64,000 nt of DNA from Candidatus Zixiibacteriota bacterium. GTDB lineage: Bacteria; Zixibacteria; MSB-5A5; GN15; FEB-12. Location: the NCBI GenBank assembly GCA_040752815.1, contig JBFMGC010000001.1:16449-80448 (forward strand). Direction: 5' to 3'. The notes under the pieces were generated by a model. It was not told where the DNA came from and ran no database searches. It worked only from the letters and a program-made list of their open reading frames with translations. This document shows positions 1-64,000 of the stretch, in pieces (position 1 is the first letter of the stretch; each line of letters begins with the position of its first letter). The position numbers were made by a program, and so were the translations under genes.

Positions 1-1498
1 CGGTGCGCCAGACTTCGTCGGCCTCACCCTCGCGCAGATCGTTCCTCAGTTTAGCGACCTGGAAACATTCCTGGGCCTGACGGCGGTTGGCCAGTTCCAC
101 CTGGCGTAGCTGTTCTGCTTCGAGTGCGCCAATGAACGCCGATGTCACCGCCAGTTCGAGCGCCAGAGCGGCCCTCTTTTGATCCGCCTCCGTACGGTCG
201 CGCTCCAGCCCGGCGGAGCGGATGTCTCGGATAGCCCCGAGCGATAAAATCTCCTGCCGCAGGCTCAGTCGGGCGTGGTAGCGGTTGTTTTCGTAGCGGG
301 GATCGTTGTTGACGGCGTTGTCATCGAAGTAACCAGCTGAGCCGCTGAGCTCCAGTTGCGGAAGATAGACCGACCGCGCCTCAGAATAGGCCGCCTCGGC
401 AGCGTCAAGACTGGCCAGAGTCGCCTGCAAATCCGGATTCTGCGCCAGAGCCACGCCGACCGCGTCGACAACGCTCAGCCGCTCGACACTGTCCGGCGCG
501 GGGGCATCGATGAGCGACACGTCATACCGACGGTCGGTAGACAAAGCGATTCGCAATTCGCGCATCATCTGGGAGTTGAGAGCTAGGCCGCGGGCATCGG
601 CGTAGACGTTCGGCAGGTCGGCCGGAATGACTCCGCCGATGATTCGTACCGCCTTCACCGCTTGATAGTGGGCCTCCACCAGGGGAGTCTCGACCGAACC
701 GCCCGCCAGGGCGCCACGGGTTACCTGGTATTCGCCCTCGCTGCAGAAGACCGGAATCCGGTCGCGCCCGACCATGGCGTGAAACTGGCGCATCCGGTCG
801 CTCTCGCAACCCCACATTGGCGGCAGATAAAGGGCATCAATACTCTTATTCAACTGACGATACGCCTTAAAGAAAGCGTAGGCGCTGTCTACGTCGTACC
901 CCTCCGCCGTGACAATCTCGAAACCGATCCGCCTGCCCAGCACGCGCATGCTGTCGATTACAGTCGGCGCTTCGCTCCCCGATGGGAAATAGAGCACGCC
1001 TATGGTGTCGGCCCGCACTAATTCGGTCAGGTATGCGAAGTCGGACTCTATTTTGCGCGGGCGAATCCGGACTGAGAGATTGTTCACAATCGAGCGGCCG
1101 TTTTGGTCGACCAGTCCTTCCAATACCGGATCGAAACGAAGCGCCGCCAGAATCGGCTTGTCGAATCCAGCTGCGAGCAAATCCTCGACTGTCCACGGCC
1201 CAGTGGCCACCACCAGATCGACATCCTGCGCACCGGCCAGTTCCCTGGCCATGACCCGCGACTGAGCGCGTTTCCACTCAGCAGATTTGTAACCGTCGGT
1301 GGGGTAATTGATCGTCACACCGGCTGGACACAACGCCTCCACCTGCTCGCGAAAATGGTTGCGGAATTCGGAGTGGGCCGGATACGGGCCGCCCTCGAAA
1401 AAGCCGATTCCGAAGGTGCGAGTTCCGCCCCTGGTTAGGGATACCAAGCTGAGAAGAAGCGTTATACAGGCTACTAAACCGACATTTCTATACAACAT
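1..1498 (-). CDS. TolC/OEP-family outer-membrane efflux protein with N-terminal ABC-type substrate-binding-like domain; C-terminus runs off the window
   Basis: Hand translation of the reverse strand from ATG 1498-1496. It gives MLYRNVGLVACITLLLSLVSL (signal), then an SBP-like region (DLVVATGPWTVEDLL..IPVFCSEGEYQVTRGALAGG), then LSVVDAVGVALAQNPDLQATLASLDAAEAAYSEARSVYLPQLELSGSAGY, a typical TolC repeat start. The frame is open to position 1. It is absent from the ORF track because it has no in-window stop. Confidence 0.6.
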   Translation of the reverse strand, partial: MLYRNVGLVACITLLLSLVSLTRGGTRTFGIGFFEGGPYPAHSEFRNHFREQVEALCPAGVTINYPTDGYKSAEWKRAQSRVMARELAGAQDVDLVVATGPWTVEDLLAAGFDKPILAALRFDPVLEGLVDQNGRSIVNNLSVRIRPRKIESDFAYLTELVRADTIGVLYFPSGSEAPTVIDSMRVLGRRIGFEIVTAEGYDVDSAYAFFKAYRQLNKSIDALYLPPMWGCESDRMRQFHAMVGRDRIPVFCSEGEYQVTRGALAGGSVETPLVEAHYQAVKAVRIIGGVIPADLPNVYADARGLALNSQMMRELRIALSTDRRYDVSLIDAPAPDSVERLSVVDAVGVALAQNPDLQATLASLDAAEAAYSEARSVYLPQLELSGSAGYFDDNAVNNDPRYENNRYHARLSLRQEILSLGAIRDIRSAGLERDRTEADQKRAALALELAVTSAFIGALEAEQLRQVELANRRQAQECFQVAKLRNDLREGEADEVWRT

Positions 1499-1733
1499 GC
1501 TTATTACTTCTCCGACATCAACAGGAGCCGGCTGGAAAAATAGACAACGGCTTCGCTGTGGGGAAGCACATTCTGACGGGCTGGGTCTGGGGAAGGATCA
1601 GACAAGCTGACATAGTGTCAGAAATCGCGCCTGGCGTACCTCCCGGTGCGCCAGGATGATGAACGAGCCGGGCATTTTGCAACAGATCGGGCCGTGGTGG
1701 ACAAGAACGTCCCTCACGCACAGCAGAAAAGTG

Positions 1734-1761
1734 TTGACAAAGCTCCGCCGGTCGATAAATT
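1734..1761 (+). promoter_or_regulatory. Candidate sigma70-type promoter for the ABC-exporter leader
   Basis: TTGACA (1734-1739), a 16-nt spacer, then TAAATT (1756-1761). It lies in the divergent intergenic region about 70 nt upstream of the leader ORF. Confidence 0.35.
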
Positions 1762-1832
1762 GCCGGTCAGCATATTCGCCCTTGAAAAGACTTTACGTAT
1801 ATTAAACCCGCTGCCAAGGAGTCGACGAACTA

Positions 1833-1907
1833 ATGATTAAACTCCGGTATCTCTTGTCGGGTGCACCGGTATGCACCCGGTGTGGCGGGACAGGTGTGCC
1901 TGGATAG
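1833..1907 (+). CDS. Candidate 24-codon leader peptide (MIKLRYLLSGAPVCTRCGGTGVPG)
   Basis: AAGGAG at 1816-1821 lies 11 nt before ATG 1833; the stop is TAG 1905-1907. The ORF lies inside alternative RNA pairings immediately upstream of an intrinsic terminator. It is below the size cut-off of the ORF track. Confidence 0.35.
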   Translation: MIKLRYLLSGAPVCTRCGGTGVPG

Positions 1908-1929
1908 GGCCTGTAACCAGAAGATCACG

Positions 1930-1968
1930 AAGCCCGCCACGGTCGCACCGATCCTGGCGGGCTTTTTT
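1930..1968 (+). terminator. Intrinsic terminator in the 5' leader of the ABC operon
   Basis: Stem AAGCCCGCCA (1930-1939) pairs with TGGCGGGCTT (1955-1964) around a 15-nt loop, followed by a run of six T (1963-1968). Confidence 0.75.
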
Positions 1969-2021
1969 CATTGTCCCCTGGGGTCATTCACTCGGCAATG
2001 TTCGAAACTTGGGGCAATGAA

Positions 2022-3821
2022 ATGACAAGTGCACTATACGACGACGAGAAATCATCAATACCCGATAAGGACCTCGGCATCCGCAAGGCGTTCGGCCATC
2101 TGGTACCGTACCTGCAGTGCCACCGGAAGCGCCTGGCGATCTGCCTGGGTTTGTTGGTTTCGGCTACCCTTCTTTCACTGGCCTGGCCAATACTGCTCAA
2201 AGAGGCAATCGACTCACCGCTCGCAGGCGGAAACTACCGGGGTCTGCTTTACCTGGCGGCCGGTATTGCCGCGATCCAGATTGTCAACATCGGCGCGCAA
2301 TACGTGCTTCGGGTACGCCTGGAGACGATCGCGCAGGATATCATGCTGGATTTGAAGCGGCGCCTGTTCGCCCATATCTTGTCGCTCGATCTGTCGTTCT
2401 ACGATCAGAATCCGGTGGGCCGGCTGATGGCGCGCGTGGAGTCAGATACCGAGTCGCTGCGCATGTTGTTTACCAACACCGTGCTATTGGTGCTGGCCGA
2501 CATGCTCCTTGTGACCGGGCTGTACGGCGTGTTGTCTTACTACAACTGGCGGATGGCGTCGCTCCTGGCGGCGCTCATTCCGGCAATCGGGCTGCTCGTT
2601 TGGATCTTCCATCGCCTGACCTCACACCGCTTCCTGGCGGTGCGTAAACTGATGGCCGAGGTAACGGCCACCGCGACCGAGTTTTTGCAGGGGATGTCGA
2701 TCATCCAGATCTTCCACCGCGGCGAATACGCCCGACGGAGGTTCTACCGGGCCAACGAGGCCAAGTTTCACGAGGATGCCTTTGTCAACGTGGCGGTCTG
2801 CGTCTTTTTCAACTCCGCTTTCATCTTCGAGTACGTGAAGATCGGCCTGGTGCTGCTGCTCGGTGCGCAACTCGGGCTGACACCCGGCCTGATGGTGCTG
2901 TTTCTCGTCAATATCTGGCGGTCATTCGACCCGATTTTCCGCATGTCGGAACAGTTGGCCAGCTTCCAGAAAGGAGTGGCCGGCGCAAGACGTATTTTCG
3001 CGCTCCTGGAAACCAAACCGAAACTGCTGGACTCGCCCAAACCGGTCGACTGGCCCGGTCTGCGGTCGAAGATACGCTTCGAAAACGTCTGGTTCTCCTA
3101 CGGCGATGATCGCGAGTGGGTGCTCAAGGATGTCAGTTTCGAAGTCAGGGCCGGCCAGCGGGTAGCGCTGGCGGGTGTCACCGGAGGTGGAAAATCGACT
3201 GTCATCGGACTGCTCCTGCGCTTCTATGATTCGCAAAGGGGTCGGATCACGGTCGACGGAATCGACATCCGCGATATCTGCATGGCGGAGCTTCGCCGCC
3301 GATTCGCCCTGGTGCTGCAGGATATCGTGCTCTTCCCCGGCGATGTGAGCGGCAATATAGGCCTCGAAGCCGAGGAGATACCTGCCGAGCGAATCGTAAA
3401 CGCCGCGCGCACGGTGGCGGCCGACAGGTTCATCGAGCGGCTGCCGCATCAGTATCAGACCGAGGTATCGGAGAAGGGCGCCAACTTCAGCCGGGGCGAG
3501 AGGCAACTGCTGTCATTTGCGCGGGCGCTGGCTTTCGACCCGGAGGTACTGGTGCTTGACGAAGCCACCAGCTCGGTCGACCCGGAAACGGAGCGGGCAA
3601 TCCAGGAGTCGCTGCACAAGCTTATGGCAGGGCGCACATCGCTGGTGATCGCCCACCGCCTGACGACCATTCTGGATGTGGATCAGATTCTGGTGATTCG
3701 CCACGGTGAGATAATCGAGCGCGGCGCGCACACGGAGTTGATCATGCAGAACGGTTACTACACCAAGCTCTTCCACCTGCAGTACAAGAACATGAACGGA
3801 GCGACCGCCTATGTTAAGTAA
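2022..3821 (+). CDS. ABC exporter, fused permease/ATPase, half of a heterodimer (carries the non-canonical signature motif)
   Basis: Type I exporter TMD plus NBD: Walker A GVTGGGKST, signature replaced by FSRGERQ, Walker B LVLDEATSSVD, H-loop IAHRL. The ORF opens at 1971 directly after the terminator, so ATG 2022 (or 1998) is preferred. Confidence 0.9.
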   Translation: MTSALYDDEKSSIPDKDLGIRKAFGHLVPYLQCHRKRLAICLGLLVSATLLSLAWPILLKEAIDSPLAGGNYRGLLYLAAGIAAIQIVNIGAQYVLRVRLETIAQDIMLDLKRRLFAHILSLDLSFYDQNPVGRLMARVESDTESLRMLFTNTVLLVLADMLLVTGLYGVLSYYNWRMASLLAALIPAIGLLVWIFHRLTSHRFLAVRKLMAEVTATATEFLQGMSIIQIFHRGEYARRRFYRANEAKFHEDAFVNVAVCVFFNSAFIFEYVKIGLVLLLGAQLGLTPGLMVLFLVNIWRSFDPIFRMSEQLASFQKGVAGARRIFALLETKPKLLDSPKPVDWPGLRSKIRFENVWFSYGDDREWVLKDVSFEVRAGQRVALAGVTGGGKSTVIGLLLRFYDSQRGRITVDGIDIRDICMAELRRRFALVLQDIVLFPGDVSGNIGLEAEEIPAERIVNAARTVAADRFIERLPHQYQTEVSEKGANFSRGERQLLSFARALAFDPEVLVLDEATSSVDPETERAIQESLHKLMAGRTSLVIAHRLTTILDVDQILVIRHGEIIERGAHTELIMQNGYYTKLFHLQYKNMNGATAYVK

Positions 3822-5604
3822 GATAAGATGGCTGTGGAAATACTACCGCCGGCACCCGTACGTGCTGAGCGTGCTCGTGTTCCTGACCCCGGTACAGGCG
3901 ATGATTAGTGTCACCGTGCCGCAATTGTTCGGCTTTGCGGTCGATCATCTCACTACCGGTAACGTCTCCGACCATTTCGTGGCGCGCTGGGTGATCGGCT
4001 GGGGCGACGCGTTCGGCCTGACGCCCGCCTCGGCGTTCGGTGTCGCCTTTATCGCGCTGGGCGCGTTTTCGTGCGCGTTTTACGCTTTCGTGCAGTCACA
4101 TCGGGCCTGGATGAACACCAAGCTGGAATGGGAATTCCGGCAGGATGCGTTCAACCAGATCACTACCAAGGGACCGGACTTCTTCAATAAGTTCCGGACG
4201 GGTGACATTGTCACTCGCCTGACCGACGATGTCGCCGAAAAGCTCTCCTGGTTCGCCTGCTCCGGTATCTTCCGCCTGTATGAGGCGCTGCTGTATGTGA
4301 TCGTCATCACCGTAATGATGCTCAGTCTCGACCCGTGGCTCACCCTCTGGGCGGCCGCGCCGCTGCCGATTCTTGTGTTCATCTTTTTCCGGAGCTCGTC
4401 GGCGCTGGACAAACGGTACGATCATCTGCAGACGCGGATATCAAAGTTCAACGATGTCATGGAGGCCTGCTTTTCCGGGGTCAGAGTGGTCAAGGCGTAC
4501 GTACGCGAGAACGCCCAGAAGAAGAAATTCGAGCAGGCGGCGCTTGAACGCCGCAAAGCCGAACTGGGCGCGGTGCGACTGACCGCGGTGATCGAATCGA
4601 TGTACCAGTATCTCTGGCAGATTGCGCTTGTCACGGTGTTGGTGATCGGCGGCTACAAAGTGATCTCCTCGGGTCTGTCGGTGGGTGCACTGGCCGCGTT
4701 CATCTACTATGTGGCCTGGCTGGTCTACCCGATGTTTGATATCGGCCAGTTCCTGGTCAAGTCGCGGCAGTCGGCAGTATCGATCGACCGCCTGAAGGCG
4801 ATGGAAGATGTCCCACCACTCGTGACCGATCTCGGTGCAGCGGTCACGGATTCGCAGCCGCACGGCGACATTGCCTTCGAGGGTGTCACCCTCACTTTCC
4901 CCGGATCAGACCGGTGCGTGCTCGATGAAGTCACGATGACGATCGGCGCGGGCCAGAAGATCGCTCTGGTGGGAAGGGTCGGCGCGGGCAAGAGCTGGCT
5001 GATCAATCAGATTCCGCGTCTGGTCGATCCCACCGGGGGTAACATCAAGCTCGACGGGAAGGAACTGCGCCAATTCCGACTGGAAGACCTGCGCCGTGCT
5101 ATCGGCTATGTCCCGCAGGAGCCGGTGCTGTTCAGCGACACGATCCGCAATAACATCCTGCTCGGCCGCGACGAAATCGCCGAGCCGGTGATTGAGTGGG
5201 CAATTGATGTGGCCCAGTTGAAAGACGAAATCGCCGCCTTCCCGCAGGGCCTGGACACGACAGTCGGCACGCGCGGCATGATGCTCTCCGGCGGTCAGAA
5301 ACAGCGGCTCGGCCTGGCACGGGCGCTGGTCGGCAAGCCGAAGATCCTGATACTGGATGATTGCACGTCGGCGCTGGACTCTCGCACCGAGGCAGCACTG
5401 TGGGACAGGCTGCATCAGGTGATGCCCGGCCTGACCGCCATCCTGATTACGCACCGCCCCGGCACACTGGCGCTGGTCGACCGGGTGTTCGTGCTTGACG
5501 ACGGCCGTATAGTTGAATCCGGCACCCACCATGAACTCATCAACCGCGCCGGACAGTACGCCAAGATTTACCGACGGTATCAGTTGGCGGAAGAGGTGGG
5601 GTAA
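3811..5604 (+). CDS. ABC exporter, fused permease/ATPase, second half of the heterodimer (degenerate Walker B)
   Basis: Walker A GRVGAGKSW, canonical signature LSGGQKQR, Walker B ILILDD with Asp in place of the catalytic Glu, H-loop ITHRP. It overlaps the upstream gene by 11 nt. Confidence 0.9.
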   Translation: MLSKIRWLWKYYRRHPYVLSVLVFLTPVQAMISVTVPQLFGFAVDHLTTGNVSDHFVARWVIGWGDAFGLTPASAFGVAFIALGAFSCAFYAFVQSHRAWMNTKLEWEFRQDAFNQITTKGPDFFNKFRTGDIVTRLTDDVAEKLSWFACSGIFRLYEALLYVIVITVMMLSLDPWLTLWAAAPLPILVFIFFRSSSALDKRYDHLQTRISKFNDVMEACFSGVRVVKAYVRENAQKKKFEQAALERRKAELGAVRLTAVIESMYQYLWQIALVTVLVIGGYKVISSGLSVGALAAFIYYVAWLVYPMFDIGQFLVKSRQSAVSIDRLKAMEDVPPLVTDLGAAVTDSQPHGDIAFEGVTLTFPGSDRCVLDEVTMTIGAGQKIALVGRVGAGKSWLINQIPRLVDPTGGNIKLDGKELRQFRLEDLRRAIGYVPQEPVLFSDTIRNNILLGRDEIAEPVIEWAIDVAQLKDEIAAFPQGLDTTVGTRGMMLSGGQKQRLGLARALVGKPKILILDDCTSALDSRTEAALWDRLHQVMPGLTAILITHRPGTLALVDRVFVLDDGRIVESGTHHELINRAGQYAKIYRRYQLAEEVG

Positions 5605-5856
5605 GCTCTGGATGCCCCTCCGCCTGGGACCTGTCTCAATAGCCGAGAGATGTTGCGTGATGTGCTGTCGGGCGCCACTGCCCGACAGTTCGAAACTTAC
5701 GACTGTCGGCCAGCCCGCCGCGGCGGGGGCCGCCACCACACGGTGAGTTTCTCGACAGGGACCTTGCAGTGGGTAATGATGTGGGTGTGACGGAAGCAAA
5801 CCCGCCCCCAAGACCACATCAGTAGCGGATGAGTCACGCTTCGACAGGTTCCGTGC

Positions 5857-5890
5857 GATTCGTGGGTGTCTGGACCACAAGGGTCCGGAC
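5857..5890. repeat. GATTCGTGGG + hairpin element (third copy of the 7066-7135 family)
   Basis: GATTCGTGGG (5857-5866) is followed by a 9-bp hairpin GTCTGGACC/GGTCCGGAC (5868-5890). It sits just downstream of the stop of the 5898-6974 gene. Confidence 0.5.
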
Positions 5891-5897
5891 CTACATT

Positions 5898-6974
5898 CTA
5901 CAAACAATCCGGCAATCCCAGTGTCGCCCCAGTAATAAACAGATAGTCAATCAGGTAGGTCACATCCCCGATAGACAGATCCGTTAACTGCGGGTTCTGG
6001 CCGCCGGACTGGTTGACATCGGCCTCGGCCACGCACGGGATAAACTCCGGCTGCTGCGATATGAATAACACGTCGATGATGGTCGTTATGTCGCCGATAG
6101 TCGGTTCGTCGCCGCCCTCACCGTTAGCGTCACCCACCCGCCCCATACAACAGTCGGAGTCGCAGGCGTCGCCGACCCCATCGGAGTCCTCATCCTCCTG
6201 CCCCGGGTTCGATACAAAGGGACAGTTGTCCAAGGTGCACGTTGTGGCCGCATAACCCGGATTGCCGAAACCGTCCTGGTCGGTGTCCGTACATTCATCG
6301 CAATCGTCGCCGACAGCGTCATTATCCGCGTCAGCCTGACTTGGATTGAACAGGCCTGGACAGTTGTCCCAGGTGTCGCCGACCCCGTCGCCGTCACCGT
6401 CAGGACCAGCATTAACACACTCCTGGCCGCGCCAGTTGACACTGTACTCGCCGGCATCGGGATCGACAAACGACGCACGCACAAAATCGGCTGAGTCGAT
6501 ACAGAACGATTCGCCACCGGCCCACCCCGAAATGGTGAAATAGTAGGTGACAATCAACTTGGGCGAGGACGACGCCACGAGCGCTCCCGACGGAAGCCCG
6601 CCACCGGTGCACTGAAACAGGCGGCGAGTATTGGTGCTATCACGATTCCCCTTGAAGTCAACAATCCGAAACAACGAGAAGGCTGCCGAGGCAGCCGGAG
6701 AGAACACGGCGGAGTCAAAGCTGAAGCGATCGCTGTCCCACGAAAGACCTAACGACGCACCCACTACCGGCTGGGCATCATTGAAAAAATACACGGCGAC
6801 TGCTGCGACCGAGTCCACTCCGAGGCGAGGCTGAGATATCGCTGCGAAAATCGAGTCCGGTGCGCCGAGATCGCGCGGGTCCTGGGCCGACGCTCCTTGT
6901 GCCACTGACAAACAAATGACTGTGACCAGCATGGCGGAGAAAATCAGGGTAAATCGAGAAGTCGGATGCTGCAT
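5898..6974 (-). CDS. Secreted protein: cohesin-like domain, thrombospondin type-3 Ca-binding repeats, dockerin-like C-terminal module
   Basis: Signal peptide [34 protein letters not shown]3 repeats [35 protein letters not shown] and [25 protein letters not shown]-terminal module [60 protein letters not shown] at 5901-6152. Confidence 0.8.
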
Positions 6975-7065
6975 CGTAACAGGCCCTTCGGAGCGAGTAC
7001 TATAATGAATATATCCGGTTCCGGAGGGTTGTCAATCGGCGATAGCGGTTGGAAAATGTGGAGTA

Positions 7066-7135
7066 GCGAATCGTGGGCGGCAGACCTTTCGGTTGCCACT
7101 CGGTGATTCGTGGGCGGCAGACCTCCGGTCTGCCC
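7066..7135. repeat. Tandem direct repeat TCGTGGGCGGCAGACCT (x2, 37-bp period), each ending in a hairpin
   Basis: Copies at 7071-7087 and 7108-7124. The first has hairpin GGCA(G)ACC/GGTTGCC (7078-7096, one bulge). The second has a perfect hairpin GGCAGACC-tcc-GGTCTGCC (7117-7135). Confidence 0.7.
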
Positions 7136-7140
7136 CTCGA

Positions 7141-8850
7141 TCAATTGAAAGCGCCTGAGAAGAAGAGCACGAGTACGATAGTGATAGCGAGGATTGCGCC
7201 GGCAGCGACCAACATCCACGGCGGCACCGACTGCTTTTCGGGCTGGATCGGCGCAACCTGAGTTTGCTCGCGGCGAAGCGCGATCTGTCTGCGCTTATCA
7301 AACTCCTCGTAGTCGAGCTGCATCTCGCCCATCGCATGGTAACGCTGGTTGGGTCGAATTGCCAGCAGCCGCGTGAGTATCTTCTGGATCTCATCGGGTA
7401 ATTGGCCGGCTATGTCGTCCAATCGAAGTGTACCGGAGGCGTCGTACGTGGGGGCCCGCCCGGCTAACAGTTGGTGAAGAATGACACCAATGGCGTAGAT
7501 ATCGCCTAGTTTCGACTGTTTCCGTTCCGGCGGCCCGTACCAATTCTTGCCGGGGGTGGCTTCATAGTGAGCGGGGAGACCAAAATCGGCAATCTTGACT
7601 GTGTCGTCGGCGTCGAACAGGATATTCGATGGTCTCAGGTTGCCGTGCACGATGTTGTTCTTGTGGGCGAAATCAAGTCCGGCGGCGATTTGGAGGCCGA
7701 TGGCGATCGCTTTTTCCCAGTCGTACTTGCGGACCATCCGCTCCGCCAGCGATCCGCCCTGGGCGTAGTCGGACACTACGACAGTATGTTTGAGATCACC
7801 GCCCGAGCCGAGAATGTTATTGATGTTCTTGTGCTTGAGCGTGGTCAGCAGCTTCGCTTCCTTGCGACCGATTTCTCCTCGAGTATGCTTCTTAATCACG
7901 TACAGCCGCTTGTTGACCTTATTCTCAACGAGAATAGTCGACGCGAACTTGTTCTCCTTGATTGTGTCCAGATACTGGCAGTGCCCCACAAACGACTCGA
8001 CATCGGCCACCGCGTAATCGGAGGTCCGCTTCATCGTTGTGCCGCCGCCTATTGCGTTCAAAATCGCGTTCTTGAGATCGTTGGCCGACTGGAAGCGGTC
8101 TTTCGGTTCCGGGGCGAGGCATTTTTGGACGAGATGATCGTACTCGGGAGGATTCGATGGATCGAGCTCCGACGGCATCTTGAACCGTCCCAGCGGCTTC
8201 TTATCGGTGAGGATTTCGTAAACAATGACGCCGAGCGCATAGATATCGGTGGTCTGGTCGACATTGGTGCTGCTGATTTTCTGCTCGGGCGACATATAGG
8301 CCAGGGTGCCCATGACCATGTCCGAGGCGGTCACCTCCCCCTCGCCGGAAGTCACGATCTGGGCAATCCCGAAATCAGCCACCATCGGGTTGCCTTCGCG
8401 ATCGATCAGGATATTGGCCGGCTTTATATCGCGGTGGATAACGCCGTTCTTGTGAGCGTAGTCCAGCGCTTTGCAGATCTGGGCCACCATCTCGAGCTTG
8501 GTGCGGCGGGGAATCTTGGTCGAGTCCATTACTTCGCGGAGCGAGGTTCCGTCGACATACTCCATCACGAAGTAGTAGCGATTGCCGGCTTTCCCCTTGT
8601 CGATTACATGCACGATATTGGGATGGTTCAGGCGGGCAATGACCACCGATTCGCGTTCAAAGCGACGAAGAACCTCGGAATCGTTGCAGAACCGGGCAAA
8701 CAGGATTTTGATGGCTACATCACGGTTGAGCGATTCCTGGCGCGCTCGGAAAATCTCCGCGATACCCCCCTGACCGATCTTGCCGGTGAGAACGTACGGC
8801 CCGATTCTGACTTCTTTGGTCTGAGTTTGTATTTCGGCCACCTGGGTCAT
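7141..8850 (-). CDS. Membrane-anchored Ser/Thr protein kinase with a second, degenerate (pseudokinase-like) kinase domain
   Basis: Domain 1: GQGGIAEIF, VAIKIL, HRDIKPANILI, DFG, GTLAYMSPE. Domain 2: YVIKK, HGNLRPSNILF (catalytic Asp replaced by Asn), DFG, no Gly-rich loop. C-terminal TM VPPWMLVAAGAILAITIVLVLFF. Start taken at ATG 8850 (MTQV) behind GGGAG; the ORF opens at 8871, inside the upstream terminator T-tract. Confidence 0.85.
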   Translation of the reverse strand: MTQVAEIQTQTKEVRIGPYVLTGKIGQGGIAEIFRARQESLNRDVAIKILFARFCNDSEVLRRFERESVVIARLNHPNIVHVIDKGKAGNRYYFVMEYVDGTSLREVMDSTKIPRRTKLEMVAQICKALDYAHKNGVIHRDIKPANILIDREGNPMVADFGIAQIVTSGEGEVTASDMVMGTLAYMSPEQKISSTNVDQTTDIYALGVIVYEILTDKKPLGRFKMPSELDPSNPPEYDHLVQKCLAPEPKDRFQSANDLKNAILNAIGGGTTMKRTSDYAVADVESFVGHCQYLDTIKENKFASTILVENKVNKRLYVIKKHTRGEIGRKEAKLLTTLKHKNINNILGSGGDLKHTVVVSDYAQGGSLAERMVRKYDWEKAIAIGLQIAAGLDFAHKNNIVHGNLRPSNILFDADDTVKIADFGLPAHYEATPGKNWYGPPERKQSKLGDIYAIGVILHQLLAGRAPTYDASGTLRLDDIAGQLPDEIQKILTRLLAIRPNQRYHAMGEMQLDYEEFDKRRQIALRREQTQVAPIQPEKQSVPPWMLVAAGAILAITIVLVLFFSGAFN

Positions 8851-8865
8851 TCCGACTCCCATATG

Positions 8866-8906
8866 CCCCAAAAAACAACGGGGACAGCGCGTAAACGCTG
8901 TCCCCG
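8866..8906 (-). terminator. Intrinsic terminator after the cohesin-like/T9SS gene
   Basis: An 11-bp stem CGGGGACAGCG/CGCTGTCCCCG (8879-8889 / 8896-8906) with a 6-nt loop. On the minus strand it is followed by TTGTTTTTTGGGG. Confidence 0.8.
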
Positions 8907-8934
8907 TAGGTATCGGCAGAACGGGCCGGTTCGT

Positions 8935-9792
8935 TTATTTAACGAGCATCATTTTGCGCGTCGCTGTACCGCCATCGTGGCTTAGGCGGTAGAAGTAGAT
9001 GCCCGATGGCAGCTTACCGCCGTCGAATTCGTACGTGTAGACGCCCGGATCACGGTGCCCTTCAAAAAGCAGTGCAACTTCCTGTCCCAAAATGTTGAAG
9101 ACCTGGAGCCGTACGCTTCCCGCCCGAGGCAATGCGTAGCGAATAATAGTAGTCGGGTTGAACGGGTTGGGGTAGTTCTGATCGAGAGCGAACTCAGTCG
9201 GCAGCAGGCCGTTGCCGGTCTCATCGTCAACCCCGGTGGGCAGCAGCACTTCAACATAGCCCGGAGTGAAATCCGGCAGGTAGACTCCGGTGCCGGTGTT
9301 ATCGGCAACATCGATTCGGGTGTAAATGTGGATATTGCTGCCCAGTAAGCTGTCGGCGTAAATCGAATCGATCGCCACCCGCTGAGGAGTGGCCGACGTT
9401 GCCACCCTGAAATGCAGCACCGCCACGATGCCGTTGGTGAAGCTGAGCGACGGCAGAGGGTAGACCATGTCGTTGGGTAGCACGGTTATTCGCGCGGTAC
9501 GCGCCGTGTTGTCGATCACATAATACCCGGAGAAGTCGGGACTCCAGATCGTACCCCCCAGAGATACGGAATCAAGCGTGAGCGCGGAACTGGAGAACTT
9601 GAGCGGCAGGGTGATCGCGGAAATGGCGATGTCGTTGTTTCGCAGCCAGACATTAACGGCCACGGACTCGGTCGGCTTGGCCCGGGCCGAGTCGACTGTG
9701 ACCACTCCGTTATACGGCAGTTGGGCGACCACAGCGTCCGTGATCCCGAGAGTTAGGGCGAAGACGATTATTGCCGTTAGCGTTCTTCTCAT
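8935..9792 (-). CDS. Secreted cohesin-like domain protein with T9SS (Por) C-terminal sorting domain
   Basis: C-terminus NYPNPFNPTTIIRYALPRAGSVRLQVFNILGQEVALLFEG..GIYFYRLSHDGGTATRKMMLVK is a classic T9SS CTD. N-terminal domain VVTVDSARAKPTESVAVNVWLRNNDIAISAITLPLKFSSSALTLDSVSLGG..NGIVAVLHFRV shows a cohesin-like pattern. Start ATG 9792 (MRRTLTAIIVFALTL) follows GGAAAGAG. Confidence 0.8.
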   Translation of the reverse strand: MRRTLTAIIVFALTLGITDAVVAQLPYNGVVTVDSARAKPTESVAVNVWLRNNDIAISAITLPLKFSSSALTLDSVSLGGTIWSPDFSGYYVIDNTARTARITVLPNDMVYPLPSLSFTNGIVAVLHFRVATSATPQRVAIDSIYADSLLGSNIHIYTRIDVADNTGTGVYLPDFTPGYVEVLLPTGVDDETGNGLLPTEFALDQNYPNPFNPTTIIRYALPRAGSVRLQVFNILGQEVALLFEGHRDPGVYTYEFDGGKLPSGIYFYRLSHDGGTATRKMMLVK

Positions 9793-10076
9793 ACTCTTTC
9801 CTTTCGCAACGCAGCAGGGCTTGCTTTGATGCCACCGACCGACCATCCACAACTCGGCCTGACTGGCTTTGCGCAAAGCCCGTGCCGCGCCCGACCACGC
9901 AGCGAGACCGGTCCGACGCTTCGTCAGAGGCCACGACCAACCCGCCTAACCGCCTGAAACAAGGCGGCTTAGACCGAGGCGCGAAACTCTGTACGAGCCT
10001 TGATCAACGCGCTTTAATATACGGCCTTGCGACAGAAATAGGCAGAGATTTTCTCACCTGCCTGGCCGCTGCGAGA

Positions 10077-11549
10077 CTATTCCGCCCGAACATTCACGAA
10101 AAGAGTCTGTCCAAAGCGCCAGACGAGAAGGACGACTTCTGACGGCCCGCCCGCTTCGAGCGCAGTCATCGCCGCTGCGAAATCACCCACTGATGCGACT
10201 TCCTGATCGTTGACGCGCTGGATGACATCGCCAGGCGACAGCCCGGATACGTCGGCCCGCCCGCCGAGCTGCAGCTTGGTCACGACTACGCCGGTGAGAG
10301 ATTGCTGCTCGACATTGTAACCGACATAGTCGGAAAACACGAGGTCGCGCACTGTCAGTTCGAACGGTTTGTATTCGAAATCAGCGGCATCGGCGGCCGC
10401 CAGCGGGGCCGCAGCAAGCACCGCGAGAACGGTAAGCGTATCGAGTCGGTCGTTGTCCGGGCGAATGACGGTTAATTCAACCGGCGCGCCGACTCCTATG
10501 TTGGCGACCTCTCTCTGAAACACCGAAAGCTCTTCCTCACGATCGACCTCGACCCGTCGCCCGTTGACAGCGTAGATTATGTCGCCGACACCCAGCCCGC
10601 AGGCAGCCGCTGGGGAGCCAGGTACAACTTCGTTGACTATGATCCCACCCGGTGAGCCGAGCCGGAGGAAATCAGCAATGTCCTGGGTGAGCGCCTGCAT
10701 GGTGATGCCGAGCCACGAGCGGGCGGCCTGCCCGCGACGGGGTGGATTGGCAATCAGAGGTCTTAATCGTTCAGCAGTGACCACTCCAAACAGGGGAATC
10801 TCCATGCGGTCGAAAGATTCCATCCGGCCGGGATCGGAGGAGCGTCCCGAGGGGTCGTCCAGACGCCCCAGCAGTCCCACCGGGTTGAGACGTTCATCGA
10901 AGAGCACTGATCCAAGTTCGAGCGGGCTGAAACCGACAATGAGCGGGAATACCTCCGGGTCGGTGATTACCGATGAGATCATGCCTATGTCCGCCGCGAT
11001 CGGAGGATCGACGAACTCCGGCAACAACGCATGAGTGGCAACCCAACTTCCGACCGGAAACCGGCTCGCAGGCGAAAACTTGACAGGCGAGAACCTGCGG
11101 CCTGCGCCCGTAATCTGCGCGAAGGCCAACCCGGTGTAGGAATCAACTCCTACGTATTCGGCCATGTATTCCTTCTTATCCAGTGTCGTCACCCTGATGC
11201 GCCGGGGCGTGGAGCGGAAGACCATTCCGCCTGTCGGCACAAACGGGTTGGCCTCACTTAGAAAGCCGCCGTCGAAGACAATCAGACCATCCTCGCGCAC
11301 AATCGTACCGAGCAGCCGCTCCTCCTGTTCGTTAACTTCGGTCCCAAACGAATACTCCACCTGGATGGTCAGGATGACCGTGTACGGAACTATGCGCTGC
11401 TGCAAACGGGCAAAATCAAACGACTGAGCGTACGACTCGGGGGCCAACAGCAATCCCACGCCACACGCAAGGGCAACGGCGCTGGTAACCATCGATACTG
11501 GACTTGATGACACATTACTCATTGGTTTGCTCCGCGCCGGCGAGTTCAA
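10077..11549 (-). CDS. HtrA-like periplasmic protein with two PDZ domains and a degenerate (probably inactive) protease domain
   Basis: PDZ 1: SWLGITMQALTQDIADFLRLGSPGGIIVNEVVPGSPAA; PDZ 2: TGVVVTKLQLGGRADVSGLSPGDVIQRVND. The trypsin-fold region lacks the His (TIVREDGLIVFDGGFL), the Asp (TGLAFAQI) and the GNSGGP motif (ELGSVLFDERL). The start is uncertain: TTG 11549, ATG 11522 or ATG 11492. Confidence 0.7.
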   Translation of the reverse strand: MNSPARSKPMSNVSSSPVSMVTSAVALACGVGLLLAPESYAQSFDFARLQQRIVPYTVILTIQVEYSFGTEVNEQEERLLGTIVREDGLIVFDGGFLSEANPFVPTGGMVFRSTPRRIRVTTLDKKEYMAEYVGVDSYTGLAFAQITGAGRRFSPVKFSPASRFPVGSWVATHALLPEFVDPPIAADIGMISSVITDPEVFPLIVGFSPLELGSVLFDERLNPVGLLGRLDDPSGRSSDPGRMESFDRMEIPLFGVVTAERLRPLIANPPRRGQAARSWLGITMQALTQDIADFLRLGSPGGIIVNEVVPGSPAAACGLGVGDIIYAVNGRRVEVDREEELSVFQREVANIGVGAPVELTVIRPDNDRLDTLTVLAVLAAAPLAAADAADFEYKPFELTVRDLVFSDYVGYNVEQQSLTGVVVTKLQLGGRADVSGLSPGDVIQRVNDQEVASVGDFAAAMTALEAGGPSEVVLLVWRFGQTLFVNVRAE

Positions 11550-12888
11550 GGTTAAGCACGACTATCCGCGTAGCCCCGCTGCGTTTGACAGTCAGCATGA
11601 CTTTGCGGTCGCCGGCCTCGATAAGCTGATTGTATCGAATTACCAGTGAGTCAAGATTCTCAACCGGCTCACGATTGATCGCCTGCAGGACGTCACCCTG
11701 GTTCAGTCCGCCCAGGTCCGCCGGGCCGACCCTCCTGACACCGGTGACAAACACACCGGCCGAATCCCGCAATTGGTGGCTGATCTGCATCTGACGCGTA
11801 ATATCTCGAACCGTAAAGCCCCACTTGGCACACTCGAAATCCTCGCCCTGCAATTGGCCGAGCGGACGGGTCAGCACCGTGACCTGGCGCTCCTGCACGC
11901 CGCGGAGGATCTTGAGCGTGATCGCGGTGCCGGGCGCATGGCTGGCTATGCTGTTGTAGAAAGCGGGAAGTTCCTCAACGAAACGGGCCGAGACCGGTCG
12001 GCCGTCGATCTCGAGTATGATATCGCCGGCCATCAGCGACGCCTCGACAGCGGGCGAACCCGGATCTATCGAGGCAATCAGAACGCCGCGATTGTGGTCG
12101 GTGCCGAAGTAATCTTCCAGCTCCTGGAGGGCCTGAGCGGTAACACCAATCCAGCTCCGCGTGACATGGCCGTCATTCAGAATGGCTTTGGTCACTTCCT
12201 TCACGACGTTTACGGGAATGGCAAAGCCGAGGTTGTTGGCCATGAAAGTAGCGCGCGAGTTGATGCCGATCACACGACCCGATAGATCGACCAGCGGGCC
12301 GCCGGAGTTGCCGAAGTTGATGGCGGCGTCGGTCTGAATCCATAGATTGTAGCGGCCGGTTTTCTCGCCCGACGGAAGCCGGTATTCGCCTGAGAAGTAG
12401 CGGTCCTTGGTAGAGATCACGCCCGCCGAAACCGACCGGGCCAGTGAGAGTGGCGAGCCCATCGCAAGCACTTGCTGGCCAGCCTGGACCGAATCGGAAT
12501 TGCCGAGTACGGCAGCCTCGATCTTTCCCTTGTAATCGTTCAGACGGAGCTTAAGAACGGCTATATCGGTGGCCGGATCGCCCCCGACATAATCGGCCGA
12601 GAGCTGCTCCCGGTTGCTGAGCGTGCAGATAATCCGCTTGGCCTTGCCGGCCACGTGATAGTTCGTAACGACATAACCGTCGGGGTGAAATATCACCCCC
12701 GATCCCACCACCGCCTGTTTCTTCAATTGGCCGGTGCGGTAGTCTTCGACCACCGGCTGGATGTGCACCAGCGCGGGCATGACCCGGTCACGGGCCAGAT
12801 ATACCTGCTCCTGATAGGTGGCTGCAACACCACTCGGTGCGGCAAACAACATTATGCCCACCGGCACAAGCGATAAAACTCGTTTCAT
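11515..12888 (-). CDS. htrA: Periplasmic serine endoprotease HtrA/DegP/DegQ family (protease plus 2 PDZ)
   Basis: Catalytic triad motifs VVTNYHVA, DIAVLKL and GNSGGPLVD, plus two PDZ domains. ATG 12888 follows AAGGAG; N-terminus MKRVLSLVPVGIMLFAAPSGVAA. Confidence 0.92.
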   Translation of the reverse strand: MKRVLSLVPVGIMLFAAPSGVAATYQEQVYLARDRVMPALVHIQPVVEDYRTGQLKKQAVVGSGVIFHPDGYVVTNYHVAGKAKRIICTLSNREQLSADYVGGDPATDIAVLKLRLNDYKGKIEAAVLGNSDSVQAGQQVLAMGSPLSLARSVSAGVISTKDRYFSGEYRLPSGEKTGRYNLWIQTDAAINFGNSGGPLVDLSGRVIGINSRATFMANNLGFAIPVNVVKEVTKAILNDGHVTRSWIGVTAQALQELEDYFGTDHNRGVLIASIDPGSPAVEASLMAGDIILEIDGRPVSARFVEELPAFYNSIASHAPGTAITLKILRGVQERQVTVLTRPLGQLQGEDFECAKWGFTVRDITRQMQISHQLRDSAGVFVTGVRRVGPADLGGLNQGDVLQAINREPVENLDSLVIRYNQLIEAGDRKVMLTVKRSGATRIVVLNLELAGAEQTNE

Positions 12889-13111
12889 CTGACTCCTTGT
12901 CTGGTGGCACGCCCAACACAGTCCTAGAACCACCCAAGCGTAGCCGACCGATCCACGCAGGTCAACAACAGATGTCTCCGGTGTCGGTTCCCGTAGGCTT
13001 TATACACGGATTTGAGCGAAATTGGATAAGCCGGCGCCGCGAGTTCCGCCCGAGCGGACAGGTGAAGCGTTCCCCCCCGAGACACGCACATTTGAGGGGC
13101 CAACCGCGGTA

Positions 13112-13972
13112 CTACCGCTTGGCGTGGATGTCAATCGATCCCATGGCTACGTCGGCGGAAATGACAATGCGATCCGTCGCGGTATCGAAATCTTCCGTCT
13201 CCCAGACCCCGTCCCGGACCTTTTCCAGGTCTATACCGCGGAAACCGATATCGGAGAACCAGTGGTCATCGCCTTCCACCCTCACGGCCGTACCCTTCGA
13301 GACAATCACGTCCATCGAACCCATCCCCACGCTGATATCGAGGCTGACCTCGCCTTTGATGTCCCCGCGAAGGTCGATCTCACAAGAACCGACACCGACA
13401 TCGAATTCCATCAACCGCGCATTTGCGTTGGCAAGACCTGTAATTTCGAGTGCCGACGCGCCGCAATCGACTTTGAAATCGTCAATCTCTTTTGGATTGG
13501 GCGCGGAGAAGTCTATTTCCAGATCGGCGGCGCCGATATCGAGCGAAAATCCGGTCAGGGGAACGCCGCCCAGGTCCATCCTCGCCTCGCACGCGCCGAT
13601 GTCTATTTCGAGCGACACGGGGATTTTTCTTGATAACTGGACGGTCCATTCATTCTCCGAGTCGTCGTCGTCGCCCCAGCCGCGACGGCGCTCGCTTTCC
13701 AGATACACTATACACTTATCGCCTCTGACCGTTTTGTCCACGTCATAGCGAACGGCATCCGGGGTGTAATATATATCGAGCTTCACCAGATCGGTGATGT
13801 CCGCAGGAACGAGAGCGATGGTTCCGGCAGCGAAATCGAGTCGGACCTCCGCCTGGTGGCAGTCATCAGCCGTAACCACCTCAGTGACTCGCTCCGGGCG
13901 GTCCGCATGCACCCAACCCGCGGTTGCCAGACAAAAAGCAGCACTGAGAAACGCCGATTTCAAAGTGACCAT
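13112..13972 (-). CDS. Secreted toastrack-type (DUF2154/DUF4097-like, LiaF C-terminal-like) beta-repeat protein
   Basis: Signal peptide, then repeats LEIDIGACEARMDLGG, LDIGAADLEIDF, VDCGASALEITGL, FDVGVGSCEIDLRGD and LDISVGMGSMDVIV. AAGGAGA lies 7 nt before the ATG. Confidence 0.6.
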   Translation of the reverse strand: MVTLKSAFLSAAFCLATAGWVHADRPERVTEVVTADDCHQAEVRLDFAAGTIALVPADITDLVKLDIYYTPDAVRYDVDKTVRGDKCIVYLESERRRGWGDDDDSENEWTVQLSRKIPVSLEIDIGACEARMDLGGVPLTGFSLDIGAADLEIDFSAPNPKEIDDFKVDCGASALEITGLANANARLMEFDVGVGSCEIDLRGDIKGEVSLDISVGMGSMDVIVSKGTAVRVEGDDHWFSDIGFRGIDLEKVRDGVWETEDFDTATDRIVISADVAMGSIDIHAKR

Positions 13973-14042
13973 TAGCCCATCTCCTTAAACCACAGCACCG
14001 ATGTGTCCATGTTAAGTTTACTGGAGCGGGAGGGAATTTGTT

Positions 14043-15365
14043 TCAGTTTTCCGGGGAATCGGGTGGCCCGAATGCTGAGGGATCGGAAGGCATCGGACGG
14101 ATTGGCGGACGGGGCGTACGGGGCTCAACCGGGGGCATGGCCTCCGGCATGGGTGGCGGCGCGGGAGCGGGGGCAGGCTCAGGGTGCCGAGTGGCCGTGG
14201 ACGTTCGCTTCACATACGGCCGACCACCCATCCGGGTCATCACGGCGGCGCCGATTCCGGCCAAAAGCGGGTAGCAGGTTAAAATGATGGATATGACAAG
14301 CAGAAAGACGCTCAGCGCGTCCGCCGCCAGCCAGTGTCCCGAGGCTGCACCCAGCATAAACGCGGTGAGAGTCCAGAGGCCGACATAGAAAGCCACTCCC
14401 GCCAGCGATCCCAGCCAGGTTCCGGGGGCGTGGCGGCCAAGACGTCGCGCTGCGAACGTGTACACCTGCATGCCAACCGCGCACATACCGACCGCGAACG
14501 CCACGAAGTACGCCAGCGGTACGAGCCACACTACGAGCAGACCGACTACGGTGAGGCATACCAGGGTCACGATTATCGGCAAGAGGAATAGGAACAGCAA
14601 CCCCATGAAGCTGGATTTAACCGGGTGGTTCTCGATGCATTCGGTGAAATTGGCCACACGCATGGGCGCCAGGGACAGAGTAAGGAAGGCTATCAGCAGG
14701 ATGCCAATGCTGATTCCGAACACCACCCAGATTCCGGCCATGGAAAAACCGGAGGCAATTACGTCCACCGGAATCTCGTACGTGGGAGTTTCGATCACCC
14801 GGCCGAGGACCACCCCCCCCTCGCGAATCTCCACCTGGGGAGCCTGGACATCGCCGTCGACCTGCCCGGTCGACGCAATCAGCACCGCCTTACTGAATGA
14901 CTGCACCTTCCCTTTGACCCAGCCTTTTACTGTTACCCGGCTATAGGCCACGATGTCGCCGTCGACAAATTCGTCATAGCCAACGTAAACTGCGGTAAGC
15001 GCGGGGTAGTCGACCACCTTCCGCTCGGTGCAGCGCACGGCCACCGGCGGAACGACTTCATCGCGATCGCCGGCTTCCCGGCCCCCGGCCTCGGAACCAG
15101 CCTCGAGGGGAGCAGAAACAAACCGATGTCTCTCAAAATCGTAGGCCCAGCGCCCGCCGGCGCTGTCGTAAGCGATTACGCCCTCGGCAGTCAATTCGAT
15201 TTCGACGAATCTCAGGGCTGATGGAGAGGAAGGCGCCGGGCGCGGCTCAGGCCGGACGTCCACAAATCCGGTGTCACCCGACTCCTGCCCGTACGCGGGC
15301 ATGGCCCCTATCAGTAGGGCAAGCAGCACCGATATGAAAGTGAATTTGCCTGAGCCGGGCCTCAT
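14043..15365 (-). CDS. Membrane protein with periplasmic bactofilin-like (polymer-forming cytoskeletal, DUF583-like) domain, about 5 TM helices and a Pro-rich tail
   Basis: DGDIVAYSRVTVKGWVKGKVQSFSKAVLIASTGQVDGDVQAPQVEIREGGVVLGRV resembles a bactofilin beta-helix. Hydrophobic helices follow. The tail is PEPAPAPAPPPMPEAMPPVEPRTPRPPIRPMP. Confidence 0.55.
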   Translation of the reverse strand: MRPGSGKFTFISVLLALLIGAMPAYGQESGDTGFVDVRPEPRPAPSSPSALRFVEIELTAEGVIAYDSAGGRWAYDFERHRFVSAPLEAGSEAGGREAGDRDEVVPPVAVRCTERKVVDYPALTAVYVGYDEFVDGDIVAYSRVTVKGWVKGKVQSFSKAVLIASTGQVDGDVQAPQVEIREGGVVLGRVIETPTYEIPVDVIASGFSMAGIWVVFGISIGILLIAFLTLSLAPMRVANFTECIENHPVKSSFMGLLFLFLLPIIVTLVCLTVVGLLVVWLVPLAYFVAFAVGMCAVGMQVYTFAARRLGRHAPGTWLGSLAGVAFYVGLWTLTAFMLGAASGHWLAADALSVFLLVISIILTCYPLLAGIGAAVMTRMGGRPYVKRTSTATRHPEPAPAPAPPPMPEAMPPVEPRTPRPPIRPMPSDPSAFGPPDSPEN

Positions 15366-15395
15366 GGTTACACCAGTCCTATGTGTAAACCGAAG

Positions 15396-16367
15396 TCAGA
15401 ACTGTGCTACGGTCACATCACCGGACACCGATGTCAAGTTTATCTTTACGCCGCCGAATCCGAACGTTCCTTCCACCTGTTTGCGCGACATTGACTTTAT
15501 GGTGATGGGTATCTCCGTCTTGATGTCGCCCGTCTGGGATTCTATTCGTAAATCACCCGACGATGTTTCCGGAATAGTCAGTCGGATGTGGCCGCTTTCG
15601 GTGTTGACAAAGTAATCACGGGAGCTGTCCAGGTTGGTCTGAATATCGACATTGCCGGATCCAGTGGTCAGATCGAGCGCCCCCTGGTCCTGGCGTATGC
15701 TGATTGCTGCGCTCGACGATTTCACTCTGATATCGCCCTCGACGAATTTAAGGTCGATCCTGCCCAGCGCCTGGCGAATATCGACCGAGCCGAACAAAAG
15801 CTCGCCGGCCACTGACCCGGAGGAGCTTTCCACGCTCACGCTGCCCTCGATACTTGTTAGCTCGATGTCTGCCGCCGAGCTGCGGACACTAACGTCCCCC
15901 GCTACGTGACTGATTTTCACCGCGCCGTCGGTGTTGACAATGCTCACTCTGGTGCCGACCGGCACGCGGATGGACCAATCGACCTGGCCGAAAGCATCCT
16001 CGCCCCCAGTGCCGAGAACCTTGGTCCAGAAGGTGCGGGATTGATTTCGCATTCGCAGGTAATTGGCGGCCACGGTTACCTTGCGGCCTTTCTGATCCAC
16101 CTTGATCTCGATATGATCGGCAGCGATCTGGGCCTCATCGGAGCTGACCGCGCTAACTCGCTTACGGGCCTCGATGATGAGGCGGTCGTCATCGCTCTGG
16201 GTCAGAAGCAGATTGCCGCTGACATAGGTCAGGGTCAGTTCGGCATCTTGCCCGGTAGACAGAATCTTCTGGTAGTCGAACTGGAATTCCTTGGCCGTCG
16301 ACATCGGTGCCGGTCCGAGAGAAAACGCCAAAAGACTCAGCGCCGCTATGAGCCATCCGTTGCGCAT
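15396..16367 (-). CDS. Secreted DUF4097 (putative adhesin / LiaG-YvlB-like) protein
   Basis: Signal peptide, then repeats typical of DUF4097: VNTDGAVKISHVAGDVSVRSSAADIELTSIEGSVSVESSSGSVAGE..GDIRVKSSSAAISI..GSGNVDIQT..SGDVTV. Confidence 0.7.
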   Translation of the reverse strand: MRNGWLIAALSLLAFSLGPAPMSTAKEFQFDYQKILSTGQDAELTLTYVSGNLLLTQSDDDRLIIEARKRVSAVSSDEAQIAADHIEIKVDQKGRKVTVAANYLRMRNQSRTFWTKVLGTGGEDAFGQVDWSIRVPVGTRVSIVNTDGAVKISHVAGDVSVRSSAADIELTSIEGSVSVESSSGSVAGELLFGSVDIRQALGRIDLKFVEGDIRVKSSSAAISIRQDQGALDLTTGSGNVDIQTNLDSSRDYFVNTESGHIRLTIPETSSGDLRIESQTGDIKTEIPITIKSMSRKQVEGTFGFGGVKINLTSVSGDVTVAQF

Positions 16368-16395
16368 ATGCTCGTCCTCGCCGGACCGGGATCGG

Positions 16396-16959
16396 CTAAA
16401 TGTTCTTGAGTTTCCGCTTTAGAAGCTCCCGCGCCCTGAAAATGCGGGCTTTGACCGTCCCGACCGGTATAACCAGTAAATCGGCTATTTCCTCGTAGGA
16501 TTTATCGTCCTTGTGCCGATAGATAATGACTTCCCGGTACTTGGGCGGTAGGGAATCAATCGCCTCGTCTATCGAAAAGCGCTGCTGCTTGCGGACCAGC
16601 TCCAGCTCGGGGTTGTGGGTGTCGTCCGGGACCTCTATTTCCATCCGGCCGTCGCCGGTTTCCACAGGGGAATCCAGAGACAGCGCCTGTATGCGCCGTT
16701 TGCGAAGGTAATCGATCGAGGAGTTGGCCGCAATTTTGTAAAGCCAGGTGGAAAAACGGTACTCCGAGCGGTAGGAGCCCAGCGAGGCGAAGGCCTTCAT
16801 AAAGGTTTCCTGGGCCAGGTCGCGCGCGGCTTCATCGTTGTGAACGATACGATTTATGATATGAAAAATCGCGGCCCGGTGGGTATCGACCAGTTGCGCA
16901 CAGGCCTTCTGGTCTCCCTTCAAAGCGGCGGCAATGAGCGCTGATTCGTCCTCGATCAA
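16396..16959 (-). CDS. ECF (group IV) RNA polymerase sigma factor
   Basis: Region 2: AARDLAQETFMKAFASLGSYRSEYRFSTWLYKIAANSSIDYLRKRR. Region 4: LPPKYREVIIYRHKDDKSYEEIADLLVIPVGTVKARIFRARELLKRKL. Start placed at TTG 16959 behind GAGGAAGGA. The ORF-track start (17046) coincides with the -35 box of the promoter listed below. Confidence 0.9.
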   Translation of the reverse strand: MIEDESALIAAALKGDQKACAQLVDTHRAAIFHIINRIVHNDEAARDLAQETFMKAFASLGSYRSEYRFSTWLYKIAANSSIDYLRKRRIQALSLDSPVETGDGRMEIEVPDDTHNPELELVRKQQRFSIDEAIDSLPPKYREVIIYRHKDDKSYEEIADLLVIPVGTVKARIFRARELLKRKLKNI

Positions 16960-17017
16960 TCCTTCCTCTTTCGAAACCGACCGTAACTCGCTGTGTGATC
17001 GGGTACCATAATTTAAT

Positions 17018-17046
17018 AGTATAGTAGTCTTGGGGCCGGTTGGCAA
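17018..17046 (-). promoter_or_regulatory. Sigma70-type promoter of the ECF sigma operon
   Basis: On the minus strand: TTGCCA (17046-17041), a 17-nt spacer, TATACT (17023-17018). Confidence 0.5.
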
Positions 17047-17082
17047 TTCAACATGTGGCGTCGCCCCCCGGGGTTCCGACTA

Positions 17083-17559
17083 TCAGCTGTTTACGAATCC
17101 CTGGCGATACGATTTGGCGGGATCGTGGCTCCGCAGATCCACTCCGTGTTCGAGAAAGGCCTTCAGGTTTGAAAGGAAGAACGCCCAGCCCTCGCGGCAG
17201 CCAAGGTGCATCTGCACCCGGTCACGGGGCGATGCCTTCATGTCATACTGGTGCAACTCGACCAGTGAGCCTCTCCGCTGCTTCCGAATTGTGACCGCCA
17301 CTTTTTCCCCCTTGCTGCCGAAAGGAAAAACGAACTTGCCCGGCTTCTTGATATCGATGATGCGCGCGTCGAGCTTGTCTCCGGCGAGCCATTCCCATTG
17401 CAGGCGGCCGTTGCGGCGTGGTTCCATCTCAGCCTTGACCACGAACCATTTGACAATCGTCTTTGGCTCGGTCCAAGCTTTGAATACTCTTTCCGGTGAC
17501 GCCTGGATTTCGATCTTCTGGCAGAATTGAGTCCAATCGTATGAAAACTTCGCAGCCAT
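17083..17559 (-). CDS. SRPBCC/AHSA1-family protein
   Basis: MAAKFSYDWTQFCQKIEIQASPERVFKAWTEPKTIVKWF.. shows an AHSA1-like pattern. ATG 17559 follows GAGGAG. The upstream part of the 263-aa ORF has a non-protein-like composition. Confidence 0.65.
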   Translation of the reverse strand: MAAKFSYDWTQFCQKIEIQASPERVFKAWTEPKTIVKWFVVKAEMEPRRNGRLQWEWLAGDKLDARIIDIKKPGKFVFPFGSKGEKVAVTIRKQRRGSLVELHQYDMKASPRDRVQMHLGCREGWAFFLSNLKAFLEHGVDLRSHDPAKSYRQGFVNS

Positions 17560-17758
17560 GGGTTCTCCTCGGCGAAAAGCGGGTGTTATGCTACCATCAT
17601 GACAAGTATAGCGGTCGCCCCGGGGCGTCGGCAAGAGGTAGTCAGCAGACGACTTGTCGGCGAGATCACCGATAATCGAAAGAAGTGCTAATCTCCGTGC
17701 CGCGCTCAGCCGACTTGGCATATAGAGGCTCGACGAATAGCCGGTTGTATAAAACTCT

Positions 17759-18154
17759 ATGACTCGAACTATTACTTTGACCATGTCCCTTGCTTCGGCG
17801 GCGTTGTTTCTGGGCGCCTGCCACAAAGATCCCACATCCTCGTACATCCCCAACGTGGTAAACCTCCGGGACAATTTCCATTTTCGGATGAGCGATGTCC
17901 GGAATCATGACACCGTGATGGTCTACTACTGGCAGATGGAGGGCACCTCGGCGAATATCGATCAGTCGGCCTCGATTCAGGCCGGATATGTCTCGATCAC
18001 AGTAGAGGACGACTCCCGCGTCCAGGTCTACCAGACCGACATGCGCCAGTCGGGGGGCTTTTCGACGGCGTCGGGCAGCCCCGGGATGTGGCGAATCAGG
18101 ATTTCCCTGACCGACTTTTCCGGATTGCTTGATTTCCGCGCCCAACGGCGTTGA
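17759..18154 (+). CDS. Hypothetical lipoprotein
   Basis: MTRTITLTMSLASAALFLGAC has a lipobox (LGAC). It is preferred over the Arg-rich antisense ORF 17666-18145. Confidence 0.45.
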   Translation: MTRTITLTMSLASAALFLGACHKDPTSSYIPNVVNLRDNFHFRMSDVRNHDTVMVYYWQMEGTSANIDQSASIQAGYVSITVEDDSRVQVYQTDMRQSGGFSTASGSPGMWRIRISLTDFSGLLDFRAQRR

Positions 18155-18165
18155 GAGTTCTAATC

Positions 18166-18666
18166 CTAACGCGCAATCTTGATCCGACTTGAGTTGTTCG
18201 CATTAGCCGCGGTTTCCGGGTCGATCTCGTTAAACAGCCAATTCAGGCCGCGTTCTTCCCAGTCGGCAACAGTGGAAGCGTCGATGTAGCGTTCCCATTT
18301 CCCGATGCCGGTTTCCCCGCCGATTCGCCGGAATTGGGCGGCCACGACCGGGCTTGACAGAATCACCACCGACCTGACCATCCCTTTAGCCCGATAAAGC
18401 TTCTGTCCCTCGTACATGGGTACCTGGGCCTCTTTGTCGAGCGGAATCAGGGTGCGCATGTCGACGAAGACGTAGAACTCGTCTTCCTGGTTGGATAGTA
18501 TTCGACGGGACTCCTCCAGCCAGGCCGTCAATTCATTGACATCGGTCGCGCCGCCAAATGTCAGACGGTAGCCCCAATGGGTCTTTTCGATGTTGTACAT
18601 GATGCGTTGTCTGTTTTTCTCCTGTTTTCTTGTTATCGTCAGGATTGGTGAATTTTGAAGAGTCAA
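18166..18666 (-). CDS. Hypothetical protein (possible STAS/SpoIIAA-like fold)
   Basis: ORF with normal composition. ATG 18600 (MYNIEKTHWGYRLTFGG) is a plausible alternative start. No diagnostic motif was recognised. Confidence 0.4.
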   Translation of the reverse strand: MTLQNSPILTITRKQEKNRQRIMYNIEKTHWGYRLTFGGATDVNELTAWLEESRRILSNQEDEFYVFVDMRTLIPLDKEAQVPMYEGQKLYRAKGMVRSVVILSSPVVAAQFRRIGGETGIGKWERYIDASTVADWEERGLNWLFNEIDPETAANANNSSRIKIAR

Positions 18667-18775
18667 GCAGCGACTCTCGGCGGATAGCGGTCTGGTGAGT
18701 CATGATTAGCCCAAGTGAACAAAGGCCAGCGGGATATCCGCTCGCCCTTGACCTTCGGATCTTTGAGCGGTCAGG

Positions 18776-19381
18776 CTACCTTGACGCCTCGACGTATAAG
18801 TCATTGACCCTGTTCCAGTTAATGACACAGAAGAAGGCTTCGATATACTCCGGCCGCCGGTTCTGATATTTCAGATAGTAGGCGTGCTCCCAGACATCCA
18901 GGCCCACGATCGGCTTCTTGCCCAGGGACAAGGGCGAATCCTGATTGGCCGTGGCTACGATCTCGAATTCTCCCTTAGTCAAGGTCAGCCAGACCCAGCC
19001 GCTGCCAAACAGATTTGCCGCCGCGGTTGAAAATTGGCTTTTGAACTGATCAAAACCGCCGAAATGCTTTTTGATAGCGTCGGCAGCCGGGCCACCGAAA
19101 GTCGTCCCCTTTGCCAGAAGCGGCCAAAAAAAGTCATGGTTGGCCGTACCGCCGCCGTGGTTGCGGACCGCGGTGCGAATAGACTCCGGAATTGCAGCCA
19201 GATTGCTGATCAACTCCTCCGCTGACTTTGCCTCCAGCTCAGGATGGCCGGCGAGGGCGGCGTCGAGCTTGGTGACGTAGGTTTGATGATGCTTCGTGTG
19301 GTGGATTTCCATGGTTTGAGCGTCGATATACGGCTCCAGCGCGTCGTATGCGTACGGGAGTTTAACGAGAGTGTGTGCCAT
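18776..19381 (-). CDS. Fe/Mn superoxide dismutase
   Basis: [29 protein letters not shown] and [26 protein letters not shown] lies 9 nt upstream of the ATG. Confidence 0.95.
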
Positions 19382-19569
19382 TTTTCGTGACCTCCTTGAC
19401 GTCGGCTGATTTGGTCGCCTCAGCCGGAACTAAGCGTTCGTTTCAGGCTCATAATGCCGGGTTGCCGGAAAAGTTCCCGAAAATAGACATTGTGGTTCCA
19501 CTTAGCCAACTGGCGGCGGGGCCATGAGGATTTGTCCGGAGACCCGGCGGAGACTATATTGCTCCGCCC

Positions 19570-20712
19570 ATGGATCTCAAGGACTATCGCTTCGCGTCGT
19601 ACTGCTCATCGCCGGCCTGGGGCGGGCTTGAGATGCACGTATTGCGATTTCTCCGCTGGATGTCAGAGCGCGGCCGGCAGGCGGTGTTCTACGGTGACCC
19701 GGCCACCCGGCTGTACCGCGAAGCGATTCAGGCTGGAATCCCCGCTTACGCGGTGGTGCAGCGCCTTCGCACCGGCGATGTACTGTGCGCAGCAAAGCTC
19801 GCGCGAATCGCCAAGGGGGACAACGTCCGGTGGCTCATCGTGCACCGCAGCGCCGATTACTTCGCAGGCGCTTTGGCGCGGACACTGTCGGGAGACCGCC
19901 TGCGGCTCATCTATCATCAGCACATGCACATCGGCAAAAACAAAAGGGATCCCTATCACCGGTGGCTGTACCGCCGCCCCGACGCGTTCGTTACTCCGGT
20001 GCCATGGCTGGCCGAGCGGGTACTGCAAAAGACAAGCGTCCCGAAAGAACGCCTGCATACAATTCCACAGGGTATCGAAATCGCGCCCCTCACTGCAGGC
20101 AAGCCGGACGAATCAGCCGCTCGCGCAAAACTGGGATTGCCGCTCGACGCGATCGTGATCGGCCTGGTGGGGCGGCTGGACCCCAAGAAGGGCCAGGACA
20201 TCGCCATCGAGGCACTCGCCCGTCTTCACCAAAACGACCGCAGGGCGCATCTGCTGCTTGTCGGCGAACAGAGCTTCGCCGAGGGAGACGCTTTTGCCGC
20301 GTCTGTTCGAGCGTTGGTAAACAGACACGGGCTTCGAGACCATGTCCATTTCGTGTCGTTTCTTCCCGAAGTCGAGTGGGCATACGCCGCGATGGACATC
20401 TTCGTGCTGGCGTCGAAATCGGAATGCTACGGCATGGTCACCGTTGAAGCGATGGCCGCCGGCTTGCCGGTGGTCGGCACGAATGACGGTGGCACGGTGA
20501 GCATTATCGATTCGGGTCGCAACGGCCTTCTGGTGACACCTCGCAATGTCGACGAACTGGCGGCGGCGCTAATGAAGCTGCTCGATGATCCGGCGTTGGC
20601 ATCGCGCCTGGGGAGGACGGCGCACGAAGAAGCGATCGTCAAATACACGCACTCCCGCCAGTGCGAAGCGTGGGAGAGGTTGTTTGAGAGTTTAGCCAGA
20701 TGTGACGTCTGA
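19570..20712 (+). CDS. Glycosyltransferase family 4 (GT-B)
   Basis: GRLDPKKGQDIAIEAL, SKSECYGMVTVEAMAAGLPVVGTNDGG and the EX7E-type region. Confidence 0.85.
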   Translation: MDLKDYRFASYCSSPAWGGLEMHVLRFLRWMSERGRQAVFYGDPATRLYREAIQAGIPAYAVVQRLRTGDVLCAAKLARIAKGDNVRWLIVHRSADYFAGALARTLSGDRLRLIYHQHMHIGKNKRDPYHRWLYRRPDAFVTPVPWLAERVLQKTSVPKERLHTIPQGIEIAPLTAGKPDESAARAKLGLPLDAIVIGLVGRLDPKKGQDIAIEALARLHQNDRRAHLLLVGEQSFAEGDAFAASVRALVNRHGLRDHVHFVSFLPEVEWAYAAMDIFVLASKSECYGMVTVEAMAAGLPVVGTNDGGTVSIIDSGRNGLLVTPRNVDELAAALMKLLDDPALASRLGRTAHEEAIVKYTHSRQCEAWERLFESLARCDV

Positions 20713-20722
20713 CCTTCGGCGG

Positions 20723-23011
20723 TCACAAGCACGCCGGCAGGCCGAGCTCGGGGCCGGTAATAAACAGGTAGTCGATCAAGATGGTGACATCACCGATCGA
20801 GACATCCAGCGGCGACGGCAACGCCCCGCCGGATTGATTGACGTCGGCCTCGGCCAGACACGGGGGCTGGGTCCCGGAGATGAACAGCATATCGATGAGG
20901 AGAGTGACGTCGCCGATTGTCGGCTCGTCTCCGCCCTCGCCGTTGGCATCCCCCACACGACCCGAGCAGCACGATACGTAAACACTGCCGTCGCTCGTCT
21001 CGGGGGTATAGTCGCCTGCGTAGGTAGTCAGCCAGAGACTCTGGCCCGCATAGCTGGTAAAGACAATCGGACTGCTGCCCGACACCGCCGAGCCGAGATC
21101 GGTGAAAAACAGCGACACAATCGAACCGCTTCCGGCCGCAAGCGGCGGCTCATTGCCTGCCCCGAGAAACAGGGTCGCCGACTTGGTGGCGGGCACGTAG
21201 CTGACGATAGATTTTATGTCGAAAAACTCGGTCCGGTGGCCCACAATGGAAATGGAATCGAATCTGAGATTGAACGGGCCGGCCCAACTGAAGGGAATTC
21301 TCACCTCAGTCAGCGCCAGGTAATTGGTGGCGCTTAGGTCGATTCTTGCCCGGTTATTGACAAGGGGGGCATCACTCATGCGCAGCGTGTCGGCGAACGC
21401 CGAGATCATGCCGTCGAATGTGCGACGGTACGTTCGCTCGGGTGTGGTTACGCTGACCGTCACGCTAAAATAGCCCGGCATGTCGTACATATGCTGGGGA
21501 TGTTGCTCCGTCGACGTAGCGCCGTCGCCGAACTCCCAGAACCAGCCGATGCCATTTAGAGAATAATCTGTGAACTGAACCGCCAGCGGGATCGGCCCGA
21601 AAGTGCTGTCGGCGGCTATGTCAACAAACGGCGGATTCGTGTTCCCATAGACCAAATTGACCGTGTCCCAGTTGGCTACCGCCAGGTCATTGTGGAACGA
21701 GTACCGGTAGTAGCCGACGGCGCTGATTACCGGCGCCGTCGCGAGCGACAGCCAGCCTGACACAAGGTCGTAACAGTAATCTGCTTCGGACAAAAGCGCG
21801 CCGTCTGTTAGCACCGAGTCTATTTCATACAAAGGGCTATGTTCGGTGTAGAACAGCTTCGTAGAACCGTCGACCACAAAGGTATCGGCAAGCGTAACCA
21901 CCCCAAGCCCGTCTATATCCACCCAGGCCAGCTCCTCGGCCACCATCGAAAGAGCTGACGACCACACCGGCGCCGTAGTAAGGGTCGTACCCAGGTTCTC
22001 ATACACCCACACCTTTTGAAACCAGCGCCCGGCGGCGAGGTCATCGTCGCCGTCATTGTCATAATCGTATAGCGCTAGCGCCGAGCCGTAACCGCCGGTG
22101 GAAGACTGCCAGCCGTGCGTGGTGCTCAGGCTCCCGGCACCGTCGTTGAAATACACGCGAAAACGTCCCTGTCCGCCGAGTTGATTGTTGTAAGCTACCA
22201 CCAGGTCGAGCCAGTCATCGCCGTTTATGTCACCGAACATCAGCGTATTGCCGGGTTCGACCGTGGCCGCTTGCCAGGTGGGCGTGGTGGAGATAGCCCC
22301 CGCGTTGTTGTGGAACACGGCGGTAGCTGCGGCGTCAAACGTGAAAGCCAGGTCGAGATCGCCGTCCCGGTCAACATCACCCCAGGCAACATCGAGCGCC
22401 GCCCCCGACGCCGATGACAGCCAGTAGGGACTTCCTCCGAATGATCCCTCATCGTTTAGATAGATGCGCTGCTGCTGGTAATCCTGATTGTACCCCTCGC
22501 CACAGGCAAAAGCGATATCAAGATCGCCGTCGCCGTCAACATCGCCCAGCGCGCAGGAAAATGAGAAGAGCTCATCCGGTGTGAACCAGTCCGGCACGGT
22601 ATGCGGAAAGCCGGTGTTGTTAAGGTACAGATTGCTGCGGTTGGGATCGCCGAAGCCGCTGCCAAGATAGTTGGACACGAAGAGATCCGGAAAGCCGTTG
22701 TCGTCGACATCCCCTACCGCGCAATGCCCGGAGTACTCGAGATCGGCTGAAAACCATGATGCCGAAGCCGGGAAGCTCGAGGTACCGAAGATATATATGG
22801 TGTTGGCCGCCTGGACGATGTCGTTCCCGTTGGAATAGAACACGTCGATAATTCCATCGCGATTGCAGTCCCGCCAGATCATGCCGGTTGAGTAGACGTC
22901 TTGCTCGGCGGAAGACCATATCGGCGTCGTACCGAGTGGGACTTGCGCCGACGTGGAACGGACAACGGGCAGAATCGCGGCGAGGATGATCAAACGGGCG
23001 GCGGAATTCAT
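20723..23011 (-). CDS. Secreted FG-GAP/VCBS-repeat protein with PKD, cohesin-like and dockerin-like C-terminal modules
   Basis: FG-GAP repeats: DCNRDGIIDVF, GDVDDNGFPDLFV, GDVDGDGDLDIAF, GDVDRDGDLDLAF, GDINGDDWLDLVV, YDYDNDGDDDLAA. PKD: WEFGDGATSTEQHPQHMYDMPGYFSVTVSV. Cohesin-like: VRIPFSWAGPFNLRFDSISI. Dockerin-like module at 20726-20971. Confidence 0.85.
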   Translation of the reverse strand: MNSAARLIILAAILPVVRSTSAQVPLGTTPIWSSAEQDVYSTGMIWRDCNRDGIIDVFYSNGNDIVQAANTIYIFGTSSFPASASWFSADLEYSGHCAVGDVDDNGFPDLFVSNYLGSGFGDPNRSNLYLNNTGFPHTVPDWFTPDELFSFSCALGDVDGDGDLDIAFACGEGYNQDYQQQRIYLNDEGSFGGSPYWLSSASGAALDVAWGDVDRDGDLDLAFTFDAAATAVFHNNAGAISTTPTWQAATVEPGNTLMFGDINGDDWLDLVVAYNNQLGGQGRFRVYFNDGAGSLSTTHGWQSSTGGYGSALALYDYDNDGDDDLAAGRWFQKVWVYENLGTTLTTAPVWSSALSMVAEELAWVDIDGLGVVTLADTFVVDGSTKLFYTEHSPLYEIDSVLTDGALLSEADYCYDLVSGWLSLATAPVISAVGYYRYSFHNDLAVANWDTVNLVYGNTNPPFVDIAADSTFGPIPLAVQFTDYSLNGIGWFWEFGDGATSTEQHPQHMYDMPGYFSVTVSVTTPERTYRRTFDGMISAFADTLRMSDAPLVNNRARIDLSATNYLALTEVRIPFSWAGPFNLRFDSISIVGHRTEFFDIKSIVSYVPATKSATLFLGAGNEPPLAAGSGSIVSLFFTDLGSAVSGSSPIVFTSYAGQSLWLTTYAGDYTPETSDGSVYVSCCSGRVGDANGEGGDEPTIGDVTLLIDMLFISGTQPPCLAEADVNQSGGALPSPLDVSIGDVTILIDYLFITGPELGLPACL

Positions 23012-23128
23012 AGTACCTTCACGGATTGGGCGAGTATCACAGATAAAGAAAGCCCGCTATTAGGTTACCGCAAGGACGTTTAAATGTCTCGCCTGTGCAT
23101 TCGCGGCTGATCGGAGCCGCGGCCCAAC

Positions 23129-25528
23129 TCAGGGACAGGTTGGTAATATCAGCGACGGTCCGGTGACAAACAAATAGTCGATCAGTATGGTCGCATCCAC
23201 AATTGAGACATCCTCCGACACCGGGTCGGCCCCGCCCGACTGGTTGACATCAGCCTCAGTCAGGCACGCGACCGGTTCCTGGGTGATGAACAGATAGTCC
23301 ACCAGGCGGGTCACATCGGCAATTGTCGGCACGTCCCCTCCGTCGCCGTCAACATCGCCCACAATTCCGATACAGCAGCCAAGACGAATCGAGCCTGATG
23401 TTGTCGCTGTCACGTACTCATAGGTGTCGGCGCGAAAACTGGGGGCGTAACTGCCATACGTGACAAATGTAACCGGATTGGTCGCGGTACCGAACTGAAG
23501 AGGTACCCTGAACCACAGACTGACCACCGGACCGCTCCCCGGCGCCAGGGCCGGCTCCTGTTCCGTGTTGGGTGTTCTGAGCGAGATGGTCGCCCGTTTC
23601 TGGGCCAGGGCAATGCTGATGATACTCTGTGTGGGGAAATACGACGTTCTAAGGCCGGCGGTGGAAAACGAGTCAAAAGACATTCCCAGTGGACCGTCCC
23701 ACGAGAACGGGACTTCAATCTGGTTTACCGGCAGAAAATTGCGGGCGTAGACATCCATGCGCACGCGTGAGCCGGCCTGGACCTGTATGTTTGGCAGGGC
23801 CAGTGAGTCAGAGTGGGCCAAAACCATACCGGGAATTGTACGAGTGAACTGACCCTCCTCGGTGCCAATGGTAAGCGAAACGTTGTATATCCCGGGATCA
23901 GCATACTCATGGGCAGGGGTGGAATCGTCGGACAAGGCCCCATCGCCAAAGTCCCAGGTCAGCGCCGAAGCCGGCAGCAAAGATGAATTCGCGAAAGTGA
24001 CTGTAAGCGGTGCCTGTCCGCGCGTGGTATCCGCCGAGAACGCCACCGGCCAGGTGAGGGCCTTGCCCAGGTCGATGGTCCCCCAGCCGTAGGAGTTATC
24101 GGGACTGGCCGCCCGCGTTGCGGTGGCTTTGAGCGCCTCGCGCACCTGGCGGGCGGTAAGTTCAGGGCGGGCTTCGATTAAAAGGCAAGCCGCCCCGGCA
24201 ATCAGAGGTGCCGACAGTGACGTGCCGCTGGCGTAGGCGTAACTCTGATCCCCGGATGCCGACGCGCCGTAAGTATCCACACCCAGCGCGCACACCTCGG
24301 GTTTGATACGGCCGTCGAAAGTCGGCCCGCGCGACGAAAACGACGCTACAAAGCCACTGGTGTTCACCGCACCGGCGGCCAGAATGTCAAACGCGTCAGC
24401 GGGCGCCGAAATCGTGCCAGGCAAATACCCGGCGTTGCCGGCAGAAACCACCAGCACGATACCGAGCGCGTCGCAGGTGTTGGCCGCGAGCGTAATCACC
24501 GCCGTGCGACCGTCCATGTCGGAGTAAGTGTACCAGTCGGAATAACCGAGCGAAGTGGAGATTACATCGGTCCCGATCGAGTCCGCGAACTCCAATGCGG
24601 CGACCCAGTTGTCTTCCTCCACCTGAGTCTCATCGGTAATATCCTCCGTCTTGCACAGAATGAAATCAGCGCCGTAGGCGGGGCCAATCAGCCTCCCTGG
24701 CGCGTAGCCGCCCGCCACCGACCAGGTCAGCGTGCCGTGATTCCACTGATTGGGCGAATCGCCCGGTTCCATGGAAGTGTTCGGGTCGTTCATCACGAAA
24801 TCGTATTCCGCGAGCACTCGCCCCGCAGCGACAGCGCCCGCTACCGCCGCGTGGGTCTTGCGATAACCGGTATCGGTCATTGTGAGCGCCACGCCCCGGC
24901 CCGTCAAACCCTGCGCATGAGCGGTCGCTACGTTTATCTGGTATATCTGCGCCTGGGACTGGCCATAGTCCAGTGCGTCCCCGGACATCGTGCCGCCTTG
25001 CGGGCCGGGGCGCTCATCCTCCCCAACCTCGAAAGGCCGTCGGAAGACAGCCACCGGTCGTACCTCGGCCACCATGGGAAGGGCCGCAAGGTCGGCCAGT
25101 CGGTCTATGGAAATATCAAAAGATGCGGCGTTGAGCCAACGGGACACACGGCGCACCGTGCCGCCAAGTGCCAAGACCTGACTTACATAGCTTGCCGAGA
25201 GGGGAAGATCGGCGAACTGCACGTCGGCCGCGCCCAAACGCATGCGACGACTCAAAGCGCGATCGGTTAAACGTACTCTCTTGGCCGCCGACAAAAACTC
25301 CGCGTGCGTCCAAACCCCCTTATCCGTAAAGAAAACCCAGACACGCGCAGTATCTTCATCGCGCCCCGCGAGGTACGAGAGGACTCTCTCGGGCACAAAC
25401 CCAGAGGCTTTTTGGCGGACAAATACTGTTTCTCCAGCTACGCCAGTCACGATTCCCCCGAGAATTACCGAGCAGGAGGCTAATATTGAGGTTACGGCGG
25501 TTAAGTGATGTCGACGCGGTAAGTACAT
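23129..25528 (-). CDS. Secreted subtilisin-family (S8) serine protease with PKD, cohesin-like and dockerin-like C-terminal modules
   Basis: S8 triad motifs MTDTGY (Asp), NHGTLTWSVAGG (His) and SGTSLSAPLIAGAAC (Ser). PKD: WDFGDGALSDDSTPAHEYADPGIYNVSLTI. Cohesin-like: IEVPFSWDGPLGMSFDSFST. Dockerin-like module at 23132-23377. Start ATG 25528 (MYLPRRHH..). Confidence 0.9.
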   Translation of the reverse strand: MYLPRRHHLTAVTSILASCSVILGGIVTGVAGETVFVRQKASGFVPERVLSYLAGRDEDTARVWVFFTDKGVWTHAEFLSAAKRVRLTDRALSRRMRLGAADVQFADLPLSASYVSQVLALGGTVRRVSRWLNAASFDISIDRLADLAALPMVAEVRPVAVFRRPFEVGEDERPGPQGGTMSGDALDYGQSQAQIYQINVATAHAQGLTGRGVALTMTDTGYRKTHAAVAGAVAAGRVLAEYDFVMNDPNTSMEPGDSPNQWNHGTLTWSVAGGYAPGRLIGPAYGADFILCKTEDITDETQVEEDNWVAALEFADSIGTDVISTSLGYSDWYTYSDMDGRTAVITLAANTCDALGIVLVVSAGNAGYLPGTISAPADAFDILAAGAVNTSGFVASFSSRGPTFDGRIKPEVCALGVDTYGASASGDQSYAYASGTSLSAPLIAGAACLLIEARPELTARQVREALKATATRAASPDNSYGWGTIDLGKALTWPVAFSADTTRGQAPLTVTFANSSLLPASALTWDFGDGALSDDSTPAHEYADPGIYNVSLTIGTEEGQFTRTIPGMVLAHSDSLALPNIQVQAGSRVRMDVYARNFLPVNQIEVPFSWDGPLGMSFDSFSTAGLRTSYFPTQSIISIALAQKRATISLRTPNTEQEPALAPGSGPVVSLWFRVPLQFGTATNPVTFVTYGSYAPSFRADTYEYVTATTSGSIRLGCCIGIVGDVDGDGGDVPTIADVTRLVDYLFITQEPVACLTEADVNQSGGADPVSEDVSIVDATILIDYLFVTGPSLILPTCP

Positions 25529-25622
25529 TTGCTTTCGATGCTCGGGAGTCCTATGTCTGCCAGCCCGCACTCGCCTACTTCAAGAAAACCGAGCCCGCTC
25601 AATTGTCAAGAAATATTCCTAA

Positions 25623-25638
25623 CTTGTTAATTAACAAG
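25623..25638. promoter_or_regulatory. Perfect 16-bp palindrome, candidate operator
   Basis: CTTGTTAATTAACAAG lies in the AT-rich divergent region between the S8 protease gene and the Fur/PerR-family gene. Confidence 0.4.
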
Positions 25639-25708
25639 GTGATAAATCGATGATACGGCCCCAATCAGGACCGGAACTTTTTCTGCGGTCCGCTGTTTAG
25701 TGCATAAC

Positions 25709-25727
25709 GATAATGATAACGATTTCT
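25709..25727. promoter_or_regulatory. Fur/PerR-box-like site upstream of the regulator gene
   Basis: GATAATGATAACGATTTCT matches 14 of 19 positions of the classical Fur box GATAATGATAATCATTATC. It lies 24 nt upstream of the perR-like ATG. Confidence 0.45.
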
Positions 25728-25750
25728 AATAAGGACAAGATCAGTCAGGT

Positions 25751-26173
25751 ATGACAGCCCGGCGCAACACCTTACAGAGGAAAATAATCCTCGAGGAGGT
25801 CCGGGGATCGCTCGAGCATCCGACCGCAGCCGAAGTGCACGCCGAGGTACGCAAGAGGATACCGCATATCAGCCTGGGTACTGTTTATCGGAACCTCGAT
25901 CTCCTGAGCCAGGAAGGGCTGATACGAAAACTCGAGCCGAATGGCCGCGAGGCGAGATTCGACGGCATACTGACACCCCACTATCATCTGCGATGCCGCG
26001 TTTGCGGCCGGATTGAAGATGTACTTGATCCGGTAACCGTTCGGGTGGATGGTGGCATTGATGAACCATCGGGCTGGCAGGTATTGATACCGCAAGTTGA
26101 ATTCGCAGGGCTCTGTCCCGACTGTGGGACGGGTTCCCAGGTTTCACCCAGGGACAACGCGACCAGAGAGTGA
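25751..26173 (+). CDS. perR: Fur-family transcriptional regulator, PerR-like by context
   Basis: HPTAAEVHAEVRKRIPHISLGTVYRNLDLLSQEGLI (winged helix), HYHLRCRVCG and CPDCG (structural Zn CxxC pairs). It heads an oxidative-stress gene cluster. Confidence 0.85.
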   Translation: MTARRNTLQRKIILEEVRGSLEHPTAAEVHAEVRKRIPHISLGTVYRNLDLLSQEGLIRKLEPNGREARFDGILTPHYHLRCRVCGRIEDVLDPVTVRVDGGIDEPSGWQVLIPQVEFAGLCPDCGTGSQVSPRDNATRE

Positions 26174-26363
26174 CATGTTACGGAGTGTAGCAGGACAGGA
26201 GATCCTCGGTATTGACAAGGAGTAGATTATCCGACATGCTGTGGTGAACGAGCTGCCGCCGGGCCGCCATGTGGGCAGGTGGCCAAGTATCTTACTCGCC
26301 ACAGCCAAGGGGCGCTCGATCATGACAAGAACCGGGTAAGGCAAAAAAGTTCCGGAGGAGCTA

Positions 26364-26867
26364 ATGACTCTCGAAAAAGCGATCAAGACAGCAATCGACT
26401 ATGAAATCAAGGTCCGCGACTCTTATCTGGCTTCGGTAAAGAAGATCCGCGACGAAACCGGGCGCCGGGTTTTCGAGGTGCTGGGGAAGGAAGAGCAGGG
26501 CCATATTGACTACCTGCAAGCAAAGCTTGCCGAATGGCAAAGCACGGGTCGGATCAAACCGGGAAAGCTTAACACGGTTGTGCCGGCGCGGAAGATAATC
26601 GACGCCGGAGTCAGAAAGCTGAGCGCCCACATATCGGCCAACGAGTACGATACGGAACTTGAGATGCTGCGTAAGGCGCTGGCTCTTGAGCAGGAAACGT
26701 CCGGTTTCTATCGCCGCATGGTTAGCCAGCTCAAGCAGGACGGCGAGCTGTTTGGCAGATTCCTCGAAATCGAGGAAGGTCACCAGGCGATCGTCCAGGC
26801 TGAGATAGACTATCTGACTCGCAGTGGTACGTTCTTCGACTTTCAGGAGTTCAATCTCGAAGACTGA
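26364..26867 (+). CDS. Rubrerythrin-family diiron four-helix-bundle protein lacking a rubredoxin domain (erythrin-like)
   Basis: Diiron ligands E (DYEIKV), ExxH (EEQGH), E (ALEQET), ExxH (EEGH). GGAGGAG lies 3 nt before the ATG. Confidence 0.8.
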   Translation: MTLEKAIKTAIDYEIKVRDSYLASVKKIRDETGRRVFEVLGKEEQGHIDYLQAKLAEWQSTGRIKPGKLNTVVPARKIIDAGVRKLSAHISANEYDTELEMLRKALALEQETSGFYRRMVSQLKQDGELFGRFLEIEEGHQAIVQAEIDYLTRSGTFFDFQEFNLED

Positions 26868-26883
26868 AGGCAGCCGGAATCGT

Positions 26884-27399
26884 ATGTTTGACGCAAAACA
26901 GGAAACCCTGGCCAAGGCGCTGCTCGACGCAATTCGCGCCGAGAAATACGGGCACAGTTTCTACCTGATGGCCGCAAACAGCACCCAGGATTCCCGAGGC
27001 AAGGAGGTGTTCGAGACTCTCGCGGCCGAGGAACTCGATCACGCCCGCTTCCTCCAGGCGCACTACGAATCGGTGCTCAAAACCGGCAAGCCGAGCCGTA
27101 GTGTTTCGCTGGGAGACCGAGCCGAACTGTCCGAGATATCGCCGATATTTTCGGATCAGCTGCGGGCACGCATCCAGGACGCGGCCTTTGAGATGACCTC
27201 GCTGTCTATCGGCATACAGCTCGAGAAGGACTCCATGGCGTATTACCGTGAGCAGGCCGAGAAGTCTCCCGACACGGAGATGAAGCAGATCTTCGAGTTC
27301 TTGTCGGACTGGGAAGCGGGGCATTATCGCGCGCTGCTCAGGCAGCACGACATGCTCAAAGAGGACTATTGGGCAGCCGGTGGCTTTGCGCCCTTCTGA
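26884..27399 (+). CDS. Rubrerythrin-family diiron protein (erythrin-like), paralogue 2
   Basis: E (RAEKYGHSFY), ExxH (EELDH), E (QLEKDSMAYY), ExxH (WEAGH). Start ATG 26884 (MFDAKQ). Confidence 0.8.
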   Translation: MFDAKQETLAKALLDAIRAEKYGHSFYLMAANSTQDSRGKEVFETLAAEELDHARFLQAHYESVLKTGKPSRSVSLGDRAELSEISPIFSDQLRARIQDAAFEMTSLSIGIQLEKDSMAYYREQAEKSPDTEMKQIFEFLSDWEAGHYRALLRQHDMLKEDYWAAGGFAPF

Positions 27400-27474
27400 G
27401 TGACAGGGCAGTTTGAAGATGAGGACTTTCGGATTTTCAATAGACGTACCGAATACCGGAAAGGAGCCATGAAG

Positions 27475-27852
27475 ATGGCTACCCAGAGGCTACAGATTTA
27501 TAGATGCAAGGTCTGTGGAAACATGGTGGATGTGGTTCACGCAGCGGGCGGCACCCTGGTCTGCTGCGGACAGAACATGTGGCTGTTGAAGGAAGGTGAG
27601 ACCGACGCCGCCACGGAGAAACATGTCCCCAAGGTCACGAAAATCGACGGGGGCTTCCGCGTGGCGGTCGGCGAGATCACCCATCCGATGGAAGAAAAGC
27701 ACTACATCGAGTGGATCGAGCTTGTCGCCGACGGCAAGGCGTACCGCGAGTTTTTGAAAGCGGGACAGCCGCCCGAAGCGACCTTTCACGTGGCGGCCGA
27801 TAACGTTTCCGCCCGTGAATTCTGCAACCTGCATGGACTATGGAAAGGATAA
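27475..27852 (+). CDS. dfx: Desulfoferrodoxin (2Fe superoxide reductase)
   Basis: Desulforedoxin-like N-terminus YRCKVCGNMVDVVHAAGGTLVCCGQNM. SOR centre II residues EKHVP, HPMEEKHYIEWI, CNLHGLW. AAGGAG lies 8 nt before ATG 27475. Confidence 0.92.
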   Translation: MATQRLQIYRCKVCGNMVDVVHAAGGTLVCCGQNMWLLKEGETDAATEKHVPKVTKIDGGFRVAVGEITHPMEEKHYIEWIELVADGKAYREFLKAGQPPEATFHVAADNVSAREFCNLHGLWKG

Positions 27853-27855
27853 GAC

Positions 27856-28368
27856 ATGATCAGCAAGAAGATGCAAGACGCATTCAACGACCAGATCGCC
27901 GCCGAGTTTTCGTCGGCGCATCTGTACCTGTCGATGGCGGCCTACCTCTACTCGATCGACCTGCCCGGTTTCGCCAACTGGATGCGGGTCCAATATCAGG
28001 AAGAGGTCTTCCACGGCATGAAAATGTTCGACTATGTAGTCGAGCGTGACGGGCGGGCGATAATCAAGACCTGGCCGGCTCCCGAGTCCGAGTGGAAAGG
28101 CCCACTTGACGTGTTCGAGGCGGTGTACAAACACGAGCAGAAAGTAACCAGCCTGATCATCAACCTGGTCGAAATCGCCCAGGCGGAGAAGGACCACGCC
28201 TCGCAGATATTCCTGCAGTGGTATGTCAACGAACAGGTCGAGGAAGAAGCCTCGGCGAACGCCCTCATCCAGCAGCTCAAGATGATCGGCGACTCGCGCG
28301 CGGCGTTGTTCCAGATCGATCGCGAACTTGCCCAGCGGACGTTTTCGGCCCCGAGCGAGACGGAATAG
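27856..28368 (+). CDS. ftn: Non-haem ferritin
   Basis: MQDAFNDQIAAEFSSAHLYLSMAAY, QYQEEVFHGMKMFDY, KHEQKVT and QWYVNEQVEEEA are ferroxidase-centre motifs. Confidence 0.9.
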   Translation: MISKKMQDAFNDQIAAEFSSAHLYLSMAAYLYSIDLPGFANWMRVQYQEEVFHGMKMFDYVVERDGRAIIKTWPAPESEWKGPLDVFEAVYKHEQKVTSLIINLVEIAQAEKDHASQIFLQWYVNEQVEEEASANALIQQLKMIGDSRAALFQIDRELAQRTFSAPSETE

Positions 28369-28432
28369 GGCCTATTAGTACAACCTGCTCGCGTGCTCGC
28401 GCGCGGGCAGGTTACTTGCTCGACTATTAAGT

Positions 28433-29128
28433 ATGGGGTCGCACATTCGCAAGGAAACCGTGCGGGAGCTTCTGCGCCGTCGCGATTGGGCGGCATTGAT
28501 CCAGTTGTCTCACGTAGAACGCGGTTTGCTCAGGACACTTGTATCATTCACTTTTGATCCCGACGAACTGGTGCGATTTCGGGCGGTGGAGGCGATAGGT
28601 GTTGCGTCGGGAGCCCTGGCCGAATCCAACGAAGAAAAAGTGCGGGATTTCATACGCCGGCAGCTCTGGCTGATGAACGACGAATCCGGCGGATTGTCTC
28701 CCCTCGCACCGGACATAATCGGCGAAGTACTGGTGCGAGTGTCAGGATTGGTCGACGAATTCGGCCCGCTGCTGATATCTTACCTGAGAGAATCGCCGTT
28801 TGAGCGCGGCACCCATGCGGCAATCGTCCGGCTGTCTGAACGCCGACCGGACTTATTCGTCAGCGCGGTAGGCGATCTCCGCCAATCACTTCATGACTCA
28901 GATCCGGCGGTGCGCGGCCTGGCTGTGCGGGCGTTGAGTATGATCGACCCGATCGGCTCGGCGCCACTTTTCGACGCCATGAAAGACGATCCCTCTGAAG
29001 TCGAGTGGTATGATTTTGATCGGGGCGATCTGATTCGTACCACTCTTGCCGATTTTATCGGCGGGGCCAGACAGGGATCGAATCCGACCGCCAGCCCGGT
29101 GCACCCGAATACGAGACAACAGATATGA
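28433..29128 (+). CDS. HEAT/armadillo-like repeat protein
   Basis: Repeated helical motifs: DELVRFRAVEAIGV, DPAVRGLAVRALSMID. No catalytic motif. Embedded in the oxidative-stress cluster. Confidence 0.55.
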   Translation: MGSHIRKETVRELLRRRDWAALIQLSHVERGLLRTLVSFTFDPDELVRFRAVEAIGVASGALAESNEEKVRDFIRRQLWLMNDESGGLSPLAPDIIGEVLVRVSGLVDEFGPLLISYLRESPFERGTHAAIVRLSERRPDLFVSAVGDLRQSLHDSDPAVRGLAVRALSMIDPIGSAPLFDAMKDDPSEVEWYDFDRGDLIRTTLADFIGGARQGSNPTASPVHPNTRQQI

Positions 29129-29304
29129 CAAGGGAGTTGACGCCGAAACGCCGGAAGCGTAATCTTCGCCGGTGCGGCCGCTTCGAGCGGGGCAAATGCG
29201 CCCGGTGCGAGCAGCCTGACGATGACGGCCACGTGTGCGACATAAAAAGAAAGCGCGGCGGTTTATCTACACCTTCGGAAGGAGACAGCGATGGACGTTT
29301 ATGA
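29125..29304 (+). CDS. Candidate small basic 4-Cys protein (59 aa)
   Basis: Its ATG overlaps the HEAT-gene stop (ATGA). Sequence MTRELTPKRRKRNLRRCGRFERGKCARCEQPDDDGHVCDIKRKRGG.., with third codon positions mostly G/C. It is one codon below the ORF-track cut-off. Confidence 0.3.
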   Translation: MTRELTPKRRKRNLRRCGRFERGKCARCEQPDDDGHVCDIKRKRGGLSTPSEGDSDGRL

Positions 29305-29782
29305 ACATGCCATGAAAATGGAACAGGATGGAAGGGCCTTCTATCTCGAACAGGCCGGCAAGACTGCCGAACCTGCGCTCAAGCGGATTCTGCAGGAGCT
29401 GGCCAACGACGAGCTCAAACACTACAACCTTTTCAGGGCGATGCGCGACCGCGAGAGTGCCGATTACAAAGACGCAGAAAAGACTACTATCATAACGACT
29501 GCCAAAAACGTGTTCGAGGAATTGAGCGAACGAGGGGGAACTATCGCGTTCTCCAATGATGTTCGCAAGCTGTGGGAATTCGCCTGCGAAGTGGAAAAGA
29601 AATCGGAGACTTTCTACCGGGAAAAGGCCGGGGAGATGAATGACGAAAGCCAGAAGCGGATTTGGAATCGAATTGCCGATGAGGAACACCGCCACTGGAA
29701 TACGATCGAGCTGGTGATCCAGTTCCTCGAACGGCCCAAACAGTGGCTAGCGGACGCCGAGTGGAACACCCTGGAGGATTAG
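29291..29782 (+). CDS. Rubrerythrin-family diiron protein (erythrin-like), paralogue 3
   Basis: E (MKMEQDGRAFY), ExxH (DELKH), E (EVEKKSETFY), ExxH (EEHRH). GGAAGGAGA lies 5 nt before the ATG. Confidence 0.8.
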   Translation: MDVYEHAMKMEQDGRAFYLEQAGKTAEPALKRILQELANDELKHYNLFRAMRDRESADYKDAEKTTIITTAKNVFEELSERGGTIAFSNDVRKLWEFACEVEKKSETFYREKAGEMNDESQKRIWNRIADEEHRHWNTIELVIQFLERPKQWLADAEWNTLED

Positions 29783-29845
29783 TTCACTCGGCATTGAGGT
29801 TCACTTCCGCGGCCCCAACCACGTGACTGCTGCATCGACGCCAGG

Positions 29846-30670
29846 ATGGCTGAAAAAACACTGAACGCTCTGGTTACCCAGAGAATCGAAATCACTCCCG
29901 GCCTTATCAAACTGCGGGTCGTGCCGCAGGGATGGGAATTGCCGGAGTTTTCGCCCGGCCAGTATGCCACTCTGGGCCTGCCCGGTACGACGCCGCGCAT
30001 TGCGCTGGCGGAGCCGGAAGAACGGCCGCCGCTCGATCCGAGCAAAATGGTGATGCGGGCCTATTCGATCGCGTCTTCGTCGGTCGCGCGGGAGTTCCTT
30101 GAGTTCTATGTGGGCCTGGTGCGAACCGGATCGCTCTCGCCGCGCCTTTTCGGCCTCAAGCCGGGCGATGCGCTCTGGATGTCTAATCGCTTTCGCGGCA
30201 TGTTCACATTGGCGGAAGTGCCCGAAGGGTTTCACGCTGTTCTTATCGCCACCGGCACCGGCGTGGCACCTTACATGAGCATGATTCGTACCGAAATCAC
30301 CCAGGGACTCAAGCGCCGCTTTGCGGTGTTTCACGGGGCCTATCATTCGTCTGATCTGGGCTATCACTCTGAACTGACCACGCTGGACGCTGTCAGCCCG
30401 AATTTCACATACATCGCCACGCTCAGCCACGCCCACGAAGAACCGGTGCCCTGGAAAGGCCATCAGGGCTTTGTACAGAAACTCTGGAACGACCGAATAC
30501 TGGACAAGGTATGGGGCTTCCGCCCTGGCCCGGACAATACACACGTATTCCTGTGCGGAAACCCATACATGATAGAAGAAATGACTGAAATCCTGCTTGG
30601 AGAGGGATTCACCAGCCATTCCAAGGGCACACCGGGGCAAATTCATTCCGAGCAGTTTTTCGTAAAATAG
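29846..30670 (+). CDS. Ferredoxin-NADP+ reductase-type flavoprotein (FNR/Fpr family)
   Basis: FAD motif RAYSIASS and NAD(P) motif GTGVAPYMSMI. Size and order fit the plant-type FNR fold. Confidence 0.85.
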   Translation: MAEKTLNALVTQRIEITPGLIKLRVVPQGWELPEFSPGQYATLGLPGTTPRIALAEPEERPPLDPSKMVMRAYSIASSSVAREFLEFYVGLVRTGSLSPRLFGLKPGDALWMSNRFRGMFTLAEVPEGFHAVLIATGTGVAPYMSMIRTEITQGLKRRFAVFHGAYHSSDLGYHSELTTLDAVSPNFTYIATLSHAHEEPVPWKGHQGFVQKLWNDRILDKVWGFRPGPDNTHVFLCGNPYMIEEMTEILLGEGFTSHSKGTPGQIHSEQFFVK

Positions 30671-30829
30671 GCTCTCGCCATGCGCGCTTCAGCGCTCGCC
30701 GCTCGTCTCGGCTAACCTGCTGAGCGATTGGCGATTGGCGGCTGCGGATCGCACGCCACGAAGGCAAGAATAGCGGGAACTTTTGTTCGATGGGCCAATT
30801 TATAACTCTGATGTTTGGAAAGAGGTGCC

Positions 30830-31003
30830 ATGGGAAGGTATGTTTGTGACTCCTGTGGGTGGGTTTACGATCCCGAGCATGGAGTCCCTGAGCTTGATAT
30901 CGAGCCGGGTCTGCCGTTTGAGGACCTGCCCGATGAATTCGCTTGCCCTGAATGCGGCGCCGGTAAAGAAGAGTTGTACCCGGAAGAGCTGGAGCTGCGA
31001 TAG
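30830..31003 (+). CDS. Rubredoxin
   Basis: [31 protein letters not shown] carries two CxxCG knuckles. Confidence 0.92.
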
Positions 31004-31090
31004 ACCCGGGTCAGAGGACGACCCGTCGAACCAGTTTGACCGATCTACGCGACTGAGCGAAAAGGCCACCCGACGAGACAGAGTGAATCC

Positions 31091-31903
31091 ATGATCGACT
31101 GGCTCAGCCAATTCCATCCGATCCAACAGGCCCTTATCGGCACTCTGTTCACCTGGTTTCTAACAGCTCTTGGAGCGGCCCTGGTGTTTCCGGCTCGGGA
31201 GCTAAGCCGCCGCGCCCTCGACGGCATGCTCGGATTCGCGGCCGGCGTGATGATCGCCGCCAGTTTCTGGTCTCTTCTGGCGCCGGCGATAGAGATGTCC
31301 GGAGAAATGGGCTATCTCCCATGGGTTCCGGCAGTAGTCGGGTTTCTCCTGGGAGCGGCGTTTCTGCGTTTGATCGACCGCTTCCTCCCCCACTTACACC
31401 TTTTCTTGCCGCGTGAAAAAGCCGAGGGAATAAAGACCACCTGGCGGCGGACCACACTTCTGGTGTTGGCGATCACCCTCCATAATATCCCGGAAGGCCT
31501 GGCGGTGGGCGTGGCGTTCGGTGCGGTAGCTGCCGGTTACGATTCCGCAACTCTCGGCGGGGCCATCGCGCTCGCTCTCGGCATCGGCATTCAGAATTTC
31601 CCCGAGGGTACGGCGGTATCGATGCCGCTCCGCCGCGAGGGGATGTCCTTGCCAAGGTGCTTTTGGTACGGGCAACTGTCGGCGGTTGTGGAGCCGATCG
31701 CCGGCGTTTTTGGAGCCGCGCTGGTGATTATCGCCCGCCCCATTCTTCCCTTCGCGCTCGCCTTTGCCGCCGGGGCGATGATCTTCGTGGTTATCGAGGA
31801 GCTGGTTCCTGAATCGCAGACCAAAGGGCACTCACATGCGGCCACCATGGGTGGCATCCTGGGCTTCGCGGTGATGATGACACTCGACGTTGCCCTGGGC
31901 TGA
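31091..31903 (+). CDS. zupT: ZIP-family divalent metal transporter (ZupT-like)
   Basis: HNIPEGLAVGVAF and QNFPEGTAV signature helices; about 8 TM segments. Confidence 0.85.
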   Translation: MIDWLSQFHPIQQALIGTLFTWFLTALGAALVFPARELSRRALDGMLGFAAGVMIAASFWSLLAPAIEMSGEMGYLPWVPAVVGFLLGAAFLRLIDRFLPHLHLFLPREKAEGIKTTWRRTTLLVLAITLHNIPEGLAVGVAFGAVAAGYDSATLGGAIALALGIGIQNFPEGTAVSMPLRREGMSLPRCFWYGQLSAVVEPIAGVFGAALVIIARPILPFALAFAAGAMIFVVIEELVPESQTKGHSHAATMGGILGFAVMMTLDVALG

Positions 31904-31970
31904 AAGGATAGTTATAGTAGTTCTTTGATAATGAACAGTAAACACGTGAATAGATCGTTTAGGAGGTCAG

Positions 31971-33005
31971 ATGCCTGCGAACACCAAATCTGCCGGCAAA
32001 ACCGCGCTTGCTGAAACCGGGCTTTCCGAGCAGACACTGATGGGACTTTACACCAACCTGCTCAAGACCCGGCTGCTCGACGAGCGTTTTCGCAAGCTGT
32101 TTCGCCAGGGACGCTTTGCCGGAACCTACTTTTCTGCGGTCGGCCAGGAAGCGACGACAGTCGGCCCGACTTACGGACTTCGTGATGACGATATAATCGC
32201 GCCCTCGCACCGGGAAATCGGCGCCAACGTAACCAAGGGTGTGCCGATTGAGATAATCGCCGCCCAGGTGTACGCACGGGGCAACTCTCCGGATAAAGGC
32301 AAGAGCCATCCGTGCCATTACGGCTGGCGGCCGAAGGGCGTGATTACGCCGGCTTCAACAGTCGCCGGACAGACTATTATCGGCACCGGCTGTGCGATGG
32401 CTTTTCGTATTCAGAAGAAGGACAATGTGGTCGTGGCGTTTTTCGGCGAAGGTTCCACCGCTCGCGGCGGCTGGCATGAGGCGCTGAACTACGCCGGCAT
32501 TTACAAGCTGCCGATCGTGTACGTCTGCCAGAATAATCTATGGGCCGAATCGGTCCCGGCCACGCTGGCCGCAGGGATCACTGATTTTGCTGATCGCGCC
32601 AAGGCCTATGGTTTCCCCGGGGTAACGATCGACGGCAACGACATTGTCACGGTCCACAAGACGGCTGCTGACGCAATTGCCAAGGCCCGCAGCGGCGGCG
32701 GCCCGACCCTGATCGAGTGCAAAACCTACCGCTGGTACGGCCACTCCGAAATCGACCCGGCCGACTATCGCGCTCAGGAAGAGCTCGAAGCGTGGAAGAA
32801 GAAAGATCCGGTTCTGCGCGCTGAAAAACTGCTTACGGATCTTGGACTGCTCACCACGGAGAAGCGGGAGGCCATGGTCGAGCAGATCAGCGCCGAGATC
32901 GATGCGGCGATTGACTCGGTCGATAAGGCGCCATACTCCGCACCGGAGGAAGCGTACAACGACGTCTACTCGGCGCAGTTTCCCGTTCGCCGGGATGAAT
33001 ACTAA
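31971..33005 (+). CDS. 2-oxoacid (pyruvate/branched-chain/acetoin) dehydrogenase E1 alpha subunit, TPP-dependent
   Basis: AGGAGG lies before the ATG. Motifs: FFGEGSTARGGWHEALNYAGIYKLPIVYVCQNN (TPP motif), YRWYGHSEIDP. Confidence 0.9.
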   Translation: MPANTKSAGKTALAETGLSEQTLMGLYTNLLKTRLLDERFRKLFRQGRFAGTYFSAVGQEATTVGPTYGLRDDDIIAPSHREIGANVTKGVPIEIIAAQVYARGNSPDKGKSHPCHYGWRPKGVITPASTVAGQTIIGTGCAMAFRIQKKDNVVVAFFGEGSTARGGWHEALNYAGIYKLPIVYVCQNNLWAESVPATLAAGITDFADRAKAYGFPGVTIDGNDIVTVHKTAADAIAKARSGGGPTLIECKTYRWYGHSEIDPADYRAQEELEAWKKKDPVLRAEKLLTDLGLLTTEKREAMVEQISAEIDAAIDSVDKAPYSAPEEAYNDVYSAQFPVRRDEY

Positions 33006-33036
33006 GCGGAACCACGATTAGCAAAATGGTGAGAAC

Positions 33037-34020
33037 ATGAAGAAAGTCACGTACATAGAAGCAATCACTCAGGCGCTGGACGAGGAGATGGCGCGCGACG
33101 AGCGAGTGTTCCTGATCGGCGAAGATATCGGCCTTTATGGTGGTGTTTTCAAAGCAACCAAGGGCCTGATGGACAAATACGGCGCCGAGCGGGTGATCGA
33201 CTCCCCCATTTCCGAGGTGTATATCGCCGGAGGTTCGGTCGGCGCGGCGATGGTCGGCATGAAACCGGTCCCGGAAATCCAGTTCGCCGATTTCATCACG
33301 CCATCGATGGACCAGATCATCCAGCAGATGGCCAAGCTGCGCTATCGCACTGCCGGCCAATGGACCTGCCCGGTCACTATGCGAGTGTGCTGCGGCGCGG
33401 ATGTAGGCGGCGGTCTGTATCACTCCCAAATCAACGAGCAGTGGTTTGTCTCCCAGCCCGGCCTGATCGTGGTCATGCCGGCCACACCCTACGACGCCAA
33501 AGGGCTGCTCAAGGCCGCAATCCGCGGCGAGGACCCGGTGATCTATTTCGAACACAAGCGGCTCTATCGCTGGATCAAGGAGGAAATCCCGGAAGACGAT
33601 TTTACCGTCCCGATCGGCAAGGCGGCCGTACGTAAGAAAGGGAACGACATCACGATAGTCTCCTACGGTCTCATGTACCATCGCGCTGCTGAAGCGGTGA
33701 CTGCTTTGGAGAAGGACGGCATCTCGGCGGAGCTGATCGATATGCGCACGCTCCTCCCGTGGGACCGCGAGACGATTTTCGAATCGGTCAAAAAGACCTC
33801 GCGGGCCGTGCTGGTCCAGGAAAGCTCCAAGACCGGCGGCGTGATGGGCGAAGTGGGCGCGGCGATTGCCGAAGAGATTTTCGATTACCTCGACGCCCCG
33901 GTTACGAGGGTGTGCGGTATCGATGTTCCGGCGGTGCCGTTTGCTCCGCCCATGGAGCATTTCTTCCTTCCCAACGCCGACAAGATTTCGCGCGCGGTAA
34001 AGAAAGTGCTGGAGTACTAA
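33037..34020 (+). CDS. 2-oxoacid dehydrogenase E1 beta subunit
   Basis: VFLIGEDIGLYGGVFKATKGL, DSPISE and the transketolase-like C-terminal domain. Confidence 0.9.
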   Translation: MKKVTYIEAITQALDEEMARDERVFLIGEDIGLYGGVFKATKGLMDKYGAERVIDSPISEVYIAGGSVGAAMVGMKPVPEIQFADFITPSMDQIIQQMAKLRYRTAGQWTCPVTMRVCCGADVGGGLYHSQINEQWFVSQPGLIVVMPATPYDAKGLLKAAIRGEDPVIYFEHKRLYRWIKEEIPEDDFTVPIGKAAVRKKGNDITIVSYGLMYHRAAEAVTALEKDGISAELIDMRTLLPWDRETIFESVKKTSRAVLVQESSKTGGVMGEVGAAIAEEIFDYLDAPVTRVCGIDVPAVPFAPPMEHFFLPNADKISRAVKKVLEY

Positions 34021-34027
34021 GGGGACT

Positions 34028-35311
34028 ATGATGGAATACAAAGTGATCGTACCCCCGCTGGGCGAATCGGTGGTCGAGGGGACCATTGTCAAGTGGCTCA
34101 AGAATGAAGGCGATTCGGTCAAGGCCGATGAGCCGCTAGTCGAAATCATGACTGACAAGATTAATGTCGAGCTCCCCTCCGCCCACGCCGGCAAAATGAA
34201 GAAGCACCTGGTGGCGATCGGCACCGTAGTCGAGATCGGTCGCGAGATTGCCATCATGGATGTCGAGGGCGTGGTGACTCAGGCCAAGACATTCGACACC
34301 AAACCTGACGGTAAAGAGCATATCCCACAGGAACAGGAAGTGGCCGCGCCACCGGAGGAATTTGTCGGCACCGTGCAGCATCACGCGGAGATGGGTATCC
34401 ACGCCGATGAGGCGGCCATCGCCGCAGGCATTAAAGCCGCCCGCTCGTCCCCGGTCGTACGCCGCCTGGCACGCGAGCACTTCATAGACCTTCGCAAAGT
34501 GAGCGGTTCCGGTCGTAACGGCCGCGTGTCCAAGAGTGACGTACTCAAGTATATCGAGATGCGTCACACTGTCGATCTGGTCCAGCCCGACTTTGTCTTC
34601 CCGCAGGAAGAGCGGGAGGAGATCATCCCGGTCATCGGAGTGCGCAAGGTGATCTCCGAGCACATGACGGCATCGGCGTTCACCATTCCGCATGTGACCA
34701 CGTTTGACGAGTGCGATATGTCCGCCCTGGTCGAATGGCGCCGGAAGTACGCGGACAAGATCCAGGAGGAGAAGGGCGTGCGCATCACCTACCTGCCCTT
34801 TATCGCCAAGGCGATCATATTCGCGGCCCGCAAATATCCCTGGATAAACGCCACGTTTGAAGGCGACAATCTTCATGTCAAGAAGTACTTCAATATCGGC
34901 ATGGCGGTGGCGCGCGAGAACTCGCTGATCGTGCCGGTGGTCAAGCACTGCGAACGGAAGTCGCTGCTTCAGATCGCTCAGGAGATGCGCGACCTGGGCG
35001 AGAAGGCCAATGCCGACAAGCTGCAACTAAGCGAAATCAGCGGCGGCACGATCTCGATCACGAACGCCGGCGGCATGGGCGCTCTGGCCTCGACCCCGAT
35101 CATCGCCAAGCCGCAGGTGGCTATCTTGGGCGTGCACAAGATTGTCGACAAACCGGTGGTGCGCGACGGCCAGATTGTCATCCGGCCGATTCTCAACTTC
35201 GGCCTGTCTTTCGATCATCGCGTGGTCGACGGCGCTTATGCCGTGCAGTTCCTCCGCCTGATGATCGAGTATCTCGAAGCGCCCGACAAGTGGCTGCTCG
35301 ACGTGATCTGA
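34028..35311 (+). CDS. Dihydrolipoamide acyltransferase (E2)
   Basis: Lipoyl domain with EIMTDKINVEL, an E3-binding region (SPVVRRLAREHFIDL) and catalytic SFDHRVVDG. Confidence 0.92.
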   Translation: MMEYKVIVPPLGESVVEGTIVKWLKNEGDSVKADEPLVEIMTDKINVELPSAHAGKMKKHLVAIGTVVEIGREIAIMDVEGVVTQAKTFDTKPDGKEHIPQEQEVAAPPEEFVGTVQHHAEMGIHADEAAIAAGIKAARSSPVVRRLAREHFIDLRKVSGSGRNGRVSKSDVLKYIEMRHTVDLVQPDFVFPQEEREEIIPVIGVRKVISEHMTASAFTIPHVTTFDECDMSALVEWRRKYADKIQEEKGVRITYLPFIAKAIIFAARKYPWINATFEGDNLHVKKYFNIGMAVARENSLIVPVVKHCERKSLLQIAQEMRDLGEKANADKLQLSEISGGTISITNAGGMGALASTPIIAKPQVAILGVHKIVDKPVVRDGQIVIRPILNFGLSFDHRVVDGAYAVQFLRLMIEYLEAPDKWLLDVI

Positions 35312-35329
35312 ACTTAGTGAGGTTGGTAC

Positions 35330-36727
35330 ATGGCTGAAAAGTACACGCTCGTGGTTATCGGCGCCGGGCCGGGCGGCTATGTCGCTGCGATCCGGGCCGC
35401 GCAACTGGGCATCAAGACCGCGGTGGTCGAACGTGAGTACTTCGGCGGGGTCTGCCTCAACTGGGGGTGTATCCCGTCGAAAACGCTGCTTCACGTCACC
35501 GAGATGAAGCGCCACATCGAGGAGGCCAAACGGATCGGCCTGGTCGCGGAGAATGTCAGGATCGACCTGGACCTTCTGCGCAAGCACAAGGAAGCCACGG
35601 TCAAGCGGCTCACCGGCGGAGTCAAGATGCTTCTCGACAAAGCAGGCGTGAAATCGTTTGTCGGCGCGGCGCGGTTCGTCTCCCCCACCAGGATCGAAGT
35701 CACCGGCGAGGCCGGCAAGACTGAGATCGAATCCGAGAACATCATCATCGCCACCGGAGCCCGCACGATGCAGTTGCCGATGCTCAAGCAGGACGGTAAG
35801 CTGATTTTCGGCGCGCGCGAGTCGATCGATATCCCAAACGTGCCTGCCGAGATGCTGGTGGTGGGCGCAGGGCCGATCGGGGTTGAGATGGCAACCGTGT
35901 ATCAGACCCTCGGCTCGAAAGTAACCATTGTTGAAATCCTCTCGTCGGTTTTGCCCACGCTTGATACTGATATCTCGACTGTCACCGAGCGAGCGCTCAA
36001 GAAACAGGGAATGAAGATCCTGCTGTCATCTAAAGTGACCAAATCTGAAATCTCCGGCGGCAAAGTGAAAGTGACGATTGAAACGGGCGGCACGAGCGAG
36101 CAGCAGACATTCGACGCGGTTCTGGTCGCAGCAGGGATGATTCCGAATACGTCAGACATGGGGCTGGACAAAATCGGCGTTAGGCTAGATGCCAGGGGTT
36201 TCGTGCAGGTCGACAAGAAGATGCGCTCCAACGTGGCGAACATATTTGCGATTGGCGATGTAGCAGGCGGGCTGCTGCTGGCACATAAGGCCTCGCATGA
36301 GGGAATTGTCGCGGCGGAAGCGGTCGCCGGCTCTGGCGCGAGTGCCGACTGGAAAGGCGTGCCGTACGCCGTGTTCTGCGACCCTGAGGTGGCCGGTATC
36401 GGCCTGTCCGAGAAAGAGGCGGCGCAGAAGGGCCTGAAAGTGCGAGTGGGCAAGTTCCCGTATCAGGGAGTAGGCAAAGCTGTCGCCACGCTCGCTACTG
36501 ATGGCTTCGCGAAAGTCATCTCCGACGCCGAGACCGATGAGATCTTAGGTATACATGTAGTCGGGCCGCACGCTGGCGATATCGTCTTCACCGGCACCGC
36601 GATGATGGAGCTCGACTGCACCGCCGAGGACCTGGGCCACCTGATGGCGGTCCACCCGACCTTATCCGAAGCCCTGATGGAAGCCGGCCTCCACGCCCAC
36701 AAGCGGGCGATACATATACCGAATTAG
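35330..36727 (+). CDS. lpdA: Dihydrolipoyl dehydrogenase (E3)
   Basis: GAGPGGYVAAIRAAQLG, redox disulfide GGVCLNWGCIPSK and C-terminal HPTLSE. Confidence 0.95.
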   Translation: MAEKYTLVVIGAGPGGYVAAIRAAQLGIKTAVVEREYFGGVCLNWGCIPSKTLLHVTEMKRHIEEAKRIGLVAENVRIDLDLLRKHKEATVKRLTGGVKMLLDKAGVKSFVGAARFVSPTRIEVTGEAGKTEIESENIIIATGARTMQLPMLKQDGKLIFGARESIDIPNVPAEMLVVGAGPIGVEMATVYQTLGSKVTIVEILSSVLPTLDTDISTVTERALKKQGMKILLSSKVTKSEISGGKVKVTIETGGTSEQQTFDAVLVAAGMIPNTSDMGLDKIGVRLDARGFVQVDKKMRSNVANIFAIGDVAGGLLLAHKASHEGIVAAEAVAGSGASADWKGVPYAVFCDPEVAGIGLSEKEAAQKGLKVRVGKFPYQGVGKAVATLATDGFAKVISDAETDEILGIHVVGPHAGDIVFTGTAMMELDCTAEDLGHLMAVHPTLSEALMEAGLHAHKRAIHIPN

Positions 36728-36752
36728 GGAGACGTCCCTCAAGACAATCGTG

Positions 36753-36809
36753 CCCGGCAGATGCCCGCCCTCGACTTGATCGGGGGTCCTCATCTGCCGG
36801 GTCTTTGTT
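36753..36809 (+). terminator. Terminator-like long hairpin after lpdA
   Basis: CCCGGCAGATG (36753-36763) pairs with CATCTGCCGGG (36791-36801) around a 27-nt loop, followed by TCTTTGTT. The same arms recur at 39550-39575. Confidence 0.5.
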
Positions 36810-36829
36810 CGTCAAAGAGGTTCAAGGAT

Positions 36830-36856
36830 GTCGAAACCACAGGGGTTTCGACCTAC
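36830..36856 (+). repeat. REP hairpin copy 1
   Basis: GTCGAAACCACAGGGGTTTCGACCTAC. Stem GTCGAAACC/GGTTTCGAC. One mismatch to copy 3. Confidence 0.8.
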
Positions 36857-36870
36857 ATCTGTCTCGGGCA

Positions 36871-36913
36871 CTGATAATATCCGTCCTTCAAATAGTCTGC
36901 GGCCGAGGAGAAG
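36871..36913. repeat. 43-bp duplicate of the RAYT gene 3' region (orphan fragment)
   Basis: CTGATAATATCCGTCCTTCAAATAGTCTGCGGCCGAGGAGAAG matches 37013-37055 with one mismatch. It lies between REP copies 1 and 2. Confidence 0.85.
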
Positions 36914-36918
36914 TCCTT

Positions 36919-36945
36919 GTAGGTCGAAACCCCTGCGGTTTCGAC
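36919..36945 (-). repeat. REP hairpin copy 2 (inverted)
   Basis: GTAGGTCGAAACCCCTGCGGTTTCGAC is the exact reverse complement of copy 3 (37507-37533). Confidence 0.85.
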
Positions 36946-36958
36946 ATTCTGTTATTCT

Positions 36959-37460
36959 TCACTCGCCAAACTCACCTTCGAACTCAATCGGTTCGCGCAC
37001 TCCCCAATCCGACTGATAATATCCGTCCTTCAAATAGTCCGCGGCCGAGGAGAAGCGCCACATGAACGGATTGTCGATCAGCCCGTGCTTCACCGGATTA
37101 TAATGAATATAATCGATGTGCTTATTCAGATCATCCTGGTCGCGCATAATCCGATCCCAGAATCGATATTGCCAAATTCGCCCCTCTCGCATCCCCAAAC
37201 GGGCTCTCAGATTGGTCGAGAACGACAGCTTGATCCGGCGCACGATACTCGATATGTCACCGTCACTCACGTGGACCAGCATGTGCATGTGGTCAGGGAG
37301 AACAACCCAGGCGGCGAGAGCTAGCATGTTTCTGACGCGCGGTCTCCATCGCGTGCCAAAGCAGGTCAAAGTGATCGATTAGAATAGGCATCCGACGGTA
37401 AGTAATATGTGTGAGAAAACACGCTTGCCCCTCGGTGAAATACCTCCGGATGTTGGTCAT
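36959..37460 (-). pseudogene. REP-associated tyrosine transposase (RAYT, IS200/IS605 Y1 family), interrupted by a frameshift
   Basis: C-terminal frame (ORF 36959-37369): AAWVVLPDHMHMLV (HUH motif) and IDYIHYNPVKHGL (catalytic Tyr). The N-terminal 45 aa, MTNIRRYFTEGQACFLTHITYRRMPILIDHFDLLWHAMETARQKH, are in another frame from ATG 37460. The frames switch near 37321-37330. Confidence 0.75.
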
Positions 37461-37506
37461 TGAAGGAATATATACATGGTCGCATTTGAGTCAATCACAT
37501 TCGACG

Positions 37507-37533
37507 GTCGAAACCGCAGGGGTTTCGACCTAC
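37507..37533 (+). repeat. REP hairpin copy 3
   Basis: GTCGAAACCGCAGGGGTTTCGACCTAC. With copy 2 it forms perfect inverted repeats bracketing the RAYT gene. It overlaps the rlmI stop by 4 nt. Confidence 0.85.
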
Positions 37534-38702
37534 AATCTCTCCAACACAAAGCACTTCAAATACTGCGTCTCGGGCATCGCCTGCAATATCGGATGATCGG
37601 CGGATTGGGTCAGGAAGGCGCGCTGGCGAAAACGGACGTGAGCGTCGCGGGCGGCGGAGCGAAGCAATTCCTGAAACGCCGACACGCTCAGGTTCTGCGA
37701 ACAACTGCATGTCACGAGTATTCCGCCCGGTGAGAGTAGTTTCATAGCCGACATGTTAATCTCGCGGTATCCCGCAACCGCTGCTTTCAACTGGCTCTTG
37801 CTTTTGACAAACGCGGGCGGATCGAGAATGATCAGGTCGAAATGCCCGCGCTCGTCGCTTAGCCGACGCAACAAGTCAAAGCAGTCTTCGCGTGTGGCTG
37901 TGATTTTGTCGGCGACCCCGTTTAGTTCAGCGTTTTCCCCCAGCAGTTCGAGTGCGCTCTGCGAACTGTCGGCTGCTACCACGCTCGATGCACCACCCAG
38001 CGCGGCATTGACAGCGAATCCGCCCGAATAACAGAAACAGTCCAGAGTGCGACGGTCTCGTGCGAGTTGGCGTACGATTGCCCGTGTGTCGCGCTGGTCG
38101 AAAAAGAACCCGGTCTTCTGGCCATGATACGGGTCGACCACAAAACGCGCGCCGCTTTCCTCGATCTCTATTCGCTCCGGTACGGCACCGTAAACGGCAT
38201 CGACTGACTCAGGCAGCGTCTCAAGCTGGCGATAAGACGAGTCATTGCGCAGTAGTATCCCTTCCGGCCCGAAGACCTCCAACAGCGCTTCGACGATTGA
38301 CGCCCGCAATCGTTCCATTCCAAGCGTCAGTATCTGCACTACAAGACAATTATCATACTTATCGACAATCAGCCCCGGCAGCAAATCTCCTTCGGAAAAC
38401 ACGACCCGTCCCGACGAAAACACTCCGAACAGTTGCTGCCGGTACGCCAGCGCCGCTTGGAGTTTTCGCACGAGGAAAGCTGTGTCAATCTCTTCTTTTC
38501 TATCCGTCAGTATGCGTGCGGCTATCAGGCTGTGCTTGTTGTAGTAGGCACGGCCGAGGAATTTGCCGCGGTCGCTAAGAACGTCGACCAGGTCACCGTT
38601 CTCGCCGAAATCGCACACGTCCGCGATTTCATTGCTGAACACCCAGAGATGTCCGGCGCGGATGCGGCGGTCTTCTTTCGGCTTGAGTCTGAGCGTGGCC
38701 AT
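37530..38702 (-). CDS. rlmI: SAM-dependent 23S rRNA m5C methyltransferase, RlmI-like (PUA plus MTase)
   Basis: MATLRLKPKEDRRIRAGHLWVFSNEI (PUA-like N-terminus); LDCFCYSGGFAV and ILDPPAF (MTase motifs). Confidence 0.85.
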   Translation of the reverse strand: MATLRLKPKEDRRIRAGHLWVFSNEIADVCDFGENGDLVDVLSDRGKFLGRAYYNKHSLIAARILTDRKEEIDTAFLVRKLQAALAYRQQLFGVFSSGRVVFSEGDLLPGLIVDKYDNCLVVQILTLGMERLRASIVEALLEVFGPEGILLRNDSSYRQLETLPESVDAVYGAVPERIEIEESGARFVVDPYHGQKTGFFFDQRDTRAIVRQLARDRRTLDCFCYSGGFAVNAALGGASSVVAADSSQSALELLGENAELNGVADKITATREDCFDLLRRLSDERGHFDLIILDPPAFVKSKSQLKAAVAGYREINMSAMKLLSPGGILVTCSCSQNLSVSAFQELLRSAARDAHVRFRQRAFLTQSADHPILQAMPETQYLKCFVLERL

Positions 38703-38945
38703 GACAAGGGAAGGTTACAGACATTCAAACCTAATTGCAAGAGCGCACAGCGAGTGGTCTGTGCCGCAATTGGTATCCACTTGTATAGTCACTATCCAGT
38801 GTAGGCGGCGACCGCACACAACAAGCTGAATCGGGAATTGTCGACTACGCAGTCTCTTACAGCACTTTCACAAATCATGCGCACTCCGGCAGCCGGATTG
38901 CAGTGCCTGTTAGTGACAGGAACCTTAAACCAATGGAGGTGAGTT

Positions 38946-39521
38946 ATGAAAAACTGTCTAACGACTGTGTGCGTAGTGTGTATCGGATGCGCGGCGTTCG
39001 CAGCCGACAGCCCGATTTCCAAAGGAAGCGTGAGTCTCGGCGGGCAGATGTTCTTTCAATCCTTGACGGACGAGGCTTACGAGAACTGGCGTGGCGACGG
39101 GCTGACCACAATCACCCTTAATCCGCGAATAGGGGGATTCGTAGCGGACGGCCTTTCTCTCGGTGCGGAGACCGAATTCCTCTGGGGATCGCGAGGGAGT
39201 TACTCCGAGACTCTGTTCGGAATCGGTCCGAGAATCGCGTACTACTTCCCCACCAGGAAGAACCGAACAGAGATCAAGGGGTCGGTGTATCCGTATGTCG
39301 CCGGGCTGGCTACTTTTGGCTCGTGGAGCTGCGATGGCGGCGACGACGATCTCTTTATAATCAAGTTCGGTGGCGAATTGGGTGCGTTACTGATGTTCGG
39401 AAATTCGGCAGGAGCTGACGTATCGCTTCGGGTGAAACGCGACGTGTATGACGTTGGTGGGCACCCCGCATTCGGCACGAATGTCCAGTTCGGTGTGGGT
39501 CTCACCGCGTTCGTGCTCTGA
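38946..39521 (+). CDS. Small outer-membrane beta-barrel protein
   Basis: Signal MKNCLTTVCVVCIGCAAFA, alternating beta-strand pattern, C-terminal GVGLTAFVL. GGAGGTGA lies before the ATG. Confidence 0.6.
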   Translation: MKNCLTTVCVVCIGCAAFAADSPISKGSVSLGGQMFFQSLTDEAYENWRGDGLTTITLNPRIGGFVADGLSLGAETEFLWGSRGSYSETLFGIGPRIAYYFPTRKNRTEIKGSVYPYVAGLATFGSWSCDGGDDDLFIIKFGGELGALLMFGNSAGADVSLRVKRDVYDVGGHPAFGTNVQFGVGLTAFVL

Positions 39522-39549
39522 GCGTCCGCGATTATGAGGGGGGACAAAG

Positions 39550-39585
39550 CCCGGCAGATGAGGACATCTGCCGGGCACGTTTTCA
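39550..39585 (+). terminator. Intrinsic terminator after the OM barrel gene
   Basis: CCCGGCAGATG-agga-CATCTGCCGGG (39550-39575), followed by CACGTTTTC. Confidence 0.65.
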
Positions 39586-39655
39586 TACGTATCGTGTGTG
39601 CGCGACTCAGTGACCCCTCCTGCGTCAATCGCGATTCGGATTATGGCAACCTGTA

Positions 39656-39823
39656 GTCACCCTTCGACAGGCTCAGGGTGACTTTAGAGTTGGCCTAACA
39701 ATGGTTTTGGGCACAACACTGCCAGTTCAACACAATCTACACATAAGTCAGACTGAGCCTGTCGAAGTCTGACTAATCGCCGCGAGCAAAGACACCCTTC
39801 GACCGGTCGATAGCTCAGGGTGT
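39656..39823. repeat. Three hairpins sharing the core TTCGAC(A/C)GG..CTCAG
   Basis: 39656-39682: GTCACCCT-tcgacaggctc-AGGGTGAC. 39746-39774: AGTCAGAC-tgagcctgtcgaa-GTCTGACT, the same core inverted with different stems. 39792-39823: ACACCCT-tcgaccggtcgatagctc-AGGGTGT, overlapping the lipB stop. Confidence 0.55.
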
Positions 39824-40549
39824 TTCTAGGAAGGAATCTAACATGTATCGAACGCCATCGGGAGCATTAACGGCCTCATAACCGAAGTAGTCTGCGAAGT
39901 GCTGTACCAACAGTTCATTGAAATGCGCCGGCTTGATCTCGCGCCCGACTAACTGCGAAACCGATCCGACCGGATACTGTGTGATCCCGCACGGATTGAT
40001 GAGTTTGAAGTAGTCGAGGTCAGTATTGACATTGATCGCCACACCGTGGTACGAGATCCACTTTGACACGGCCACGCCGATCGCCCCGACCTTGCGATTC
40101 TCGACCCAGATACCGGTGAGCCCCTCTTTGACACTAGCCACCAACCCCAGATCGGCGAGCGTCTCGATGACCATCTGTTCCAAATCGCGCAGGTACCGGC
40201 GCACGTCGCGGCCACGCTCTCGCAGATCGATAATCGGATAGAGCACCGCCTGCCCGGGGCCGTGGAAGGTAATGTCTCCCCCGCGCTCGATTTCGTGGAG
40301 GTCGACACCACGTGCCGCGAGATTGTCAGCAGTGACCAGCAGATTTGTTCGATCCGTTCCTCGACCCATCGTGATAACCGGCTCGTGTTCAGTCAGGATA
40401 AGACAATCCGGGACGGCGGACTCGGCCCGCCGCCGGACGAGATCCTTCTGGAAGTCCCAGGCGGTCTGATAGCGGGTGCGACCCAGGTCTATTATTCGCA
40501 GTTCACAACTCAAAGCGGCGACTCCGGAATCTCCTTCAGCGGGCCTCAA
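39815..40549 (-). CDS. lipB: Lipoyl(octanoyl) transferase LipB
   Basis: ITFHGPGQAVLYPIIDL and RKVGAIGVAVSKWISYHG. The start codon is uncertain (TTG at 40549). Confidence 0.88.
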   Translation of the reverse strand: MRPAEGDSGVAALSCELRIIDLGRTRYQTAWDFQKDLVRRRAESAVPDCLILTEHEPVITMGRGTDRTNLLVTADNLAARGVDLHEIERGGDITFHGPGQAVLYPIIDLRERGRDVRRYLRDLEQMVIETLADLGLVASVKEGLTGIWVENRKVGAIGVAVSKWISYHGVAINVNTDLDYFKLINPCGITQYPVGSVSQLVGREIKPAHFNELLVQHFADYFGYEAVNAPDGVRYMLDSFLETP

Positions 40550-40711
40550 ACGCTCGGCGGCAATATTGCGTAAACCGGTTGCGCAGGCAAGCCGTTCCCG
40601 TTATAATGGACCAAACCGGCCCAAACGGTCGGGGAACAATCTTCGCCCCAGGCTGTTGCAGCGGTGTGGTTTACACAACGATGTGGAACGCAAAGACAGA
40701 GGGAAATGTCA

Positions 40712-41467
40712 ATGTATCCTGAACTGAAAGGCAAATGTGCGCTGGTGACCGGCGCGGCACGCGGTTTTGGACGGGCGATCGCCATTCGTCTGGCCGATGA
40801 GGGGGTCAAGGTGATTGTCAACTATCGACGAAGCAAAGGGGACGCCGAAGGCGTTGTTGCGGAGATCAAGAGCCGCGGCGGGCAGGCGATGGCGATCCGC
40901 GCCGATATCGGCAAAGAAGATAGCCTCGAACGCCTGTTCGAGGTCATTCGGTCAGAATGTGGACATCTTGATATAGTAATTGCCAACGCCGCGTTTGGCG
41001 TGCCCGGCAAGCTGATCGACACCACCGCCAAACACTGGGATGTCACCCTGGCGGCGTCGGCGCGGTCGCTTCTGGACATGGCCAAGCGGGCGGTGCCTTT
41101 GATGAACGACTTCGGTCGAATAATTAGTATCACCAGCGACGGCGGCCGGCGCGTTATCCCCGGCTACGGAGTTGTCGGTCCGGCGAAAGCAGCTCTGGAG
41201 TCACTTACGCGCGGATTGGCAGTGGAACTGGCGCCGCGCGGAATCCGAGTCAACGGCGTGCTGGCAGGCCTCGCGGATACGCGCTCGTCGCGCTCGATCC
41301 CCGGCGCCGACACGGTTATCTCCCACGCTAAGTTCCATACACCGTGCGGCCGTATTGTCGAGCCGGAGGATGTGGCTCAGGTTGTTGCCTTTCTCTGCTC
41401 GAATCAGGCCGACATGATCTGCGGGCAGTTTATTACCGTAGATGGCGGCCGGAATATCATGGGGTGA
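40712..41467 (+). CDS. Short-chain dehydrogenase, FabL-like enoyl-ACP reductase candidate
   Basis: ALVTGAARGFGRAIA (Rossmann) and YGVVGPAKAALESL, which has the Y-x6-K spacing of FabL/FabI rather than Y-x3-K. ATG 40712 follows GAGGGAA. Confidence 0.6.
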   Translation: MYPELKGKCALVTGAARGFGRAIAIRLADEGVKVIVNYRRSKGDAEGVVAEIKSRGGQAMAIRADIGKEDSLERLFEVIRSECGHLDIVIANAAFGVPGKLIDTTAKHWDVTLAASARSLLDMAKRAVPLMNDFGRIISITSDGGRRVIPGYGVVGPAKAALESLTRGLAVELAPRGIRVNGVLAGLADTRSSRSIPGADTVISHAKFHTPCGRIVEPEDVAQVVAFLCSNQADMICGQFITVDGGRNIMG

Positions 41468-41601
41468 GTTACACCGACAGGACTAGAGACTGAACAGACG
41501 CCATGCTGTTCCGCATCGGCAATCCAGTCCTTGACATCTACCGACAATAAGTCGAGTTTGCAGGGGAGTATCGGCTTCAAGCCGCATTGAAGGAGTCCGC
41601 C

Positions 41602-42864
41602 ATGCTTCTCAATGAGTACGACAAACCCACCAAAGCTCATTATCAGATTCTGTTGATGAGTTGGGCAGGGTGGGTGTTCGACTTCTATGATCTTATTCTC
41701 TACACTTTTCTGCTGACTCTCATCGGCAAAGACCTAAACCTTTCCAACCAGGATCTCTCATACGTACTAGGGGCGTCGCTGGCCGCGACCGCGCTCGGAG
41801 GTGTGGTATTCGGGGTGCTTTCTGATCGCTGCGGACGGAAGACGGTATTGCAGTGGACGATTCTGACATACAGCCTGGGGACGTTATTGTGCGGCTTTGC
41901 CACCGGTTTGTGGACGCTGATCGCGTTCAGGATAATCACCGGACTTGGCGTTGGCGGAGAATGGGCAACCGGACAGACGTATGTAGGCGAGACCTTTCAT
42001 CCTAAAGTCCGAGGCAGATACGGCGCATACATGCAAACCGGCGCGCCGATCGGCATCGCGCTGGCTTCGGTCATCGGCGGCTTCGTCGCGCCGGAGATTG
42101 GCTGGCGGTGGTCGTTCATCATATCAGTTTTGCCGGCAGCGATGGTAATTCATATCAGAAGGAGTCTCCCAGAGTCTGATTTCTGGCTGGAACGGAGAAA
42201 GACGGCCGCTTTCAGCCTGACGAATTCCCCTACGCCGAAATCGAGTGAGCAGAACAGGCTTAGCCTACTTCTCTCCAAGGTTCACCGCAGACCGTTTATA
42301 CTTGTGCTAGTTCTTGCGACCCTCGACATGACCGCCTACTGGTTCACGTATTCATGGCTGCCGGGCTATCTCCAACAGCAGCGGCAGTTTTCGCTCGTGA
42401 AGTCGGCGCTGTGGATGCTTGTCACCCAGACCGGCGGCTTTCTCGGCTATACATCATTCGGTTTCGTAGCGGACAAACTCGGGCGAAGGCCGGCATACTC
42501 GATCTACTGTTTCATCATGGCTCTCGGCCTGTTGATGATAACGCTCATGTGGGATGCGATCGCAGCGAATCCGACAGTCATACTGCTGTTCATGTTTCTT
42601 GTGGGTTTCGGCACTGGGATGTTCGGCGGTTATGGGCCGCTGATCTCTGAGTTGTTTCCGACCGGAATCCGAAGCACGGCGATGGGAGCGGCGTTCAATA
42701 TCGCCCGTGGGCTTCAGTTCTTCACGCCGGTGACTATCGCCAGAATCGCAGAGAAGCACGGTCTCGGCACAGGGATATCATTAGCGGCGATTTTCGCGCT
42801 CCTGACAGGAATTTGGATTTGGACCTTTCCGGAGACCAGGGGTAAGCGCTTGGACTCGGCATAA
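41602..42864 (+). CDS. MFS transporter
   Basis: Twelve hydrophobic segments and the loop motif GVLSDRCGRK. AAGGAG lies 6 nt before ATG 41602. Confidence 0.85.
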   Translation: MLLNEYDKPTKAHYQILLMSWAGWVFDFYDLILYTFLLTLIGKDLNLSNQDLSYVLGASLAATALGGVVFGVLSDRCGRKTVLQWTILTYSLGTLLCGFATGLWTLIAFRIITGLGVGGEWATGQTYVGETFHPKVRGRYGAYMQTGAPIGIALASVIGGFVAPEIGWRWSFIISVLPAAMVIHIRRSLPESDFWLERRKTAAFSLTNSPTPKSSEQNRLSLLLSKVHRRPFILVLVLATLDMTAYWFTYSWLPGYLQQQRQFSLVKSALWMLVTQTGGFLGYTSFGFVADKLGRRPAYSIYCFIMALGLLMITLMWDAIAANPTVILLFMFLVGFGTGMFGGYGPLISELFPTGIRSTAMGAAFNIARGLQFFTPVTIARIAEKHGLGTGISLAAIFALLTGIWIWTFPETRGKRLDSA

Positions 42865-42931
42865 CAGCCGGTTGCGCTGCGTAAGCGCGAAAGCCCCTCG
42901 ACATGGTTTTCGAGAGGCCTAATCTGGATTT

Positions 42932-43005
<74 letters not shown>

Positions 43006-43119
43006 GTCTCACAGCATGCTATCGGCATCCCAACCGACAGCGCTTATGTCTGGTCGGGCCAGAATATAGGCCCTGCAATCAAACTGTCAAGCTGAACTCA
43101 ACATCGGCCTGAAGGAATT

Positions 43120-43776
43120 TCAACGCCGTGAAACCAGCCGGACCACAAAGGCTTGCCCCACAATCTGAAAATCGGCTCGCGCGGCCATAATGCGGTTGCG
43201 CGCAGGTCGGGTCTCGCCCCGACTGATCCGCACGCCGGAGATATCGAACGCGGTCCCCCGGCAGGTCAGGCGGATGCGGTCGGACACCGGTATGATCGAA
43301 ACGATACTGCCTCGCGCGCCGGAAAACCTGATCCCGCTGTCCTGAAGAAAGAATGCCTCGTAGGCGGGGCCGACCAGGCGCATTTTCGGAGCCTTGGGCT
43401 CAAGCGAGACGCAACGTCGAGTGAGCAGAAACAGGTTAGCCAGAAAATGGTCCGGCTCACCGATACTTGGCTCTACAATATCGATTGATTTCGCCCCGCG
43501 TTCGATACACTGATCAACCGCCAGTTCGGTATCGGTTTTGTCTTTGTTCACCGGGTACGTGAGCACCTTCGTGCGTGCACTGAGCTTCTTGGGCAGGCGT
43601 TTCAGCGAATCGAAGTCGCCAATCAGGAGATCGGGCACCATGCCGGAGCGCAGGAAAAAACGATAGCCGCCGTCGACAGCAACTTTGAAACACCCTCTCG
43701 CCAGCCCACGATAATACGGCAGGTCTCGTGCCAGGTAGCGGCCGGTCAAAAAACAGGTAGCTTTGTCCATGAGCAC
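43120..43776 (-). CDS. Thiamine pyrophosphokinase
   Basis: VAVDGGYRFF, LLIGDFDSL and KDKTDTELAV are TPK catalytic motifs. Confidence 0.8.
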   Translation of the reverse strand: MLMDKATCFLTGRYLARDLPYYRGLARGCFKVAVDGGYRFFLRSGMVPDLLIGDFDSLKRLPKKLSARTKVLTYPVNKDKTDTELAVDQCIERGAKSIDIVEPSIGEPDHFLANLFLLTRRCVSLEPKAPKMRLVGPAYEAFFLQDSGIRFSGARGSIVSIIPVSDRIRLTCRGTAFDISGVRISRGETRPARNRIMAARADFQIVGQAFVVRLVSRR

Positions 43777-43777
43777 A

Positions 43778-44749
43778 TCACAGGGTCATGCCGATTGCCG
43801 CCGCGCCCAGCAGCGGAGTTTTCTCTTCTATGATCACACCGACCGGAATTTGCCTCAGGAGATTCTCCATCTTGCCGTGATGCACAAACCGGCGCATGAA
43901 CCGGCCCTGATCGAGAATCGTGACAATGCCTGGCGCTATATGGCCGCCGATATAAACGCCGCCGAGAGTCATCCCTTTCAGGGCGAGGCTGGCAGCCTCC
44001 GAGGCGTAGCAATCGACAAAGACCTTGACCGCCCGCGAGGCGGTTTCGTCCTTTCCGGCCAGGGCCATCTCGATGATTTTGGCGGGGCGGTCCTCGGCTG
44101 ATTCCAGCCATGGGCCGCGCCGCCCTCCCTGGGTGTCTACGAGGAAATTGAAGATGTTCTCCAGCCCGCGATAGGATACAACGTCCTCCACTTCGACCCG
44201 CCCCAATTCCGAATAGAGATACTGCCACAGTTCCACCTCGAGTTGGTTGGCAGGCGCGAAATCTGAGTGGCCGCCCTCGGACGGTATCGGCCGGTTCTTG
44301 CCGCCCTCGACATGAATCAGCGCCTCGCCCAGACCGGTACCGGCAGCGATCAGCCCAAGGTTCCCATTGGCCGGTTCGACACCGCTGTTGAGCATGTAGA
44401 TCTTTTCCCTGCCCAGTTGTGACAAACCATGCGCGGTGGCGACTACGTCGTTCACCAGGCGCACCTTGCGAAAGCCGAAATCGCGCTTCAGATCAGCGCT
44501 GGATAGTCGCCACGGAAGATTGGTGGTGGCGACAGTTTCGTGTATGACCGGGCCGGCCACACCCAAACAGGCGGTGGTGAACTCCGCGCGGCTTTTGCGC
44601 ACGTAGAGTTTGAGAATATTGTCAAAACTGGAAAACTCGCGTACATGGAATACGGACTGCCCAATCAGGCGGAGGCCGTCTTTCCGCTCGGAGACTCGCG
44701 CCAGCTCGACCAACGAGCCGCTGATAAATCCGACCAGTAGACTTGCCAT
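43778..44749 (-). CDS. glk: Glucokinase-family (Glk) protein with atypical N-terminal phosphate-1 motif
   Basis: Collinear with Glk: VNDVVA, AAGTGLGEA, SEGGHSDFAP. The N-terminus reads LVGFISGSLVELA where Glk has LVGDVGGTNARLA. Confidence 0.75.
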   Translation of the reverse strand: MASLLVGFISGSLVELARVSERKDGLRLIGQSVFHVREFSSFDNILKLYVRKSRAEFTTACLGVAGPVIHETVATTNLPWRLSSADLKRDFGFRKVRLVNDVVATAHGLSQLGREKIYMLNSGVEPANGNLGLIAAGTGLGEALIHVEGGKNRPIPSEGGHSDFAPANQLEVELWQYLYSELGRVEVEDVVSYRGLENIFNFLVDTQGGRRGPWLESAEDRPAKIIEMALAGKDETASRAVKVFVDCYASEAASLALKGMTLGGVYIGGHIAPGIVTILDQGRFMRRFVHHGKMENLLRQIPVGVIIEEKTPLLGAAAIGMTL

Positions 44750-44848
44750 TAGAGATTATCCATCCGCCTCATGGTCTGTCGGGCAGGGTCGCCCGACAGC
44801 ACAATGAGGGAGTCACCCGACAGCATGGTTACACTGTTATGCTCAACC

Positions 44849-45187
44849 TCACAGACGCTCAATGGAAACCGCCGTGCCGGTAACGTTGACCATCAGCATG
44901 CTGCCGCTGCCGCCAGGATGAATCGTTTCGTAGTCGAGATCGATACCGACAATTGCGTTCGCGCCGAGCGCCTGCGCGCGGGCCTCCATCTCGCTTACCG
45001 CGATTTCCCGCGCCTTCTGTAGTTCCTGTTCATACACCTCGGAACGCCCGCCGACAATATCTCGAATCGACGCAAACAGATCCTTGAACAGATTCGCGCC
45101 CAGTATGGCATCGCCGCTGACCAGGCCATGGTACTTGATGACTCTGTGCCCCTCTATCGTGGGCGTGGTTGATTTCAGCATCTCCAT
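44849..45187 (-). CDS. YbjQ/UPF0145-family protein
   Basis: [55 protein letters not shown]. Confidence 0.85.
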
Positions 45188-45209
45188 CTCTTGTTCTTAT
45201 ACTTCAATG

Positions 45210-47174
45210 TCATGATACCGACTCCGTTTCGATCACGCCAATCAATTGCTTGATCCTGAGAGCCACCGAGGCGCCATCCAGCCCGAGCATCCGGTACAGG
45301 TCGGCCGGTTTCCCTGACGACGCATAGCCGCTCACACCCAGTTTTGTCAGACGCGAAGCGCATCCCTGCTGGGCGAGGGCTGAGCCGATCGCGGTTCCGA
45401 GGCCGGTCTTCACATTATGATCTTCCAGTACGACAATGTCGGAGTACGTAGCGAGATGAGCGAGATCGTCGGGATGAAGGTCCGACCAGTCGGAAACCGA
45501 GATCAGTTCGACCCTGATCCCCTCGGCGGCCAGACGGTTCCAGGCGTCAAGGGCGTTAGCCAGTATATTCCCGGCTGAAACCAGTACGAGGCGCTCGCCG
45601 GAGCGGATTGTCTCCATCCGGCCATAGCGGTAGACATACTTGTCGCCAAAGAACGGCCGACCCTGTTCATCCGTCATCACCGACACAACCGAGCGACCCA
45701 TGATTATGGCGAAATTGCCGCTTGTGCTGAGTGCGTGGCGTACCGCCCGATCGGTCTGGTTCGGATCGGCGGGCGTGATGACCTTCCAGCCGAAGGTCGA
45801 ATTAAGCAGCGCGAAGTAGTCGATACATTGGTGGGTCTTACCGTCCTCACCGACATCGACCCCCGAATGCGTGCATACGAGTTTGAGATTGGCGTGGTTG
45901 ATATCACTGAGGCGGGCCTGGTTGTAGGTCTCCACTATGCCAAAGACACCGAAATCGGCCCATATGGAAAGTGCCTGCTCTGCCGAGAGTGACCCGGCAG
46001 TCGCAGCAGTCGCGTGCTCGGTGATTCCGAACTGGAAGAAGTTGTCCGGATATTTCGCGGCGAACGAGTTGGTCTTAACCGAGCCGGTCAGGTCACAGTC
46101 AAACACCGCCACGCGGAAATCCTCGCGCCCGATATTGGCATCGGCCACGGACATAAGCGCCTTACCCCAGGCGCTGCGGTTGTCGCTCTTGGCATCTGGC
46201 GCATAGGTAGTCGGTGTGCCCGGATTCACCTTGAGCATGTGTGCTAGAGGTGGAGGGAATTCAGCAGGCGGTCCCTGCTTGCGACGCGCCTGATATGTGT
46301 CCAGGTCATCATGAGGTACTCCCAGCTCCTTGAGAGCGTCGACAACTCGATCAGGCTTGACCGCAGCGCCATGGTAGGCCTCATCGTTCTCCATGAACGA
46401 CACCCCCTTCCCCATAATCGAGTGCGCCAGGATCATGTGCGGCGCGTGGTGATCGTGCGTGGCATGGTGCAGCGCCATGTAAACCTGGTCCAGGTCATGC
46501 GCGTCAATCTCCATCACCCGCCAGCCGTCGGCTTCCCATTCGCCGCGGATGTTTTGTGGCAGGATTTTGTCAATCGCGCCCGAGATTTGACGTTTGTTGT
46601 AATCGATCACGACGGTCAGATCATTAAGGCCGTACTTGACAACGTGGCGGCGCGATTCCCCGATTTGCCCCTTCTGCTGTTCGCCATCGCCCATGACCAC
46701 GTAAGTATGGAACTTATGGCCCGACAGGCGCGCGTAAATTGCCTTACCGACACCCACCGCCAGCCCCTGGCCGAGATTGCCCGTTCCCCACTCAACACCG
46801 GGCACGCCACGTTCCACGTGCCCCTCGAACGGCGACCCGGCCATGCGAAAACCGTAGATCGCGAGGTCGACATCGTAAAACCCAGCATAGCCGAGCGCCA
46901 CATAAACGCCCGGAGAGGTATGCCCGTGCGAGATGATGATCCGGTCGCGATCATCAGCATGCGGTTCCCTCGGATTGACCCGTGCGAAATGATACAGCGT
47001 CAGGTATGTCTCGAGCGAGGACATCGAACCGCCCGGATGTCCCGAGCCGGCGATAGAGGTCATCTTGATAATATCTCCGCGGCCGTGTTTGGTCAGCGCG
47101 CTCAGTTTGCTGTGCCACTGCTCGGAGAGTTTGCTTTCGGCAAATCCACGCCAGGAATCAAACATCTTATGCAA
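45210..47174 (-). CDS. tkt: Transketolase
   Basis: SGHPGGSMSS, GNLGQGLAVGVG, VMGDGEQQKGQ (TPP motif) and the pyrimidine-binding and C-terminal domains. The start is either TTG 47174 or ATG 47165. Confidence 0.9.
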   Translation of the reverse strand: MHKMFDSWRGFAESKLSEQWHSKLSALTKHGRGDIIKMTSIAGSGHPGGSMSSLETYLTLYHFARVNPREPHADDRDRIIISHGHTSPGVYVALGYAGFYDVDLAIYGFRMAGSPFEGHVERGVPGVEWGTGNLGQGLAVGVGKAIYARLSGHKFHTYVVMGDGEQQKGQIGESRRHVVKYGLNDLTVVIDYNKRQISGAIDKILPQNIRGEWEADGWRVMEIDAHDLDQVYMALHHATHDHHAPHMILAHSIMGKGVSFMENDEAYHGAAVKPDRVVDALKELGVPHDDLDTYQARRKQGPPAEFPPPLAHMLKVNPGTPTTYAPDAKSDNRSAWGKALMSVADANIGREDFRVAVFDCDLTGSVKTNSFAAKYPDNFFQFGITEHATAATAGSLSAEQALSIWADFGVFGIVETYNQARLSDINHANLKLVCTHSGVDVGEDGKTHQCIDYFALLNSTFGWKVITPADPNQTDRAVRHALSTSGNFAIIMGRSVVSVMTDEQGRPFFGDKYVYRYGRMETIRSGERLVLVSAGNILANALDAWNRLAAEGIRVELISVSDWSDLHPDDLAHLATYSDIVVLEDHNVKTGLGTAIGSALAQQGCASRLTKLGVSGYASSGKPADLYRMLGLDGASVALRIKQLIGVIETESVS

Positions 47175-47185
47175 CTGTCCTTTCG

Positions 47186-48913
47186 TTAGCGAAATGCGCG
47201 GCCTAGTGCCTTTGCGAAATACTCGAGGCCGGCCGCCGCGGAACCGTCGATAGAAATCACCAATGTAGGCAACCGGCGTGCGATCAACGCCTGGGCGTCG
47301 CCGATCGCCTGCGCGGCGATCAGTTGATCGAAACTGAACGGCTGCCCGGGAATGGCCAGATGCGCGTAGTTGTCGCGTACGAAGATCACGAACATGCCGA
47401 CCGGCGGCCCACCCTTATACAACTGACCGATCGAGTGCAAGTAGTGCGGGCCGTAGCCGCGAAGCGTGGCCATGCCGGTCTTGTCCCGCACCAGACGCCG
47501 AAGTCTGCCTAGAGCCGACTCGGAATTGCGACTTGATTGAAAGTAGTTCAGGATAGAAAAATAGCGCGGCGCCCTGGCCCCGGCGAAGAACCGTTTCAGA
47601 AGATGGCCGAGATCGGTTTCCCGTTCGGCACGAGCCTGGACGCCCTCGTACGCGATCAGCGACAGCCGGCCCCAGCGCGAGTGTACCCGTGGCAAGGGAA
47701 GTCCACCCGCCCGTTCAAAGGCCGCGAGTATAGCGTTTGTGTTGTTCTTGCTTTCGGTGACATTGGGTTCATCGAATGGGTTGATCTCCAGATGATAGCC
47801 CGCAACCGCAGTGGCGGCCTCCCAGAGCAGGAACTGCCGGCCTAGCTCATCGGTGGAACCGAGTGTGATGTCTACCAGGGCGAACTTCTTCGCCGAAAGC
47901 GACGGCCTGAGTCTGTCCAACTCCGGTGTCCGTTCACCTGACATCTTCAGAAATACAAACGTCCGATCCGCGCCGTATTTCTCCGACTTGGTCAAGGGTT
48001 CCGCATCTATCGGGATGACTCCCTTGCCGTTCTTGCCGGTGGATTCCGCCACGAGCTGCTCAATCCACGGCACGAGCGGCGCGGCTTTCTTCGATGACGC
48101 GAATGTCAGTTTGTCACATCCATTCGCTGCACCGACAGCCAAAAGTGAACCAAGTAACAGGGCCGGATTGGTATCGTCGCGACGCTCCGCCAGGATCTTC
48201 TGCATCAGCAGGGCGTCGCCGACCAGGGCGCGCAGATCCACACCGGCAAAGATGCCGGGCACGAGCCCGAAATACGACAAGGCGGAATACCGCCCGCCGA
48301 TATCCGCCGGATTCAGGAAGATCTTACGATACTTGTTGCGCCGCGCGAAGCGATGCAGGCCGCTGCCGCCGTCGGTGATGGCAACAAAGTGCTTGCCAAT
48401 ATCGCGCACGCCGGCATCCCGCAGTAGTCCCAGAAAGTAGGCCTCATGCGAGCGCGTTTCGACCGTGCCCCCGGATTTTGATGCAACTATGAAAAGCGTC
48501 TTCCTGAGATTGAGTCTGCGGGCAAGCGTCGTTATGGCACGTGGGTCAGTGGAATCCAACACGTCAAACGACTGCAGACTTGCCGGAAGACGGCACATAC
48601 GGCGAAACAGGTCGGGGCAGAGCGATGATCCCCCCATGCCCATCAACACCACATGCTTGACGCCGTCGCGCAATACGTCGAGACCGAAATTCTCAATCGC
48701 GGCAACGCGGCGTTTCATCTGTGTCGCCGAATCGACCCAACCGAGTCGGTTGGCAATCAGCTCACGCACAGGCTTTGACGCAGTGAACACCGATGCGTCG
48801 CGACGCATGATTCGCGGGACGATTTCATCTTTGATGCCTTGTCGGACAGCCCGTTCGTAGGCGCGGGCCAATCGCCCCGGAGTTATCGCGATGCTTCCCT
48901 GCTTGACACTCAT
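47186..48913 (-). CDS. pgi: Glucose-6-phosphate isomerase (PGI/SIS family)
   Basis: GMGGSSLCPDL, VASKSGGTVETRS and IGGRYSALSYFGLVP. Confidence 0.85.
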   Translation of the reverse strand: MSVKQGSIAITPGRLARAYERAVRQGIKDEIVPRIMRRDASVFTASKPVRELIANRLGWVDSATQMKRRVAAIENFGLDVLRDGVKHVVLMGMGGSSLCPDLFRRMCRLPASLQSFDVLDSTDPRAITTLARRLNLRKTLFIVASKSGGTVETRSHEAYFLGLLRDAGVRDIGKHFVAITDGGSGLHRFARRNKYRKIFLNPADIGGRYSALSYFGLVPGIFAGVDLRALVGDALLMQKILAERRDDTNPALLLGSLLAVGAANGCDKLTFASSKKAAPLVPWIEQLVAESTGKNGKGVIPIDAEPLTKSEKYGADRTFVFLKMSGERTPELDRLRPSLSAKKFALVDITLGSTDELGRQFLLWEAATAVAGYHLEINPFDEPNVTESKNNTNAILAAFERAGGLPLPRVHSRWGRLSLIAYEGVQARAERETDLGHLLKRFFAGARAPRYFSILNYFQSSRNSESALGRLRRLVRDKTGMATLRGYGPHYLHSIGQLYKGGPPVGMFVIFVRDNYAHLAIPGQPFSFDQLIAAQAIGDAQALIARRLPTLVISIDGSAAAGLEYFAKALGRAFR

Positions 48914-48929
48914 TGGTTGTATCTGACCT

Positions 48930-49580
48930 CTACTTCAGCGCGGCGATTTGTTTGACCAGCCCGGCGCGGTCCTTGGCTCCAAAAAACGCCGAGCCCATGA
49001 CCAGAATGTCCGCACCTGCCGCGACCACGTCGGCGGCATTTGAGCTATCCACTCCACCATCGACAGCAATCTGTGTTCGCAGGCCATGACGCTTGATATA
49101 ATCTCGCGCGGTTCGGACCTTTGGAAGTGCTCCCCGGATAAACTCCTGTCCTCCGAAACCGGGAAAGACCGACATGATTAACAGGTAATCAAACTGGTCC
49201 AGAAACGGAAGTACATTTTCGACCGGCATATCCGGGTTTATAGAAATGCCCGGTGCGACTCCAAGTTGTCGCAACTGCTCGGCGTGCGGCCCCGGCACCG
49301 GGTGAACCTCAAGATGAAACGTAATGCTGTCAGCCCCGGCTTTAACAAACGCCTCGAAGTACTTCTCCGGCTCGCTTAGCATCAAATGAACGTCGAGATA
49401 GCAGTCCGTGAGCCGATCGATGGTTTTGACGATTGACGGCCCGAAGGAGATGTTCGGCACAAAATGGCCGTCCATAATGTCGAGATGAAGAATATCGACG
49501 CCGGCCCGGTCGGCGCCGGCTATTTCGTCACCCAACCGGGCAAAATCCGCTCCCAAGATAGATGGTGCCAGCCTTGCCAT
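48930..49580 (-). CDS. rpe: Ribulose-phosphate 3-epimerase
   Basis: LAPSILGADFARLGDEI, HLDIMDGHFVPN, MSVFPGFGGQEF and VDGG. Confidence 0.95.
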   Translation of the reverse strand: MARLAPSILGADFARLGDEIAGADRAGVDILHLDIMDGHFVPNISFGPSIVKTIDRLTDCYLDVHLMLSEPEKYFEAFVKAGADSITFHLEVHPVPGPHAEQLRQLGVAPGISINPDMPVENVLPFLDQFDYLLIMSVFPGFGGQEFIRGALPKVRTARDYIKRHGLRTQIAVDGGVDSSNAADVVAAGADILVMGSAFFGAKDRAGLVKQIAALK

Positions 49581-49691
49581 GCGGGAATCTGGCGAATTGC
49601 TCCCGCATGGTCAACCCTCAAGTTGCGACCACTCGAGCCGCGCGAATTTAGTGGGGGCGGGTCCGCCGTGGCGGGAACCCGCCATTCAACT

Positions 49692-49988
49692 TCATTCCAC
49701 GACCGTAAAAATCTCCCGATAGCCGCTTTCCACCAGTGTCGTAAATCGCCGATACCACGCCGCCCAGGCCTTGGACCCTCCGGCCGACAGGTGAGCCTTC
49801 TCGTACGCTGCGAGCGATGGGTAGGTGCTTTCCAATACAAGAGTATAATACTGGCCGACCAGGTCCGTCATAAGCCGAGGTTTATTGACGCCAGCTTCGC
49901 GAAGAAATTTCGCTCCTTTTTTCCATTCCTGTCTGGCCTGTTTGGCCTTTCCGAATTTCAGTTGGAATACATCACGTACTACGATCAT
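49692..49988 (-). CDS. Small hypothetical protein (NIPSNAP / dimeric alpha-beta-barrel-like)
   Basis: 98-aa ORF with normal composition (MIVVRDVFQLKFGKAKQARQEWKKG..). No diagnostic motif. Confidence 0.45.
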   Translation of the reverse strand: MIVVRDVFQLKFGKAKQARQEWKKGAKFLREAGVNKPRLMTDLVGQYYTLVLESTYPSLAAYEKAHLSAGGSKAWAAWYRRFTTLVESGYREIFTVVE

Positions 49989-50285
49989 CCTAACATCCTT
50001 TCCTGGTTTGAATCTTGAAACCGTAGAGTCCGACTCTGACTACAAGACCGCATGCAAACAAACCCAACCGGAATAACAGTTGTTCTCGCCGCTTGCGTAT
50101 CCGGATCAGTCGCCAGAGTCGAAGCCATCAAGGCTGGTACGCAGGTGAGGCTCAAGTTCGGAGTCGGAATGCTGGCCTGAACAGAAAGAAATCTGACCAA
50201 AGCCCGCCACAGGTCCCGCATCGATTCGCAGAGGGGTCGAAGTGATACATCGAGTATGCGGTCTAATAAATTGTGTCACAATCAG

Positions 50286-51281
50286 TTACGACATCCGCTT
50301 GCTAATGTTGTCACTCACGACTCGGGCGTTGGTCTTCAGACCCTCCAAACCGGGTCGAGTCAGAGTCGTGCCGGCGGTGAGTTGAAGAAACTCCTCGCGG
50401 GTCTGCATCGACAATACGGCCGATGTATCCAGGAATTCGCCCAACCCCTTTGAGGACTTCAACTCCGCGTGAGTGGTGGCCTGTGCCCGATGGTTATGCG
50501 GGCAGACTTCCTGGCATATGTCACACCCGAATATCAGGTTCCCCATTTTCGCGGCCAATCCATCGGGAATTACACCCGGTCGTTCCACCGTCAGGTAAGA
50601 AATGCATCGATTGGAATCCACCACGCCATCGCCGATTATCGCATTAGTGGGACAGGCATCGATACAAAGTCGGCACTTGCCGCAGCGTCCGTGACTGATT
50701 GCATCGGGATCGTCGGGCTCAAGCTCAAGATCCGTGACAATTTCGGCGAGAAAGATCCATGAACCGAACTGTCGGTTGATCAGCATGCTGTTCTTGGCGA
50801 GATAACCAAGCCCGGCCTTCGCAGCATAGGTGCGTTCGAGAAACGGCCCATAATCGACCCACCACTTGAACGCCGTGTTGTCAGTCTCAGGGAATCGAGT
50901 GCGAATCAATTTCAGCAGACGCTTTATCATCGCCTCGACAACCTTGTGGTAGTCGCGTCCGCGAGCATAACGTGATATTCTTCCGTGGCCATCGGGTGCG
51001 GTTTCACTATTCGGCTGATAGTAATTCAAACCCAACATGATTACCGATCTGGCCTCGATACCGACTTGTCCCGGATCAGTCCTTCTGGCGCGGTTTCGCT
51101 CCATCCAGCTCATTCTCGCCTGGTATCCCTTATCCAGCCAGCGGTAGAGCGCCTCAACAGCCTCGGGGACGATTTCGGCTGTAGTGACACCGCAGAGATC
51201 GAATCCAACGCGACCGGCTAATTGCTTGATATCCTTGGACGTAATCATGAAGCTCATCACGCCGATTTGTACCTGTGACAA
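50286..51281 (-). CDS. queG: Epoxyqueuosine reductase QueG
   Basis: DUF1730-like N-terminus and two 4Fe-4S motifs, CGKCRLCIDACP and CDICQEVCP. The true start is probably ATG 51257 or 51248 (MITSKDIKQLA). Confidence 0.85.
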   Translation of the reverse strand: MSQVQIGVMSFMITSKDIKQLAGRVGFDLCGVTTAEIVPEAVEALYRWLDKGYQARMSWMERNRARRTDPGQVGIEARSVIMLGLNYYQPNSETAPDGHGRISRYARGRDYHKVVEAMIKRLLKLIRTRFPETDNTAFKWWVDYGPFLERTYAAKAGLGYLAKNSMLINRQFGSWIFLAEIVTDLELEPDDPDAISHGRCGKCRLCIDACPTNAIIGDGVVDSNRCISYLTVERPGVIPDGLAAKMGNLIFGCDICQEVCPHNHRAQATTHAELKSSKGLGEFLDTSAVLSMQTREEFLQLTAGTTLTRPGLEGLKTNARVVSDNISKRMS

Positions 51282-51475
51282 TATACTTACGTGTAATGCG
51301 CGAAAACATGCAAAAGTGAACTCTAAAGCGGAGCCTTATTACTGTCGAAAGCGTTATGAAACAGAGCGCAGATATCGCCGTACTACTGCAGAGGCTCTTG
51401 ACGCCGGATTTTAAAGTATTATTCTAGAAGGCTAATTGGCCCGATTCAACACGGCACGAGTACGAGGTGAAGAAT

Positions 51476-52759
51476 ATGAACAACATCACAGTGAACAGCA
51501 AACCGACAATCGGATACTCCCAGCTTTCCGACAAACAGATTTTTGATCTCGAGCACACCAGCGGCGCTCAACATTATGGACGTGTCGGCCTGGTGGTGCG
51601 CCGGGCGGAAGGCGCCTGGTTGTACGACGCTGACGACAACAAGTATCTCGATTGCCTGGCCGCGTATTCGGCCGCGAATCAGGGACATCATCATCCGAAG
51701 ATTGTCAAGGCGGTCAAGGACGCGCTCGACGGCCAGTATGCATCGGTGATTTCTAATGTCGTCTACACCGACACGCTCTCGGTTTTCCTCGACAAGGTGT
51801 CGCATCTTCTCCCGCAGCTTGGGCCGCGGTTCGGAGATCATGGCAATAAGTCGCTTCCCAAGAACGGCGGCGTTGAGTCGGTCGAGACCGCGATCAAATT
51901 GGGACGCTGCTACGGCTACAAGGCGAAAGGTATTCCCGACGGCAAGCAGGAGATGATTGTTGTCGAGAATAATTTTCACGGCCGCACGCTGGGAATCATC
52001 TCGTTCTCGAGTTCTGAGAAGTACCGCGAAGGTTTTGGACCGATTGTCCCCGGGTTTGTACGAGTTCCCTACGGCGACGTGGCCGCCATGAAGAAAGCAA
52101 TCTCGAAGAACACTTGTGCTATCCTGATTGAGCCGAGCCAGGGCGAGGGCGGCATGTACATTCCGCCGGACGGGTATCTCGCGGCCTGCCGCAAGCTGGC
52201 CGACGAGAACGATCTGCTCCTGATCTTCGACGAGATCCAGGTTGGACTCGGCCGCACCGGCAAGATGTTCTGTTTCGAGCACGAGAATGTCATTCCGGAC
52301 GCCATCGTGCTGGGCAAGGCGATATCGGGCGGCCTGGTGCCGGTATCGGTCATGGTCACCAACGCGAAACTGATGGACATGGTGTTTCAGCCGGGGCGCG
52401 ACGGCTCCACGTACGGCGGTTACCCGCTGGCGTGCGTAGCCGGATGCGCGGCGATTGATGTGTTGGTCGAAGAGAACCTTCCGGCACGCGCCGCGAGGAT
52501 GGGCGCTATCCTGAAGAAGAAGATCGAAGATGTCTGCAAGCGCTCCAAGCATGTCAAGGAGGTGCGCGGTCGCGGTCTGTTTATCGGGATCGAAGTCAAC
52601 AACGGCGACGCCATGCACTACTGCCGCAAGCTGCTTACACTCGGCGTGCTGGCCAACGACAGCCACGGCCACACTATCCGTATCTCCCCGCCGCTGATTA
52701 TCGGCGAGGCTGAGATCGACTACCTGGTGGAGCGCCTGGAAAAAGTGCTGGTGGACTGA
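51476..52759 (+). CDS. rocD: Ornithine/acetylornithine-type class III aminotransferase (ornithine-oxo-acid transaminase-like)
   Basis: YLDCLAAYSAANQGHHHPKIVKA, LIFDEIQVGLGRTGK and LGKAISGG (PLP Lys). GAGGTG lies 6 nt before ATG 51476. Confidence 0.85.
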   Translation: MNNITVNSKPTIGYSQLSDKQIFDLEHTSGAQHYGRVGLVVRRAEGAWLYDADDNKYLDCLAAYSAANQGHHHPKIVKAVKDALDGQYASVISNVVYTDTLSVFLDKVSHLLPQLGPRFGDHGNKSLPKNGGVESVETAIKLGRCYGYKAKGIPDGKQEMIVVENNFHGRTLGIISFSSSEKYREGFGPIVPGFVRVPYGDVAAMKKAISKNTCAILIEPSQGEGGMYIPPDGYLAACRKLADENDLLLIFDEIQVGLGRTGKMFCFEHENVIPDAIVLGKAISGGLVPVSVMVTNAKLMDMVFQPGRDGSTYGGYPLACVAGCAAIDVLVEENLPARAARMGAILKKKIEDVCKRSKHVKEVRGRGLFIGIEVNNGDAMHYCRKLLTLGVLANDSHGHTIRISPPLIIGEAEIDYLVERLEKVLVD

Positions 52760-52785
52760 GTATCCACTACTTGAGCTGAACGTAG

Positions 52786-52818
52786 GGTAGGACCCCTGTG
52801 GTCCTGCCTTTCATTTTT
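52786..52818 (+). terminator. Intrinsic terminator after rocD
   Basis: A 9-bp stem GGTAGGACC/GGTCCTGCC (one G-U pair) with a 5-nt loop, followed by TTTCATTTTT. Confidence 0.75.
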
Positions 52819-52841
52819 GCTACCGCATAATGGGCCTGTAC

Positions 52842-52936
52842 AATCCCACGCTAAGGGTGGGCCACCCACCTGTTTGGCGTCGAGCCCGCGTGAGCTGAGC
52901 ATCATCAAATCCCACCCGAAGGGTGGGCCACCCACC
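52842..52936. repeat. 29-nt direct repeat x2 with CCCAC/GTGGG hairpins
   Basis: AATCCCACGCTAAGGGTGGGCCACCCACC (52842-52870) and AATCCCACCCGAAGGGTGGGCCACCCACC (52908-52936), 66 bp apart. Confidence 0.75.
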
Positions 52937-52976
52937 GCTAAATACACTCGCCGTTGCAAGAAATGCGGCCACCATG

Positions 52977-53918
52977 TCACTGCGTCTCTCCCCCGCCGAT
53001 TGTCGGAAGGGGCTTTTTTCCGTTCCTCAGGCCACCGAAATAAATCGCCGTGAGCGTTATCGCGGCTCCGAGCACCTGAGTGACAGAGAATTGTTCAGCG
53101 AACCATAATACACCCCATACCACGGCAAGTGTTGGCTGTAGCAACAACACCAGCCCGGCGCGCGAGGCGACTGTTTTCGCCAGCGATGTCGTAATCGTCC
53201 ACCATCCGAGCGCCTGCGGAACCAGGCCGAGAAGAACGAGATTGAGCCACGTTGCTCTATCCGGCGGAACTATCGAATCGGATTCGATCAAAGAGCTTAT
53301 GCCGAGAAAGATCGCCGCGTTGAGCGACACCCAGGCTATGAATACCAGAATATCGGGCGCTGCCTCCCGATGCGCCGACCATCGCATGGTGATAATATAA
53401 TGCGCGTACACAACACCGGTAGCCAGTCCGAGTATCACACCGATTAAGTATCGCTCAGAGAACTGTATATCTCGACTGAAGAAACCCACCAGTAGCGCCA
53501 CGCCGACAATGGCGCTGAACGCCGCCACCCAGAATCGCCGGGTCAGCGTCTCTTTGAAGATGATGAAACTGAGCACCGCGGTCATGAACACCTGTGTGTT
53601 GCCGAGAATAGTCGCCATGCCCGCGCCGCAGTATATCACGGAGCGGTGCCAGATGAACAGATCGAGGAAGAATATGAACCCGGCCAGCGCCGAGAACAGA
53701 TACAGTCTCTTGTTGAGTGTGAACCGCCGTCGCTGCGACGCCGCCATGCCGAAAAGAATCAGCCCGCCCAGAAATGTCCGCCAGAAACCCATCGCGGTGG
53801 GACCGAGACGTTCCGGCCCGATGAGCTTGACGAACACTGGCGCGAAGCTGATACAGGTCGCACCGAAGATGAGCAACAACAGCGGACTGAACGTTGAGTT
53901 ATTCTTTGGGGCCGGCAT
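52977..53918 (-). CDS. DMT-superfamily (EamA) transporter
   Basis: Ten hydrophobic helices in two EamA-like halves. Confidence 0.8.
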   Translation of the reverse strand: MPAPKNNSTFSPLLLLIFGATCISFAPVFVKLIGPERLGPTAMGFWRTFLGGLILFGMAASQRRRFTLNKRLYLFSALAGFIFFLDLFIWHRSVIYCGAGMATILGNTQVFMTAVLSFIIFKETLTRRFWVAAFSAIVGVALLVGFFSRDIQFSERYLIGVILGLATGVVYAHYIITMRWSAHREAAPDILVFIAWVSLNAAIFLGISSLIESDSIVPPDRATWLNLVLLGLVPQALGWWTITTSLAKTVASRAGLVLLLQPTLAVVWGVLWFAEQFSVTQVLGAAITLTAIYFGGLRNGKKPLPTIGGGETQ

Positions 53919-54048
53919 GGTCGAAACTTAATCGTGCTCATGCGCAGCCGCAATGTTATTCGGCGGAGCGACGTGATGTTTATTGTCACAGGGACAGATT
54001 TGTCTAGATGCCAGCGGACTTTGTCATGGGGACAGTCCCGTTAGAGGT

Positions 54049-54068
54049 GCCCACCGCTTGCGGTGGGC
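54049..54068. repeat. Palindromic hairpin GCCCACCGC-TT-GCGGTGGGC
   Basis: Perfect 9-bp stem. An inverted copy lies at 54178-54195. The arms resemble those of the 52842/52908 repeats. Confidence 0.7.
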
Positions 54069-54174
54069 TGAGATTGGGAAACTCAACTTGTCTGTAGAAA
54101 TCTCGGTCGCGCCCTCGACTCCGGTTTCAGCAAGTCGACTGCCTCGTTTTACTCGAAGGGCGAGTCCGGACTCC

Positions 54175-54999
54175 TCACCCACCGCAAGCGGTGGGGCACC
54201 CGGCTATCAGAAAATCGAAACCGCCAAGGCCCTGAGCAGAGTCGATCTTTTCCAGAGTGATCGACACATCCTGATATAATCCCTGAGTCACCTCGCGGTG
54301 ATAACCAATTCTAACCGCATATGTCGCCTCCAGCCAGAAGGTGTCAAAGTAGAAGCGGCAGCGGCTTGTGATGCGTCCTGACGTAAAGGCAACCTCGGCG
54401 GAAAAAGTCGCCCCGGAGTCGGAAGGAGCCGGGATGAAAGTAATTGTATTGTTTGAGGTGTCGAATTCAAACAAACCAACCGGTGCAGGATTCATCCAGA
54501 CCGAGTCGATTCTGGGACTGTCGCACCAATCGGCATCGGTAATCGACAGAGCAACTATCTCTGTATCTCCAGGTAAACAGGTGTACCGGGAATGGCAACG
54601 CGGCGTGATTCGCGGAGGGGCATTGTCCAGACGTAGACTAAAGCGGCAGTGGCTGTCGTCGGTGGTGCTGTCGCCCCTGTGGCTGGCGCCGATCACAACT
54701 TGCTCGTTATAGCCGGGCAATGAATCAGCGGTCTCCGGATGAAATACCCACAGCCCGGTCTGCGCATTCACCGAACCGGGACCGGAGACCAAAAAGTACC
54801 TCATTCCCGGTACCGGTCGGCCAGTTTGCAAATCAACCGCCACCACGCTGTAGTACATGGAATCGCAACGATTGCCCTCGACATACGGCGGGCAGCCGGT
54901 GAAGACGATCTGCGACGGATCATCCTGGGCACTGATCGTGCCGACCGCGAGCAATGTCGGGAAAAGGGCGAGTAACTGGAACAGAGGCGTACGCCACAT
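54175..54999 (-). CDS. Secreted hypothetical protein, possibly 3'-truncated
   Basis: Signal MWRTPLFQLLALFPTLLAVGTISAQ. It ends ..VSITLEKIDSAQGLGGFDFLIAGCPTACGG, where the final residues are encoded by the hairpin repeat. Confidence 0.55.
   Translation of the reverse strand: MWRTPLFQLLALFPTLLAVGTISAQDDPSQIVFTGCPPYVEGNRCDSMYYSVVAVDLQTGRPVPGMRYFLVSGPGSVNAQTGLWVFHPETADSLPGYNEQVVIGASHRGDSTTDDSHCRFSLRLDNAPPRITPRCHSRYTCLPGDTEIVALSITDADWCDSPRIDSVWMNPAPVGLFEFDTSNNTITFIPAPSDSGATFSAEVAFTSGRITSRCRFYFDTFWLEATYAVRIGYHREVTQGLYQDVSITLEKIDSAQGLGGFDFLIAGCPTACGG
54178..54195. repeat. Palindromic hairpin CCCACCGC-AA-GCGGTGGG (inverted copy)
   Basis: Reverse complement of the 54050-54067 core. It forms the last codons (..PTACGG stop) of ORF 54175-54999. 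Confidence 0.7.
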
Positions 55000-55252
55000 G
55001 ACGAAAACCCCCGTTTTCGAGTTCCCAATAATATACTGCGATATCCGGGTTTGTCAAACGGGTATTTCGCCGCGTCAGCATCAATCCATCGACCAAGAGT
55101 CAGACCTGTCAACATCTTGGTGTTCTTTGCCTTCGGTCGTTATTGTCCTTGACTAATCTGCTTGGGTTCGTACTTTAGGGTAGCCCTTCGCTCCCTTCAG
55201 GTCCCACCGGCAAATGTCCGATGATAGGACTGTTGCCCTTTGAGGAGAACGG

Positions 55253-57088
55253 ATGCATAAACGCCTGTTTTGGTTATCTGCTGTTATCGCTGTTTTCGCT
55301 CTTGCCAATCCCGGCAACGCCGCCCAGAGCGAGCAGTACTGGCAACTCGTGTTTCGCTACACGAGCTCTGATCTACAGCTAGTCAAGGCCGACCCGATCG
55401 CTCAAATAGAAAAAGAAATCAGAACTCCCGGGCTGGAATCAGCGGCAATTCGAGTAGGCTACCGTTGCGAGTGGCTGGATAACGCAGGTCGACCCGTGTT
55501 CGTTTCGTCCACGGAGATGCCAGTCGGCATTCGCGTACCCCTGGGCGATTCCCTGCCCTGCCAATGGCTGGTACCTGAAGAGGGAATCATAGTCGTGCGG
55601 ACAACCGGACCTGATCCGAAAGCGAATTCGGAGAGCATCAGGCTGACGCAGACGGGCATAGTCAACCGCGCACGACCGGCGATAAGTCTCCCCGCGCCGT
55701 TTCTCCAAACCGAGGTCTCGGTGAGTGTTGCGTCGGCGACGCGAACCGCCGCCCTGGCGCCGGGGCCGGTGGGAGTTCAGAAGATCAGAGACACCGGCCC
55801 GGACGCCAATCGTCTGGTCATGGTTATCATGGGCGACGGTTACACGGCGGCTGATCTGAGCGGGGGCGCGTTTTCGGGCGCGGCCGCATCGCTGGGAGCG
55901 GCTTTCGAGTCCAAGCCGCCATGGGATGTTTTGTTCGCCGCGACTAATCTGTACCGTATCGATATCGAGAGCAACGAGCAGGGCGCCGACCACGAGGTGT
56001 TCGGTGTTCTCAAAGATACCTATTTGAATTCATCGTTCTGGATCAACGGCATCGAGCGCCTGCTGTCGCTGACCGGGGACGGCTACTTCAAGGCGATTCA
56101 AGCATCTGACAATTTGGTCGGGCCGGGTGTCTGGGATCTTATCCTGGTACTGGTGAACTCGACCAAGTACGGCGGTTCCGGCGGTGGGATTGCGGTTTCA
56201 TCGGTGCACTCGGCCGCGGCAGAGATCGTCATACATGAAGTTGGCCACACTTTTGCCAACCTGGCTGACGAATACGAAACCGCATATCCGGGGTATCCGC
56301 CGGGCGACAGCGAGCCGAATGTTGATTTCGATTACGACGGTCCCGGCCTCAAGTGGCTGATCTGGGTCGAACCGGGCACGCCGCTGCCGACACCTGAGTC
56401 GTCGCCATATCTGACCACGGTGGGTACTTTTGAAGGTGCCCGTTACTTGTCGAGCGGCATCTATCGACCGTGGTATAACTGCGAGATGCGTTCGCTTAAT
56501 CGGCCGTTCTGCCCGATCTGCCAGGAGGCTCACGTGCTTGATTTCACCGGCATGGTTTCCCTGACCGACCTGGTCGCACCGCCCGTCGGTACGAATCAGA
56601 ATATCGACGAAGGCGGAACGCTGTTCGCCGTTACTCCGATTCCGTTGTCAGATCTCGAATACGAGTGGTTTCTTGACGGGGTCCCGATACCGGCAGGCGT
56701 GGGGCCGTCGCTGTCACTCACTCCCGACATGATGGCCGAGCATAATCAGACCCTGCAGCTTAATATCGTGCTGAACACGCCCCTGGTCCGAAAGACGACT
56801 GTCACGCGAAGTTACCTCTGGCCGGTAACGACAGAGGTCAGTCTTTGTTGCACTGGCGTAGTCGGCGACGCCAATTACGACGGCGCATACGATCCAACCA
56901 TCGGCGACATTACGGCCATCATAGATCATCTCTTCGTGAGCGGCACCCCTCTGGCCTGTTACGAGGAAGCCGATGTCAACCAGTCGGGAGGCACGTCGCC
57001 AGGTTCGACCGATATAACGATTGGAGACATTACCATTCTGATCGACAATCTCTTCATCACCGGGGTCACTTTGCCCGCTTGTTTCTGA
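55253..57088 (+). CDS. Secreted M64-like (IgA-peptidase family) zinc metallopeptidase with dockerin-like C-terminal module
   Basis: VLVNSTKYGGSGGGIAVSS..AAEIVIHEVGHTFANLADEY (HExxH in M64 context). Signal peptide present. Module [60 protein letters not shown] at 56846-57085. Confidence 0.8.
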   Translation: MHKRLFWLSAVIAVFALANPGNAAQSEQYWQLVFRYTSSDLQLVKADPIAQIEKEIRTPGLESAAIRVGYRCEWLDNAGRPVFVSSTEMPVGIRVPLGDSLPCQWLVPEEGIIVVRTTGPDPKANSESIRLTQTGIVNRARPAISLPAPFLQTEVSVSVASATRTAALAPGPVGVQKIRDTGPDANRLVMVIMGDGYTAADLSGGAFSGAAASLGAAFESKPPWDVLFAATNLYRIDIESNEQGADHEVFGVLKDTYLNSSFWINGIERLLSLTGDGYFKAIQASDNLVGPGVWDLILVLVNSTKYGGSGGGIAVSSVHSAAAEIVIHEVGHTFANLADEYETAYPGYPPGDSEPNVDFDYDGPGLKWLIWVEPGTPLPTPESSPYLTTVGTFEGARYLSSGIYRPWYNCEMRSLNRPFCPICQEAHVLDFTGMVSLTDLVAPPVGTNQNIDEGGTLFAVTPIPLSDLEYEWFLDGVPIPAGVGPSLSLTPDMMAEHNQTLQLNIVLNTPLVRKTTVTRSYLWPVTTEVSLCCTGVVGDANYDGAYDPTIGDITAIIDHLFVSGTPLACYEEADVNQSGGTSPGSTDITIGDITILIDNLFITGVTLPACF

Positions 57089-57140
57089 GTCGGCGGGTGC
57101 CGAAGGCTGGTGAGTCAGCGGATCAAAGTTCGGTCTGATT

Positions 57141-58040
57141 ATGCAACTGCTCGACAGGCTCGCCAGGGGCGAGGCGCTCGTGTGCGATGGAGCCATGGGC
57201 ACTATGCTGATCGAGCGCGGCCTGAAACCGGGCGAATGCCCTGAGCAATGGAACCTGGAGCGGCCGGAAGTGCTGGTTGACATCGCGCGTCAATACGTAG
57301 ATGCCGGCGCCGACATAGTCGAGACCAACACTTTCGGCGGCTCGCCGCTCAAGCTGGCGCAGTACGGACTGGAGGCACAGACCGAGGAAATCAACCGACT
57401 GGCGATTCGGGCGGCACGCCAGGGAGCGAGCGGCCAGGCCCTGATCGCCGCATCATGTGGGCCGACTGGGCGAATCCTAATACCCTACGGGGATACCGAA
57501 CCGGGGGAAGTCTCTGCTGCCTTTCGCCGCCAATTTGCGGCGCTGCTCGGCGAAGGTATCGACGCGCTGGTAGTCGAGACCATGACAGATCTGAGCGAGG
57601 CCACACTCGCCGTCAAAGCAGCCCGAGAACTCGCCCCCGATCTGCCTGTAATTGCGACGATGACTTTCGATTCCACGTCGCGGGGTTTCTTCACTATCAT
57701 GGGGGTAACTGTCGAGCAGGCGGCCAGGGGCCTTTCTGACGCCGGCACCGATATCGTAGGATCCAACTGCGGTAACGGAATCGACAATATGGTCAAGATC
57801 GCGTCCGAGTTTCGCAAACATACACACATGCCCATTATCATTCAGTCCAACGCCGGGCTGCCTCGTTTTGAGAGCGGCCGGGCGGTCTATGCGGAGACAC
57901 CTGAGTTCATGGCGGCTCATGTGCGGAACCTGCTCGAATGCGGAGTGTCTATAATCGGCGGATGCTGCGGCACCACCCCGGAGCACATTGCGGCTATTCG
58001 GCGGGAACTGGACAAAATCAAACCCGGCAAAAGACCTTGA
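57141..58040 (+). CDS. Homocysteine S-methyltransferase-domain protein
   Basis: LVCDGAMGTMLIERGL, ETNTFG and IIGGCCGTTPEHI (Zn-binding Cys pair). Confidence 0.85.
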   Translation: MQLLDRLARGEALVCDGAMGTMLIERGLKPGECPEQWNLERPEVLVDIARQYVDAGADIVETNTFGGSPLKLAQYGLEAQTEEINRLAIRAARQGASGQALIAASCGPTGRILIPYGDTEPGEVSAAFRRQFAALLGEGIDALVVETMTDLSEATLAVKAARELAPDLPVIATMTFDSTSRGFFTIMGVTVEQAARGLSDAGTDIVGSNCGNGIDNMVKIASEFRKHTHMPIIIQSNAGLPRFESGRAVYAETPEFMAAHVRNLLECGVSIIGGCCGTTPEHIAAIRRELDKIKPGKRP

Positions 58041-58147
58041 ATTCCTGAGAATCCCCCGTTAGCTTCAATGCGGCGAGGACGGGGGTTGACGATTTCCGCT
58101 GACTCCGCACGCGGCCCCGACTGAACATCCGCCACCATCGTGGTATC

Positions 58148-59164
58148 ATGGACGAAAAAGAGCTATTGCAGCAACGCATCAAAGTGGTTACCGGCTGGCA
58201 GCAGGTCGGCCGGGTGCGGATTGTGCGCGATACCTCCGACTGCATGCGCATCCAACGTGGCCATGTGGTCCGGCTCGGCGGCCACGACTACGTGATCGAA
58301 GGCAACCGCCACGAGACCCGTTTCGGCATCGCCGATCAGCCGAAATACTGGGTGTTCGGAGCTATCGAACTTAAGTCCGGACGCCGGATGATCCTCAAAA
58401 CGGTATTTCACGAGGAATTCAATGTCCATATCGGCGTTTTCAAGATCCGCTGCTACCGCAGCCCGGAGAAGGAAGCGCGTGTGCTGGATCTCGTCAGGGG
58501 CGATTTGCGATTCATGCAGGGGTTCACGGAGCAGGATGAGGCCGGCAATTATGTCCGCATAATCGATCTCATCCGGGGGCCGTCGATTTTTCAATACATT
58601 CATAACAATCAGAAAAACCACGAGGCATTTTTCCACGAGGACCTGCCGCTCATTCTGCATCGGTTGACCGGCTGCATGGAGGCTATCAAGTTCCTGCATG
58701 ACCGCGGGACCTGTCACGGGGATATCCGCAATGATCACATAATCATCGAGAATGAAACCGGGCGGTATCGCTGGATCGACTTCGACCTGAACCAGCATGT
58801 CTCTGATTTCGACGTCTGGAGCATGGGCAATATCCTGAACTACGTGGTGGGACAGGGCATAAACTCGTTTCATGTCGTTATGAAGAGCGATCGGTTCCCC
58901 GACGCCGTCAAGTCCAGCTTGACGGCAGCCGATGCGTCCGCGTTTTACCAGTACCGGGTGATGAATCTCAAAAAGCTCTTTCCTTACATTCCGCGGCGCC
59001 TTAACGATATCCTTATGCACTTCGCCATCAAGCCGCAGGGCAGCTATGCCACCATGGATCAACTGATCAGCGACTACCGCGAGATGCTGGATGCGGACTT
59101 CCCGCTCCAAAAACCTGGGCCGATAACAAATTCAATCACGCACAATCGAGGGGGGCGTCCGTGA
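58148..59164 (+). CDS. Atypical protein-kinase-like protein
   Basis: RMILKTV (beta-3 Lys), EKEARVLDLV (alpha-C Glu), CHGDIRNDHIII (HxD..N catalytic loop), WIDFD (replacing DFG), DVWSMGNIL. No Gly-rich loop was recognised. Confidence 0.65.
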   Translation: MDEKELLQQRIKVVTGWQQVGRVRIVRDTSDCMRIQRGHVVRLGGHDYVIEGNRHETRFGIADQPKYWVFGAIELKSGRRMILKTVFHEEFNVHIGVFKIRCYRSPEKEARVLDLVRGDLRFMQGFTEQDEAGNYVRIIDLIRGPSIFQYIHNNQKNHEAFFHEDLPLILHRLTGCMEAIKFLHDRGTCHGDIRNDHIIIENETGRYRWIDFDLNQHVSDFDVWSMGNILNYVVGQGINSFHVVMKSDRFPDAVKSSLTAADASAFYQYRVMNLKKLFPYIPRRLNDILMHFAIKPQGSYATMDQLISDYREMLDADFPLQKPGPITNSITHNRGGRP

Positions 59165-60987
59165 AGACCGCGATTATCGGCGGTGGCAAGGGGTGTGTGG
59201 CGATTCTCGATCTCGCCCGCGGGCCGTTTCTGCGCGAGCTGACAATCGATGTCATGTGTGTAGCCGATCTTGATCCAGACGCGGCCGGAATGCGGCGAGC
59301 GCGGGAGTTGGGCATTCCCACCAGCAGCGACCCGATGGCCGTGCTGGCTATGGACGGGCTCGAACTGGTGATCGAGCTTACTGGCCGGGACCGAGTGGTC
59401 GATGAAATTCTCGAGATTCTGCCGCCGGGGGTGCGGCTGATCGATCACACAATCGCCCACGTATTCTGGGATCTGGCTAAGGCCCAGCAGGAACAGGAGT
59501 GGCACCTTGTGGAGATCACTACGCTCGAAGAGAAGATCGAAACCGAGCGCCGCTTCCTGCAAAGCCTCTTTGACACGATTCCGGAACTGGTGGTCGTGTT
59601 CGACACTCACAAGAAGATCGTGCGTACCAATGCAGCGTTCCTGAAATTCGCCGGGCTGACATCCGATGCCATCATCGGGACATCGTGTCAGGACCTGCTG
59701 GCGGCCACGGAGCTGGCGGCCGCACGGCAGGAGATCGGGACGGTGATTGACGAGGTGCTTCGCACCGGTAAGGCGCGCACGCTAATATGGCAAACCGCTC
59801 ATCCTCGCGAAGCGTACTGGGAGGTGATCCACACCCCGATATTGGGGAAAAACGGCGTGCCGGAGGGGGCGGTCGGCACCTGGCACCGCATTACCGAAAA
59901 GATCATGCTGGTGCGCGAGATCGAACAGGCCGAGCAGCAGTTCAAGGCGTTTATCGATTCGGCTAACGACTGGATTTCCATCAAGAACCTCGAAGGACGA
60001 TACGTGATCGTGAACCCTGCTTGTGCGCACGCTTTCGGTCTCCAACCGCAGGATTTCACTGGCCGGAAACCGGAGGAGATCCTCTCACCCGAGGCTGCTG
60101 AAATCATACGCCGCCACGATGCCGATGTCATTGAGAACAGTCAGTACTATACCTATGACGAAGTATTCCATCTGGCCGGCGGTGACCGACACCTCCACAC
60201 CGTGCGCTTCCCGCTGACCGATTATCGCGGCGATGTCGCTGGCGTGTGCACAATCGCCCGCGACGTCACCGCCGAACGGGAGCTGAACGAACAGCTCGTT
60301 CAGGCGGCCAAGCTGGCCGCTGTGGGCAAGCTGGCCGCGGGAGTGGCCCATGAGATAAACAATCCGCTGACCGGGATACTGGCCTTCGCCGAGGATTTGC
60401 TGGCCGATCTGCCTGACATTCACCCCCATCGGCACGATTTGGGCGTTATCGCTCGGGAGACGATTCGCTGCCGCGAAATTGTGCGCAATCTTCTCGATTT
60501 CGCCCGCCTGGAAAACCTGGTCCTGGAGCGGCGTGATCCCAACCAGGTGGTGCGCGAGACTCTCGTCCTGATCCACAAGTTGCCGCAGTTCAGGAACATC
60601 AAGATAGTCACTGAGCTCGCGGATGTCCTCCCGCAGGTCGAGTGTGACCTCCCGCAGCTTCAGCAGGTACTGCTCAATCTTATGATGAACGCCGCAGAGG
60701 CCATGAACGGGCAGGGAACTATCGTACTACATACGGAATATGAATATACGGCGGAACGATGCCTCATATCGGTGCGTGACAAGGGGCCGGGCATTCCCGA
60801 TGAGCTCCATGCCCGCATATTTGAGCCGTTCTTCTCGACCAAGGGAACCAACGGCCTCGGCCTTGCTGTCAGTTGGGGCATTGTCGAACGGCATCGCGGA
60901 ACCATCGAAGTCGCCAACGCCCCGTCAGGCGGCGCCGTCTTCTTGATCCGCCTGCCAGTAGCAGGAGCCGGCCGCCGCGTCTCCTAA
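59161..60987 (+). CDS. Sensor histidine kinase: N-terminal Rossmann-like domain, two PAS domains, HisKA, HATPase
   Basis: H-box AAGVAHEINNPLTGI, N-box LLNLMMNAAEAM, G-boxes DKGPGIP and GLGLAVS. N-terminus MKTAIIGGGKGCVAILDL..VADLDPDAAGMRRARELGIPT. GTG start overlaps the upstream gene by 4 nt. Confidence 0.9.
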   Translation: MKTAIIGGGKGCVAILDLARGPFLRELTIDVMCVADLDPDAAGMRRARELGIPTSSDPMAVLAMDGLELVIELTGRDRVVDEILEILPPGVRLIDHTIAHVFWDLAKAQQEQEWHLVEITTLEEKIETERRFLQSLFDTIPELVVVFDTHKKIVRTNAAFLKFAGLTSDAIIGTSCQDLLAATELAAARQEIGTVIDEVLRTGKARTLIWQTAHPREAYWEVIHTPILGKNGVPEGAVGTWHRITEKIMLVREIEQAEQQFKAFIDSANDWISIKNLEGRYVIVNPACAHAFGLQPQDFTGRKPEEILSPEAAEIIRRHDADVIENSQYYTYDEVFHLAGGDRHLHTVRFPLTDYRGDVAGVCTIARDVTAERELNEQLVQAAKLAAVGKLAAGVAHEINNPLTGILAFAEDLLADLPDIHPHRHDLGVIARETIRCREIVRNLLDFARLENLVLERRDPNQVVRETLVLIHKLPQFRNIKIVTELADVLPQVECDLPQLQQVLLNLMMNAAEAMNGQGTIVLHTEYEYTAERCLISVRDKGPGIPDELHARIFEPFFSTKGTNGLGLAVSWGIVERHRGTIEVANAPSGGAVFLIRLPVAGAGRRVS

Positions 60988-61004
60988 CACCGGAGAGTGC
61001 TGTT

Positions 61005-61790
61005 ATGGATAAGCAACTCTGTATACTTACCATAGATGACGAGCAAATCGTGCTCGATAGTGTCCAGAAGCATCTTAAGCGCGAGAACTACGAACTGCTC
61101 TTTGCCCTCTCGGCTCGTGACGCGCTCGCCAAGCTGGACAAACAGTCTGTCGATATCGTCCTGACTGATCTGATGATGCCTGAGATCGACGGGCTTGAAT
61201 TCCTGGAGCTGATTAAGAAACGCTCGCCCCAAACCCCGGTGATCATGATCACCGGCTACGCGACCATCAGCTCCGCCCTGCAAGCCACCAACCTGGGCGC
61301 GTTCGATTATATCGCCAAGCCATTTACCAAGGCGGAGCTGCTTTCGGTAGTTAACCGCGCGGCGCAACTGGTCCGGGCGGCGCAGTCGCGTCCCGGGGAC
61401 CTCGAGTCGCAAAATCATCCCGACAACCCGCCAATTGCCGGCAAATCGGGCGAGCATGTCATCGGTGAGTACGGATGGAACTGCCTGCAGGACGACGGAA
61501 CAGTGGTCCTGGGCGTTGGGAAAAACTTCCTCGACGCCATCGGAAAGATTCAGAACATTTTCCTGCCGTCCAGAGGGGACGAGCTTCGCCAGGGAAGCGT
61601 GTACCTGCGAATCTTTTCGGCAGATCTGCGGTCCCATGTCGTCCTCTCCCCACTTTCGGGCACGGTTGCGGACGTGAACGAGAGGGTGACTTCGGAGTCA
61701 GAGACCGGGCCGCGCCTGAGCTCCGAGGACTGGCTGGTGCGGCTAAAACCGTCGAAATTCGAGCTCGAGGTTCGCGACCTGGGACTGTAG
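61005..61790 (+). CDS. Response regulator: receiver domain plus GcvH-like (glycine-cleavage H fold) C-terminal domain
   Basis: Receiver: IDDEQ, DIVLTDLMMPEIDG, VIMITGY, IAKPF. C-terminus GTVVLGVGKNFLDAIGKIQNIFLPSRGDELRQGSVYLRIFSADLRSHVVLSPLSGTVADVNERV aligns by eye to GcvH. GGAGAG lies before ATG 61005. Confidence 0.8.
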   Translation: MDKQLCILTIDDEQIVLDSVQKHLKRENYELLFALSARDALAKLDKQSVDIVLTDLMMPEIDGLEFLELIKKRSPQTPVIMITGYATISSALQATNLGAFDYIAKPFTKAELLSVVNRAAQLVRAAQSRPGDLESQNHPDNPPIAGKSGEHVIGEYGWNCLQDDGTVVLGVGKNFLDAIGKIQNIFLPSRGDELRQGSVYLRIFSADLRSHVVLSPLSGTVADVNERVTSESETGPRLSSEDWLVRLKPSKFELEVRDLGL

Positions 61791-62074
61791 ATAAATAGCA
61801 CTAACTGGCTCCAGCCCTGGATTATTGCCAGAGTGCAACCGATGGGGATATCATTAAGAAAGACAGTGAGTTATGGCTTAGCGTTTGTTTCGGAACGGCC
61901 GGGTAAGTGTACCCGAGATTGTGCAAAAAATCACTTGCAAAAGGACCGGAGTTTTCCGATATCATTATTGGCACCAGCCGTTCGACCGAGTAAGAAAGTG
62001 AAAGGCTGCCGAATTGAATTGATTACGATGTCGCCGCGGCCAAACGGCGGTCATCATTGGTGATGGTTGGTGAC

Positions 62075-64000
62075 ATGAAAGCACTTCGACAGATTCTCCT
62101 GGCAACCTGGTTACCGGCCACGGGACTACTGTTCAGCGCGGGGGTGTTACGGGCACAGGTTGAACCACCCGAGACCGCCAGCTGCCTCACCTGTCACGAT
62201 ACAGAGACATTGCGGGGGAAGGATCACGATCTGACGGCGCTGTTGGACGCCTCCGCACATGCTGGATTCGACTGCGTGGACTGCCATGCGGAGATCACGG
62301 AAATCCCCCATCAGGACTCGGTGCCGGCTGTAAATTGCGGCACCTGCCACACGACCGAGGCCGCGGTTTATGACCGTCACGGCCGCGTTCCGGTCGGTAC
62401 CGATCCCGACATCCCCGGTTGCGCCGGTTGTCACGGCAACCATGACATTCTTCCGTCCAGCGATCGTCACTCTCGGACCAGCGCGGAGAATCTGCCCAAT
62501 ACGTGCGGAAGCTGCCACGAGAATATCGACCTCACTACCAAGCACGAGATCCTCTACGGCGAGGCAATTGCCGCGTTCAAAAGCTCGGTACACGGCCGGG
62601 CCATAACGGGCGGGGTGCTGCTGGCGGCGTCGTGCAACGACTGCCACTCGGCCAACGGCTCCGCGCACAAGATTTACGCCCCCAACAATCCTCACTCCAC
62701 AATTAACCACTTTAACATCCCACGTACCTGCGGTAAGTGCCACTCAAGTGTGGAAGATGAGTTCTGGGAGGGAACACACGGAAAGCTGGTAGCCCGCGGC
62801 GAGGTGGACGCGCCGGTTTGCACCAACTGCCATGGCGAGCATGGGATCATTGCTACATCCGATCCGCGATCGCCGGTGAGCCCGACCCGTGTTGCCGAGG
62901 CCACCTGCTCCCCCTGTCATGAGTCGGCGCTTTTGAATGACAAGTACGGTATCCCTACCGGCCGCTTGCGTTCATGGTATGACAGTTACCACGGCTTGAA
63001 AAGCAAAGTCGGCGATGTGACGGTTGCCAACTGCGCCTCATGCCACGAGGCGCACATGGTACTCCCTCACACCGATCCGAGATCGTCGGTCTTTATCGAC
63101 AATCTCACGAAGACCTGCGGCTCGTGCCATCCGGGGATTTCCTCCGAGATCGCCAGCGTGCCGATCCATGGGGAGCCGGGGGTATCACATACTCCGGCGG
63201 CGAATGTCGTCAAGAATATATACATCGTGGCCATAATCCTGATAATAGGTCTAATGGTCATTCACTGGCTTATCGACCTGCGGAAGCAGATCAACCAGGT
63301 ACGCGGCCGGCCCAGCATACGGCGCATGACCACCAATGAGGTCGGCCAGCATTACCTGCTGATGTTCACGTTTATCGTGCTGGTGATCACGGGATTCTCG
63401 CTGCGATTCAAGGAATCCTGGTGGGTAGTCTGGCTGTTCGGCTGGGAGGGCGGGTTCCCACTGCGCGGGCTGATCCACCGGATCGCCGCGGCCCTGTTTA
63501 CCGGCGCGGTGATCTGGCACATCGTGTACCTGCTGACGCCGCGAGGACGGCAGTTCGTTGAGGACATGTGGCCAAATCTCCGCGACTTCGCCCAGTTTTT
63601 CAACATGATCTCCTTCAACCTAGGCCTGCGCAAGGATCGCCCGCAGTTCGGTCGGTTTTCCTATGTGGAGAAGGCTGAGTACTGGGCGCTGGTGTGGGGC
63701 GCAGCAGTGATGTTTCTGACCGGGTTCTTTCTCTGGTTCGAGGGACTTGCGGTAAGCTGGTTCCCCAAGGGCGCGCTGGATGTCATTCTCGTCATTCACT
63801 ATTATGAGGCGTGGCTGGCGACGCTGGCGATTCTGATCTGGCACATGTACTCGACCGTTTTTAGTCCTAGCGTCTACCCAATGAACCCGTCGTGGATTGA
63901 CGGCAAGATGCCGCTGGACATCTATCAACACGAGCACCCGGCCGACTCAGCCTTCGAGACCACCACCATCGCGACTGGATCGACCGACCGGCCCGATGAT
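62075..64000 (+). CDS. Multihaem c-type cytochrome (11 CxxCH) fused to a membrane b-type cytochrome domain (CbcL-like); 3' end off window
   Basis: Hand translation from ATG 62075 is open to 64000 (642 codons). It gives signal MKALRQILLATWLPATGLLFSAGVLRAQ and the motifs CLTCH, CVDCH, CGTCH, CAGCH, CGSCH, CNDCH, CGKCH, CTNCH, CSPCH, CASCH, CGSCH. TM helices follow with conserved His (HYLLMF, IHRIAAALF, IWHIVYL, IHYYEAW, IWHMYS). It is not in the ORF track because it has no stop in-window. Confidence 0.85.
   Translation, partial: MKALRQILLATWLPATGLLFSAGVLRAQVEPPETASCLTCHDTETLRGKDHDLTALLDASAHAGFDCVDCHAEITEIPHQDSVPAVNCGTCHTTEAAVYDRHGRVPVGTDPDIPGCAGCHGNHDILPSSDRHSRTSAENLPNTCGSCHENIDLTTKHEILYGEAIAAFKSSVHGRAITGGVLLAASCNDCHSANGSAHKIYAPNNPHSTINHFNIPRTCGKCHSSVEDEFWEGTHGKLVARGEVDAPVCTNCHGEHGIIATSDPRSPVSPTRVAEATCSPCHESALLNDKYGIPTGRLRSWYDSYHGLKSKVGDVTVANCASCHEAHMVLPHTDPRSSVFIDNLTKTCGSCHPGISSEIASVPIHGEPGVSHTPAANVVKNIYIVAIILIIGLMVIHWLIDLRKQINQVRGRPSIRRMTTNEVGQHYLLMFTFIVLVITGFSLRFKESWWVVWLFGWEGGFPLRGLIHRIAAALFTGAVIWHIVYLLTPRGRQFVEDMWPNLRDFAQFFNMISFNLGLRKDRPQFGRFSYVEKAEYWALVWGAAVMFLTGFFLWFEGLAVSWFPKGALDVILVIHYYEAWLATLAILIWHMYSTVFSPSVYPMNPSWIDGKMPLDIYQHEHPADSAFETTTIATGSTDRPDD

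Follow-up and report, generated by a model that had tools for sequence, protein, structure and literature searches.

A C-terminal cassette shared by neighbouring Zixibacteria genes points to a cellulosome-like, mainly peptidase-bearing cohesin–dockerin system

Background

Cohesin–dockerin systems are the textbook form of extracellular enzyme assembly, described for the most part in Firmicutes that degrade cellulose. Several described systems bear on the genes considered here. In the amylosome of Ruminococcus bromii, Amy4 – a GH13 enzyme with a cohesin and a dockerin – has a cohesin that binds its own dockerin and the dockerins of other enzymes, which predicts multimers (PMC4611034). R. bromii also has Sca2, a separate surface-anchored single-cohesin protein that holds dockerins, and the Archaeoglobus fulgidus system has been cited among the cohesin–dockerin pairs that presumably multimerise (PMC4611034). 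For Candidatus Stygibacter (Cloacimonadota), a system has been inferred whose peptidases and glycosidases carry dockerins and are held by a cohesin protein with a conserved C-terminal surface-attachment domain, and a scaffoldin with a T9SS CTD has been inferred in the Cloacimonadota (PMC8542988). In the ScaA dockerin of R. flavefaciens and in others, residues that precede the first calcium loop touch the C-terminus, a 'clasp' that stabilises the dockerin and supports cohesin binding (PMC3821032).

The window – the whole stretch of 64,000 nucleotides analysed here, from a Zixibacteria MAG – seems to encode a set of parts, cellulosome-like and not yet described, with which protein-degrading enzymes could be assembled extracellularly. 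Two neighbouring genes in it end in a common cassette. From sequence comparisons and structural models we lean, on balance, towards the view that this cassette is part of a Zixibacteria cohesin–dockerin assembly system, cellulosome-like and mainly peptidase-bearing, in which dockerins would attach the enzymes and cassettes would extend the chains. It would be a peptidase-loaded version of such systems in an uncultured phylum common in sediment and soil, with the receptor module on the enzymes and a T9SS-tagged anchor.

Two neighbouring genes end in a common cassette

ORF A, an FG-GAP protein, and ORF B, an S8 protease, lie on the minus strand at the coordinates that a sequence-only reading had given them. 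Their parts are as follows.

20723..23011, minus strand: ORF A, 762 aa; signal peptide, six FG-GAP repeats, PKD, cohesin and dockerin
21407..21646, minus strand: PKD of ORF A, about aa 456-535 (Pfam match aa 465-523)
20972..21406, minus strand: cohesin ('mid' domain) of ORF A, about aa 536-680 (AlphaFold, Foldseek and hhalign)
20726..20971, minus strand: dockerin of ORF A, about aa 681-762; four Cys, two helix-loop repeats, end ...PACL
23129..25528, minus strand: ORF B, 799 aa; signal sequence, S8 subtilase, PKD, cohesin and dockerin
23819..24058, minus strand: PKD of ORF B, about aa 491-570 (PKD_4, E=1.2e-11, aa 500-562)
23381..23818, minus strand: cohesin of ORF B, about aa 571-716 (family profile match, E=7e-55)
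23132..23380, minus strand: dockerin of ORF B, about aa 717-799; end ...PTCP

The sequence-only reading had proposed that both genes end in the same three modules, and had named a pairwise alignment of the two tails as the way to tell this from a purely compositional likeness. BLASTP aligns A 448-761 with B 482-798 as a single collinear match (44% identity, 59% positives, 7 gaps, E=5e-66). The likeness far exceeds compositional similarity, and the common tail, a collinear cassette of 319 aa, is a PKD–cohesin–dockerin cassette. The passengers in front of it are unrelated, as had been proposed: the N-terminal parts of A and B have no significant BLASTP similarity, Pfam FG-GAP_3 is found in six stretches of ORF A (E=2.5e-31), and Pfam Peptidase_S8 covers aa 210-483 of ORF B (E=1e-37), where the D/H/S triad of a subtilisin can be read in MTDTGY, NHGTLT and GTSLSAP.

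Signal peptides of the window proteins were judged by eye. The N-terminus of ORF A, MNSAARLIILAAILPVVRSTSAQ, is signal-peptide-like, and the signal sequence of ORF B has a possible lipobox, LASC, by reading of the sequence. ORF B has the stated length if it starts at the ATG of position 25528; a GTG further upstream, at 25570, is an alternative start. An exact-sequence look-up of ORF A gave no match, and an ortholog 65% identical to it is found in the Zixibacteria MAG MFD05942 (L001).

Both PKD domains, which had been called by eye, pass the Pfam gathering threshold (PF18911 / PF00801). That of ORF A scores 38.7 bits with PKD_4 (cutoff 27) and 33.8 bits with PKD (cutoff 23.5), and that of ORF B scores 44.9 bits with PKD_4 (cutoff 27); the two are 42% identical.

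Tandem cassette genes occur, and the B-then-A gene order is conserved. A recent tandem duplication was considered as the origin of A and B and rejected, each cassette being closer to its own ortholog in other genomes than A and B are to each other. The neighbouring genes (SOD, GT4, Fur, rubrerythrin and desulfoferrodoxin) were likewise rejected as members of the system.

The middle domain and a T9SS-tagged cohesin

Within the window, tblastn finds the middle domain in A and B only. It escapes standard domain models: the isolated middle domains of A and B match no Pfam family at E<=10 and do not reach the threshold of PF00963, Cohesin is absent from the 25 Pfam families listed for 74 relatives, and NCBIfam gives nothing significant. 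PDB sequences searched with the middle-plus-dockerin sequence (phmmer) and with the profile of the middle domain (A2) gave chance matches only. The assignment comes from structure and from profile comparison. An AlphaFold model of ORF A aa 534-762, which holds the middle domain and the dockerin, has a pLDDT of 95.5 and a pTM of 0.82, and its middle domain is all-beta. The best 50 PDB matches listed by Foldseek for this model are cohesins without exception (best E 1.4e-9); the middle domain superposes on them with a TM to target of 0.7-0.78 and an rmsd of about 2.7-3 Å. As modelled, it has what defines a cohesin fold – a beta jelly-roll with nine strands and about 140-150 residues that can be superposed on solved cohesins. 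The by-eye call of a cohesin-like domain thus holds, and the fold unrelated to cohesin that would have told against it did not appear.

A second line of evidence comes from another ORF in the window.

8935..9792, minus strand: candidate anchor, 285 aa; signal peptide, cohesin (nt ~9193-9720) and T9SS type A CTD (nt ~8938-9174)

This length assumes the Met at 9792 as the start; the ORF as called mechanically reaches on to a TTG at 9876. The sequence-only reading does not mention this ORF. It scores 28.3 bits with Pfam Cohesin PF00963 (cutoff 24.1), and its C-terminus scores 36 bits with Por_Secre_tail PF18962 (cutoff 27) and 44.3 bits with TIGR04183 (cutoff 23). With a sorting domain above curated thresholds and a signal peptide judged by eye, it qualifies as T9SS type A cargo, and an identical protein is named T9SS type A sorting domain-containing protein by NCBI. 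Against PDB sequences its cohesin gave only weak adenovirus-fibre matches (E ~0.007), treated as chance. Orthologs fall into 39 clusters, nearly all of 280-285 aa, and a second type of anchor is present in a related locus (L037). This conserved cohesin–T9SS protein is a candidate surface anchor by its sequence. The chemistry of T9SS attachment is known from Bacteroidota, not from Zixibacteria.

The candidate anchor matches the profile of the middle domain at E=8e-9, and a comparison of the two families, the anchor family being the one whose members carry PF00963, gives an hhalign match of 98.0% (E=1.6e-13, 137 columns). By these profiles the middle domain is homologous to Pfam-positive cohesins. 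The cohesins of A and B, being only 35% identical, need not share the specificity of the anchor cohesin.

The same divergence – 35% between A and B and about 31% on average over the family – would suit a different function, in which the cohesin-fold domain binds a substrate protein, a glycan or a component of the cell envelope, so that PKD–cohesin targets the peptidases and the dockerin alone attaches them. PKD domains often mediate binding, 73 of 74 full-length members of the family have a PKD along with the cohesin, and the cassette cohesins lie under the Pfam Cohesin threshold. Such a partner is nevertheless quite unlikely. No CBMs or other beta-sandwiches appear among the best 50 structural matches listed, the homology to the anchor cohesin is clear, and dozens of dockerins are encoded in the same genomes as the domain.

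The four-cysteine module is a dockerin in fold

The C-terminal module with four cysteines occurs four times in the window (20726-20983, 23132-23389 and 5901-6152 on the minus strand, 56846-57085 on the plus strand), with 55-75% identity by tblastn. The two copies outside the cassettes belong to the following ORFs.

5898..6974, minus strand: ORF C, 358 aa; signal peptide, second-type cohesin-like domain (nt ~6405-6884), TSP_3 repeats (~6165-6404, Pfam) and dockerin (5901-6155)
55253..57088, plus strand: ORF D, 611 aa; signal peptide, Peptidase_M64 (Pfam E=3e-38) and dockerin (nt ~56843-57085)

ORF C had also been read as pairing a cohesin-like domain with the module, and this is supported, if distantly. 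Its N-terminal family matches the middle-domain profile with an hhalign value of 93.5% (E=2.3e-7), a relationship seen only by profile–profile comparison, as BLASTP finds no similarity between the two domains. The dockerin of ORF C is 75% identical to that of ORF A (tblastn), and the database matches of ORF C include 12 near-full-length orthologs and 2 more distant relatives. ORF D, the M64 peptidase, matches the dockerin profile and has no cohesin by profile search, in agreement with the earlier view that it has the module alone.

In an AlphaFold model of the module (pLDDT 92.7), residues 23-35 and 63-75 form the main helices. Foldseek ranks dockerins from solved complexes as the 18 best PDB matches of this model, as the by-eye call of a dockerin-like module had anticipated, with a TM to target of up to 0.79, an rmsd of about 2 Å and a probability of up to 0.99; the E values are only 0.07-2, which is to be expected of a domain this small. 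The model has the duplicated loop-helix F-hand of about 70 residues that defines the dockerin fold, and the helices are internally similar, with 9-11 of 15 residues in A, B and D.

At the level of sequence models, all window dockerins lie under the gathering threshold of the type I-like Pfam model Dockerin_1 (PF00404), the best score being that of the ORF B module with 17.3 bits (cutoff 22.9), and the isolated module has nothing significant in Pfam or NCBIfam. The dockerin profile (A1) found no dockerin among PDB sequences, only chance matches. Canonical 12-residue calcium loops (D-x-[DN]-x-[DN]...D) are absent from the window modules, whose loops, as read from the sequence, have 14 and 19 residues (DVNQSGGALPSPLDVSIGD). 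Canonical 12-residue loops do occur in members further out in the family, for example DVDGSGVINILD, and Dockerin_1 matches 17 of 74 family relatives at E<=0.01 (best E=6e-12). The relatives of the four-cysteine module grade into canonical Pfam dockerins.

The dockerin alignment (A1) contains invariant Cys. With the positions taken as the first Cys of CC, the second Cys, the linker Cys and the penultimate Cys, 121 cassettes have the patterns CCCC (80), -C-C (35), ---C (4), -CCC (1) and none (1). Cys are present at the clasp positions in 116-120 of the 121, and their co-occurrence is tight. This co-occurrence fits two disulfides, one of which would clasp both ends of the dockerin. Such a bond would tie the N-terminus of the dockerin to the penultimate residue and so be a covalent counterpart of the known clasp; a second, to the linker between the repeats, is implied in about two thirds of members.

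The module is strictly C-terminal, and about 110 of 120 matches end in Cys-X. Dozens of copies per genome sit behind unrelated passengers, a T9SS CTD takes the same position in one relative (P0174), and strict dockerin motifs have a very narrow distribution, in 3 of 185,579 species genomes. A tag for secretion or sorting, read by export or attachment machinery in the way of a T9SS CTD and not by a cohesin, might be expected to look like this. As the main role of the module it is very improbable, given that the fold is that of a dockerin, that relatives grade into canonical dockerins, that cohesins are encoded alongside, one with a T9SS tag of its own, and that no known sorting-domain model matches the module.

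Read as dockerins, the modules of A and B have much in common. They are 66% identical between these paralogs and 68-70% between orthologs, while cohesin identity drops from about 52% between orthologs to 35% between A and B. Equal conservation of the dockerin in paralogs and orthologs suggests that the dockerins of A and B may share one receptor.

Spread of the modules in relatives

An exhaustive search found 623 representatives of the cassette family at 50% identity; a word-indexed search for the middle-domain family gave 2 further matches and badly underestimates the family. All named members are Zixibacteria, and the passengers of the 74 full-length members are mostly peptidases. Two Zixibacteria MAGs have about 37 and about 20 dockerin loci. 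The public names of these proteins are limited to 'PKD domain-containing', 'C10 family peptidase' and 'T9SS sorting domain'.

ORFs A and B, as well as 11 ORFs of related loci, carry cohesin and dockerin on one polypeptide. The two modules adjoin with essentially no linker – the last cohesin strand ends about 2 residues before CC – and the dockerin follows the cohesin directly in about 135 of 152 family members. The confidence of the model is high across this junction, and the confident relative placement of both domains (pTM 0.82) would also fit a fixed intramolecular contact. The cohesin-fold domain could then be packed permanently on its own dockerin in the manner of an X-module, so as to stabilise or modulate it, with nothing bound in trans and the cassette proteins acting as dockerin-bearing cargo. 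A correlation between cohesin and dockerin distances is weak but non-random (r=0.29, a value reached by 0 of 500 permutations); module distance correlations in general (r = 0.13-0.29 at about 31% mean identity) are too weak to separate cis from trans.

Such a structural role in cis is unlikely on the distribution of the two modules. The same type of dockerin occurs without a cohesin in 71 of 84 dockerin ORFs, and in one ortholog of ORF B (L019) the S8 domain is joined straight to the dockerin, without the PKD–cohesin part; both observations weaken the X-module idea that had been raised from the sequence. Conversely, the cohesin family occurs without a dockerin in the candidate anchor and in P0174, which has the architecture M43–PKD–cohesin–T9SS CTD. 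Taken together, the cohesin-free dockerin ORFs, the L019 ortholog and the dockerin-free P0174 indicate that the cohesin is not just a helper of the dockerin. The upstream domain of the cassette also has a cohesin fold, not that of the Ig-like X-module which stands upstream in X-module–dockerin dyads of type II/III.

Proposed assembly

In the assembly system that we favour, all these proteins would be exported through their signal peptides, and the T9SS-sorted cohesin would be fixed to the outer surface. Dockerin-bearing enzymes – the M64 peptidase, the S8 protease, the FG-GAP protein and others – would plug into the anchored cohesin in a calcium-dependent manner. Proteins with the full cassette would use up one cohesin and offer another, and could so act as chain extenders, with the PKD as a spacer that sets the enzyme apart from the assembly unit; proteins with a dockerin only would be chain ends. 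Strings of enzymes, cell-bound or free, would be built in this way with no need of a large scaffoldin, in the manner of R. bromii Amy4.

A fuller version of this proposal is put forward tentatively and is itself doubtful: that Zixibacteria build scaffoldin-less 'proteolysomes' throughout the phylum, in which the T9SS-attached 285-aa cohesin seeds head-to-tail chains of peptidases made of rigid units, each a cohesin with a disulfide-locked dockerin, and dockerin-only proteins serve as caps. The modules would have been missed so far because standard domain models do not detect them. If true, such an assembly differs from cellulosomes, which are built on a large scaffoldin, and it would offer a compact cohesin–dockerin pair, its dockerin probably disulfide-stabilised, for the designer-scaffold toolbox. 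If the modules bind as proposed, Zixibacteria would have a possible way to concentrate protein-degrading enzymes on particles. There is also a gap in annotation – with new profile models, hundreds of protein families would be annotated afresh.

Comparison with known systems

The non-cellulosomal cohesin of Archaeoglobus fulgidus (2xdh) ranks 12th among the fold matches, with a TM to target of 0.75. It is, like the middle domain, a cohesin outside cellulose degradation; that system is archaeal and has neither a PKD nor a T9SS anchor. The Zixibacteria dockerin has Cys at both positions of the known clasp. Known clasps are non-covalent (stacking, hydrophobic or electrostatic), whereas the clasp of the Zixibacteria dockerin would be a disulfide, implied by the co-occurrence of the Cys.

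Adaptor scaffoldins, found in clostridial and ruminococcal cellulosomes (for example A. cellulolyticus ScaA and R. flavefaciens ScaA/ScaB), also combine a cohesin or cohesins with a dockerin, and bridge enzymes to anchoring scaffoldins; their cohesins and dockerins are among the Foldseek fold matches of the cassette. They are non-catalytic, with several cohesins and with cohesin and dockerin types of differing specificity, whereas the cassette proteins have a single cohesin on a catalytic or FG-GAP protein without carbohydrate-active modules.

The scaffoldin of the Ca. Stygibacter system is 3,755 aa long and holds many cohesins and CBMs; InterProScan identified the domains of that system. In Zixibacteria the candidate anchor has 285 aa and a single cohesin, additional cohesins are found on the enzymes, and most of the modules lie under the thresholds of standard domain models.

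Amy4, like the cassette proteins, combines a cohesin with a dockerin at the C-terminus of an enzyme. It is a single protein, an amylase, from a Gram-positive Firmicute with sortase anchoring. The Zixibacteria MAG, by comparison, has a T9SS-tagged anchor cohesin and mainly peptidases as cargo, with predicted binding; its cassette differs in that the cohesin abuts the dockerin without a linker, that a PKD precedes the cohesin, and that the arrangement recurs in 623 representatives.

Common tail of two adjacent ORFs

The two neighboring ORFs have the coordinates and passengers described for them in the sequence-only reading, and the triad motifs of the S8 domain are legible in the ORF B translation.

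20723–23011, minus strand: ORF A, 762 aa; six FG-GAP repeats, PKD, middle domain, C-terminal module
23129–25528, minus strand: ORF B, 799 aa counted from the ATG; S8 subtilase, PKD, middle domain, C-terminal module

BLASTP found no similarity between the N-terminal parts of A and B, and placed the last 319 residues of both in a single alignment (44% identity, E=5e-66), which bears out the proposed collinear cassette and shows that the similarity is not compositional. The PKD domain exceeds the Pfam threshold in both proteins. Within the window, tblastn finds the middle domain in A and B only (35% identity), and the C-terminal module of ~85 aa at four sites (55–75% identity): A, B, ORF 5898–6974 and the M64 peptidase ORF 55253–57088.

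Middle domain

No Pfam or PDB sequence match of its own was found for the middle domain. The AlphaFold model of the ORF A middle domain and C-terminal module (55-sequence alignment) has a pLDDT of 95.5, and the 50 Foldseek PDB matches listed are cohesins only – types I, II and III and the non-cellulosomal A. fulgidus cohesin (best E 1.4e-9; highest TM to target 0.78). The profile of the family matches that of a family of Pfam-positive cohesins (hhalign 98%, E=1.6e-13). On this modeling and profile homology the middle domain is a cohesin, as had been proposed; no unrelated fold was assigned. The cohesin-like domain noted in ORF 5898–6974 is its N-terminal domain, a remoter relative (93.5%, E=2.3e-7).

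An exhaustive profile search gave 623 representatives of the family at E≤1e-3, of which 372 also passed E≤1e-10. The domain stops 67–96 residues short of the C-terminus, with the dockerin next, in about 135 of 152 relatives. Two relatives, P0134 and P0167, have two copies of the cassette-type cohesin and P0264 (1317 aa) has three matches; these could be small multi-cohesin scaffoldins. In 55 of 121 cassette cohesins the DS.ST.G.RT motif has a Cys after its conserved Gly (column 66 of the cassette alignment; ST.GCRT), with no obvious conserved partner; ORF A has His there and ORF B has Leu.

C-terminal module

The window modules reach at best 17.3 bits against Pfam Dockerin_1, below the cutoff of 22.9, and a 24-sequence module profile found no dockerins among PDB sequences. 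AlphaFold models the module with confidence (pLDDT 92.7), and the best 18 PDB matches to this model are without exception dockerins taken from solved cohesin–dockerin complexes (rmsd ~2 Å, TM to target reaching 0.79). Dockerin_1 is matched by 17 of 74 relatives at E≤0.01 (best E=6e-12), and remoter relatives shade gradually into canonical dockerin repeats. The earlier dockerin-like call is thus upheld by fold and by relatives, and by the model the module is a dockerin. As read from the sequence, its loops are 14 and 19 residues long, versus the normal 12, and it has four invariant Cys.

A database search matched 339 proteins at E≤1e-3. In almost all of the 120 matches listed, similarity is confined to the C-terminal module and the passengers are varied; in about 106–110 of them, the module begins with "CC" 80–88 residues before the end and terminates in Cys-X. 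Four Cys positions (first and second of the CC, linker, penultimate) were scored in 121 cassettes: 80 have all four (CCCC), 35 have -C-C, 4 have ---C, one has -CCC and one has none. These patterns fit two predicted disulfides, from the first Cys of the CC to the linker Cys and from the second to the C-terminal Cys. Known dockerins are stabilized by a non-covalent "clasp" (PMC3821032), of which the second disulfide would be the covalent counterpart. One Zixibacteria dockerin subfamily (alignment A1; e.g. P0002, P0085, P0088) has an additional Cys pair, in GNCDG of the linker and PTCDD of the second loop; because the two co-occur, a third disulfide is suggested.

Distribution and gene order

Strict dockerin motifs were found in 3 of 185,579 species-representative genomes: ~37 loci in one Zixibacteria MAG, ~20 in another and 3 in an "Ignavibacteriales" bin. 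The contigs of that bin (CAZHDS01; L030, L043, L057) are 1.6–3.7 kb and carry Zixibacteria-type dockerins and one cassette; mis-binning is probably likelier than a real occurrence in Ignavibacteriales. All named cassette-family members belong to candidate division Zixibacteria, and none of their annotations names a cohesin or dockerin. Among 74 full-length members, 73 have the PKD domain and peptidase passengers predominate (M43 20, C1 12, reprolysin-like 12, S8 9, C10 5).

The B-then-A order is kept in the Zixibacteria MAG MFD05942, with the cassette genes in tandem. Tandem arrays of two or three cassette genes occur in related Zixibacteria MAGs (L001 3–5244; L046; L055), and dockerin genes are clustered too, e.g. 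in MFD05942 contig_177 (210–275 kb) and contig_197 (926–1039 kb).

The cassette genes of the window are flanked by oxidative-stress genes:

18776–19381, minus strand: Fe/Mn superoxide dismutase, on one side
25751–27852, plus strand: Fur-family regulator, rubrerythrin and desulfoferrodoxin, on the other side

This set suits an anaerobe or microaerophile. These neighbors, and a GT4 also found there, are outside the cohesin–dockerin system. ORF 26364–26867 has no Pfam match at 1e-5.

Separable modules

The sequence-only reading had offered, as an alternative to assembly, a cassette cohesin that stabilizes the dockerin as an X-module; a purely intramolecular role of this type is the main rival. 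It is favored by the lack of a linker between cohesin and dockerin and by the high pTM (0.82) of the ORF A model; against it, 71 of 84 dockerin ORFs have no cohesin, and cohesins without a dockerin exist. An S8 orthologue of B in Zixiibacteriota AUK044 (L019 1402–3246, plus strand; 54% identity across the catalytic part) has its dockerin directly after the catalytic domain, and the PKD–cohesin pair has therefore been gained or lost between orthologues. In P0174, an M43 peptidase–PKD–cohesin protein, the dockerin is replaced by a T9SS or FlgD_ig-type sorting domain; the tail position therefore takes either attachment device. Dockerins are equally conserved between paralogues A and B (66%) and between orthologues (68–70%), while cohesin identity drops from about 52% between orthologues to 35% between A and B. 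Because only the dockerin holds its identity between paralogues, a common constraint on all dockerins, such as a shared receptor, would fit.

A candidate anchor

When all six reading frames were scanned with the profiles built for the middle domain and the dockerin, one further ORF emerged, which the sequence-only reading had not noticed:

8935–9876 (likely start 9792), minus strand: anchor ORF, 285 aa; signal peptide, cohesin, T9SS type A sorting domain

The anchor matches Pfam Cohesin at 28.3 bits (cutoff 24.1), PF18962 at 36 bits and TIGR04183 at 44.3 bits, the last two for the sorting domain. Its orthologues form a tight group of 39 clusters, 50–73% identical and nearly all 280–285 aa. The identical sequence is present in an NCBI Candidatus Zixiibacteriota MAG, in a record named for the T9SS domain only. 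In a related genome (L037), a sister protein couples the ORF 5898-type cohesin-like domain to a T9SS sorting tail; the tail was called visually and from its similarity to that of the anchor. At another locus (L011 5001–6257, plus strand), a signal peptide and ORF 5898-type domain precede apparent Ig-like repeats (by eye) and the protein runs past the locus end; this may be a larger surface protein.

Between ORF 5898–6974 and the anchor is a Ser/Thr protein kinase (576 aa, 7141–8871, minus strand), in which the kinase domain is matched twice and a hydrophobic segment lies at the C-terminal end; no evidence ties it to the cohesin–dockerin system. Just beyond the anchor, on the far side, are two adjoining PDZ protein genes. 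The second (11515–12933, minus strand) is HtrA/DegP-like, with Trypsin_2 plus PDZ. The first (10077–11549, minus strand) has PDZ domains only, with no protease domain at E≤1e-5; it may therefore be a paralogue that has decayed or lost its activity.

Proposed system and comparison with known systems

The most likely reading of these domain identities is a cohesin–dockerin system that would display and assemble secreted peptidases. Once exported and attached, the T9SS-sorted cohesin of the anchor would be a surface receptor, and dockerins would be the plugs, in putative binding that may be specific and calcium-dependent. Cassette proteins would plug in and present a fresh socket, extending the chain; dockerin-only proteins would end it.

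Cohesins, dockerins and proteins with both are already known. In the literature searched, four features appear undescribed: a cohesin–dockerin system in Zixibacteria, a fixed PKD–cohesin–dockerin tail across hundreds of peptidase families, a probable disulfide-clasped dockerin, and a small anchor of one cohesin and a T9SS sorting domain. Among tested systems the nearest precedent is R. bromii Amy4, in which the cohesin binds the protein's own dockerin (PMC4611034). The closest predicted precedent is a Cloacimonadota scaffoldin with a predicted C-terminal surface-attachment domain (PMC8542988).
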